This document shows positions 1 to 64,000 of a DNA stretch of 64,000 nucleotides, piece after piece. Position 1 is the first letter of the stretch. Every line of letters starts with the position of its first letter. The stretch is from Balanoglossus misakiensis (taxonomy: Eukaryota; Animalia; Hemichordata): positions 8,502,232 through 8,566,231 of the forward strand of contig CM082589.2 in the NCBI GenBank assembly GCA_040954595.2. The letters are read 5' to 3'. The position numbers and the translations under genes were made by a program. The notes under the pieces were generated by a model that did no database searches, was not told the origin of the DNA, and saw only the letters and a program-made list of their open reading frames with translations.

Positions 1-100
1 TAACACACACTTGGCAGCCTAACAGGCCTGGGTGCCAGGATTCTAGGCACCCTGGAAATCAACCCAGTTTCAACTGACTTGGCAGCGTTAGGGTAATTAA

Positions 101-709
101 AGGGGAAATCCGTCGTAGCTGATTTCTACATAATTTGGTAGCTTTGATGTCACTCTTTCAGAAAAAAACATATTCGCCATGTATAGGTCGCGCGATTTAT
201 TACAAAATCTAGAGAAAGTTCCAATATGGCGTTTACTGTAATTTGAATCATGGGAAAAAAAGCGCCAGGACCAACTTCCGCCCACCTTAGTGTGGGTGAT
301 ACCATTTTCCGATTGGTGTCACTGCGTCACAAGCTAAGCGTATTTGCATATTTTCGATGGGTTATAGCTCATGAAAACTGTCAATAGATGACAAATTTTC
401 GACTTTGCTGATGATTGTTTATCAACTGATGCAAAGAACAAACAATAGCTATGAAAATACGCCTAGTCTGTCGCCCAGTGACACCTATCGGAGAATGGTA
501 TCACCCACACCATGGTGGGCGGAAGTTGGTCCTGGCGCTTTTTTTCCCATGATTCAAATTACAGTAAACGCCATATTGGAAATTCTGCCAACTTTCCCTA
601 GATTTTGTAAAAAATCGCGCGACCTATACATGGCGAATATGTTTTTTTCTGAAAGAGTGACATCAAAGCTACCAAATTATGTAGAAATCAGCTACAACGG
701 ATTTCCCCT
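101..709. mobile_element. TTAA-flanked non-autonomous DNA transposon (Kolobok-like) with about 200-bp TIRs
   Basis: TTAA at 97-100 and 710-713; AGGGGAAATCCG...CGGATTTCCCCT ends; explains the mirror-image ORFs 97..285(-) and 405..713(+). Confidence 0.85.
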
Positions 710-3588
710 TTAAAGATAAAAAGATAAATATGTTTTCTAGTACAGATATAATAATAACAGCCAGTGTCACATTGATATAGATAGCCCTGAAAGAAGAGAT
801 ATTTTTTTTTATAAATACAACTTACATACAGAGCACATAGCTTCTCATAAAATATTTTATTTTCTCACATAACTTTGTTTTTCAAAAAGAAAAAAGAAAA
901 AAAAGAATTTAGATCTTATATCTCCTCTCTACAGTGTCTTCTTCAACTTGAAGTTGAACTTGTGTTGTGTCATCGTCAACTTTGAAGTCAGAGACCATTA
1001 TTTCGCAACTTTAGAGTACCTGGATCGTGTTTATAATTATTTGGGCAAACTTCTAAGTGCAAGTCAAACCCATTGTGTGAACATAAAGTGTGTATCAACT
1101 ATGGGTTCTTGTTTGGTTTCCTAATGTGGGATTGAATATCTAATACTTATCTTCTCAACAACTATTAGCAATCTAGCCGTATTTTGTCCGCTTTGCTTCC
1201 AAAAAACAAAGCAGACAAAATACGGCTAGGTACTTGGCTACAAGTACTATTAGTAATCAACATTGTTCAAAAATTGCATTCAAGTCTGCCCTTCAATGAA
1301 AGTGTCAACAAAACAGCAATGGTGGGTACACACATGCATGACTTGTTAATGAGTGGAAAACTGACCATTTTTTGGATAAAGGGATGATACATGTACATAA
1401 AACAAATAATGTTGAGAAAAAACCCTGAAAATAACCATAAGTTGTATCGCTACATACAGTCCAGATACATGCGTATATTCTCTGGAATATATAGTTCCCC
1501 TGTCCATCAACCAGTTTGGTATAAGCCCCCCTTTCTCAATATGGCCTGAGGTACACCACACAATAGCAGTGTATTTTCTATACTAAGGCAATATCTTAAG
1601 TTTCCTTGAAGTTTCTTGACACAGCTGATGGTATTCATTAGATGGGAAAATGATAATTGGTTTTGGGGCTTGCCAATAGGTAATACCACAGATAAGTAAA
1701 CTTAATTTGACCCTTAGCCACTTCAAAGGATTGCTATTTATTTGGACTGTCGCCTGGTGTGTTAAAGCCAGTTTGTAAAGGCCTATTGTTAGCATGTACC
1801 GTTAGCTAAATAATAGATGCACACTTAAAAAGTATGTCAATGGTGTTGCTGTGATATCTTTGGAGTTGTTCTTTTTGTCACAAACATGTAGTGGAAAGTA
1901 TAATTAAAAGTGATCTACAACAAATAGTCTGGATAATGTTTCAGTGTAAAAAGCCAGTGTTGTTTGTGTGCACTAGCCTGCCAGTCAGTGTTGTAGGGAT
2001 ATTGACGTAAACTAAGACCAAGCTGTGATGGACAGCTATTGTTAGACAGAGTTTACTGAAATAACCTCTTGAGTCTTGTGGAATAAGTAATAGGTATTGA
2101 ACAATGGGCATGTCATTGTGCGTCACAGTTGATGTGGTGCACCCATGGAAAATAGCAAGTTGTTTTTTTTGTATGCAGAATGAGATCCATATTGTTGAGC
2201 GTGGTATGTTTGTGCACTGGGAGGCAATCTAAATTGTTACTATCATGAGCTGTACTTCCATGCCTGGTTACCAGTTTAATCCATAAAATAATTAATTAGC
2301 AGTGTTAGATAAATTGTATTAAACTTAAAGCATCCCTTACAATCAGAAATTCTCAATTTAAAGCACTTTGGCATTATTAAAGGGACATTAGCTGTAACTT
2401 TTGGCTTTATGACAAATAAATTCTAGTCAAGACTTGAATGTTTCAGGGATTCAAACAAGAAAGTGCAGTAGATACCCAAAACAAAAATGTTTAAAACATG
2501 GCAAAAAAATACAGTTTAAATCATAGAGAAAAAATACAGCTAATTGTAAATAAAGTTATTCCTACACCATCAATTTATTCATAGTCCGACCATGCCAAAA
2601 AGACTTTTCTTGTGAGTTCATTTTGTTAGTGTCACTTTATACACATTTGATATCACTTGGCTACATTGCCTAACTCTTAGATGACACAATTTCTAATATA
2701 CCCTCCTCAAAATTAACTAGGTGAGTTCCGACACACCCACGCCTCATTTCAGGCTGGAACTGAACCCCTAGCACACATATCCAAACTTGCTTGGTTCCGG
2801 TTGATTATTGGTTCAGGTCCAACGTAGCTTGTGATGCAGTGTCAGGGCTGAAAACCTGTACCTATAACGTTTACACAGAGCTGACAGAGTCTCCTTTTGT
2901 CCCAGTCTCCAGTGGCCTTGGAAATATCCAAGACAGGACAGAACATAAAAGGTGAAAGAAGCCAAACAATGGGATGTCTGGGTAATCTCTTTTTGTATTA
3001 TGCAGTGTGTAGCTTTTGATGATTCTAAATTGGGAATCAAGCATACATGTAGGTGGCAAGTTCGTCATCTAAAACACTTTTCCCCTCATAAAGCATGTTG
3101 CCAAATATAGGTTCACCCTTGCAGTTGCACAGAGACGATTTGGGCATTTTTAGGGACGTTAGCTGCAGTGTGCCCTTTAGCAAACATAATATTTAAAAGC
3201 TTCGAGTCAATTTGAGAATTTCTAAAAATTTCTCTGAGTCAGCCCTATACCTTTGCATGACTTGTGGATAATTTTCTTGAGTCACCTGTGAGTTTGTTGA
3301 GTCAGTTCCGCACCATATGGGCTTAGACTTAGAAGGCACACTGGTTAGCTGTATCTTTTGGCTTTTTTTTGCCAGCATTTTGTTCTGTGTGCCAAACACA
3401 ATGTCTTGTTCTACTCTACACAGCATGCTAATAATACTTGACAACACAGCCTGTATGTGTGTAACAGTCATTGTTATTGTTGACAAATTAATTCTAGTCC
3501 GGACAAGAATACAAACAGAAAATTGAACAAGAAACTGCAGTTACATACACAAAAAAATACTGAAAACAGCAAAAAGCTACAGCTAATG

Positions 3589-4011
3589 TAGCCCGGAGAC
3601 GCGGGCGTTGATCTAGAATCTAGAATACAACGCCCGGTGACAGTCGAGAAATTTCCTGCTGAGCTGAAAGATAGTAGCCCTGGCAACGATCAGGGTCGCT
3701 TAGTAACGAATGGATAACGAGTGATCTATCAAATGTTGACGGGCGCCAGTGGTTGGATGATATAATTAACAAAGCTTGGTAAACCACTCCCACATCCCGT
3801 CGCGGGAATTTCACACATGACTCCACCTCTATTTCCTTATTTAGAATGCGATGATGTCATTTGGTTTACATTGAGTGACCAATTAGCTTACACACAAGAT
3901 TTACCACCCGTGTCGTTCTGCGCACAGAATTCGGTGCGTAAATAGAGACTGTCCCCGGGCGTTCCTTTTCCCCTAGACCAAAGCCCGTGTAAAGCCCGCG
4001 TCTCCGGGCTA
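3589..4011. mobile_element. Academ-like non-autonomous transposon (TAG...CTA ends, 9-bp TSD)
   Basis: TIR TAGCCCGGAGAC/GTCTCCGGGCTA; CAGCTAATG duplicated at 3580-3588 and 4012-4020. Confidence 0.75.
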
Positions 4012-4152
4012 CAGCTAATGGAGCTTTATAGGAAAACATGTAGCAGTGGGTTTTGTAACTTGCATTTAAGGAAAAAAGTTTAATTGACTGAATGGTTGCA
4101 GCGAAAAAAAATTAAAAATTTAAGGTTATCAAGTCACCATGACTTTAAATAA

Positions 4153-4500
4153 AGCCTCTAGAGCTGCCACTTTTTGCATTATTTTCATGACTTTATGTTC
4201 CAACTTAAATTATTGCATCTAAATAAGTTTACTGACAGGTATACATGAACATCTCATCGATGCCCGATTGTGACTGCATGTTGCAATTTGAACACGCTAT
4301 GTATTAAACAGGTGCAGCACCAATTTAATCAGCCTCAATACAAACAGTACCCAGCTATCGTGGTATGCGTCGGCAAGAGATGACAAACTGATGCAAATGC
4401 AAGTAATATAGCTTAATGGTGAGGATTTTAGAGGATAGGGAATATATTTGAAGTATTTTATTGTGGCAAAAATATGTATAGTTTGGCAGCTATGGGGGCT
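4153..4500. mobile_element. MITE family K2 (AGCC(T/C)CTA(G/T)AGCTGCC TIR, TTAA target); other copies 11194-11542, 17385-19697 (interrupted), 21069-21417, partial about 48354-48465
   Basis: about 350-bp dispersed copies in both orientations with TIRs and TTAA or near-TTAA flanks. Confidence 0.85.
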
Positions 4501-6583
4501 TTAAGCCTATTTAGGAGCAGATATTTTAGATCCAATCTGGCATATCAGGGAAGATTATGGGATCCATTGTCACCATACAGATGTGTGTATGATTTATGTA
4601 TGTCCAACCTTATAGAACTGCGTCATGGTATTTGTTGTGTACAAACATTGCAGGCTGTAATTACTGGAATTTGTTCAAATTAAAGGACGTCACAAAGTGT
4701 GATTTTTGCAAAATCTGGGTGGGAGATTTAGTAGCCAGTAGTGGTTGTTTTCACCAACCACAAGTCATCAGTGTTTGCTAATCTGAACAAATAAAAACAC
4801 CTAATATCAGAAAATGGCTATTTCTGGTGAATTAAGTTTGTTGTTATTCTAATATTTTTATTTAGTTTTAAAAACCTCTTCTCTATAATAACTTCCCAAT
4901 TTCTTAAAAAAAATAATTTGAGGGTGTGCAGAGATGGTTTCTTTCATTTTTTTCAAATCAAAGTGAAGAAATGAACGTAATATTTTGGGGGCAAATTTCG
5001 CAATCTTTGGTCAAAAACTCTATTTCTCATGAACTTCTACCCTGATTCAGAGATTGCTTTGAAATTTGGTTTGCAGGTTCCTAGGTATATTCTCATGAAT
5101 ATTCACAAATGCTATGATGAAAGTGTCAATATTGACATGTGTCAACAAATGATCATGGGCAATCTAAAGAAAGCAGTTTGCAGATTTGTAAAAGAAAGTT
5201 AGAAATATGCCAAGTATTATGCTCATTTACATTTACACTGTTACAGAATGTTTTATAACACACCATGCAGCGAACCCTCGATCGTGATTCGTCAATACGA
5301 CGTCACGTGACCTTAGTCATTTCGAACTGTTGCCTAGGGCATCAGTTCGATCGGTTTGGTGTGTTATAAAACACATGATGACTGACATATTCGGGCAACA
5401 GTGTATTTTTAATGACCTCGGGACTGCCAGTCACACCAAAACAGTCTGTTTTCCCTCGGGCTATGCCCTCGGGAAAACAAGACTGTTTTAGTTGTGACTA
5501 GCAGCACCCTCGGTCATCAAAATACACTGTTGCCCTCATTGTCAGTCATCATGTGTATATTGTCATCCAATCAGCACTCGCGTCATATAGAGCTTTCGAT
5601 TCTGCTAGAGTGTGGGATCAATTTTATCGCACACTCTCGATCCCACACTCCCAGCGGCCAGGAGTGTGAGAAATTATATGTAATATCTCAATCGTGTGAG
5701 TGACACCATTTTAAGGGGCACTGGTTCCCCCCCCCCCCCTCTTGACAAATTTCTAGGGGGTACCAACATGCCAACAGAGGGTGAATCCCCCATCCCCCCA
5801 CCTAGATTACTGAGTTACACTGGTCTGTCTTTTATGTTCAGTAAAAAATAACTACTACACCAAGTCATCATTCTAAATATAATGATATAATTTAATCCCA
5901 TCAGTGTGTTGATAAATTTATCAGTGACCTTTTCAAACTCTCCATGTAGGAGACCACCTACAGCATACCCCGGGTATAAGCCACTGTCTGATTTTTCAAT
6001 ATCAATAGAACTACATTGGGTGAACATTGGGTGGTTGAATTCAAAAATTCTTAAGGCTGAACAAAATCATGAATGTTACATTATTATCTGTGTTGAGAAT
6101 AACACTTATCTCTGAGTGACAGTTGCTTACAACTTAGGATGAATAACTATTTGTCAAAAATGATTTGTATGGATTGGAAGATAACATTGAACAGATATTT
6201 GCTCGTTGTCATCAGCAGTAGAATTAAATTTTAAATGTGGCAGTAATTTCAGAATCATTACAATAATAATTTTGTTTTTTAATTTTAATAGCAATGCCTG
6301 TTGGCTGTGGAATTTTCATAACAAATATAAACCTATTGTTTCCGGCATTTTCCCAACAGGGCTGTAGGATTAAGTATCAAACAAGATTTTTGTCACGGTC
6401 TAAATCTATAAGATTTTTTCTTTTGTTTTTTGCTAAGTGAGGAGCATTAAAATTATGTGAACAGTGTTGTTTGAAAGTTTTAAAGAGAAAAAAATCATGG
6501 AAAACAGTAATTTACATATTCAAGAAACAATAAATATCACATGAATCAGTTTGCATATTTTGGAAAGAGAGATGGTGGTGAAT

Positions 6584-6642
6584 TAGCCCGGAGACCAGGG
6601 CGTCGATCTAGATCTCTTTTCGACGCCCTGGTCTCCGGGCTA
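6584..6642. mobile_element. 59-bp miniature of the same TAGCCCGGAGAC family
   Basis: same TIR, near-complete hairpin, TSD GTGGTGAAT/GCGGTGAAT. Confidence 0.75.
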
Positions 6643-8070
6643 GCGGTGAATATCTGTGCGGAAGTTCTGTAAAACGGGAAATTTTCACGACAGGACATCA
6701 AAGGTGGCAACTGTTACCGTTTACGCAATGATTAATTTTCACGTTCTCATATTTCACTGCATCGTTATCTCCAAAAAAATTTTTTATGCGACTGTTTATT
6801 TTCATGTTTTTCAATTTTGTGTCTCTCGTGTAGTTCGCAAACATTTATCTTTCGCGAAAATTTCCTGTTTTATGGTATGTAGAGGCTTTCCTTGACTGTT
6901 TCAGAGAAAGTTAGTTCTGTTCAATGTATTCTAAAATTATGAATGAATTCTACTTTGAACAAATTCTGATTCATGAATAAAAATGCCAGTAAAAATAATT
7001 ATTTGGCCATAATATTTTTTGGCAACTTGCATATTTCAAGTATCAAGGAATCTTTCATTGTATAATTTTCTTCCACTTTCAGAGTGTAATTCTCATGAGT
7101 TTTCCCCTCAACATCAATTCACAGTATCGAGTGATTTCAATGTGTTGTTCAATCAGACAGCAATGAGCATAATATGATATGACAAAAGATGGTGAGTGCC
7201 ATCAATGTCGTCAGCTAGCATTCCTACTATTTCAAAACAGTTCTCTAAAACCAGCGTAATTCATCTTAAGATATTCCCTGAGGCTTGATTCTCTGTTGGT
7301 GGCAGGCTGACCTTTGGTGACCTTTTTCTTTCATTGATATATTGCAGAATGCAGCTGACAAGTCTAATGAAAATATATATATACATGATGTTGGTCATTC
7401 CATCAAATTCTTAAGAGCAATTATGTCTTCAAAATAACAATACATTGCTATAGCAACAATGTATTGACTAAAATCACTATAGTAATAGGTAATAATAATA
7501 CACAGTTGTTCTATAAATAAAAAAGAAACTCTTTTAACTTTAAGTTGAAATTATTATCCCAGCTTGAAGAGCAAAGATAAAGCCAGTTTGCGGCAAATTG
7601 TAAACTATAATAATAATATTGGATTTTAGACCTCAAGTAAAACTTTGTGAAAACTAGAAAATTAAAGTGGGTATGTATGATATGGTCGAATCTTTAACTC
7701 AATATTAATATTGTAGCATAACAAGTATGCTCATTATAAAATACGAGCACTAAATCAATGCCTAAAACTTAGGCATTTATCTCACTCCCTATGACTTAAG
7801 TTAAAGGGACATCAGCTATGTATCTTTTGGCTTTATTTAATAATCCAAACAGCATGCTAATATACACAGTACTCAACTTGTCAATGTAGCTGTTAAATGT
7901 GTGGCACGACCCTAGTTGTTGTTGATGACAAATGAATTCTAGTCCGACTTGAATTCAAATTTTATATATATATATATATAATTCATGAAACATGATTGGT
8001 ACTTCGGTTAAAATGTTAACTTGTGGAAAGAAAACTTTTACTCAGTAAATTTTTTTTACATCGTTTTCAG

Positions 8071-8163
8071 GTCAGTCAACACCACTATCCAATGGATCCA
8101 GTCGTACACATGTATCGGCCAGAGCAAGCCAGCTTAGTGGAGAATCAGCTGATATCTTATCTG
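8071..8163 (+). CDS. PDE10A: PDE10A-like putative N-terminal exon ([31 protein letters not shown])
   Basis: ttttcag acceptor, G|gtatta donor, open frame, phase 1-1, joins the 10056 exon in frame; no recognisable homology. Confidence 0.6.
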
Positions 8164-11100
8164 GTATTATATATTATTATTAGAATTATTACTACAAGTT
8201 TACCGGTAACCTTAATGCTTATACCTGTTCAGAGTCTCAAGACCCTTAAAATACGTATTTGCCATTTTTTTCTGAAACATATTTTGACTGTCTTGGCATT
8301 GCTCTCCTACCTACTTAGACACACTTGGCAGTCTGAACCCCCTGTAAAATGAACCAAATCACACTGGTTTGCACTGTATTGGTCTGAGGGTCTTGTATAG
8401 GCCCTACTGATTAACACACACTTGGCAGCCTAACGGGCCTGGGAGACCGGATTCTAGGCACCCTGGAAATCAAACCAATTTCAACTGACTTGGCAGCATT
8501 AGGGTTAATGGTTTAAAGAATTGTTTTGCATATGAACTGCAGATGATTTTGTGATTCACTTCTACATAACTTTGGTATTGCCTTTCATTACTGTGAGAGT
8601 GAAGAAAAATAGTCCCTTTCAAAATTCAATTTTTCAGATCAATTTTTTCTCTCGATATTCTCTCAAAATGAAACATTTACAACAAACCTCATGTATTAAC
8701 AGATCAAAACATACATACAGAGTGAATCGAAATTATCATAAGCCATTTAATAACAATGCAAATTAGTCACTTGTTCTTTCGATAATTTTATGGTGTTTTA
8801 ATGGCAAAATATGCAAATGAGTAAACAAGTGGTATGTTCTGTTTGTAAACATCAAACACCAAGAACACTAGAGCTGTGTTATGATCGCCGAAACATGGGG
8901 ATTTTTCAACGTTCTGGCTTATATTATACCTTTCAACTTTTTTCAGAAAAGAAAAGCATTTAGTTGTCACTACATTTGTGAACCTCAAAAATTTCGAAAA
9001 TCTCTCACTATCGCCAATGGTCTCAAATATTGTCGATGTGATCGACCCAAGCGAAACTATGCTGACCCAACATGACCCTACTTTGCATAACAAAGGTTGC
9101 ATAATTTTGCCCAATGAATGATGGTCTCTGAAATGCATCGTCTCTGCTGCATCACTGTACTGAAAATCACTGTGCTACAATTCTCCTGTTATTATTGCAC
9201 ATATTTCCTCACAAAAATCGAAGTTTCGATCGTGGCGTATTGAGTTCTGTCATACTATACCGTACTCATCCCATTATAAGCCCCTAGGGAGTGAAAGGAA
9301 CATTTGAAAATTTGACAAACAATCCCTTTTTAAGCTTTTCACAAAATCCCGCCAGGTCACATGACTAATTAAAAATTCACACGTTCCATGCACGACCTCC
9401 CATTGGCCCCGACCACTGACTGTGCCAAAATGTGGGAACTGTGGGCGTAGTAGTTTTGACATCTAGACGAGCAAAGATTTGCCATGAAAAAAAAAAAGAA
9501 AAGAAAAAAACAATTCCAATAAGGGCCCATCGGCAGAGGCTGGGCCCCAATAATCATTGAAATTTACAGTAAATGTCAGAGGGAATGTCGCTAACACAAA
9601 GATGTGATTGCCTTCGAATGTCAATGGGTTATTAGCATATCAATGCAGGATTGTGGTGGGTGGCGATAGAGAACGCTCAATGTGACTTTCTCTAGCATTT
9701 GGAAAATGCCGTAATTTTCAGTGATTACCACTGTGAAAAATAATTAAGCTAGATGTCAGTGCTTTACATCTACATGATTTTATGTAAAATGACAGCTGTT
9801 TACACGAAAAAAAAAATATTGGGACATCTCTTCATTTGTACAAGGATCTATTTATGCCTTGAGATATGCAAATGATGAATCACTTTTCATCCATAAAATT
9901 AAGGTGACTTCGAGTTTTATACGTCATGTTTCTTTTTGTCATGAAGCATGTGTGAATTTTTCTTGCCTAAATATTTTGGTCAAATTTGCGGAGGGATTTC
10001 CACTCTAATTTTATAATTTGTTAAATTATCATGTTCTTGTCTTTTTTATTTTTAGAACATATTTATCCAGAACAAGTTAAACTGTTTTTGAATGAAAATC
10101 CTGCATTTTTAGAGGAGTATGTGATGAACAATGTCAATCAAGAGGAATTGGAACGATGGTTAATACGGCGAGCACAAAGAGGGGTGATAAGTACAAAGGA
10201 TTCTAATAAAGTTGAAAGTAAGTGTATCTTTTAATTATGGTGATTTTAAAGGGCCACAGTCTTCTTATGCACATGTGCCAAACCAGAGGCTCTGGTTACA
10301 AAAATTGTATACAAGTCAATACCATGAGGCATTGTGCTGTCCTAACAACAGACAAGATGGCGACGACCATAGTCTGTATCGGAGATCGGGAAAAGCAGAA
10401 AATTGGGTGAAAAGAAGAGACAAAATGAAGTCTGCGTACGAAATATGGAACAAAGCGAAGGCGGCCCACTATTTGAATGTGTCAAATGCAAAATTTGCAG
10501 ACTATTTGGATTGGACGTAATGTTGCGTATGAGATTATTGTCTCTGCCTTTAACCTTTGCTGTGCCACGCAAATATATGGGACAAGAACTCTTAGGCCCA
10601 TGACGTTTTGCCAGTAACAAGGAAATCTTGATGTTCCAAAACATTTTTCTTTAACTTTCCAGAATTTCAATCAAAAACAAAGGAAGTGCATTTTGAGATA
10701 CAAAAGTAAAAATATAAGTACGCAGACACAGTGTCGGAAACAAGGTTGCGCACATTCTTATGCTAATCATCGCACATCAGCTTGTTCCCCATATTTTCAT
10801 TGAGAAACTGTCTAAAAACTGATTTCATTTTGTTTTGCAGGACCATTAATTCTTTTAACTGTTTTTTTATTTTAAACTAGGGACAGGTTCACCACCACGT
10901 CGCTTGTCAAGATGGAAGGTAGGTCGAAGTTTGAAATCAATCAGGCGCAGGGTCATTCAAGTTCTACCCGTCAGTCACCCTGTTCATACTGAAAATAGTC
11001 AGGAATGGACATATACGCGTGTAAGACGTCTCATTCATAGATGTTCACAATGCATGTGGCCTAGACAATGTTTCTCCTATGTACAAAACGATACTTTGCT

Positions 11101-14100
11101 GTCAATCTTTTTGATGTGTCTCACATGTTGACTTTCAAACCTGCATGTTTACTCCTTCCCATGGGCTTGCACATGTATGCCTTTTTCTGTTAAAGCCCCT
11201 ATAGCTGCCAAATTTCACATATTTTTTTCCACAATAAAATACTTCAAATATATTCCCTATCCTTTAAAATCCTTACCATTAAGCTATATTACTTGCATTT
11301 GCATCAGTTTGTCATCTCTTGGTGACACATACCACGATAGCTGGGTACTGTTTGTGTTGAGGCTGATTAAATTGGTGCTGCACCTGTTTAATACATAGCG
11401 TGTTCAAATTGTAACATGCAGTCACAATCGGGCATCGATAAGGTGTTCATTTATACCTGTCAGTAAGCTTATTTAGTTGGACCAATTTAAGTTGGAAAAT
11501 AAAGTGATGAAAATAATGCAAAAAGTGGCAGCTCTAGAGGCTTTAATACTGTTGATAGCAAATAAGTTCAAACGTCAAAAGACACTTGATTCTCTGTTGA
11601 AGCCAACAAAAACCTTCAACAGACACGGACTCGGGTGCTAATGGGCTTACTAACAAATACCGAATACATCCAGTGACTGTGTATCAGTGGGACTTTTTTG
11701 TTTTTGATATGAGGTCTCCTTACACCATATATTTGGTGTGTATGCATTTTTCCACAGCTTACATGTACACTGAACACAAGCATAAAAATAGAAAACACTG
11801 ATCCCAAAATGGGACCGAAGTGTCCTTGACGCTATGTTTTTACAATATGTTAAACTTTTTCAGAGTCATTTGCAGATTACAACAGGCCAAGTACCAAGTT
11901 CATTCTTCCATGATTTCCTCTCCTACTTTTCAAAACAATGTAGCAGGAACTCGAGTATGCCATTTGCAGTGATGAACAAGTCTGTTTTTTATTTTCAATT
12001 TCAGTTCTGTGTGCACAAAGACAAGAGGAAAATGTTGCAAGAACTCACCCGAGATATTCACCAACATCCAAACAAGGCACAAGTTTTAAATGAACTCACA
12101 GACTGCATAAGCTCAGCCGTCAATGCAGATGGCAGTCATCTTTATCTAGTTGGAGAAAATGCAAATGTAAGTTTCATCTGAATTTTTATGACAGGGCAAT
12201 GAAGGCAAATGATCTGGTTAAAGGCCCATGAGCTGCAACTGGATATTAAAAATTAAGCTTTAAATAATTTCGATATGCTTTTAATTCAGTCGAGTAAGTC
12301 TTATTGCCTGATAATATATCAAAATAACACTTTTTTAGGACAAAATATCACTCAATCAAAAATTCTCTTATAGCTGAGATTTCAGAAAAAAAAATAGTAG
12401 GGATTCTGTGATCAAGACAAACCATAGAAATGTTTATTTTTAAAGAGTGGATCTCTTATTCTTCATCCTAAAGGGACAAAGTCTTTCTCTTGCTGCCCTT
12501 TTTCCATTAATTATGTTTGATACAAGACACTGTTTATTTTATTCTACATGTGTATATGTAGTGAATGAACGTTCAACCACACACAACTTCCATCCCGGGA
12601 TAGAAGGTGTGTGTTGTTGAACATTGATTCACTTTATATCCACATGTTCATTAATAAAAACATTGTCTTCTATCGAACATAATTAATGGAAAAAGCGCAA
12701 CGAGAGAGAGACTTTGTCCCTTTAAACCTTGTGTGGCTTATGCTCTTCTTTTATTTACTACAAATGAAAATATTACAGTTATTATAAAAATTATACAGAC
12801 AAAAATGAGAGGACACAACCGTCAAGTACATTCAGTAAGAATATCTTGACATGTTTGTTTGGTATATCTCTGAATGAAATGTTTATTTTTTTTCTCCTCC
12901 AGGAACTTTATCTTTTCAAGCCAAGTGATTTAATGTAAGTATTGATTCAGTCAGCAGTGTAGCATTCAGTGTAATGCCTGTCTGTAAATGAAGAGAATGT
13001 GAAAATAGGTTAACTGTGAAGCATTATGTGTCAGTAAAGTGTTGAAGTAATCACTGAACAAATACATGATTTCTTCCAGAGACAATACGGCCAGATGGAA
13101 AATTGATAAAGGTCTGACAATAGCTGGCTTTGTGGCTCATTCTCTACAAACAGTGTGCACGTCAGAAAGTGATGGTCAGCTTGAACAGGTGAGATACTTG
13201 AAATAAGTGCCATACATTTGTGAATTTGGAGTATGGTCATGTGATCAAACTTATTAAACGGACAAAGTCGCTGCTGTTTTTACATTAATTATGTTTGATA
13301 CAAGACACTGTTTATTTTATTCTACATGTGGATATATAGTGAATCAATGTTCGACCACACACAACTTCCATCCCATTTGTAGGATATGAGAGTACAAATC
13401 TCGCCAAAATGAATAAATAGTAGAGACGAGTGAATTGAGTCAATAATTACAAACACTCAAACATAAATCATGATGGCCTTCTAATGCAAGAAAAGCCATG
13501 GTAATCTGACTCAATCAAAAGTTAATAAAATTGGTCATTGCTGACTTAATGTCACATTCTAGTGTTTACAGTTCTGTGATGTCAACTCAAAATTTGAACG
13601 TTTTGTTTTCAATTTTCAGGATATGAGGTACTCTGAAGGTCTTGCTATAAAAATTCCAGAAGTCCAATCAGTGTTGGCATTACCTATTATCCAGTCCAAT
13701 GGGGAATGCATAGGTGAGTGTACAGTGTACATACGTGAACCGTTGCTTCAAACACTGGTAGCATTGTTCTACTGTTATTTCATAAACAATTAGCTGTCTC
13801 GAGACAAAAAAAACAATATAATTTCTCCACCATAGGCCAAATAAAATATGTGGTGTTCCGATTACCAGACCTACCCTAATTTGAGCCCGCCGACCCTAAA
13901 CATTTTAGAGCTTCGTCAACCGAAAGTAAGAAAAACAATGTCAAATATCAATATTTAAGAAAATTGCGAGAATCACGCAAGAACTATGACGTCATAATTC
14001 TACACAACGGCAGCCAAAGATAGAAAGAAAATTGCAAAGTAAAAAAAAATTCCCTACCTACCTACCCTATTTTTGAAAACCATGTACCGGTAATCGGAAC

Positions 14101-17100
14101 AGCACATATTATTTTTAGGGGCCTTATGGAGATACTGGCTTGATATCTGTCAATGCAATATCTTCAATTTTGTGTTTTACACATCCACATTACATATCCA
14201 TGGCATTCCATACGCCCTTCCAAAACATGGTGCCTTCCAAAACATCTCCATATAGACAATTCGAAAACGAGGCCAGTAAACCACGGAGTACTTCACAAAC
14301 TCGTCTGGTGTCTTGTATATATGATCAGTTTACATGTAATAATTACCTGGTACATAAAAATATGGCTGTCGAGCATCGGTCCCAACTATAGCAACGATAC
14401 ACAAGACGATAACGTTTTTACTCTGTGACTTACTGCACTTTGTTTTCACGTCGTCGTTAAAGGGCGCCCTCTTTATGAAAATGGCGTATAGCTCTTAGAT
14501 TCAACTGCTATTATAAATAGTCTCCCTTTGATATGTTTTTGCTCTCATTTAGTATAATACCATATCAGGGGAGCTATTTATCCATTGATACATCTGTTGA
14601 CTTTGTGCGAGTGCATATAGTGCAGTATTTTATTTGCTGTTGTAATTCTACTTCCCCTATTTCTGGGAAAAATCATTGTCATTTTGACTCTAGGAATTGG
14701 ACCATAATTGAATTCATCATTTCTTCAACACTGGAAATTTGGCCCCTCCGAACTTTTGTTTGATTTTTCATACTTGAGCAACAGACTCTCATAGGAAACA
14801 TTTCTCCAGAAACTTGGTTGCTGCAGCTGAATGTGCCTCGCAGTCCAAAAATTATTCATAATCTCGTCCTAGTTATGATGAAGAACCTCACAAATGCATA
14901 CTGGTTGTCTGGCATTTACGACATGACAGGCCACACTGGAAATACAACTCAGAAGAAAAAAAAACATGACATGCACAGTCCATTAAAACAAAACCCAAGT
15001 TGCTAACTAATGCCACCTCACTTTGATTGAATACATACACAAGAGACCACCAAACAGCATGTTTTAAACCAATGGGAATGTGCAAATGGCAATGATGTGA
15101 TTGATGGAAACAGCCATGGCTATTGATTTATGTTGGACAGGAACTTGTTATGCAGACTGAGGCCAAAATAAAAAATATGTGCTGTTCCGATTACCCGACC
15201 TACCCTAATTTTAGCCTGCCGACCCTAAACTTTTTAGAGCCTTGTGAACCAGAAGTAAAAAAACAACGATGTCAAATATACAAAATTTATGAAAATTGCG
15301 AGAATCACGCAAGAACTCTGATGTCATTCTTCTACACTACGGCGGCCAAAGATATGAAAAAAATTGTAAATTTTTCACCCATTTCCTCTTATCTTGTTTA
15401 TAAAATGCAAAGTGTCACAGTGGAGCCATATCGGACACTAGGTTGCTTCTGTTTACAGACTATCAGAGACTAGCTTGAAAGTTGTATTCTAGTTTGAAAG
15501 TCCAACATGTTGTATTAGACGGTAGAGAGTTTGCTGAAGTATCTGGCTAGATTTACATGTAAGGTAACATCGGCCCTCGCACGAATCGCCGAATCGATAC
15601 ACATTAGGCGCGAGGGACTGTCGACAGTCTAGATTTAGGTAGATTACAGACTTCACCATGTATGGACTCTCTCAGCCCTTCTCGCTGCATATGCAGGCTA
15701 CATGGTCTGATTGCATATGTGTGAAGGTAGCGAACCATGGGCTGTGAGAGAGTCTACACCATGTGCTAAATCTGGGTTTGACTGACATATCCTGTTTGAT
15801 GATCATTGACAGGTGTAATGGAAATGTATAAACACCATGGCAGTGGAATCTTTGGTGAAGAGGATGAAGAGGCAAGTACCCTTTTGTCAATACCTTTATG
15901 CTAAACATGATTGTTCAATAGTTCAGTGAGAAAATTGATTTTAAAGGAACAAAGTCTCTCTCTCGCTGCCCTTTTTCAATTAATTATATTTGATACAAGA
16001 CACCATTTATGTTAATATACATGTGGATATATAGTGAATGAACGTTCAACCACACATAACTTCCATCCCACTTGTATGATATGAGAGTTAAAACTCGCTG
16101 AAAATGGTAAACACCGATTATTCATTTTGGTGATTTTTTTCACAGTCATGTCTACAAGTGGGATGGAAGGTGTGTGTAGTTGAATGTTGATTCACTATAT
16201 ATCCACATGTATATTAAAATAAATGGTGTCTTGTATCAAATATAATTAATTGAAAAAGGGCAGCGAGAGAGAGACTTTGTCCCTTTAACTTACACCTGGG
16301 ATGGAATGTAGCATATGTGTGGATTCATTAAGATATTGTGCCCTCAATCAAGGCACTTTACTTTTCATGGCTTCTCTCTTGTCAAGGAGTAAAGTACATA
16401 TAATGTCATTGAGACGGTACATGCTAAATTGTAGTTTTATTGTGATCATAGTGCAGTGAGCTTGTGCCATGTGCGGTATGCTGTAGATAGCAGCTATTCT
16501 CAAAATATTTCTAGTACTCAGTCTTTTTGAAAGAAAATCTGTATTGTGTTTCAGACTAGATAATTTTTTAGTAATTGACTATACACATTTATGTTCATGA
16601 ATATAGGGTTCTTCCCCCAGTGATTGCAGTAACGCGCACACGCTCACACACATGTACAAGAATGCAGGCACACACATAAACACACATGTATTTGAAAAAA
16701 AATTGAATATTTTAATCAAATGATGGACAAGTACAGTTTTGTTAACAAGTGAAATTTTAAAGTCACTCGTCCCAAAGCAAGAGAATTTGTGAAAAATTTC
16801 TCAAGGCCTGTATTTAGTAGTCTGGAATCCAGACCCCTGTGAGGGTCTGGCAATGCAGTCTACTATTGTCATTTCTGAATTTTTGCATGTCTGACATCAT
16901 TCAAGTCAATCACCTTACATGACACACTACTGATTGGCCAGAGCAATGACCCAGGCATTGCTAATAGTTGGAAAATAATTGGCATTAATTAGCATTGTCT
17001 GTTCCATGGTAACAGCTACAATCTAGTCAGTAGTACGTATATACATGTAGTCTTGAAGTTGAAGTGTTCTTAAAATTAATATTTTTGCTTGATCAACAGA

Positions 17101-20100
17101 TTGCCAACAGTTATCTGGTATGGGGTGGAATTGCACTATACTACGCTGAGGTAATTTATTCTAAAATCAATTCTACTAGCAAATAATTTTTTTGTGTGTT
17201 TGTACATCTTTGACAACCAAATACCAGCATATAATGTCACTCAGGGGTCATGAAAGTGGCCTATTGACCAAGTCAGCTGGCACAGGCAACAACTGCCTTC
17301 TCCGATAGAGACAAATATTATGGAGTGACCATGAAAGAAACCACCTAGTGTAACAAAGATACATATTGAAAAGCACTAAGTTAAAGCCCCTATAGCTGCC
17401 AAATTTCTTGTGTTTTCATCCACAGTAAAATACTTAAAATTTATACAATATCCTCTAAAATCCCCACCATTAAAGAGCCTATCTTACCTCGAAACACACT
17501 TTTGAGGATAAATAATAATTGGGCTTGTGTGTTAAATGCTGGTGTCCTTTTACTTATTTCATATGGATAAATAAATGTTAAATTTAAAAATGTTCAGGGC
17601 CTGAGAAAAAAGTTCTGTTTTGGCCACGCCCATTTCTGTGACGTCACAAGAGGAACCCATTTACGTTTGCAACAGACTTAGCAATGCATTGCAGTGGTTG
17701 AATTGCAACCATACATGCCTGTGATCTAAACGGCTTTGCTGTGTCAGCCTGGGTACAACTCTGTATCCCCCGTACCATTCAAAATAAACGTACATATGTC
17801 TACCTTATCATCTGAGGGAGATGCGATTATGAAAAAAAACAACTCGGCCCGGTTAGGCTACGGCTTCGCATTGCAAGCAGTACACAACATGCAATGGCAG
17901 CGGATGTGTATAGGCACCTTACACATACAATGATTGCTGCCTCGATTAAACCGTCGAATATTGCCCAGAGGTTTAGGTCTAGAGTGTTGGGACTAAATCT
18001 ACTTATCTTGGACAATGTCAACTTATTGATAACTGATTGTGGTCTTTTTGGCGATTTTCAATGACTGCCTTAACAGACAAAATACGCGTGTGTTATTGTA
18101 CAAGGTCAAGGGAACTCCATCAGCGCCGATCGGCAGCGATGACACATATTGCGCCGCGATGTATATTTACTACCAGCACTAAAATTCTGTCTTTTGAATT
18201 ACATGTAAGCTATGCCTTTTTGGTGATGACAAACAGAAACATTTATGACTTGTCGCTGTAATCATGGAAGTTCCTTGACATGCTTCATACTGCATTATAA
18301 CAAAATGAAACCATACAGCCAACAGCAACAGGCGATCATGCCAGGCCGACCCACTCACGCTCACAAAGCATGAAACATTTTCAGTGATACACACGAATAT
18401 CTTAGTTTGGAAACGGTTTTCACTCACACGAGGCAAAATTTATTCAACACATTTTGTTTCAAAATTTGTACAGTGTGTTTTGAAGCTGATGAGTCGGACA
18501 TAGCGCGACGTAAAACTTGTAAACAAAGAAATTAGAAAAGAAAGATGGCGACCATTCAGCCGAAGCCATACAAAGATACGACTGAAAAAAAAAAAACGTG
18601 AAATAGTAACGGTAATATTTTGAACGTTCAAGTTTTTACATCGATTGCTGTCAACCTTAATTATCGTAGTTTGCGGTCACTGGGTACCGGTTAACCAGAC
18701 GGAAGCGTGAATAATAATAAACAATCTCAACATGATGTCGGCCAACGCAAAATTGTGTTTACGCATCCTGCCAGTTCACCTACATGTACTACTACTTGTC
18801 TACAGTACTGTGTAAATCGCGGTCGCTGGAACATTGTATGAACACCAATACCGGGTATAAACGATCTGTTGGTCGACCTCTCCTGCTTACAGGCTTCTAT
18901 TTTCCTGTATGGGTGGGGATTGTCTTCTCGTGATTCGAACCTGGCCGATTATCGTTCAACGGTCATGCATTGACAGTTACGGCCGCGGCCGTCACCGGCG
19001 CCGCGCCGGCATCATATCCACCGTACGATGTTGATGATCGTGGCATAGACTTTCATTCGTTTTTGTGGAACTCACACGGGTGACTCCCGTCTAGGTAATG
19101 TGTTGCTGCAACCACGGCAAACAACTCCTTTTCCCATTGTGGTATTACACAGAAAAGCACGAAAACACCGTATGACACCTGTGAGCATCGCTAAAGCTGG
19201 TCTACCTGACCGGTTCCTCTTGTGACGTCACGTCACGTGACCAAAATGCAGCAAATCTGAACTCGGACTTTTCGGGACAGGGTGGATTTTGAAGCATTTT
19301 ATGAGAACAAAACAAATATAATAGAAATCGATACCCGAAAAATATTGTCACTTTTGGAAAATAGTACATTTCTTTTGAACATTTTTTAACCTTCTGATAA
19401 GATTTAAAAAGGCAAGATATGCTCTTTAAGCCATATTACATGCATTTGCATCAGTTTGTCATCTCTTGGTGACACATACCACGATAGCTGTGTACTGTCT
19501 GTATGGAGGCTGATTCAGTGATTAAATCGGTGCGGCACCTGTTTAATATATAGCATGTACAAATTGCAACATGCAGTCACAATCGGGCATCGATAAGGTG
19601 TTCATGTATACCTTTTAGTAAGCTTATTTCGATGGACCAATTTAGGTTGGAAAATAAAATCTTGAAAATAATGCAAAAGGTGGCAGCTCTAGAGGTTTTA
19701 AGAAACAAATAATTTCTGTGTCATCACGTCATAGTCACCAACAGAGGGCAATATACTACAGCACCTAGATAGTTCTTGAAGGTGTGAACAATGCAATGTG
19801 TGTGGTGCTATTGTTTCTTCTTGTGATTGTCAGTTTTTTGTAGGCTTCTTTATCTATTGAAATCAGCAGTGAAATCGGCTGAGGGGAAAATTGATAGCAG
19901 AATATTTTCATATTTTTGGACACTATGGAATCGTTCATTACACTTTTTTGTGAATTTGGCCAGACAGAATCTAACAACCTGTCTTGACATGAGCAGACTG
20001 ACAGACTTGAAATCTCGCAGTTCTGTTTTCTTGTTCACGTTGAAACCAATATTTTGGATGTATTTTCATAACCAACAACTATTGTGCTACTTGGAATTTT

Positions 20101-23100
20101 AGCTTTAAAAACAAAATTGATGTTATAACTTATATACAACCATGATACTTAATTTCGCATTTCTAGATACAGTGAACTGTGTAAAGTTTTCTATAGTGAT
20201 CCAATTTAGTGTTAAAAATTAACCTGCCAAAATTAAACACATTGGCAGTGTATGAGTGTTCTGCGTAATTCTCCCTACCTTAAATAGGTTTTAAGCTACC
20301 TAAGTGAGTGATGAAAATATCATATGGTCGACACAATTTCAACATGGCCGATTTTTACCATGTTTACGAAATGGCATTTTATAAGCTAAAGTGATGATGG
20401 GTTATTCTGAAACTTTAAAAAAAATAACAAAATGTGAAAAAAGTTTAATGAGTTTAATAATATGGTAACTACAAAAACAGACATGTTTGACCAAAGGAAG
20501 TCATGAAATACAGTAAAGATATCATTTCTTCTATCTCTTACTACAGTGGGTTGTCGACTTTTCGCCCAGAATGCAATGTGATTTGACCCCTTAGCTCAAA
20601 GTGAAAACCTATTTAAGGCAGCCAGAATTGCAATTGGTGTGGCAATGGACAGGTATTGTCTGTTTTGAAATGGGTTGACAGTGGAAAGCATTAACAAACA
20701 ATCTAGTGTTAAATGCTATTTTAGAAACACTGCTATAATTGACCACTCAGAATGTCAGTACTACTGTTAAACAGGAAATTTCTATAAAAATAATAAATTT
20801 TGGCAAACTTCACAAGAGCAAGAAAACACATGAAAAATAAAAAGTCACGTGACAGTTGGCTCTTTTGATATCACTAAAATTTCCTAGTTGGCAGTAGTTC
20901 CATACTCTTTCTGCTGCAGTTTCTTTTCAACCTCATCATTTACTCATCGGAATCAAATATTGATCAAGTACAGTGTCCTGCTCAAGGTACTGATATTCTG
21001 AAGATCCAGGATAACGAATTTTGTTGGTGTACCAACACTTGTAGTAGTAGCTTTCATTGGCTTATTAAAGCCTCTAGAGCTGCCAAATCTCACATATTTT
21101 TATCCATGATAAAATACTTTACATATATCCCCTATCCTTTAAAATCCTCAATATTAAGCCATATTACTTGCATTTGCATCAATTTGTCATCTCTTGGCGA
21201 CGCATACCACGATAGCTGCGTACTGTCTGTATGGAGGCTGATTTAATCGGTGCAGCACCTGTTAATATAATAGCGTGTTCAAATTGCAACATGCAGTCAC
21301 AATCGGGCATCGATGAGATGTTCATGTATACCTGTCAGTAAACTTATCAATCTATGTACCAATCTAAGTTAGAAAAAAATTATAAAAATAATGCAAAAAT
21401 TGGCAGCTCTAGAGGCTTTATGATTGGTTAAGATTGGTACCAATCTATTGCATAAATATTAGGAAAATTTGGCCCTTGATAGACTGTAGGCTCTAAGTTT
21501 GTGGTTGTTGTTTATTAGGTAGTTCCCCTACCTATCCATTACTAATTAATGTTTCCATGTTTTTTCTTTTTTTTCTTTTATCTGCACCCCTCTTCCTACC
21601 ATCCCTGCATGCAATGTCTCGTGCAATGTGAATGTAGCAATGCAATGGCAAACTCATGGAAAGTGAGGTTTGTTGATGGCACCTGTATTTTTTTGTAGTA
21701 GATTAAGGTAGATGACTACCCAGAAACAATGCTTGGTTATCACATTCCATAGCCTTATATGTAGAATTTATTTTGAGAGATATCTTTTGCAATATTGTCA
21801 TTTTCTTGAAATTTTCACAAAAGGTGCCAAAAGAGGAGTATTATTAAATGATATAAAGAAAACGCTATGCCACTGTGCAAGATTTTTTGATATATCTGTA
21901 CAGATATTTTCACCATAGAAAAACTATAGTATTAGGGCTGCGAGAAAAGTGCTGACTCAGCATTTCCCACAATATTTGAGACCCCCTAACTGAAAAAGTA
22001 GGATGGGAACATCACATTTTTTCTTTATTTTATTTAAAATTCATTGTTGTACAATATATAAAAAATTGGGAAAATGACAATATTCTAGAGTAGGGGAGAG
22101 AGGGTTTAGACTATATTAAAATTGAAGTCCAGGTATGTATGAGTCCCAAAAATGCATCTTGACTGAAAACCGGGACTCTCAATTTACCGGAGTACAGTTT
22201 GGACTGGTTCAATATCAAGTTTTTGGCATCTGGGACTCTAGGACTAAGCCCAGATCATGTTTTTGTTTTTTAAATCTTCGACCGGGACCAAATCAAAATG
22301 ACCAGACTTCGACATGACCCCTTGAGACAGTGCACATATTCTTGTGAGGACCTCCAATGCTGTGCATTATTAATAAGTTGCCACACTCATTGATAAACAT
22401 GACCTGCGTTATATACCAAATCCCTGTCAAAATAATAACAACTACTGATCAAGTCAATGATGCCACTTACCTGCAGATTGCAAGCACCCGTTCAAAAACA
22501 AAAAAGGGTCAACGTTTTATGCTTGCTCTTGTCATATGCACAATTTAATGTTACGGAGAAGTCATTATGAAGTTGTAACCATTTCAAACTATTTTTTATC
22601 AATTCCAATTCTATACATTTTCACTTTCTTTAGACAAAAATTGTATAGAGCACAATACAAAATGTATCGATACAGTGAATAGTGAAACTCACCGTAGAAA
22701 CATTAAACCAGAAAAGAACTTCGCTCATAGGTAAATGTTGGTGCTTGTCAAAAGGGAAATATGACGTAACTTGACCAAAAACACATTAAAAGTAACATTT
22801 GGCGAAATAGTTCTGTGTTGAAATATATTTGAACGAATGGGACACACGGTGAAAAATGGCACTATATGACGATCGAGTACAGGCTATGTATGCTCAAAAT
22901 GGCTAGCCACCCAGTGATTGTGAGTGATCTCGTATCCTGCGTTTTCCAATTGTCCTGTTCTCCAGATTGGTCGAGAGCACACAACAGTCAGTATATAAAC
23001 CAATACATGCATATCTCTCGAGAGACCATGAGGAAACAAAGCATAAATCATAAAGAAACTTCCTATGGATCATTTTATTTCAAACCTAATAGTACAAGCA

Positions 23101-26100
23101 GTACTTACGGCATTAACAGCCATATTGAATGCATGCTATGTACAGATTGAGGCTCCCCAGAAAGACCTCTAACTCCTTTTATTGTCATACAAAGGTAAAA
23201 AACTTGCCAAAGAATGGCGCTAGAGGGCGCTATAATTAGGGGTAATTGGAAAAAATGGCGCAACACATAGTATTTATTTCAAAAACCTCTCCTCATTAAA
23301 TGGGTGATGCTATCATTAAATTTTATGGAAGATTGGCAAGAGAGGTAACTAATTTCAATTCAAAATGCAAATTAGGGCGGTTCAGAACTTTTCCTTTAAC
23401 CTTCTGTCAGCACTATATGAGCATGCAAGGTCAGCGGAGAGAACAATAAATATGCTAATTTAAAATGAAACGTGACAATTTCTGTATATAGCCAGTTGAG
23501 TGTAAAAAGTCATGGCTGGGAAAATATGTTCTCTTTGACGTTCCATTTCCTGTGGGCTTTGATAGGAAATGAAGTTGATTAAAGGTATACAGTCACCTCC
23601 AATTTACATACGCCCATATATGGCTGAAATGGCGTATTTGAGCGTTCTAAAGAACATATGGTAGTGCTCTTTTTTTCGCGTGTGCCATCCACTGAAAACC
23701 TGTAATTGGCTAGATCTCAATTTGCCATGGTAACTATAGCTAATTTTCCATAGATGATCGTATACCTTTAAGTAATAAAAGGTTCCTTGACCTGCTGGGA
23801 CGCTTTCAGCTTTTGATAAATTCAGTAAGGGAAAGACACTAATGGCTGCCCAAATCAAAGCTACATTCAGACAAGCAAAAAGTCACAGCAGAAAATAACA
23901 AAAACATAATCAATGGAAAAAGGGCAGCCAGAGAGAGACTTTGTTCCCTTAACCCATAAACATGGTGTGCATGTATGTTAGAAGATTTACATGATGATTC
24001 CCACATTTGGGGAAAAAACTAACATACTTGAAGACTTTTAAGGATGTACGCACAAAATGAAAACTTGTAAAGTGCACAAAATTTGTACATATTTTGTTCC
24101 TTCCCATAGGATTACATTGAGAATTGCCGGAAACCTCACGTCTGCTATTGTCATTTTCCTGAAATTATAAACATAACTCAGTCAAATCAAAAATAAATTC
24201 AGTGATGAAATAAAATAGTATGGTCACTACACTATATTTTGAGATAAACTTAATGAAGCATTTTTCCATGAGCAAACCATTGATGAAAAAGCAGTTTTCT
24301 TCATTTATCAACTAAATTCACAGCCTTGTATTTTACGGATTTTTACTATGCTAACAAAGGAGAAAGCAAATGTCCTCAATTAAAAGAAATTGCAATACTT
24401 TCAATTGTAGCGATCGTACATCCTTAAGACATTGTGAGGTCAAAATTCTTCACCTATTGTCAATATGGCACAGGAGTGACGAGCTCATTAAGAGCTCATT
24501 GCCAACACTGCTGGGCATCTCAAGGAGTCTGTCGATGTTTCTGAGAATCACACTGAGGTCTGGTCAATTTGATTTGGCATAAAACTCAATCTGGGCCAGT
24601 CCCCACTGCACTTATGGTAAACTGGAAGTCCAAGTACAATGTTTGGGGCCTGTACACTGGACCTACATATTGCTAATATTCTGAGAATTGCATTCTGTGT
24701 TCTTAAATGTCATCTTATGCATTATATCACTGTTGTTTTGATCACGATCTCCCAATTTTGAAATGGTTACGACAACCCCCCCCCCCCCCCTCCTAATTTG
24801 ATGTAATGGTTAACCCCTATTTGGAACATTATCTCCTCCCATGAATTTGAGCATTATATAATGGACATTTTTGATTACTAAGTCTACATTCAGGAAAAAG
24901 GAAAAACATATAACAGGGATTGCATAAAACTCCTTATTTATGAGGGGCCCATTTCTTGGATAAGTGCCAAGGTTTTTATTTGCGTCGTAAATTTATATTC
25001 CCACAACTTATTTTAAGAAATCACTACCAAAATCCCAGATGTACATGTAATAAAAAAATGGAATAATTTGACCATGTACATAGATGGCAATTCTTCAGAT
25101 TTTGCTCGTGTTGCTGCTTTCATTCATTTGTTTGTGTTCTTCAAAAATCTTTGAGAAACTTTAAGGATACAACTTCCAAAATTGATCATGTGCACCCTAG
25201 ACAGTAGGTCTTACTTTCCAAATGTCTTGTTATTTCTGCTTGTAAGCGAGAAACTGTGACTAAAACACCCAGAGCAACTGTCAGTTAGGAGCTTCAGGAA
25301 TCAGTCAAGGTAGTTTGTCACTCACACATACCAGTCACAAACACAGGTCGCACAGTACCGTAGATGAGAGCGCTTAGAGTATATATAGAGAGAGACAAGG
25401 TATGACACCATTACCCGGCTGAGAACTTTATTCGAACTTTTCAAAGATGACCAAATAATTGACATTGATAGATGCCTATAATCCTCCGACATTTAATGAT
25501 CGACTTTGGTACCTAAAAATCTTGTATCCTTCAGGTGACAGCTACTCAACACCACGGCCATCTTGAAGTCCTATTTTTCACCCACAGTTCAGTGCACGCC
25601 CACTTGCAAGATGGCCGTGGTGTTGAGAAGCCGTCACCTGGAGGATACAAGATTTAGGGGCCCAGATACGGTATTAATTACCGTTTTTAGGTACCAAAGT
25701 CGCTCATTAAATGTCGGAGGACTATAGGCGTCTATCAATGTCATTTATTTAGTCATCTTTGAAGAGTTTGATTGTTTTTTCACGGCGAATTATGTTCTCA
25801 GCTGGGTGATCGTGTCATAGCTTCTCTCTCTCTCAATACTCTAAGCGCTCTCAACTATGGTGCGACCTGTGGTCACAGATAGCGTTTTGAGACATCTTTA
25901 CATAAATGCCCCTGACAGCTGGTGCCACATTAGACGTCATAGCATTTGTTCTTGCAAGATCAGAAAAGGCCTGGGGGGACAGACAATAAATTCCTGTTAT
26001 GAATGAACTTATTGACAAAGAATTTGATAAATACCATACTGTTTGAGACGATTGCTGTTGTGAATAATATGAAAGCAATGTTTATTGTATGCTTTTAGAC

Positions 26101-29100
26101 TGATATTAATAAATATGCCAGAATAGGATCCGAGAACAGACATCACTGTGAAAATGTCATCGAAAGCACTTTTCATTTGCATAATGCATGACCTTGCCAG
26201 ACTTAGCCAGTGATGTCACAGCCAGATGTTTTGTGTCAGTATTCAAATTTGGCCACCGATTCAAATCAAGTCCTCTAACATGACAAATAAAATGCAAATC
26301 AATAACCCATGATATGACAATATTAGGTATTTTATGCATTCTATGACATGAAAAAAATGTCAAAATCTAACGACTTTGTAACTTTATAGCTTACAATATA
26401 TACAATGTAAACTGATTCCATTGTCTCTTTTTTCTTCTTTATAGATGTACCAAAACATGCAAAGACAGCGAAAATTGAATGAATTCCTTCTTGCAGTTAC
26501 AAAGTGAGCATATTAAATATGTTTCAGATAAGAAAACTCTGTAATACAAACGTATACATCTCATAAAGTAAAAGTTATTTCAATGGAAACAAAAACTGTG
26601 AAGAGTATGTATGCAACTGGAACCATGTACATGAATTTTCTCCTTTTAACATGTTATGAATGTACTGGTTGCATCGGTAAGGTAAGGGAAGTGCAGGCCT
26701 ACAGGGAAAATTGATCATATTTCATGCGCACCGTATATTAAGTAGACTTAGTTTTGTCCCTTCTTTTCACTCGATTTGCTGTTTTTTCCCGATCATCCAC
26801 ACATACTATGGTGGCTGCCATCTTGTCTGTTGTTAGGATAACATGCACAGAAGACAAATGTCGCCCTTTATATAATAATACAATTCATAATCAGACTTCA
26901 AAAATTGCAGATGTGCCCCAAGGTCGTAGTTTATAGAACACAGTATATATATATGATTGTGTAGAGTAAACTTTTATTTTCAAATTTATTGTAGATCCAT
27001 ATTTCAAGATATTGTTAGTATGGACACTGTCATCATGAAAATCATGGTAAGTCAATTCATAATTAAGCCTGACAAACATTTAAGTTTATAAAACAAAGGA
27101 CTATTACAGATTATATTAAATTATCAATGCAACATTGCCATGAATACAGTGTCATGATTGGCTGAGACCCTCTTTTAATTTATGCAAGCCATGTTTAAAG
27201 GTATATACATGTAGTCACCTCCAATTTCCATATGCCCATATACAGTATGGCTGAAATTGCATATTTGAGTGTTCTAAAGAACATTTGGTGGTGCTCTTTT
27301 GTTTGCGTGTGCCACCCACTGAAAATCTGTGATTCGCTAGATCTCAATTTATAAATCCTAAATGCTAATGAATCGTTTTGATTTATACATGATCACAGTT
27401 AATTTATCCCCAAGAGAGAAGTTACTTTATTTTTTTTTTACCATGGGGAATAATAGAATCTCACACTCCCAAGGACCTGTGATCATATTTCTCACATGAG
27501 TTGGGGATTTTTGTCCCACACGAGCCGCAGGCGAGTGTGGGACAAAAAATCCCCAACGAGTGTGAGAAATACGATCCCAGGTCCTTGGTGTGTGAGATTC
27601 TTTTTCTCACACGACCAGAAATTTGCAATATTAACGTTTATTTACAATAAAAGGACTAAATCTATAAAATACCAACTGATAACTGCATGACCAGTCATAT
27701 ATTGATCCACCCCTCAAAACATAGTCCCCATTTCATCACGAGTTTACAGTACACACATGCTATAAAAATGTGCTCAACACATTTAAATATGGAGATTGTT
27801 TCCAGTGGTATAAATTCAAGCGACATCTAGAAAATACAACCGTGTTTTTTAGTCTGTTGCCAACCACGTACACCACTGTCGTCTGCACATGACCTGATCA
27901 CATTGTAGTTCAGGTTTGTGTACAACACATCACACAATTGGATAATATTTGTTCGTTCTGAGGGGTATGAATATCATTATCCAATCAGAGCTCGTGTCAG
28001 ATAACAGTTGTCTGTGTGCGCATTAACACAGAGTGTGGGATCAATTTGATCCCACACTCTCTATCCCACACTCCCAGCGGCCAGGAGTGTGAGAAACCCT
28101 ACACTCGCCCACAGACCCTCTCGTTGCCAGCACTAACATATTGAATCATGGAAATTGTGTGCCCTCCATGGCAGAGTGAAGCTCTCACCATGCAAGTCAT
28201 TACACTTGCCTATCTGTTTCAGAACTCTATGATTGACAGACGGTCCTCATAGGAGGGGTGTCATATCAGGGTATACTGTCAATGTTATAAAAAAACTGTT
28301 TTCATCTAAACTGCCATCATCTCCGCAAAATTGCAGTTCTTTTAATTGTTAATCAGTTGCAGTTGTCAATGTCTGCATGAGACCTCCTTCACATAATTGA
28401 ATATTATTTCACAAAAGATGGACTTGGTCATTCAGAACACATCATTACTTGTATTAATGGTGGAATCTTTCATTGTACTCTGCTCAGCATGTATGCATCA
28501 TATTGTATAGAGACAGCAGATTTTATTGAAACTTGTCACAAGGTCAATAGAATATAGCAACCAGATGAATAGAGTACTTATAAAATGTCTGATTCTATGC
28601 ACCATTATACTTTGAATAAACTGATCGATATTCCATTGATTGTATCTATGGCAGTTACAGTGCATCTGCTGATGTGTCAAAATCATTTGAGGAGATGGAT
28701 TTATATTATTCAGAATGACTTCAAATCTCGATTTCTCATGTATTTATGAATCGATCAGTGTTTCATAGGGGGGATATGTCCCCCATTCCCAGAATATTTG
28801 AGGGGGATTCCACTCTGGCATAGGGGGGACTGTAATATCTTCAACATATGAGTGACATCATTTCAAGGGGCACTGGTCCCCCCTTGACAAATAGCTAGGG
28901 GGTGCCAACATGTCAATAGGTGGTGAATTCCCCCATCCCCTCCTCTAGATGAAACACTGTGAATATGAAATATGAATAGAGATGTTACTTTTCTACATTT
29001 TAGAACTATGCACAGAAGTTGGTGAATGCAGACAGGGCTTCATTGTTTCTCTGTGACTCCAAGACGAGAGAATTATATGCAAGAATATTTGATGTAGGGA

Positions 29101-32100
29101 ATGGAGAAGGCCCGCAACCCGCAACAAAGACACATAAAGAAATAAGGTAATTACCAGATTTGGATCTTATTCCTGCTATACTGGTGTGAAGAGGTATATA
29201 TTTAAATACACTCAGTTTAATTTGTCATTTTTGCAAAAAAAAAAAATCAATTTTTTGGCATTTTTCAGTGAAAAAAACCTCTAAAAATCCCGAATTCCAA
29301 AGTGCTGTAATATTTTAATGAATTGTCCAATGATGAAAATGTAAAAAGTTTGATATTTTCCAGAAAAATCTCTCTGAGAAAATAATATAAACTGATGCGT
29401 TTCTTGATTATAGCATTTTGTGTGACACCCCTACTAATATGTAGCTTGGCAGAGGACTATGAACAGCAAAAGCACACATTGTACAACATAATGTGCACTT
29501 GGCTTTGCCTCGTACATAAATTTCGTACAATGTGCGCTTTTGTCAAAGTTTGGCATTTATCATATGCACATATTGAACTGGCCACATATTGTATGTTTTA
29601 AGGGGAAATGTGTCAAGTACATGTACATGTACTGAATAATATACATTGTCTTTTTTTTCCACTTTTCGATCATTCTCAGTCACTACTTAAATCTTGACCA
29701 TGTTAGTGTTTACTCTTAAACTGCAGACAGAAATAAAATATGTCAAAATTGCATGAAAAAAAAAATCACACCATCACACCCCATTTCAGCTAAGGAGGAC
29801 AATGATCAAGATTAGTATATCCCTTCTTAAGTTTTCTTGGCATTTCATGTTTGTCTTGCGAGATCATGTCATGTGTTTGTTGATTATTATCTGTCCTCAG
29901 ATTCTCAATGGAGAAGGGCATTGCAGGCCATGTAGCTTCTACAGGGGACACTTTGAATATTCCTGATGCATATCTTGATGACAGGTTTAACAGGTAAGTG
30001 AAGCATTGTTTCTAATTTGTCAACTACTGTAAAAAAAATTGAAAAAATTGCGTGAATTTTTATTTTCACGCTATTTTGGCTCTCGCGTATTTCTGCACAA
30101 GTTTGATTGCCCTGTATGACAACAAGGGCAAGGTTGACGCATGCGCAGAAGTAACTTCAGCTCTTTCGTGAAATACATGCATTGATATAATTTTGTCATT
30201 TCAGGGATGTGGATGTGCAGACAGGATATATAACGAAGACAATACTCTGTATGCCAATTTACATCAGGGGAAAGTGAGTCTTCACAGGATTTTTTTCAGT
30301 ATTTACCTCCAATTTGGTATATCACACCAGCCAAAAATATTGGCACGTCTGAAAAATGAAAATTTACCATTAAAAAAAAGATTGGTCTAATGTGTTCTTT
30401 TTTTTTGTATAAAAAACACACAAATGGTTTAGCCTATTTTAGTCAATGCAGATGTGTTACTGAAAAACAAATGACTTCTTACTGGAGGAACGTGTAGAAA
30501 ATTTCTGTGGTAATAGGACCATATCTAATATCATTTCATTTGCTTTTCATCAATGTTCAAAACTCATGATTATCCATGGTGAGAAAACTTTATTCACATT
30601 TAAATATTTATATTTAAATATTGACCAATTAGGACTTTCAGAACATCCACATATACATACACAGTATAGAACCAAGCCTTCAGGTTTTTTCCAAAGCGAA
30701 AAATAAAAAAAGCTACGTTCTAGACTAAGCTATGGTATGTACCTTGTCGCAGTGGTAGGGCAGTCTATATGCTGACCAACTGAGATATAAAATCAACATG
30801 TTTCCATCAGTACACATACTAACTGTTTTCTATTAAAGTACTATATGTTGATATCAGAAAAATGGTAAAAAAAAATTTCAAGCGTCTTTATATTTGAAGT
30901 TGTTTAACAAATTGTTTTATTTTGAACAGCATCATTGGTGTTATGCAAATGGTGAATAAAAAAAATGGAAAGTTTACACGGAGTGACGAAGAATCCTTTG
31001 AAACATTTGCTATCTACTGTGGTTTGGCTTTACATCATGCAAAGGTATGTGACATCTGTGCAGAGTTTTTGGCTCCGAAGTGTTTAAGTGCGTAGCTCGT
31101 CTCACACGCATGTTCCAGCTGTAGCCGCTGGTTACAGACGTTAAGTGAACAGTCAATCCCATAAGGCAGTGCTCTGTCCTAACAACAGAGAAGATGGCGG
31201 TGACCTTAATCTGTGTCGGAGATCGGGAAAAGACACTAGCTTGGGTGAAAAGGAGGGACAAAACCAGAATCTACTTATACGGTGCGCATGAAATATGGAA
31301 GGAAGCGATGGCAGTCCACTATTTGAATGCATCGAACGGAAAATTTGCTTGGAAGTTACATGCATGCGCGTGAGACAGGCTACCCGCTTTAAACGAGGAG
31401 TTTTTGGTATTGGGAATTCTGCTACTTCTGGTGTCAACTTCCATCCGTCAACCTGTCAAGAATACATACCATTTATTGGTAGGGGTGTGTAGCTTTGAGT
31501 TTGAGGTGTTGAGAAAGAATTGGAACAGTGACAGAAATCGGAATGGATTAGCCAGTGTGAAGTTTTATTCAAAGTATCCAAGTTCGGAATACCCAGCTGA
31601 TGTTGCAGTATTACTCACTTTGTATTTGTGCGTGATAAATCTGTTTCATAATTGATCATGGCATGGAGTAGCTGGCCTCTTATGTCGCATCTTTACATGG
31701 TATGACCCTTTATGACGTGATATGCGCGGTATGCAGCTCAAAATGGAAAACTTTTCATCAAAACACTTGAGCTGATCCTGAATGCTGATATTTTTTTTCA
31801 AAATGTATGTCTTTCATGTTTAGTACTTCTACTTGCACTGTTTTTTTTTCAAAATGCATTTCTCATACCTTGCGCTGGTGCAATTTGATATAACAATACG
31901 CAATGAATTCCATCAGTAGAACATATAGAGTATAACCTATAGAGGGTGCTACTTATGAAAGTCGTGTATAACACACGATACAAAATCTGAGAGGGAAATG
32001 ACAGAATGACAGAATATATTTGTGTGAGACCATTTGTGTGTGCGGGCCATTTAAAACAGTTATTAGAGCCCTTGACAAGTGGTTTTTCCCCCTGCCAAGC

Positions 32101-35100
32101 ACCCACCTTATCAGGCTGCATTCAATATTACATGAGCAAAACAGTTCAGCATTTCACCTTGGTCTTTGCAAATTGTTCCTTTCACCCATATACCAAACCA
32201 CTGTTCTCCAACCATGCTGCTCATTGACACTGAGAGAGCACCAAGTGTCTTTGACGCTATTTTATGTTATTTTTTTGGGGTTTAATCCCACGCGACTGTG
32301 TTTTAACTGCACATTTTCCCTGCTGCATGTTAGTTCAGGGGCACGTTTTACCACAGCCAGCAGTGGTAAAACTGTATTTTACCATCACTCTCGTCCAATC
32401 AGAATGGCCTTGGTGGACGGTAGAATGATATATTATAATTTGTTTTTTTTGTCTTGGGTGGGTGACTATACATTCTGATCAGGTGTAGTGTTTTATCTGA
32501 CCCTATGACCCCAACTAAACCATTTTGAAAAAAAATGTTGTCGTCCATAGCTCTGCTGGTGCTGTTCTGGAAGTTTTGTTGTCTTTCTGCCGTGATCTTT
32601 TGCTGTTGAAGATTTTGACAGCAAAATCTAGGCCATCAGCACAAATACCTACAGCTTGTTTATTGCCTTGATGGACATGATCAAATCTCATCGCCTGAAA
32701 AGTTGTCCCCATGAAGTTTCTATTATACTGCTGCCATAATGTACCTGATTTGTCCTCTAATAAAATACTTAGTCACACCCATACAAGGAGACGATATATT
32801 TTGACCTTTGAACTACTTGACATGGACGTACATTTACACAGACGTATTCCGTTGAGTGCGCATGTACAAACATGCAAATCAGTTGCTGAAGTCCCAAACA
32901 TGTTTGTCGTTCTCCAATTTTATTGGATTTTTCTTGATTCTATCCACTTTTGTCAATTATTATAACATGCTAAACCAAAATATTTTCGGAAAAATATTTG
33001 ATCACTATCGTAAGAGCTGGAGAATCTATTAACATTTTCAAAAGAATATCAAAACACCTCTCTGGTCTACTCTCACCGTACATAGATTTTTGCTGAAAAC
33101 TGAAAAACATATAAACAGAACAGTCCAATGTAAAGTTGTCCCTGTGGGAGTGACTTCCTACATTGGACTAGGGATCAAGGTGCAAAAAGTTGACTGATCC
33201 CGTAAACCGGTGGTGTGTATGCTACAGCCCTACATTGTAACTTAGATGTAGGATAGATCCATAGCAGAGGCTGTGGTGTCCATCCCACTCAACTTTTTTT
33301 GTTCTTTTTGAATTTTTGTAGCTGTTTAGAATTTCTGTTATACAGTGTTTCATCTAATCTGTACTGAGGATAGAGGGATTCCTGCAATTTGCCGAGCATT
33401 TTAGTCATCACCATCACGCCACAAGACTCGCACCATAGTTGACAGCGCTACAATAGATTATACATGTTATAGACGGTGTCAACGGTACGGCCTGTGGCTG
33501 GATGGGCCATCTTGTGGGCCATTCAGCCATCCAACCATCCCACCATGGCTACAATTATTGCAGCTATAGGAAACACAAGTTGATAACTCGGTCAATTCAC
33601 AAGCAGTGCACAGTGACCTCCAACCACAGTTGCTAGTATGGCTCTCTGAGCTCTGACCCACTGGCCACTTTAAGTTTAACCCATGTTTAAGCAACAAAAA
33701 GTAAATGTTCATTTTTCACAACCACATACCATGGCATATGTATAACTAGATGTAGGGGGTTATGGCAAGCAAGGTAGCTTTAAAGTGAAGGGGTCATCAC
33801 GCCGCGTTTGTTTGTTTCTTTATAAACATTACAGTCCATTGACAAATCCCTGAAATTAGATCATTCTTAGAATGAACGAAGCAGCCAACCATAGCAAAGA
33901 CTGGGCATGACAGCAACTGAAGATCCTAGTAGGTCGTGGCGACTGCAGTGGGGTTTGTGCTGGTATGGGAGGAATTATTCTAATCATGGGGTACACCCTC
34001 ACGGCGCGATGACCCCTTTCCTTTAACCCTTTTACCCACATGTCCAGGCTGTATAGTGGTCCACCTTTGCCCTTGAAAACAATAGGATTGGGCAAAACCA
34101 TTTTAGTGAAGGGGTTGACAATGTCTTTTTGGAAGGTATAAAGGTCACACAATTTATCAACACACTCTCTGTGGTGCTACATTAACTCAGATGATATCAC
34201 TGATTGTAACAGGCACAAACCAAATAAGCATATTTGCACATCGATTTTACCGCATCCAATGAGAATTAAAGCTGCAAGCAGCATTGTCGGGCCCAAGCGC
34301 TGATCCGGTATTATATATGCACAGTATGAATGAGAAGAAACAGAATGCTCTATCAGGTGTTTTATCTCATGACATAACAAGGACGTATGTATTTTTCCTG
34401 CTGAAATAGAGTAAAGTAGGTCAAAGGTCACCTGAGGTCACCCAACATTTGGGCAAAATTTATTGACCCATACTGTTCCATGTCCAACAAGAACTAAAAC
34501 TCTAGTTCTATTGGTTCGTCTGTAATTAGGTATGTGCATATTTAATGAGGTCAGCAGGTGTCACAGGTGACTCAAAAATGTGGCTTTACATTTTGGTCCC
34601 ATCCTGCCAAATGCCAAGGCTGTATCTGCCCTGGATTCTGAGATATGCGAAAGTAGGTCAAAGGTCACCAGAGGTCACCCAATATTTGGGCAACAAATTT
34701 TGACCCCATATTGGTCCATGTCCAACAAAAACCAAACCTCTAGCTCTATTGGTTCGCCTGTAATTAGCTATGCACATAATTAATGAGGTCAGCAGAGGTC
34801 AAAGGGGTCATGAAAGTAGCAAAATATTTTGATCACACACAAATCCACATGCATCAAAAACCAAATGTCTAGCCCTATAGGTTAGCCTGGAAATAGATAT
34901 GCAGAAATAATAATGTGTGAAAAGTAGGTCAAAGGTCATGTGAAAAATCGACAAAAATTTGTAACATATTTTAGTCACATGACGATTGATATCCATAAAA
35001 AGAATTTATAATGCTATCAATTTTTAGACTAGAAAAAGAAATTTAAATTTTTCACTGCTTTTTACAAAATCCAATATGGCCGCCATAATCTTCGACCAAT

Positions 35101-38100
35101 CACAATGCTCTTTGCAAACTTGATAGACATCAGTGTAGTGACCATACTCCCCGAATCTTGCGACTCAGTCATCGCCCGTTCTGGAGAAGAAGATTTTTGG
35201 AGTTTAACTATGGTTTTTCGAAAATCCAATATGGCCGCCATAATCTCCGACCAATCACAATGATCTTCGCAAACTTGATAGACATCAGTTAGGTGACCAC
35301 ATACCCCAAACCCCGTGTCTCGGTTATCGCCGGTTCTGGAGAAGAAGATTTTTGAAATTTAAGCCAGATTTCAGAAAAAAAATTGTAGCAAAAAAACTGC
35401 AACATTGACAGCAAAATTTCCAATTACAAAAATGATGGGTAGAAGGTAGTCTACCTGCATGCCAAATTTGAAGTCGATCTGACTTGTAGTTTCTGAGATC
35501 TGAGATTTGCATTTTTTCAGAAAATCCAATATGGCCGCTAGGTCACGTGACTAATTAAGTATTCACATGTCACTGCACATCTACTCATTGACCTTGACCA
35601 CTGTAGCAAGTTTGAGAAGTGTACCTGCAGCGTTGTCTGAGATCTCGTTGCCCAAAGAATTGACACAAGAATAAAGAAAGAATTAAAGCTGCGAGCAGCA
35701 TTGTCGGGCCCAAGCGCTGATCTTGAATTATATATGCACAGTGTGAATGAGAAGAAACAGAATTTTCTATCGGATGTATTATCTCATGACATAACAAGGA
35801 TGTGTGTATTTTTGCTGCTGAAATAGGGTGAAGTAGGTCAAAGGTCACCTGAGGTCACGCAACATTTTGGTAATTTTTTTTTACCCATACTGGTCCATGT
35901 CCAACAAAAACCAAAACTCTAGCTCTATTGGTTCACGTGTAATTAGGTATGTGCATATTTAATGAGGTCAGCAGGTGTCACAGGTGACCCAAAAATGTGG
36001 CTTTACATTTTGGTCCCATCCAACCAAATGCCATGGCTGTATCTGCTCTGGATGCTGAGATATGCGAAAGTAGGTCAAAGGTCACCAGAGGTCACGCAAC
36101 ATTTGGGCAAAAAATTTTGATCCCATTCTGGTCCATGTCCAACAAAAACCAAACCTCTAGCTCTATTGGTTCGCCTGTAATTAGCTATGCACATAATTAA
36201 TGAGGTCAGCAGAGGTCAAAGGGGTCATGAAAAGTAGCAAAATATTTTGATCACACACTAATCCACATTTATCAAAAACCAAACGTCTAGCCCTACAGGT
36301 TAGCCTGGAATTAGATATGCAGAAATACTAACGCGTGATAAGTAGGTCAAAGGTCATGTGAAAAATCGCCAAAAAATTGTAACACATTTTAGTCACATGA
36401 TGATTGATATCCATAAAAAGAATTTGTATGCTATCAATTTTTAGACTAGAAAAAGGAATTTCAATTTTTCACTGCTTTTTACAAAATCCAATATGGCCGC
36501 CATAATCTTCGACCAATCACAATGCACTTTGCAAACTTGATAGACATCAGTGTAGTGACTATACTCCTCGAATCTTGCGACTCAGTCATCGCCCGTTCTG
36601 GAGAAGAAGATTTTTGCAGTTTAACTATGGTTTTTCGAAAATCCAATATGGCCGCCATAATCTTCGACCAATCACGATGATCTTCGCAAACTTGATAGAC
36701 ATCAGTTAGGTGACCACATTCCCCAAACCCCGTGTCTCCGTTATCACCGGTTCTGGAGAAGAAGATTTTTTAAATTTAAGCCAGATTTCAGAAAAAAAAT
36801 TGTAGCAAAAAAACTGCAACATTGACAGCAAAATATCCAATTACAAAAATGATGGGTAGAAGGTAATCTACCTGCATGTCAAATTTGAAGTCGATCTGTC
36901 TTGTAGTTTCTGAGATCTGAGATTTGCATTTTTTCAGAAAATCCAATATGGCCGCCAGGTCACGTGACTAATTAAGTATTCACAAGTCACTGCACGACTA
37001 CTCATTGACCTTGACCACTGTAGCAAGTTTGAGCAGTGTACCTGCAGTAGTTTCAGAGATTTAGTTGGCCGAAGAATTGACACAAGAAAAAAGAAAGAAA
37101 GAAAGAAAGAAAGATTAAAGCTGCAAGCAGCATTGTCCGGGCCCAAGCTCTATTATCTGATCTGATTATTAGATATGCACATAATTAATGAGTAGAAACA
37201 TAATGCTGTGTTTTATCCCATGAAATATCAAGGTTATATCTATGTTTGGTGTTGATATAGTGTTAAGTAGGTCAAAGGTCACCCAGAGGTCACCCACAAT
37301 TTGGGCAGAAAATTTTGACCCATAGTGGTCCATGTCCAACAAAAACCAGACCTCTAGCCCTTTTGGTTAGCCCGGAATTAGGTATGCACATAAATAATGA
37401 GTTAAGCAGGTGTCACAGGTGACCCAAAACTTTGGCTTTTCATTATGGCCCCATACCTCCAAACGCCAAGGCTGTATCTGGTGTGGATGTCGAGATATGC
37501 AAAAGTAGGTCAAAGGTCACCCGAGGTCACCCAACATTTGGGCAAAATATTTTGACCCCATACTGGTCCATGTATAACAAAAACAAAACCTCTAGGTCTA
37601 TTGGTTCATCATTAATTAGGTATGTGCATATTTAATGAGGTCAACAGAGGTCAAAGGGGTTATGAAAAGTAGCAAAATTTTTTGATCACATACAAATCAA
37701 CATACATCAAAAACCAAACTTATAGCCCTATTGGTTAGCCTGGAATTAGATATGCAGAAAAATGATGCGTCAAAAGTAGGTCAAAGGTCATTGCCAAAAT
37801 TACCAAAATATTTATAGCTTATTCTTGGCATATGATGATTCATATCCATTAAAAAGAATTTCTGATCTATCAATTTTTAGGCTGGAAAGGGAATTTCAAT
37901 TTTTCACTGCTTTTTACAAAATCCAATATGGCCGCCATAATCTTTGACCAATCACAATGCTCTTTGCAAACTTGATAGACATCAGTGTAGTGACCACACA
38001 CACCAAATCTTGTGACTCAGTTATCGCCGGTTCTTGAGAAGAAGATTTTTGAAATTTTACTAGGGTTTTTCGAAAATCCAATATGGCCGCCATAATCCTC

Positions 38101-41100
38101 GACCAATCACAATGATCTTCGCAAACTTGATAGACATCAGTTAGGTGACCACATACCCCAAACCGCGTGACTTAGTTATCACCGGTTCTGGAGAAGAAGA
38201 TTTTTGAAATTTAAGCCAGATTTCAGAAAAAAAATTGTAGCAAAAAAACTGCAACATTTACAGCAAAATATCCAATTACAAAAATGATGGGTAGAAGGTA
38301 GACTACCTGCACACCAAATTTGAAGTTGATCTGACTTGTAGTTTCTGAGATCTGAGATTTGCATTTTTTCAGAAAATCCAATATGGCCGCCAGGTCACGT
38401 GACTAATTAAAAATTCAAGGGTTCAATGCACGACTACTCATTGACCTTGACCACTGTAGCAAGTTTCAGAAGTGTACCTGCAGCGGTGTCTGAGATCTAG
38501 AGCGACAAAGAAATGACACAAGAATAAAGAAAGAAAGAAAGAAAGAAAAACCCCAACGAAACCAATAGGGCCCAAGCGCTGGTATGCGCTTGGGCCCTAA
38601 AAAACCCCAACGAAACCAATAGGGCCCAAGCGCAAGCAAGCGCTTGGGCCCTAAAGAAAGACAGAAAGAAAGAAAAATTCCAACGAAACCAATAGGGCCC
38701 AAGCGCTTGCGTGCGCTTGGGCCCTAATAAAGGACGGAAATATATGCAAACCATAGACATTATAAGTTTGTGGCATATTCCATGCTTTTCGAACATTTCA
38801 TTCAAAATTAGTTTTCTGAAAACCCTAACTTAATTCATTTACTTTCACAGATTGTGCATTTTTAATTATGAATTACAGTAACCTTGACAGTTTTGTCGGG
38901 AACGGTACATGCTTGCAGTATCGGTGAATCATTTCAGTTACGGGTGTCTCACCATTGTGAGTGTTTCTACGTTCAGAGTGTACTTTATATGATCTGCAGG
39001 TAGTGCTAGCAAGTGGTGAAAACCCTGGGAGCCGGATACCAGATTTGATGAACTTTCCAGTTCATGCTGTCGACAATCTTACGACTAGAGTGTGCTGATT
39101 TTGGGCAGAACACTCTGGTCGAAGGTCTGTTTGCAGCATGATTGGTCTGCCACAGTCACTTCGTATTTGGAGTGACTGGTCATCAAATCCAAGGGTCTGG
39201 GTTCCTATTCGGGTTTTCCTGCAGCTTTGACTATAATTAATTTTATAAAACCTCATGGTAGGGAATTTTTTGCTCTTTTTTGTGTCACAATTTTGTACAT
39301 TTAAAGGAAAAGTATCTCATGTAAAAAGTATCACAGTAAAACCTGTCTAAACAGAATCCTGTCTAATCTAGCAACCTGTCTATACCAAACATTTTTTTCC
39401 AGTCCCTTTCATATAGAACCACATGTTTAAAGCAAGGTATAAAACAAACATCTCTCCAAACCAAACTGTTATTTCAGTCCTATGGTGTCAGGTTTAAACA
39501 CGTTTCACACTGTTTATGTTTAAGTAAAATGTTAATTAATTAATTAATTAATTGATAAACTATTAAACTTTATTTTCCCTAAAATGGGAAATTTGTCTTG
39601 AAACGGCACACACATGCATCATTAAAAATATACATCACCGACCAAACAGTGGTAATAAACAAATTACATGTAGAAAGTTATGCAACAACAAATTGAAACA
39701 AGATTAAAAACTACAGACACAGCCTTATGACATTGTCTGGTTGAGTTCTAGTATGGATTTCCTATGATTCCTTTAGTATAGCTTTCACATGCACCCAGTA
39801 CAACTACACTTGCTATTGCCTTTGGCATGTGGTCAATTCTGGCTGCCTTAAATAGGTTTTCACTTTGCGCTAGGGGGTCAAATCACATTGCATTCTGGGT
39901 TAAAAGTCGACTACCCACTGTAGTAAGAGATAGAAGAAATGATATGTTTACTGTATTTTATGACTTCCTTTGGTCAAACACGCTTCAGAATGACCCATCA
40001 TCACGTTAGTTTATGAACTCCCATTTCTTAAACATGGCAAAAATCGGCCATCTTGAAATTGTGGCGACCATATGAGATTTTCATCACTCTCTTAGGTAGC
40101 TTAAAACCTATTTAAGGTAGGGAGATTTGTCGTCATGTAGCAAGCAAGTCCACACACAAAACCACTATGCGAAATCCTCATCTCAGTGTAACATACAGTC
40201 CTGCCTGTTTTGCTATGAATTCATTTTTATACAGGAACCCATTGTCTATGGGGCCGAGCCTCAGCGCCTATACATAAACTTTGTGTGTGTGGACACCACG
40301 CGACTCAAAGGATTGATGCTCTGTGTTTACCATAGGCAAATAGAGTCTCTGAAACGTTTTGAATCTTTACCAGTGTGATCGTGGTAATAGAGAGACTGTG
40401 TCATTATTAATCTTCACCATGAAAATGACTGTGGAGGTGATGTGGCAAGTGGGAAAGTGGGAAGTCGCACATGATTGCGAGACTCAGCTGACTACATTGA
40501 GCTTTGGGACATTCTTTGCACAGCCGGCTGACGTGCAATGATTTCCATTGGAACATGCTCGCAGTGCCTACATACTTACATGTATATCTATCCTTCTGTA
40601 CCTCAAAATGCCATTCCTTTAGGGTTTGTTTTAAATTCTGGAAAGTAAGAGCAAAATGTTTAAGGGCAAACAGATTCTTTGTTACTAGCGAAAATTCTTG
40701 GGTCCAGGTAGCGAAAAGTTTTGGGTCTGGGGTTTTGTCCAATACACTTGCATGGCACTCTGAGGGTTAAATATACAAAATGGGAGCAATGTAATTGACA
40801 CTATTTATCAAGATTCCCCTACATTTATAATTTCAAAGGAACACTTTCTTCTTCCAGCTTTATGATAAAATTCGGCGATCAGAACAGAAATATCGAGTTG
40901 CAGTGGAAGTGTTATCATACCACAGTCAATGTACTGATGGAGAATATGAAGTAATCCGAAGCAAACCATTACCACAATCAAATCCTGAACTTGCAAGGTA
41001 ATTACCCGTTACATTTGTAACATGCCATACTTATTCAATTACTTCAATTGTCTTGTGGTGTCTGTTAAGATGTACCCCCCCCCCCACAGAAATTCATGTT

Positions 41101-44100
41101 TCTGACACTAACATAAAAACTCTGGAGATGACTTGAGTTTATCATTAATGCTTCGTTATGCTGAGTTGGTGTGTTATGGCAAATGTGATAAGCATATACT
41201 AGTAGTGTGCAATTATCTACATATATACATCAGCTTTTTTACAGAAATTGACCACTGTAGTTAGGATTTACTTCACCTCTAAAAAGTATGATCAATTCAT
41301 ATTGCTTTGGTATAGAAAGAAGCTTAATTCAATACAAACCTTGATGTCCATGCCCGCAATTATTCTATACTCCACTTTTGATAACCCTCTGAATACATTT
41401 CAAATTCAGTCAAATTAAACACCAATGGAATTTCCATGGCAACATATTGAAGCACCAATAAATAATGACAGTTTTGAATTATTTCTCCAGGTACGAGTTC
41501 TCACCATGGCATTTAGAAGAAGAAGCCAAGCCACTCTATGTGTTGTGTATGTTCAGAGATTTGTTTGGTTTGACAAAGTAAGTTCCTATACTAGATTTAA
41601 AGCTTGTTTGTTATCTCTCTTTTTTTGAGTTTTGACTAGGAAGTTACTGTTAAACGGGTTATTTTCGCGACATGAAATTTTCGCGACATCAAAAGAGGCA
41701 ACTGTTACCCGAGGATTAATTTTCGCATTTTCGTATTTCACTGCATTGTTATCTCTGAAAAACATTTTTACGCGACTTTTTATTTTCACATTGTTTTTGC
41801 TGTCGTGTATTTCACGAAAATGTATCTCTCGCGAAAATAACCCGTTTTACAGTACATTGCACCTTCAGTCATGTTTTCCTTGAGTTCCTTGAACACTGGA
41901 GCTCCCACACAAAACTGTTCGTTTTCGTCTAGTAGGACAAAGAATTGGTCCAAGAAAAAGTGGTACCAGAAAAAAAAAACCAACAACACCAATTATCACA
42001 AAGAAACTTATGTCCTTGATGCTTTTTCTGGCAGTCCAATTCAAATGTGTTATCATATAGAAATGTTCCTTTTAACAGGTTTGGCTATGATGAGTTATGC
42101 AGATTTACACTGAGTGTACGCAAGAACTATCGCAAAGTTCCATATCACAATTGGACACATGCTTTTTCAGTAGCACATTCAATTTACACAGTTATCAAGT
42201 CCTCACCAGGAATTTTTTCAGATTTAGAGGTATGTCACTTGTCAGAATTTTACTCATGTTATTTTATCTTAAGTATCATTATTATACATTCGTAGTTGTG
42301 CATTTGACAGAAACAGACATGAAATCGACCTTTCGTACATGTCTCTGCCTGTCCCATAGCTGATTGAAAGAAGTTGCTTGTCATACTCAAATGTGTTTTT
42401 ACAGTTTTTGGTTAAAAATCAGTTTTTCTAGCGCTGCTTGTAAGATTGCTTTGACACATGACACTTGATTGGGCATAGTTAATTTTTTTTATTTCCATAT
42501 TTTTTATATAGTTATGCCATATCTGCTTGCCAATGCCACCTGTGATTTTAATTCAGTGTATACCTACATGTACTTCTGTGTACTCCACAAATGGGACCAC
42601 AGTGTCCTTGACGCTATGTTTATTTCTTGCAGTGCCTGGCATTGTTTGTGGCTTGTCTTTGCCATGATCTTGATCATCGAGGTAAAAACAATGCTTTCAT
42701 GGTGAATAATGCTACACCCCTTGCTGCTGTGTACAGTACCTCAACAATGGAACATCATCATTTCAACCAAACTGTTACTATTCTCCAGGTAGGTCATTTC
42801 ACATTTTACTGAAGATGAAACACTCACATTTTTCTGCACAATAAGATCTACATGATTTTTATCTCCATTGTCACCTACATGGAGCTCATGCACCTTTGAA
42901 ACTTGGTGTGCAGAGAGGTCCCTTGGGATGACCTAGTCAGATGTTATCATGGTTGACAGAATCTGCAATATTGTATTTTGAGGGCAATATTCTTTTTTGT
43001 TGTATTTTTAATCCAACTGATACAGCAGAGTGCTTCATATTTCTTAATACTGAATGTGGATTTGCTTGTCAATAATATATATTGAAGCAATGAAACCTAT
43101 TATACACAAATTCTATGGACATGTGAGAACAAGTCAGTATGACCTTTCAGTTTACCACTAAAATGCATATATTCAAAAGATACAGATAAAAACATCGTGC
43201 TCAGGAGATATCCGATATAATCAATTTCATCACCTCAAGAGAGCTTATTTCCATTGACCTTTCAATCTTCATAACATTGAGCTTAGACAAAAGTGGGATA
43301 CTATGACAGAAATTGTGAATGCCAAAACCAGCCTTGAGTGATTTAGCTTGGGTCTTTTCAGCCTCTTTCAGCGATGATTTAGTAATGTGAATGCTGTTCA
43401 TACCATATTGAAAAACGGGTTATTTTCGCGAGCGATAAATTTAGGCGAAATACGCAAGAGGCAAAAAAACGTGAAAATAAAATGTCGCGTAAAATGTTTT
43501 TGTGAAATATGAGAACGCAAAAATTAATCCTCGCATAACAGTTGCCTCGTTTGATATCACGAAAATGTTGTGTCGCAAACATAACCCGTTTTACAGTATG
43601 TTAGAAATGGCCTTATAGCAGCATTCCATACATAAGCAAGCATACGTTTGTAACCTTGGGGATTGTGAGTCACCTCCAACCCCCCCTCCCCACTCCCCAC
43701 CCCCAAGTAGTGCTGTTTTAGGGGGGACTCGCAGTCCTGAGGGGTGAAAGACGTATGCTGTTGCCTGAAGGGCCAGTTAATATGTGTTTTGTAACACACC
43801 TCATCCGAAGCCATGCATAAGAACATGAAGTGAGCGGGCATCATTTTTCGGAACTGATGCCCGCACACCACGCGACTATCAATTGACGAATGAGAACACA
43901 GTCTGTGCATGAGGTGTGTTACAATTTGCAATGATGCACTTTCTTATTATATTCTCCCCACAGAATGAAGGCCATAATATTTTGCGGAATTTAACAGCAG
44001 AGGAGTACAAACAGGTGATTGGTGACATTAAACATGCAATCTTGGCAACTGATCTTGCTCTTTTCTTTGGAAACAAGGACAGACTCAAAGCAATAGTTGA

Positions 44101-47100
44101 TTCAGGGAAATATGACTGGCAAGATACAGAACACAGGTAGGCTTGTACAGAATTCAACTGGGTAGTATTATTTGATACTCCCCAAAGTTCGTATGCCTCT
44201 TGAAAGTCATGGGTTTTTAAAAATTACTGTATGAATATCTGAGAAATGTTTAAAGGGACATCTGGTAAATATGTATTGTGTATGTTACTTTTTATGTAAA
44301 ATTAACGATCAAGGGGGGGGGAGCACAGTATCTTTGACGCTATAATCATATTCTGTCTATGGAAATTCTCTGTCTGTTGCATAAACAACTGTACCTTAAA
44401 GGCAATAGATCGTCTCATGCGCATGTGTATAACCAGCAAATGTTCAGCAAATTTTCCGTACGATGCATTCAAATAGTGGACTAACTTCACTTCCTTCCAT
44501 ATTTCATGCGCACCGTATAAGTAGAATCTGGTTTTGTCCCTCCTTTTCACCCAAGCTTGTGTCTTTTCCCGATCTCCGACACAGATTATGGTTGCTGCCA
44601 TCATATCTGTTGTTCTGACATAGCACTGCCTTATTGGATTGACTGTTCACTAAACGTCTGTAACCAGCGGCTACAGCTGGAACATGCGTATGAGACGAGC
44701 TACGCGCCTTTTAAGGATGTACGTTCAGTAAAATTGAAAGTATTGTCATCTCTTTTAATTGTTGATTTTTGGATTCTCCTGTTTATCTATAATGAAAATC
44801 CGTGATAAAATATAAGGGTTACCGTGCTTGTTTTTGAAATACAGAGCCATGAATTTAGTCAATAGTAGAAAAAAACTGCTGACTCAGCATTTTTCACCAA
44901 TGGTTTTTTTTGTGGGCAAAATTTTGAACGCAATTTATCTCAAAATAGAGTGCGGTGACCCCTATTTTGTATTTGACCAATGAATTTATATTTACTGGAC
45001 TGATCTATGTGTAAAATTTCATGAAAATGACAATAGTAGAAGTTTGTTTTCTAGCGATTATCAATGTAATCCTATGGGAAAAAGACGGGTGCGCGCAGTT
45101 TTCCGGTTGATGTTCTATGCGTACATCCTTCACTGGGCTTTTGTATAAAGATACCCAGTATAGCATGACTGCAATTGTTACTCTTTACAATTGAAAATTA
45201 AGATGGGTCCCTAGGATCTTTTTGCTCGTTGCTATGGGCCTTTATAGGACACTACACTCAATTTTGATCGAAACCGTTATGAACGTCCGACAAGGGGCTT
45301 GTAACTAGTTAAAAATACACACGATTGTGTGCACACCCCCTGTCGGAGTATGTTTACGGCAGCTACCGCCCGGCCATAGGCCGCCACGCTAATACGGCAA
45401 AGCAGCGGTCAGCGATAGCATGCGCGTCCAGTAACCACAGTAACTGGATCGAACGCTAAAAATCCAATGTTTTGTACACAGAGATTTTGTACCGTTCACG
45501 AAAATCCCTAAGGCTTTTTTCACAGGCGACGTAGGCCAGCCAAATTTGACCTGCTTGTTGAGAACGCACTTCCGCATAGTGTGACGGATCGTTTTTTCGG
45601 TTTTCGTCGTGCTAAGAAGCGATACCAGTGGAAGAGTGCGTCCAAAAACACCCAAAATCGATGACTTTTTCAGGTGTGGTACGGGTATGCTGAAATCGTA
45701 GGATACAACGATAATATTCGAAAACAAAATCCGTCACGATCTTCCCTGGTTCAAGCAACTAATGAATACGTATCAAGTTCGTTTTTGAGGTCACGGAATA
45801 AAAAGCCTTAGGCTTTTGAAATTTGACCTAACTAATTTGCATATCAATGGCGTCAGGGGGCGCGCGCTCACAATCGTGCGTATTTTTAACTAGTTACCAG
45901 CCCTTTGTTAGACTCTGAAAACGGCTTAGTCCAAATCGGGGTGTAATGTCCTATAAAGGCCCATAGCAACGGGCAAAAAGATCCTAGGGACCCATCTTAA
46001 ATGGCTTGAGATGGTAAATGTAGTCAGCATGAATGACAATTGACAACTCACAAGATATGACCTGTGTTGATGAACTACATACATTCATGTCATTTTAACC
46101 AAAATGGAGTAGATTTAAAATTGCTGATGTACAGATGTGTTTGGGCTCTAACAGAGCTTCTGAATAGGGTGCACTGTACGTGGTACTCAAATTTGGAATT
46201 CAAGTCGCTACATAATGTAATCTTCTCAATCAATGCATGACCAGCATTAAAGGGACAAAGTCTCTCTCTCGCTGCCCTTTTCCCATTAATTAAGTTTGAT
46301 ACAAGACACCGTTTATGTTAGTCTACATTTAGATATATAGTGAATCAACATTCGACCACAAACAACTTCCATCCCGTTTGTAGGATATGAGAGTAAAAAT
46401 CTCGCAAAAATGAATAAATGGTAAACACTGATTATTCCTTTTGGTAATTTTTTCACACTCTTGTCTACAAGTGGGATGGAAAGAGTGTGTGGTTGAACGT
46501 TGATTCACTATATATCCACATAACATAAACAGTGTCTTCTATCAAAAGGGCAGCGAGAGAGATACTTTGTCCCTTTAAGAATGGCCAGGTTTCTCTCCTC
46601 ACTAACATTATTCTTCATTCTTTCCTCCTCTCTTTATTCCTGCCTGCATGGAATTGTTCCATCTGCATAACATTTCATATCTTCATGACAACTGATCTAA
46701 CACTTAGAATGCGAGTGAGAGCACTGTGCATGACAGCATGTGATCTGTCAGCTGTCATGAAACCATGGGATGTCCAACAACAAACTGTCAAAGTAATATT
46801 TGATGAATTCTATGCACAGGTAGAGAAAAATTACATTTCTAAATTGTCTTCTGTCACCTGCATGCATATGTGTTGCTAGATAGAGTCAATTAGTCACACT
46901 GTGAATGGTTTATTGGAGTCAAATCACTGCACAAAATTAACTGCTAACCAGAGAAATCATGAACTCTATAGTATTATTAAAGGGACAAAGTCTCTCTCTC
47001 TCTCTGCCCTTTTCCCATTAATTAAGTTTCATACAAGACACCATTTATGTTAATTTACATGTGGATATATAGTGACCGAATGTTAAACCACACACACGTT

Positions 47101-48825
47101 CCATCCTGCTTGTAGACATGAGCGTGAATAAACTAACCAAAATGAATAATTGGTCTCTACTAGTTACTCGTTTTGGGCGAGTTTTTTCTCTCATATCCTA
47201 CAAACGGGATAGAAGGTGTTTGTGGTTGAACGTTCATTCACTATATATCCACATGTAGAATAACACAAAGGGTGTCTTGTATCAAACATAATTAATGGAA
47301 AAAGGGCAGCGAGAGAGACAGACTTTGTCCCTTTAATAGTTTGTTCCTTACTTTCATGAAAAAAGTCTGTTCAGATATTTTTGTACGTATTTTTTTATTC
47401 TATAGTAAGCCTTTACAACCTGGCTATTTGACTCTATGATATATTTGTGTACACCCCTATGAAGTGACCATCTAGTGTAATGCATGCTCGTGTGTTTGTA
47501 TTTTGTGATCCCTTTGTATCTGTAGGTATCTCAGCAAGGCAATATCTATGACTGCAGCAGATCTGTGTGCTACATCAAAACCATTTGATATTTCCCAGCA
47601 TGTGGTCAATCACATTTTTGAAGAATTCTGGCAACAGGTGAAGTATTACTGACTACCATACAAATTTTCTCTGTCAGTAATTTGTGTGAATTTGATATGG
47701 ATATGGAATGATATCTAGATATATGTAATATTTGTTCCCAAAAAATCATGCAGCAAAAACATTTGATGCATTGTCCTGTAAAACTAAGTGAGAGCTACAA
47801 ACATTGCTATCAAATAAGTCCTCATATAAAAGAAAGTAATTTGAAGTTTATGATTTTAACCTTGGGAGGGGCAATTGGTCATGACATCATCATGTAAGAT
47901 ATTAAGAAACTTCCATGTTTTGGAGAGTTTGGGGAGGGTCATTGTATTTTTCCATCCATTTTTCCTTCAGGCAATTTTATTGAATTCCAAGAACACTATA
48001 GTTCTAGTAGCACTCACATCATTGTAATTAGTACCCCAGTCATATAGCAGTTCTGCCAAACAATATCAATACATGTACATCAATATGTCAAACATCTCTC
48101 ATCACAGTTATATACAGAACACAATGAGAAATCAGTAGTGAGATTTGTGACTGATAACTTTCAAGGCTGGTTCTCTTTATTCTGCCTTCTCAGAAACAGA
48201 AACCTGCTGATGTTTGATGACTAAATTTTTAATGATTCAGAGATTCTTTGGAATTGGAACATTGAGATGTGTGTACATGTGTATGTGTACATCTACGACA
48301 ATAAACACTCCATGGTGATATATAAACATGGTTACAGATAGGCAGCCTCTTAAAGCCCCTATAGCTGCCAAATTTCAGTCACATAATTATATTTTTCCAC
48401 AATAAAATACTTCAAATATATTCCCTATCCTCTAAATTCCTCACCATTAAGCCATATTACTTGCATAGAATGTTTCTCGGTACTATTTTAGTCTCTTCAT
48501 AAGACATGAACAGCTGAGTGTAAAAATCGATAATACGAAAGTATGGATTTTGCAATATTAGCAGAAAATGAAACGCATGCATGCATGAGTGTCCACTGCA
48601 TGTTGGTATTTAGTGTGTAGATGCATGCTGGTCTAAATTCCATCTACAAGTTACTGTAAACCAGGATCTTTTAGCATGCCAGATATTTTTGCGACTTTCA
48701 CGATCACAAACAGAACAAGAACATTTTCCACACGCAAAGTTTTCATTAAAATTCATGATCTTGTCATGCAAGATGAACGCTGTTATAATTTTGTATGTAT
48801 GTATGTATGTATGTATGTATGTGTG

Positions 48826-48885
<60 letters not shown>

Positions 48886-50495
48886 TACGTATGCTCGATA
48901 CTAAAGTAGAGTGGAACATTAAGTAAGGGTTTGGAGAAACGGTAGGCACTATAATCTCTACAACGTTGATTCGTGGGTCACGTAGGACTCAGTTATTAGA
49001 GAGACTCAACTGGCGAAAATACAGGGGAGGAGACATGGTTATACACATGTGGTGGAATGTTGTTTGGGTGACTGGGCAGTTTTGCCTAGTAACAATGTGT
49101 AGCTGCTATTTTTGTCAAATACATCTTATGACACATAATTTCCAATGTATTTGCAGGGTGATGAAGAAAAGGCACAAGGTCGGCAACCAATCCCAATGAT
49201 GGATAGAAATAGAGCACATGAACTACCAGCCAATCAGGTACTTCCTTTCATTTCATCGTCGACAACGAAAAGAAATTGCATTTAATTGTTCACCAGTTAG
49301 TATTCTTTACTATCAATCACGTGATCTGGACATGTGACCCATGGCGTTGTCATTTCCAGGTGACGGGCAAGCAATATTTCGGCATCCAGTAAAAGTTTTT
49401 CCGAGTATGTTTTTACTTTAAAACCGCCAGACACGTAACATGTATCAGGTATAATGCCTTATAAGCCTCATGGCGTTTCGTCATACTTTCTCAATAGGTG
49501 GGTTTTATCGTTGGCATCTGTATGCCATGTTATGAACTGCTCTACAGGATTCTCCCAGGATCCAAACCAATGATGGATGGCACAGCGTAAGTCAACATTT
49601 ATGTGAGCTAGAACATGCCTTAGGGTCTGACGGTTAAAAAAATGATAGCCCTCCAAACATAGAAAAATAAAACAAGTACAGAAATTTTTCAGCAAGTAAT
49701 GATTACTGTAAAACGGGACAGGAAATTTTCGCAAAATTAAAAGAGGCAACTGTTATGCGATGATTAATTTTTGCATTCTCTTATTTCATTTACTGCATCG
49801 TTATCTCAAAAAAACATTTTACGCGACTTTTTATTTTTACGCTTTTTTGCTCTCGCGTATTTTGCAAAAAAGTTATTGCCGGTGAAAATAACCCGTTTTA
49901 CAGTATTTAGAAATAAACTGAAGATCGAATCAGTCATTTATACTGTTTTCAACATAAGTGCAAACATGAGTGTCTCCTTTAAAGGGACAAAGTCTCTCTC
50001 TCGCAGGCCTTTTCCATTAATTATGTTTGATACAAGACACCATTTATGTTATTCTACATGTGGATATAAAGTGAATTAACGTTTGACCACACATAACTTC
50101 CTTCCCAATTGTAGACACAAGAGTGAAGAACTCTCCAAAATGAGTAATTGGTCTTTACCATTTATGCATTTTGGCGGGATTTTTACTTTCATATCCTACA
50201 AACGGGATGGAAGTTGAGTGGAGTCAAACGTTGATTCACTATATCCACATGTAGAATAACATAAACTTTGTCTTGTGTCAAACATACTGAATAGAAAAAG
50301 GGCAGCGAGAGAGAGACTTTGTCCCTTTAAATGTAGTAATTTTGATACAAATGTAGCACAGGGTCCTTAACACATTTTTTGTTTACTTTCACCAGGAAAA
50401 ATTTGCAAAATTGGTCTGCTCTGGTTGCTAAGCAGAAAGCTGAGGAGGAGGAAAGAAAGAAAATCGAAGATAACAAATCAGCCGAGGAACAGTAA
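8071..50495 (+). CDS. PDE10A: PDE10A-like GAF-A/GAF-B 3',5'-cyclic-nucleotide phosphodiesterase (multi-exon gene span; 5' end not resolved)
   Basis: Hand-spliced exons join in frame from 10056 to TAA at 50493-50495 (2327 nt, about 775 aa). Motifs: [17 protein letters not shown] (NKFDE), catalytic [26 protein letters not shown](C/A)DL, invariant Gln in PANQVGF. Degenerate GAF-A and overall layout resemble vertebrate PDE10A as recalled. Confidence 0.92.
8207..8507. mobile_element. piggyBac-like MITE (…GCATTAGGG|TTAA end); right end also present at 1-96
   Basis: 8412-8505 nearly identical to 1-94; imperfect TIR taaccttaatgc/gcattagggttaa. Confidence 0.6.
10056..10217 (+). CDS. PDE10A: PDE10A-like exon ([23 protein letters not shown]...)
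   Basis: tttttag acceptor, A|gtaagt donor; resembles the PDE10 N-terminal EKVKAYLSLHPQVLDEFV segment. Confidence 0.88.
10250..10549. mobile_element. MITE family K3 (about 300 bp, TTAA-flanked); other copies 31088-31388, 44400-44710, partial about 26730-26850
   Basis: shared core aacaacagacaagatggc...gatcgggaaaa...; source of the recurring VKRRDK pseudo-ORFs. Confidence 0.75.
10881..10918 (+). CDS. PDE10A: PDE10A-like exon ([13 protein letters not shown])
   Basis: actag acceptor, AAG|gtaggt donor; phase 1-0 bridges its neighbours. Confidence 0.8.
11194..11542. mobile_element. MITE family K2 copy
   Basis: TTAA|AGCCCCTATAGCTGCC ... GGCAGCTCTAGAGGCT|TTAA. Confidence 0.85.
12005..12166 (+). CDS. 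PDE10A: PDE10A-like exon, start of GAF-A ([14 protein letters not shown]...[14 protein letters not shown])
   Basis: ttttcag and gtaagt sites, 162 nt, phase 0-0. Confidence 0.88.
12472..12721. mobile_element. MITE family K1 copy (AGGGACAAAGTC TIR), shortened
   Basis: AGGGACAAAGTC...GACTTTGTCCCT|TTAA. Confidence 0.85.
12903..12934 (+). CDS. PDE10A: PDE10A-like 32-nt exon ([10 protein letters not shown])
   Basis: long pyrimidine tract with ccag acceptor, gtaagt donor, phase 0-2. Confidence 0.82.
13080..13188 (+). CDS. PDE10A: PDE10A-like GAF-A exon ([21 protein letters not shown]...)
   Basis: ttccag and gtgaga sites, phase 2-0; GAF GxTIAxxVA motif. Confidence 0.88.
13620..13713 (+). CDS. PDE10A: PDE10A-like GAF-A exon (DMRYSEGL...[17 protein letters not shown])
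   Basis: ttttcag and gtgagt sites, phase 0-1; matches PDE10 QSVLCLPI. Confidence 0.9.
13833..14123. mobile_element. GGCC-ended MITE (Harbinger-like); partial copy about 15161-15370
   Basis: taggccaaataaaatatgtggtgttccgattacc ... ggtaatcggaacagcacatatt...ggcctta inverted ends. Confidence 0.6.
15813..15871 (+). CDS. PDE10A: PDE10A-like GAF-A exon ([20 protein letters not shown]) with GC donor
   Basis: gacag acceptor in phase 1; only GAG|gcaagt gives the phase 0 needed by the next exon. Confidence 0.82.
15945..16284. mobile_element. MITE family K1 copy (about 340-bp palindromic element, TTAA TSD)
   Basis: TTAA at 15941 and 16285; long inverted arms. Confidence 0.88.
17100..17150 (+). CDS. PDE10A: PDE10A-like exon ([17 protein letters not shown])
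   Basis: caacag and gtaatt sites, 51 nt; aligns to PDE10 VATANLAWASVAI. Confidence 0.88.
17474..19425 (-). mobile_element. About 1.95-kb Kolobok-like element nested in a K2 MITE, with a degenerate THAP-like start
   Basis: TTAA at 17470-17473 and 19426-19429; imperfect TIR AGAGCCTATCTTACC/GGCAAGATATGCTCT; subterminal inverted GTGACGTCACAAGAGGAACC; host MITE resumes after the element. Confidence 0.8.
20270..20630. mobile_element. MITE with (c)cttaaataggtttt TIR; inverted copy about 39836-40125
   Basis: ctccctaccttaaataggtttt ... aaaacctatttaaggcagccag; reverse-complement copy at 39.8-40.1 kb. Confidence 0.7.
21069..21417. mobile_element. MITE family K2 copy
   Basis: TTAA|AGCCTCTAGAGCTGCC ... 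GGCAGCTCTAGAGGCT|TTAT. Confidence 0.85.
24042..24423. mobile_element. TTAA MITE with GGATGTACG TIR; related copy 44715-45128
   Basis: TTAA|GGATGTACG ... CGTACATCC|TTAA. Confidence 0.78.
25342..25871. repeat. Long foldback palindrome (about 530 bp), probably a non-autonomous transposon
   Basis: cacaggtcgcac...gagagcgcttagagt arm is mirrored by actctaagcgctctc...gtgcgacctgtg; inner arms accacggccatcttg/caagatggccgtggt. Confidence 0.7.
26445..26503 (+). CDS. PDE10A: PDE10A-like exon ([20 protein letters not shown])
   Basis: pyrimidine tract with atag acceptor, gtgagc donor, phase 0-2; PDE10 ELNDFLLDVSK-like. Confidence 0.9.
26995..27046 (+). CDS. PDE10A: PDE10A-like exon ([17 protein letters not shown])
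   Basis: ttgtag and gtaagt sites, phase 2-0. Confidence 0.9.
29004..29146 (+). CDS. PDE10A: PDE10A-like GAF-B exon ([18 protein letters not shown]...KEIR)
   Basis: ttttag and gtaatt sites, phase 0-2. Confidence 0.92.
29901..29993 (+). CDS. PDE10A: PDE10A-like GAF-B exon ([31 protein letters not shown])
   Basis: cctcag and gtaagt sites; classic GAF GIAGxV...NIPDAY..RFN. Confidence 0.94.
30205..30273 (+). CDS. PDE10A: PDE10A-like GAF-B exon ([22 protein letters not shown])
   Basis: tttcag and gtgagt sites, phase 2-2. Confidence 0.93.
30930..31044 (+). CDS. PDE10A: PDE10A-like GAF-B exon ([38 protein letters not shown])
   Basis: gaacag and gtatgt sites; NKFDE motif intact. Confidence 0.94.
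31088..31388. mobile_element. MITE family K3 copy
   Basis: TTAA flanks at 31084 and 31389; imperfect TIRs; inverted relative to 44400-44710. Confidence 0.8.
34264..38729 (-). mobile_element. Three stacked about 1.42-kb Helentron-like (HINE-type) non-autonomous elements
   Basis: bodies start at about 34264, 35681 and 37114, each with a gctgc(a/g)agcagc hairpin and gggcccaagc subterminal repeat; three gggcccaagcgc...gcgcttgggccc end hairpins at 38546-38729; (AAAG)n tracts. Confidence 0.75.
40858..40997 (+). CDS. PDE10A: PDE10A-like exon ([25 protein letters not shown]...)
   Basis: cttccag and gtaatt sites, phase 0-2. Confidence 0.93.
41491..41577 (+). CDS. PDE10A: PDE10A-like exon ([29 protein letters not shown])
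   Basis: ctccag and gtaagt sites, phase 2-2. Confidence 0.88.
41646..41853. mobile_element. TA-flanked about 200-bp MITE (TACTGTAAAACGGG...CCCGTTTTACAGTA); copies about 6665-6877, 43410-43597, 49704-49904, 58363-58580
   Basis: short TIR and shared core aaagaggcaactgttacc...ttaattttcgc. Confidence 0.72.
42079..42229 (+). CDS. PDE10A: PDE10A-like catalytic exon ([33 protein letters not shown]...)
   Basis: taacag and gtatgt sites; YHNxxH motif. Confidence 0.96.
42633..42788 (+). CDS. PDE10A: PDE10A-like catalytic exon ([20 protein letters not shown]...[14 protein letters not shown])
   Basis: ttgcag and gtaggt sites; HDLDHRG class I PDE signature. Confidence 0.96.
43964..44136 (+). CDS. PDE10A: PDE10A-like catalytic exon (NEGHNIL...[14 protein letters not shown]...EHR)
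   Basis: ccacag and gtaggc sites, phase 0-2. Confidence 0.95.
44400..44710. mobile_element. MITE family K3 copy
   Basis: reverse-complement similarity to 31088-31388; TTAA at both ends. Confidence 0.8.
45202..45996. mobile_element. About 795-bp TTAA-flanked element with long TIRs (Kolobok-like, non-autonomous)
   Basis: TTAA|GATGGGTCCCTAGGATCTTTTTGC ... GCAAAAAGATCCTAGGGACCCATC|TTAA; TIR similarity extends about 130 bp; GC-richer than flanks. Confidence 0.88.
46251..46574. mobile_element. MITE family K1 copy upstream of exon A
   Basis: TTAA|AGGGACAAAGTC ... ACTTTGTCCCT|TTAA. Confidence 0.88.
46598..46650 (+). promoter_or_regulatory. Candidate distant branch point and polypyrimidine tract for exon A
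   Basis: CTCACTAAC (branch A at 46605), then a long C/T tract; no AG from 46589 to 46705. Confidence 0.6.
46708..46819 (+). CDS. PDE10A: PDE10A-like mutually exclusive exon A ([37 protein letters not shown])
   Basis: cttag and gtagag sites, 112 nt, phase 2-0; MTACDL metal-binding Asp motif. Confidence 0.9.
46981..47332. mobile_element. MITE family K1 copy between exons A and B
   Basis: TTAA|AGGGACAAAGTC ... GACTTTGTCCCT|TTAA. Confidence 0.88.
47526..47637 (+). CDS. PDE10A: PDE10A-like mutually exclusive exon B ([37 protein letters not shown])
   Basis: ctgtag and gtgaag sites, 112 nt, phase 2-0, open frame, paralogous to exon A; missed by the ORF track. Confidence 0.88.
48793..48890. repeat. 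Compound microsatellite (GTAT)n(GT)n(GTGC)n
   Basis: directly visible. Confidence 0.95.
49157..49237 (+). CDS. PDE10A: PDE10A-like catalytic exon ([27 protein letters not shown])
   Basis: ttgcag and gtactt sites, phase 0-0; PIPMMDR motif and invariant Gln. Confidence 0.95.
49498..49586 (+). CDS. PDE10A: PDE10A-like catalytic exon ([29 protein letters not shown])
   Basis: caatag and gtaagt sites, phase 0-2. Confidence 0.94.
49983..50326. mobile_element. MITE family K1 copy in the last PDE intron
   Basis: TTAA-flanked, same TIR. Confidence 0.88.
50396..50495 (+). CDS. PDE10A: PDE10A-like last coding exon ([32 protein letters not shown])
   Basis: caccag acceptor in phase 2; NxxxW motif; TAA at 50493-50495. 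Confidence 0.9.
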
Positions 50496-51429
50496 AGGAA
50501 CTATGATGAAGTGCAGAAAACAAAAAATGACAAAACAAACCAAGAAAAATGACCAAAGAAATATGAACAAAGTGGGAAGGCTGAATCAAAAGAAATAGTC
50601 AGTACTGTCATCAGACATTTGAGATAGTGAAGTTCAAATGAGGAACTTCTTCAGGAATCTAAAATGTATGAAACAAAACAGAATACAATGAGCCAAGATA
50701 ACCAGTCCTTTTCAATACACATGTCAGTTGGGTACAAGAGTGTTCAGGTTTTTTATGGGATTTGCAAAAACTTTCAAATAAGTTACCATCAGAAAACAAT
50801 TAAAACCTGATTCTTTGACAAAATGGACAATCTCATACCTAAAGGCTTGAATAACTTGGACTGCTCACACTTTATAAGTGCTGCTGTCAGCAACGTGTAT
50901 CTTATCAGATACGGTGATTGTTAGTCGTTGCCCAGCATCTGTCAACTCTTGTCTTCTTCTCTCAAACCCTGGTCTGATTACTTTGAAATGTGGTTTGCAG
51001 GTTGCTTGGGATGTCCTAACGAAAGTTTGTTCACACTGTGGTGAAATTAGCATATTTGTATTGTGGGGGGTTGATGTGCAGGTTCCTAGGGGTGATTAAA
51101 TAAAATTTTGTATAAATTATGGCGAAATTTGTATTTTGGGGGCATTTTTTGCCATTTTTTGGGGAAAAAATGTTTTTCATTTAAACTGGTTGTGCAAATT
51201 TGGTATGCGGGTTCCTAGTTTTGGGACAATTTTTGCCATTTTGGTAAAAGAAATCTGCTCTGAGAGATCTTGTCCGATTGCCTTGACATTGATACGCACG
51301 TCCACAGGGGTGATCTAAAATTTTTGTTGATATCATGACAGAATCTGTTTTATTGTATTTTTTACGACAATCATTGGTTAAAAAGTCTTCCAGAGTCATC
51401 ATGCATGTGTTAGGTCCCTGGAGTAATTG

Positions 51430-51830
51430 AAGTCTAATTTTGCATTACTGTATTTTTACAGCGTCGCAAGTTTGATTTTTGGCTCTCAAGTTTATCTTGT
51501 TTATAATGCAAAGTGTCATAGCAGGCCGGTGTTGGGCAGCCATCTTTTATGTAAATTTTGACTCCCAGATAGAGGCTTTCTCCCCCATAATTTATTACTT
51601 TCGATCCAACCACCTGAACAACAAGTGCTCTGAACATTCTCTCTGTAAATGAATTATTCTTTGCCAACTCCTTTTTTGGAAGTTTTATTTTATCGCAATA
51701 GTTCTTATTCTTGGCTCCAATGTTGATTCAAACATTTCCTTTTTTGATTGACATCAACTGTGTTGTATTTCTTTTGACAAATTTTTAATTAGGGTTTAGC
51801 GTCCATTTTAATTTGCCCCAAGAACCACAT
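51430..51830 (-). mobile_element. Possible highly decayed RTE-type LINE fragment
   Basis: minus-strand RMFRA...VINYGGESLYL...KDGC resembles the RTE post-RT motif RLFRAxVESVLLYGxESWTL...LDGC (from memory, weak). Confidence 0.3.
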
Positions 51831-54800
51831 TTTTTATACTACTGTTTATTCTTATATGCATGTCCAGCTTATTTTATACTTTTTTGCACTATTTGTTTAT
51901 TGACTACCTGGACCATTATATTGAATGGATGTACATATGTGCAAAAATAATGCATATTTTAAAGGGTTTCATATCTACAATTATCATGACACCCACACTC
52001 AACAACACCCTAATTTAAAAGCGGACATAGGTATTATTTTTCACTCTATAAAGAAGATAATCAGTGTATGACTGACTGAATACCTCAATGACATATTCAT
52101 GGGCAGAACTATTTTTTGATGCAAACTTTCATATAAATGTAAAAAAAAATAACAGCTTGCAAATGTATTGCCCAATTCCTACAATATACTTGGTGTCAAT
52201 CCATGTACACAAGATCCTTACACATGCCAACAGAGTAATCTCTTTTATGTAGAGCAGTTTATCTCGATCTAGTCTTTCGGCAATGAATTTAGTTTTTGTG
52301 ATTCAAACTCAGTGTGTAAGTGTCCCTAATGCAATTCTAAGCAATGTTGAGAGATATAAAAATGGCCACATCCATTGAAGTTGATGTTGGACAGAAAGTA
52401 GGGTAATTATACCGAGAGAAACGATATGGTCACTGGTACCATTTGATGATTAGTCAGATACCAGGTTCACACAGGGTAAAATTTGAGACACCATTTGCCT
52501 ATGGCAAACACAGAGCATTAATCAATCTTTTGAGTCGCCTTGTGTCCACACACACAAAGTTTATGTACAGGCGCTGAGGCTCAGTCCCATAGACTATGGA
52601 TTGCGGAAAGGTGTTAATCCTTACACTGGCTCGGGTCTGGCCGGCAAAGTCGTCTCAAATCTGAGTTGTTTCAGGACCACTTAAACCCCGGTGCGGAAAG
52701 TACCGGGGATTCGGATTAACGTGTGTTTGTATAGTTGTTTATTTGGGAGTGGTCATCATGCATAATGACTGTGTAATTGATCTCATGTACATAGAAAATA
52801 ATTGAACACTTTACACCTCTACGCGATTGACAGCTGTTTGAATGGCGTGGTTATTGTTTCCCAGGGATGCTTCTGAAAAGCACTGAAACCAGATTTCTCC
52901 CAAAATCATCGTTGTTTCAAAAGCTCGTGTACTTTTTCGTCGATAACTTTATGTTGTGTGTGTTTATAAAGCCAACTACTGTCGTTGTGTGGTGTAATTC
53001 TTTATGCTTGGATCTGTTTGGGCCGATTTTCATAAAGCCAAGATCGTTTGTGTTGTCTGTTGTCAGTCAAACGGCATTAAGATTCGCCACTGATTTGGGG
53101 GGTCTTTTATACCCCGCACCGGGGTTTAAACCATTCACACATAATAATTTTACGCCAGTATCTCATCTGAGACGCTTCAGAACCGTCTTGATGGTGTGTG
53201 TGTGACCCCCATATGAAATAGTGAAATAAACTTGCTATAGTCTTTAATTTCTTGTGTCAACACTGATAATAATAAGGTTGAGGCATGGAGGTAGAAGGAC
53301 AGTGCACGGAAAATAAGCAGATAAATTTCCTTTATATTTTGCCCAAATAATCCCTTTATCTCATTTCTTCTTCATGGCTTTGAACTTTGGGTCCGGACTG
53401 CAAGTTGACATAACTGTGTACACTGCTACAATTGGATAAAATATGAGAACAATTTTTATATCGTCGTATTGTGCAGATCAAAAGAATATGCAGATAACGT
53501 GTGCGCATTATTTGGTTTTGCAAAAAAGGGTATTGATTGTTGTGCACTGGTGGTTGTCATGCCAACAGTTGATGCCATAAATCATGTTAATTAAGAATTT
53601 TCAAATGTTTGATGACATGTTACAATTTCTTTTAGTTTTGTTGTTGTTTTGTCCCATTTGAGTGTAGAATGACTTGCATTTAACCCGAATGTTAAATGCT
53701 GTGGTTGTGAGGCATTTCGTAGGTGGTAAATAGGTGATTTTATTTACTTGCCTAAGTAAATAAGAGTATGTAATTTAGTTACAGAATCACAAAATATTTA
53801 ATATTTATGAAAATTTTAGAAGAAAAATGTACCAGAACCAAGGTATGTAATTCACTTGTGTCATGAAACAATCTAATGTGTCTACACCAGATTGTTTTTT
53901 TTTCATGATTTTTTCACTCTTGCAGGGACATATCTAAGTAGGACATATAGGCCTAACACACATAGCTTTAATGCAATATAACATAGCCACTGGGTGGCCT
54001 TATCATTGTAATTATTCATGCCTGGAGCCAATATGCAGACAATGTCTGAGGTGATTAGATCCTGATTTGGTTCAAAGACTATATGGACTATAGTGCATGT
54101 ATGACAATTTGACTGAATATGATTGCTGATTGTTTTGTACTACACATGTACATGTACTTTCCGATATTGTACTAGCCTAATACTTAAAAGATTTTCGTAT
54201 CCAGTTAGCAGCGAGTCTCAATCAATTTCATTCTGCCATGATATTCTCTTATTTGTTTTTCTTCATCTATTAATCTAGCGAATTATATGCAAACTGTGTA
54301 AAATTGGGCAATATTATCTAGGCTAAGCAAGTTCAAACTCAAGGTCACCCAATCTGTGTGTTTCATTTTTTTTTGGAGACAGGGTCGTAAGAAACCCACT
54401 GTCATAAATTTAGAATGTGAATTTAATTCAGTCAGTTTAATTCAGTTTTCCCATCTATGTCACCTTCTGTATTTTGGACTAGACTGTATATTTGTAAATG
54501 TGACATAACAAGAAAGTTTAAGTTCAATATATTTTACAAAGCAAACAATGTCATGTAGATATACTGATATAGTTGTTTAATTTAACGTTATTACAGTGAT
54601 GTCATTTGTTTAGTGTAGTCTGCATCTAATGTTACAGCTCTTTAACTTGAGAAAACTACATTTGGTATTTATTTTATAAAAACTGTATTGATAAAATAAT
54701 TAATAATTCTAGAGTTACTGAAAATTGTTTAATCATTGTAACATAAAAATCCCAAGTATTAAGTTTTGGGTAATATGTAATATGTAATAATTAACATTCT

Positions 54801-54915
54801 GTCAAAATTTTACCTCTAGCCATTTACTTGTAGAAAACCAGTTTAGCTGTACAGAATAAATTAAATTTGAGAAATATTATGCAAACTTACATGTAGAGTT
54901 GGTAATTTCTTGTCA

Positions 54916-55200
54916 TTTTTAGGTCCCATTGGTTTTTACCTTGGGACCTTATGGGATCGGTTGCGTCTGTATGTATGGATGGATGGATGGATGTATGGAT
55001 GGATGTCCGTCCACATCAAAAACTTGAAAACTGCTGCGCGTATAACCTCGATATTTGGTGTGCAGATGCAGGCTGGGCTGCAGATGGGGGTTTGTTCAAA
55101 TGAAATTGTCATTGCCAAAAATATGCAAATTAGCTGGAAAAATGTGAATTTGGTCAAAACTCAGTAACTCAAGAACTACTGGTCAGATTGCTTTGCAAAG
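54916..55200 (+). mobile_element. Helentron/HINE-like 5' end with hairpin and (GGAT)n tract
   Basis: ttttaggtcccattgg...ccttgggacctta hairpin followed by gtatgtatggatggatgg. Confidence 0.45.
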
Positions 55201-57278
55201 TGGTGTGTATTTACTTTATTGAGTTGTTTTAATTAGGCAGGAACTCCCTCCTGTGTTTCATATAAACACAGCAAATTCCTGAATGATTACATAACTGGCT
55301 AAGTTTTATAGAGGCCAGCTGTTCTATTTAGTGTATGTACAGTACATATGCCATTGGCAGCTTATGGGTCAGTCAGTGTTTGCCCATTGATCTCTCTTTT
55401 TGTGTGTGTGTGTGTGTGTGTCTGTCTGTATATGGCCATGTACTCCGGTGTAGACTTTTTCTTGTGTAATCCCTCAATGGGACCACCGTGTCCTTGACGC
55501 GATTTTTTGGTATGTGTTGCAGAACTTATTTGCAGTCTGAAATCTCTTATTTTAAAGGGACAAAGTCACCCTCTCCATTATAGGTTTGATACAAGACACT
55601 GTTTATGTTATTCTACATGTGGATATATATAGTGAATCAACATTCCACCACACACAACTTCCATCCCACTTGTAGACACGAGAGTGAAAAACTCGCTGAA
55701 ATAAATAATCAGTGTTTACCATTTATTCATTTTGGCAAGACTTTTACTCTCATATCCTACAAATGGGATGGAAGTTGCGTGTGGTCGAATGTTGATTCAC
55801 TATATATTCACACGAAGAATAACACAAACAGTGTCTTGTATCAAACTTTATTAAAGGCACATAAGCTGTAACTTTTGGGATAATTATCATGTTTGTTTCA
55901 AACTGTACTACCATTAGTCCATGCAGATGAAGGCAGTGAACTATACACAAGCATTATAAACCCTAAATATGAGTGCATATGCAAGTTTTAACCAGATAAA
56001 TGATAAAGCTTTGCCGCAAGCGAATATGGCGGCCACCGTGGGAAAATGCAAGAAACAATGAAAATGTTGCATTTCCGACTATGAAACTTCATAAACAAAA
56101 CATGATCTCATCACTTGAGCTCATGGAAGTTAATGTACACCGCTGAGACATTATATTTTCCCTTTTCATTGCAATATTGCACTTTTTTTAAAAATGCAGG
56201 AATTTTCATTTGTTTGGCCATTTTGTCATAAATAAGTGTTAATCTTGATATATTATCATGAAATATCATTTAATAGACATAATTAAAAGCATATATGAGA
56301 TTATTTAAAACTTTAATTCTTTTATCCAGTTGCAGCTCATGTACCTTTAATGGAAAAAGGGTAGAGAGAGAGAGAGACTTTGTCCCTTTAAGCCTACTGC
56401 TTTGACCATGAAGGACAACTTCCTGCATTTGCTCCCAAACTGCAGACCATTTTATATAATGTGACTTGAATATTGCCATAGGTCTGTTGTCACTATCCAA
56501 ATCCTGCCCTCTGCCATTGGTCCATGCACCTGAGCTGTTGAGATGGACTTTTTTTGTTTACAAGATTTCAAGCTACATTTTTTTCACCTCTGAAAACAAC
56601 AGCCCTGATGATGGACCACTTTGTGGGCTCAAAACGTGAAAATTTGAAATAAAAGAAATCAATGTGCCACCAGAAACTATTAAAGAGTGACATTTTTATT
56701 CACTGAACCCAAATTAAGTGTTTGTAAACCATTACATTTAAAGTGACATTGATTATCAATTATATATGGACTTGTACTAATCAATCTGACAAGGCCCTTT
56801 CTTTTTAAACTTACTTAATAACCAAAATAGGGAAAAATTTATCTCCATATACAATATTGATATATTGACCATATTGTTGACATAACAATGTAGGTTTCAA
56901 TATCCAAATATTCAATTCAATGTAGGTTTCAGCGTATATGACAAGTTCACAATAACCTGCTATATTTCCATTGTATAGGCCAATGTATTAAGTAAACTTT
57001 TCGTTTTGGTCCCGAAAATATGTTGAAAGATACATAACGTGATAAAATGTACACTAAGTTAACTACACACGAGTTCAAAGCAAATTTATGTTTAGAACGG
57101 TCTGGACTGCAAATGAATAGTCGACTTCAGCCGTGAAGAAACAAAACAAAGTAGTTACTTTCATGTGGCGTTGAGGGCGATGTATACGTGTGGTAAGTGT
57201 CGTGGTGATCTGCCGTAAGATGCACGGCCGGGCGCACAGCGCAGCAGTTGATGGTCAACTGTGGCATGATACCGTTCA

Positions 57279-57612
57279 AGGGACAAAGTCTCTCTCTCGC
57301 TGCCCCTTTCCCATTTATTATGTTTGATACAAGACACCGTTTATATTAATGTACATGTATAGTGAATGAACATTCAGCCATACAGAACTTCCGTATTGCT
57401 TTTATGATATGAGACTAAAAACTCGCCCAAAATGAATATGAATTATTCTTTTTGGCGAGTTTTTTTTTTCACTCTGGTGTCTACAAACGGGATGGAAGGC
57501 GTGTGGTCGAACATTGATTCACTAATATATCCACATGTAGAATAACATAAACGGTGTCTTGTATCAGACATAATTAATGGGAAAAGGGCAGCGGGAGAGA
57601 GACTTTGTCCCT
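57279..57612. mobile_element. MITE family K1 copy (fragments also near 13260-13420, 23910-23950, 55555-55850, 56350-56390, 63255-63310)
   Basis: same TIR and internal sequence. Confidence 0.82.
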
Positions 57613-58791
57613 TTAAGTATTTCTGTAAAATAAAAATATTTTGAGTGAACAGATGGTGGGAACATCGAAACAACAAAACAACATTTCCGTATATCCACTC
57701 ATTGAGGTGGTTGACTGCTTTGTCAGTGTGCCCCGGCCCTCTGTCGAGTAAATCTACTCTTTCAACTGAAAATTAATTAAGGAAATTTCAAATGTCAGTA
57801 TTCCAGCTATAACAGGCGCGAAAGTCGCACACGAGGAACATGTCATACATATCACATAGATCAGCGATCTTTTTTCAGCATTTAAGTTCGGTAATTATAT
57901 GTCTTTGCGACTTTTACGACTTCGTAAACTAGAATCACAGAATCGAGAGTGGCTAAAATCGTAGTGACCGCAAAATATGCACAGAAAGTGAAACAAGACA
58001 CGCACATCTGCAACTTTTTCTCCATGTACAACGCGTAGCCTCGCACAGTAATGCTGTAATTTGCAATTGGCGCAAAGAATGTTGATTACAGGCCTAGTCT
58101 GGAATCCGTATGTATGTTTTCGCTATGTGTGTGGAGCTTAGGGAAAAACACACGAGTCGGGATTCTAAATAGCCGCCATGTCTCCTAACTTTGTATTGGT
58201 AGGAAACATTCATGAGTCTAGTCGGGGTGTCGGTTGAGATGTGAAGAGACGGGAACACGTATAGAGTATAAATTTAATCGCTGACTTTATTTCAAAAAGG
58301 AACCAGCCATGAACGTACAGGACAAGGGATGTAGTCCATGCTGGACCATGCTGGACTCGTAGTACTGTAAAACGGGTTATTTTCGCGACAGGAAATTTTC
58401 GCGATATCAAAAGAGGCAACTGTTACCGGTATACGAGGATTAATTTTCGCGTTCTCATATTTCACAAACTGCATCGTTATCTATGAAAATCATTTTACGC
58501 GACCTTTTATTTTCACATTTTTTGGCTCTCGAGTATTTCGCGAAAAAATTTTAATTGCGAAAATAAACCGTTTTACAGTATTGGAACCGCAGAACTAACT
58601 TTTTGGACTCCAAGTAGCTCTTTTTATATTGCGTACTTTTCAGAAGAATTACATGCTTTGATGTCACGCCGAATTTACAATGCAAACCAGACTACAATTT
58701 ATAAGCTGTTAGTCTCAGCCAGCCACCAGTACGTAAAATTCTTTATGTGAGTGTGAATTGACGAAGAACCTCTTTCCCTTTAGGCCTGTTA

Positions 58792-59938
58792 GGGACCGTT
58801 TAGTTTTTACGGCCGGGGTGGGGGTGGGGGATGGCGGCGGCGGCGGCAAAATCCAGGGGGGGGGGGTCACTTAAATTTTGAAGTCCAAAAGGGGGGGGGG
58901 GTTCATCTGTTTTTTTTAAACGTTTAGGGGGGGATCACATACTTTTGCCACCGAACATTTGTTTTTGAGTCCACAAAATTGCAGTTTCGCGCTCTTTATT
59001 TTACAAAATGTTCTAATGTGGGAGGGGGACACCCCCTCCCACACCCACCCCTTCATTCTCCGCCACATTTCATTTTTTGCTGTTTGTCTAGTGTACCGGG
59101 GCAGAGTGCTTGCCACCCCAACCCCACCGATGATAATATTTAACAAAGAAAATACATAAAGGAGAATAATCGTTTAAACCATTTCGCATAACTGATAGTT
59201 TCGCGCTGCATCTTCTATATATTAGAAGTTTTATAAATGATGTCATGACGTGGATGACGCCAAATCTTCTAACTTTGAGTGATGTGGCAAAAAGTAAAAT
59301 TGGTCCTCCCAAACATTGAGATAATTTGCTTTTGAGTTTATAAAAATGCAACTTTGAGCTACATATTTTACAAAATTTTCACACCCACCCCCTCCGTTCT
59401 TCGCCACATATCATTTATTCGCTGGTTTGTCTAGTGTACCAGAACAGACTTCTTCCCACCCCACCCCCGATGCTTACTTTGAGTGGAGTGGCAAAATTAA
59501 AATTTGTCCCTCCTAACATTGAGTTAATTTGCTTTTGAGTTCATTAAAATTCAACTTTGAGCACCGTATTTTACAAAATTGTCTTATGTGGGAGGGGGAC
59601 ACCCCCTCCCACGCCCACCCCCGCCACTTTTCTTGTTTTACCAATTCTAGCAACTATTGTATTGACTTGTCATTTTATTTTGTTCGTAGATTTCTTTTTC
59701 GCAACGATACACTATAATATACTTCAATTACTTTAAGAAATTTGTAATTGAGGTGTGAGGAGCCTTATTCCCTTTATTGGATACAGTGTACGGCGAATCA
59801 GGACGGCGAATGTTTTCGGCGTGGGGGGGGGGGGGTCATCATTTTGTGGTGCTGGGTGAAGAGGGGGTCGGCCTGATTTTGAAAACCGATGACACAAACT
59901 TGCCGCCCCCCCCCCAGCCGTAAAAACTGAACGGTCCC
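58792..59938. mobile_element. PIF/Harbinger-like non-autonomous element upstream of PRKDC; extra right end at about 59970-60237
   Basis: TTA|GGGACCGTTTAGTTTTTACGGC ... GCCGTAAAAACTGAACGGTCCC|TTA; internal duplications and G-runs. Confidence 0.8.
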
Positions 59939-60475
59939 TTAGGGCCTAGGCCTACATCAGTGTGAACAAAATCAGGACGACGAGGTGGCTCTTGGAAGCA
60001 AGCTTTTTCCCCTTCCACGAGTAGTTGTGTAAATTCGAAGGGTGGTCATCATATTTTTTGCCTGTCAAAGGGAGGGGGCCGGGTCATCATTTTTTTTGGT
60101 GCTGGATGGAGGGTAGCCCTGCGTACAGGTCTGTGTGTTCGCGGCGCAGGGCTAGGTTAAGGGGGGGGGGGTTGCCTGATTTTGAAAACCGATGACACAA
60201 ACCTGCCTCCTCACCGTATAAAATCAACGGTCCCTAAGTAGGTTTGGATGTTCATATACTACAGCGTTCCCCATGGCCTTGATTCTCGGAAAAAAATATT
60301 AACCAAGGCAGGGAAAATTCTCCTGGGGGATTGTGCGGCTTCGATCGCGATATGTACGTCCCTTTTCGTGATAGTGATGAGTGACTTGGGTGGTCCTGAA
60401 TGACCTTAGTTTGACCTACAAGAACTGTTTACATTTCTCAGTTGTGACTTGCTGCTCGGCAGCGTTAGGCGAAAG

Positions 60476-60623
60476 ATGGTCGGGCCCGAGTTACACAGCA
60501 AGTTATCAGACTTGCTGGAACTATTAGATGAAACACCGACACAGCATACGGTCGAGAAGGCATTGAATTTAACAGGAGAGATTCAGCAGATATGCTTCAG
60601 AGCGTCTGCCGAAAACGAGCTTG
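60476..60623 (+). CDS. PRKDC: DNA-dependent protein kinase catalytic subunit, coding exon 1 (MVGPELHSKL...AENEL)
   Basis: aagATGG start context, G|gtaagt donor in phase 1; joins the next exons in frame. Confidence 0.85.
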
Positions 60624-60896
60624 GTAAGTCATGGCGTTGGCGTGGGTGGGCGTGCACGTTTTCTTGTCATTCAGTGCAAGGACAGGTGGTAATTATGTAA
60701 ACTTTTGACTGAAAGTAGGCAAGTTGGCAACTGCGACAAGACTATAATGCAAAATAACGTAATCCAAATGAGTTTATCTGCTCCAAACGTGCGTTTGTCT
60801 AAGGTTTGTAACCACAGCAACGTGGGGGTTGAGTTGTACAATTCAACCTCCACGTGACGGGGGCGTGTCTCTTCTTCCAATCACGGTCACTCTCAG

Positions 60897-60936
60897 CATG
60901 GAGGTACTAAGAGACCCTCTCTCTAGTACCTCCGTG
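60897..60936. mobile_element. 40-bp hairpin insertion with 7-bp TSD (P-element-like CA...TG ends)
   Basis: CTCTCAG|CATGGAGGTACTA...TAGTACCTCCGTG|CTCTCAG. Confidence 0.6.
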
Positions 60937-61407
60937 CTCTCAGCTGTGATTTTTGTAGCGGGTGCTGCGATGTTGACTGGTGTTAGGTAGTGCTACGAAT
61001 CCCACTAGCAGCACCCGCTACAATAACTGCAGCTAGGTCACTCCATTCAGTTGAATCTGTATTCTAGAGAACTGTTCTGTGCAAAGACAAATATGAGTAA
61101 CCGATGCAGTGCATGGCACATTCCATAGCCTTGTTGCCACGTGTAGAATTTCAAGCTTTATTAAATGCCATTAAGAGAACACTGTCAACAGTTTTTTGAT
61201 TTTTTATAGAGCTGTTCAGATATTTTCAACATAGGAAAACTATAGCATTAGGGGTGCGAGAAAAGTGCTGACTCGCCATTTTACACAAAATTTTAGAAGG
61301 GTATTTTATTTTGGGTATACGTACCATCAAACCTATATTTTGCTGTGGTCCAATGACAAGTAATGTCATCTCTGACCAAATAACATAACTTATTTTTGCT
61401 TTTGCAG

Positions 61408-61484
61408 CTTACAACTGTTCAGTTCTATTTAACAAAGAAACTGGGATTTTGGTATTTTTGAAGAAAGTAGTCATGGTAGAACAG
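61408..61484 (+). CDS. PRKDC: DNA-PKcs coding exon 2 (AYNCSVLFNKETGILVFLKKVVMVEQ)
   Basis: ttgcag and gtaagt sites; resembles human [20 protein letters not shown] as recalled. Confidence 0.88.
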
Positions 61485-62261
61485 GTAAGTTTACATTTTG
61501 TTCAGCGATTATAACTTGCACCCTTCAAAGCTATACTTTATGAATCGATATGGAGCATTATAATGTAACAGCTCATTTTTTATTGTTGGTAAATGTTTAT
61601 TTGTAAATTTTAACAGCCATTGCTTGTGGACTCCAAGTCTGCTCTGAGCATACATGTATGCATGTAGCATTCCCTACATATATTCAAATTGGGATTATGT
61701 ATAGGGAATACCTATATGGCATACATGTACATTCAAAACACACCATGGTCATCTAGTAAAAAGAAGAGCAAATTTGTTAATGATCTCTAGCATTTAGTTG
61801 TTATTGTGAGAATCAAAGATGTTAAAGTGCTTTCTCATTGCATGTCTTATGACAAAATATGTCAGTTGTACAAAAAGTAAAAAAAAAAAAGTACCAGGTA
61901 TATATTATTATTAAACATTTCATTGGCTGTGTATAGATAGAGATACTTAACATTACTCAAACCATCACTTGTATGGGAACCCTTATTTACATGCATAATG
62001 TAACATACTCAGGGGTTAAAAAATATGGCAGTCCGAGGACACAGACTAGTGAAAATTCTGGACCAGGGATGTCTTTCTATGACAAGCCCTCGGTCTATCA
62101 GAGCTTGCGTACTCGCCAATTCCACAAAGGCAACCAAATTCTATCTGGCTAAAAAATGTATCATTTGGCAAAACCATATTGTTTTCCCAGTTTCTGGGTA
62201 CGGTGACTTTTTTTCTCTGTTGTCAAACTCTACCTGAAATATTCATTTCTGTTTTCCACAG

Positions 62262-62429
62262 TATTTGTCATTCAAAGAAAGAACGCTAGAGTTCCTTGAA
62301 GCTTTTCTGTTCAGAGCCGACAAAAGGGTGGTGACTTACGCCATTGACATCAAAGATGTCTGTTTGTCACTTTTCATCCGAGATAAAAGTGCCAAAGTTA
62401 AGAATAAAACCTTCCCTGTCCTCATTAAG
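62262..62429 (+). CDS. PRKDC: DNA-PKcs coding exon 3 (YLSFKERTLEFLEAFL...YAIDIKDVC...DKSAKVK...LIK)
   Basis: ccacag and gtaagc sites; resembles human [22 protein letters not shown]. Confidence 0.9.
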
Positions 62430-63033
62430 GTAAGCAATCTCATATCAATTGGGTTAACCATTTTTCTGGTCAGCCATCAGCTGTAAATTTGGGTAATTTT
62501 TCTATATTTTAATTTTTTGTGTTACTGCCGTTAGCATGTTATTCTTTGAATCCCCAATTCACGGTGAAATGGCCAGTGCTGAGCTTATCAACCTGACCTA
62601 TATCATATGTGTATACAATCAGCATTGTTATTGTTGAAAACCCAATTCAGGTGTTACGCACCTCAAAATCAAACATCGTCTGATCATGTTGAAATTAATA
62701 CTGATAATACTATGTCTTTTAAATATTTAATCTATGGAATAAAAATGAGGGGTCAACCAGCTGGATTTTTGGGGAAGCGCCCTCTATCTCGCACCGCCAG
62801 TGTTTGTAGATCTTTGTAAAACGACTTCATAAATACAGTTGCAGTTGATTCACAGAGCAAAAACAATGAAAAACGATAGACAAATGTTATTGCTATTGCC
62901 CTTTAATAATGAATAAACAGTTTAACTCCATTTTAAATTTCCCCCCATTTTCAAAAGCTGGTCTACTAAAAAGAGAACAGAAAACATTTTATTCAAGAAA
63001 AATCTTGTTCATGTCTTCGTCTTCATACACCAG

Positions 63034-63142
63034 GTGCTTGAATTGACATCAGGAACTCCGGTGGGCACAGAAATGGGAGTTGACAAACTGATTGAGAGAT
63101 ATTTCTCACAGTTGTTGCAACCATCTAAGATACCAGCAACAG
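63034..63142 (+). CDS. PRKDC: DNA-PKcs coding exon 4 (VLELTSG...QLLQPSKIPAT)
   Basis: caccag and gtgggt sites, phase 0-1; resembles human KKKIPDT. Confidence 0.88.
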
Positions 63143-63865
63143 GTGGGTTAATCATTTTGGGCGAATTTTTACTCTCAAATAATACAAGCAGGGTGTGGTT
63201 GAATGTTCTTCACTACATATACACATGTACATTTACCGGTACATATCGATGTCCTGCATCAAACATAATTAATGGAAAAAGGGCAGCGAGAGAGAGACTT
63301 TGTCCCTTTAACCCCAAGTCCAAGTACATAAGTGACTACATACTTAAAAATAATGTGTATTGAATAAGATCATATTCCAATATGGTTTCGCCCCAAAGTT
63401 TTGGTAAATTCTCTGTAGTGGGAACTAGGGGTGAAAGGGTTAAGAAAATATATACTTAGGTTGATTAGAACTTGAATGATTGCCAGAAAACTGGAAAGTC
63501 TGAATGTACATGTATGCTGTAGCTTTATTTGTCAAAACAGATAACACATTGCAAGCTGTTGTCCATAACGATAATAATAATGATAATTTTTGGCGTTTTG
63601 AAAGTCAAGTAACATGCAACACAAGAACTAATGGAGATGTAAGATGTATAATAATAAGGTTATTACAAAAATACCGCAAAGTATGCACTCGGACATTAGC
63701 CCAGCGCATCGCCCTCTGCTAAGCGTCGGGCGATACCGGGTGCTTATGTCCTCGTGCGGTATTTTCGTAATAACCTCATAATATTGTCAAATATATTGAT
63801 GGTGTGAAACTGGCACATGTACTTTCAAACATTAATTTAAACAAATTGCATGTTCATTCTTTCAG

Positions 63866-63978
63866 TGAAAAGAGGTATTTATCACATCCTGGGAGTGTTT
63901 GCTGATTACTACCCAGAGTGTATGACACAACACTCAGAGAGACTGATTAAAGTCTACATGAAAACACTCAAAGATCAG
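63866..63978 (+). CDS. PRKDC: DNA-PKcs coding exon 5 (VKRGIYHILGVFADYYPECM...LKDQ); gene continues past the window
   Basis: tttcag and gtacag sites, phase 1-0; resembles human VYELLGLLGEVHPSEM...LKTQ. Confidence 0.88.
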
Positions 63979-64000
63979 GTACAGTGTGTGTGTGTGTGTG

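Follow-up and report, generated by a model that had tools for sequence, protein, structure and literature searches.

The hemichordate Balanoglossus misakiensis possesses a PDE10-family phosphodiesterase gene in which two duplicate exons of 112 nt each encode a wall of the substrate pocket and only one of the two is usable per transcript if the reading frame is to stay intact. The arrangement likely gives rise to two active enzymes with different kinetics, of which isoform A, carrying the first exon, is predicted to lean towards cGMP and isoform B, carrying the second, to be less selective. We assign this reading a probability of roughly 0.55. The pair is real, old and apparently undescribed in the literature, and its isoforms stand unremarked in RefSeq. 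The window analyzed in this work is the whole stretch of 64,000 nucleotides taken from assembly GCA_040954595.2 (contig CM082589.2, positions 8,502,232 to 8,566,231, forward strand), and all coordinates given below are positions within it.

A PDE10-family gene in the window

The gene and those of its exons that matter for the argument are located as follows:

8067..50495, + strand: PDE10-family (pde-5 type) gene, GAF-GAF-catalytic, found by tblastn with Ptychodera and Glandiceps models
43964..44136, + strand: constitutive exon upstream of the pair, ending in phase 2
46708..46819, + strand: exon A, 112 nt, ancestral-like type (Asp codon 46742, Trp772 codon 46766, Gln775 codon 46775)
47526..47637, + strand: exon B, 112 nt, derived type (Asp codon 47560, Phe at 772 (47584), Ser at 775 (47593), Trp at 787)
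49157..49237, + strand: constitutive exon, its end coding for the invariant Gln that binds the purine (PDE5 Gln817, PDE10A Gln726)
49498..49586, + strand: constitutive exon that encodes the clamp Phe (PDE5 Phe820)
50396..50495, + strand: final coding exon located, containing the stop codon and the Trp equivalent to PDE5 Trp853

Hemichordate models named 'pde-5' match this gene exon by exon, and its catalytic part is identical to that of Ptychodera flava at 326 of 362 residues, which places the animal among acorn worms near Ptychodera; the first ~53 residues at the 5' end were not located in the window by tblastn with the hemichordate models. Pfam recognizes two GAF stretches and PDEase_I in the Ptychodera isoforms, and the matching exons are present in the window. 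The nematode pde-5, from which the models take their name, is described as a PDE10 ortholog in the accessible text of two papers (PMC12346295, PMC8802716). This is in line with the catalytic-domain scores, which are best for PDE10A (307-323 bits, as against 249-258 bits for PDE5 domains), and with a fold match to vertebrate PDE10A (e.g. 2oun, 2y0j) at TM 0.85-0.89, which agrees with the PDE10 family. In a family tree of 23 rows, from which the alternative exon and P0410 were left out, the catalytic domain of the window and vertebrate PDE10A form one group (99/96) apart from PDE5/6/11-like and PDE2-like sequences. The rows labelled PDE11-like in our trees are ones that we take to be such, and other unnamed representatives were named by their likeness to PDB chains. 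Within the family tree, vertebrate PDE10A and P0377 branch outside all invertebrate orthologs, including that of Nematostella (97/94), a position reflecting either fast evolution or hidden paralogy.

None of the other catalytic exons has a duplicate in the window, and the exon at 49157-49237 with its Gln is single copy. In some relatives, this Gln-ending exon is duplicated, with two versions in Lineus and two run together in models from Pinctada and Periplaneta, and the invariant Gln is replaced by Glu in many bivalve and gastropod models (relatives P0054, P0123, P0076/P0238 and P0008).

Two exons of equal length and phase

Exons A and B are tandem duplicates of equal length and phase, each preceded by AG and followed by GT, with 63 of their 112 bases and 17 of their 37 residues in common. 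They find each other in tblastn with an E value of about 1e-8, the next match in the window lies at E 0.26, and a third copy was not detected by tblastn within the window. Both match Pfam PDEase_I with scores that exceed its cut-off, over one stretch of the profile (150/151-183). With A alone or B alone, the frame stays open through the last exon found; with A and B together a stop is met inside B, and with neither exon a stop is met in the next one. The residues quoted for both exons in the initial annotation, the start of which (46736) falls inside exon A, are indeed present, and its proposal that the two exons are alternatives is supported. The pair fits the structure of homologous mutually exclusive exons in being tandem, homologous, of the same length and phase and flanked by canonical splice sites. 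Nonsense-mediated decay would presumably eliminate transcripts that include both exons or neither.

Exon A is identical at all 37 residues to an exon of Ptychodera isoform X2, and exon B is 92% identical to the exon present in isoforms X1 and X3. Among hemichordates, conservation amounts to 0.96 between A exons, 0.84 between B exons and 0.44 between A and B. Both isoforms of Ptychodera were modelled with AlphaFold (pTM 0.43 for A and 0.41 for B); the models, which show helices and give no pocket contacts, place the swapped segment into the same two helices (738-753 and 761-784) with a pLDDT of about 74-90 for the block.

Spread of the exon pair across animals

Isoforms of the same length that are otherwise identical and carry either A or B are found in at least 14 of 26 genera, among the matches listed for 27 protein clusters. 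The database isoforms are predictions, and the labels A and B were assigned in other species by likeness. The genera are:

Hemichordates: Ptychodera, Glandiceps
Echinoderms: Patiria, Acanthaster, Asterias, Lytechinus, Apostichopus, Antedon, Anneissia
Nemerteans: Tubulanus, Lineus
Molluscs: Mytilus, Saccostrea, Haliotis

Only the A type was found, among the matches listed, for Branchiostoma (19 models), Periplaneta, Hetaerina, Penaeus, Octopus, Watersipora, Owenia, Diadema, Strongylocentrotus and Nematostella, and only the B type for Saccoglossus and Pomacea; absence of an exon from gene models does not mean its absence from the genomes. Not one of the 295 stored models with the motif carries it twice. 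For Ptychodera, Asterias and Apostichopus, the annotation includes frameshifted forms that skip the exon.

Residues of the pocket wall

The segment that is swapped would form a helix-loop-helix constituting one wall of the PDE10 substrate pocket. Active-site residues of PDE10A include Val678, Thr685, Ala689, Ile692 and Tyr693, as stated in the accessible part of PMC12571622; the PDE10A stretch matched to the exon has the spacing of these residues, and they correspond to PDE5 positions 768, 775, 779, 782 and 783, all within the swapped exon. The PDE5 numbering given in the initial annotation for Asp764, Ala767, Trp772 and Gln775 agrees with an ungapped alignment to full-length PDE5A (9lss_A, 757-789) and is used in the following. 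Exons A and B of the window differ at two of the five positions, with Val and Thr at 768 and Gln and Ser at 775, so that the initial claim that the exons differ at a selectivity-linked residue, and within the pocket helix, holds. Position 775 is occupied by Gln in PDE5 and PDE6, by Thr in the dual-substrate enzymes PDE10A and PDE2A, by Ser in PDE11A and by His in PDE1 and PDE3. Further residues that had been put forward as markers do not discriminate in the way proposed: Ala767 is present in both exons, Trp772 also occurs in PDE10A so that the Phe of exon B resembles neither family, the DLC motif is not confined to B as Cys766 is found in 5 of 15 A exons, and EFW is found in cGMP-specific cone PDE6 and is absent from echinoderm B exons. 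Among the proposed markers, position 775 alone is informative.

Isoform A carries equivalents of Ala767, Trp772, Gln775, Gln817, Phe820 and Trp853 and would possess, around the invariant Gln, the full PDE5-type complement of Gln775, Ala767 and Trp853. A hydrogen-bond relay around this Gln that involves Ala767 and Trp853 was reportedly described by Zhang in 2004. Mutation of Gln775 in PDE5 has been reported to lower the affinity for cGMP without creating a cAMP enzyme. The accessible text of PMC10367598 implicates Gln775 and Gln817 in PDE5 specificity, and that of PMC12571622 has Tyr693 holding Gln726 in PDE10A. Exon B lacks Gln775 as well as the Tyr693 of PDE10A. With Ser775 and with Phe at the position of Tyr693, isoform B may present its invariant Gln without either of the known anchors, a situation for which the glutamine-switch model, itself contested (PMC12982385, in the part available), predicts looser selectivity.

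PDE5A and PDE6 form a separate family, and at 783, where they have Ala, the gene of the window has Phe. Among the complete representative rows from this part of the superfamily, no state of position 775 is more frequent than Gln (59 of 132), and the likeness of A to PDE5 is therefore one of shared ancestry. With vertebrate PDE10A the gene shares the GAF-GAF-catalytic layout, the best catalytic match and the positions of Met713, Gln726, Phe729 and Trp762; it differs in that Tyr693 is replaced by Phe in both exons and Gly725, just before the invariant Gln, by Asn. The selectivity pocket of PDE10A, made up of Tyr693 and Gly725, is not matched at either position and is therefore not expected in the enzyme of the window. 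The PDE10 family is further characterized by hydrolysis of both cAMP and cGMP and by a GAF-B domain that binds cAMP.

When 15 A/B pairs are compared at the five listed pocket positions, all differ at one position or more and 14 of them at two or more. Position 775 differs in five pairs only, those of hemichordates and crinoids: Gln is present in 15/15 A exons and retained in 10/15 B exons. The differences lie at 768, 779 and 782 in the other echinoderms and at 768 and 783 in lophotrochozoans. What is conserved across animals is that the pocket wall differs and not which residue does so. As the differing residue varies by lineage, a shift of degree, tuned in each lineage, is likelier than one conserved switch between cGMP and cAMP, and a true switch of this kind between the isoforms would seem unlikely. 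Outside the pairs, Asn is found at 775 in Trichoplax and in Saccoglossus B, and His or Ser in two B-like proteins (P0051, P0328 and P0336 being the sequences concerned); given this variety, the residue has changed several times. At position 772 (window codon 47584-47586 in exon B), Saccoglossus B has Tyr and lophotrochozoan B exons have Trp.

It is also conceivable, if rather unlikely, that both isoforms have the same nucleotide preference and that the swap alters turnover, the coupling to the GAF domains or the M-loop, or a surface of the long helix that serves a partner. The A/B differences are in fact not enriched in the pocket (34/75, 45%, as compared with 286/555, 52%, overall in the 15 pairs). 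The most constant among them are found at 780 (15/15) and at 778, 781, 768 and 769 (14/15 each), which mostly are not listed pocket residues; those at 778, 780 and 781 and in the first helix do not concern the Gln anchor, and residues changed by mutually exclusive exons are generally surface exposed near functional sites, according to the accessible text of PMC7954323. On the other hand, every pair does differ at a listed pocket position, and the B exons of hemichordates and crinoids replace precisely the Gln that is invariant in A.

Origin of exon B and the vertebrate exon

The exon-level phylogeny that had been suggested at the outset was built on 37 columns, with 6 of 62 exon rows left out (P0328, P0336, P0344, P0377, P0136 and Solemya), and it unites all 20 B-type exons in one branch (86/85 with the vertebrate sequences, 90/85 without them). 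Leave-one-group-out profiles classed 26 of 30 exons correctly, the misclassed four being echinoderm B exons. By these profiles the single exons of cnidarians, a placozoan, ecdysozoans including arthropods, and amphioxus score as A, and A is therefore the old form, as the initial annotation had supposed. Exon B probably arose once, by a duplication preceding the protostome-deuterostome split, which would be the simplest reading of the trees, and the A/B pair may possibly be urbilaterian; a separate duplication in Ambulacraria was not rejected (p-AU 0.27).

That the vertebrate exon belongs with B was not supported. Constrained trees uniting vertebrates with all B exons (p-AU 0.56), with hemichordate B (0.38) or with amphioxus (0.27) were all unrejected. 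The free tree set the vertebrates inside hemichordate A on a branch of length 2.46, and this placement was not trusted. By identity, window exon A is the closer one to the vertebrate PDE10A exon (18/37, against 12/37 for B), and it alone shares nine positions with it, while B alone shares three (766, 780 and 787). The profile scores of the vertebrate exon are about equal (44.9 bits for A, 41.3 bits for B). With three placements unrejected, the profiles near a tie and A closer by identity, the vertebrate exon is not assignable to either type.

These results bear on a true specificity switch, in which A would be cGMP-specific like PDE5, and B a cAMP-preferring enzyme corresponding to the form retained in vertebrates as PDE10A, a reading that we regard as improbable. 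The contrast of Gln and Ser at 775 does parallel that between PDE5/6 and PDE10A/PDE2A, the three positions shared by B alone fit, and the tree uniting vertebrates with all B exons improves on the free tree by 0.99 log units. Against this, A shares the larger number of positions, a grouping of vertebrates with amphioxus is unrejected, all 19 amphioxus models listed are of the A type, most B exons of the pairs keep Gln775, Tyr693 occurs in neither exon, and EFW is shared with PDE6. That exon B is a decaying duplicate or specifies an inactive enzyme is highly improbable, for although B evolves faster than A and Trp772, present in PDE5, PDE6, PDE10A and 15/15 A exons, has become Phe in 10/10 ambulacrarian B exons of pairs, its frame is open, its splice sites are intact, Asp764, Leu765, Lys770, Pro771, Glu785 and Phe786 are invariant in 15/15 B exons, 33 of the 132 representative rows have Phe at 772, and B outnumbers A among the models listed for Glandiceps, Tubulanus, Lineus, Mytilus, Saccostrea and Haliotis.

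Splicing of the pair and flanking repeats

Sequence elements around the pair that may bear on its splicing are:

46246..46578, no strand: palindromic ~340-bp repeat (MITE-like) with inverted arms, upstream of exon A
46600..46646, + strand: motif CACTAAC (46600-46606), a candidate distal branch point, together with a pyrimidine tract, some 100 nt upstream of exon A and of putative function
46976..47337, no strand: the palindromic repeat again, as a second copy within the A-B intron

The intron between A and B is 706 nt long and all splice sites are GT-AG, which rules out steric exclusion and U2/U12 mismatch. The likely guard against inclusion of both exons, or skipping of both, would be frame incompatibility with decay of the wrong products. 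Upstream of exon A lies an AG-free zone of 117 nt, the longest of 22 acceptors (16-60 in the others), within which the candidate branch point and pyrimidine tract are located, and gaps of that length account for 10 of the 2281 AG gaps in the gene; the proximal pyrimidine tract of exon A is weak (0.5). Regulated exons often combine a weak proximal tract with a long AG-free zone and a distal branch point. Exon A is probably such a regulated exon, spliced from the distal branch point.

The window contains the palindromic repeat at some ten places, and the two copies listed are predicted to pair across exon A, which could loop out this exon or favour circular RNA. Their position is probably a local accident, one that might bias the A/B ratio. 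As a cause of the exon pair, repeat pairing was discarded because the pair spans phyla and copies of the repeat are present in many introns. The intron upstream of exon A harbours a second element with inverted arms of 143 nt (window 45198-46000), and the intron 3' of exon B a compound microsatellite (window 48790-48890).

Comparison with known systems

A description of the PDE10 exon pair was not found in the main texts of the literature covered, which takes in a minority of the subscription journals. The splice variants of PDE10A differ mainly at the termini, and no such exon pair is described, in the available part of PMC12571622. In invertebrate pde-5/PDE10 orthologs, both isoforms are already deposited in RefSeq as unnamed X isoforms of the same gene (Ptychodera, Glandiceps and 12 further genera), whereas the listed arthropod, nematode, cnidarian, placozoan and amphioxus models carry the A type only. 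The specificity of the nematode ortholog, C. elegans PDE-5, 'has not been evaluated' in the words of PMC12346295, as far as its accessible text goes.

The closest parallel is provided by the selectivity-filter exons of NALCN (PMC3557258, accessible text), where alternative exons of one invertebrate gene likewise swap a selectivity-determining segment. Their spread is nearly the same, from flatworms to non-chordate deuterostomes with a single form in vertebrates, and the functional difference is deduced from sequence for both pairs. Unlike the PDE10 pair, in which the pocket residues of an enzyme vary by lineage, that of NALCN concerns an ion channel and one clear E/K residue. More generally, mutually exclusive homologous exons such as those of PKM and others are tandem duplicates that keep the fold and change residues near functional sites (PMC7954323); phosphodiesterases are not mentioned in the main text of that paper, as far as available (0 matches).

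Implications

The exon pair constitutes a natural experiment, with two otherwise identical enzymes differing in 20 residues of one pocket wall, and at least four phyla repeat this experiment, each time with other residues exchanged. The basis of the preference of phosphodiesterases for cAMP or cGMP is still argued. An assay of the pair would test the glutamine-anchor model directly and would provide the first specificity data for an invertebrate PDE10. The pair would also bring a signalling enzyme into the small set of very ancient exon pairs retained by invertebrates and apparently lost by chordates.
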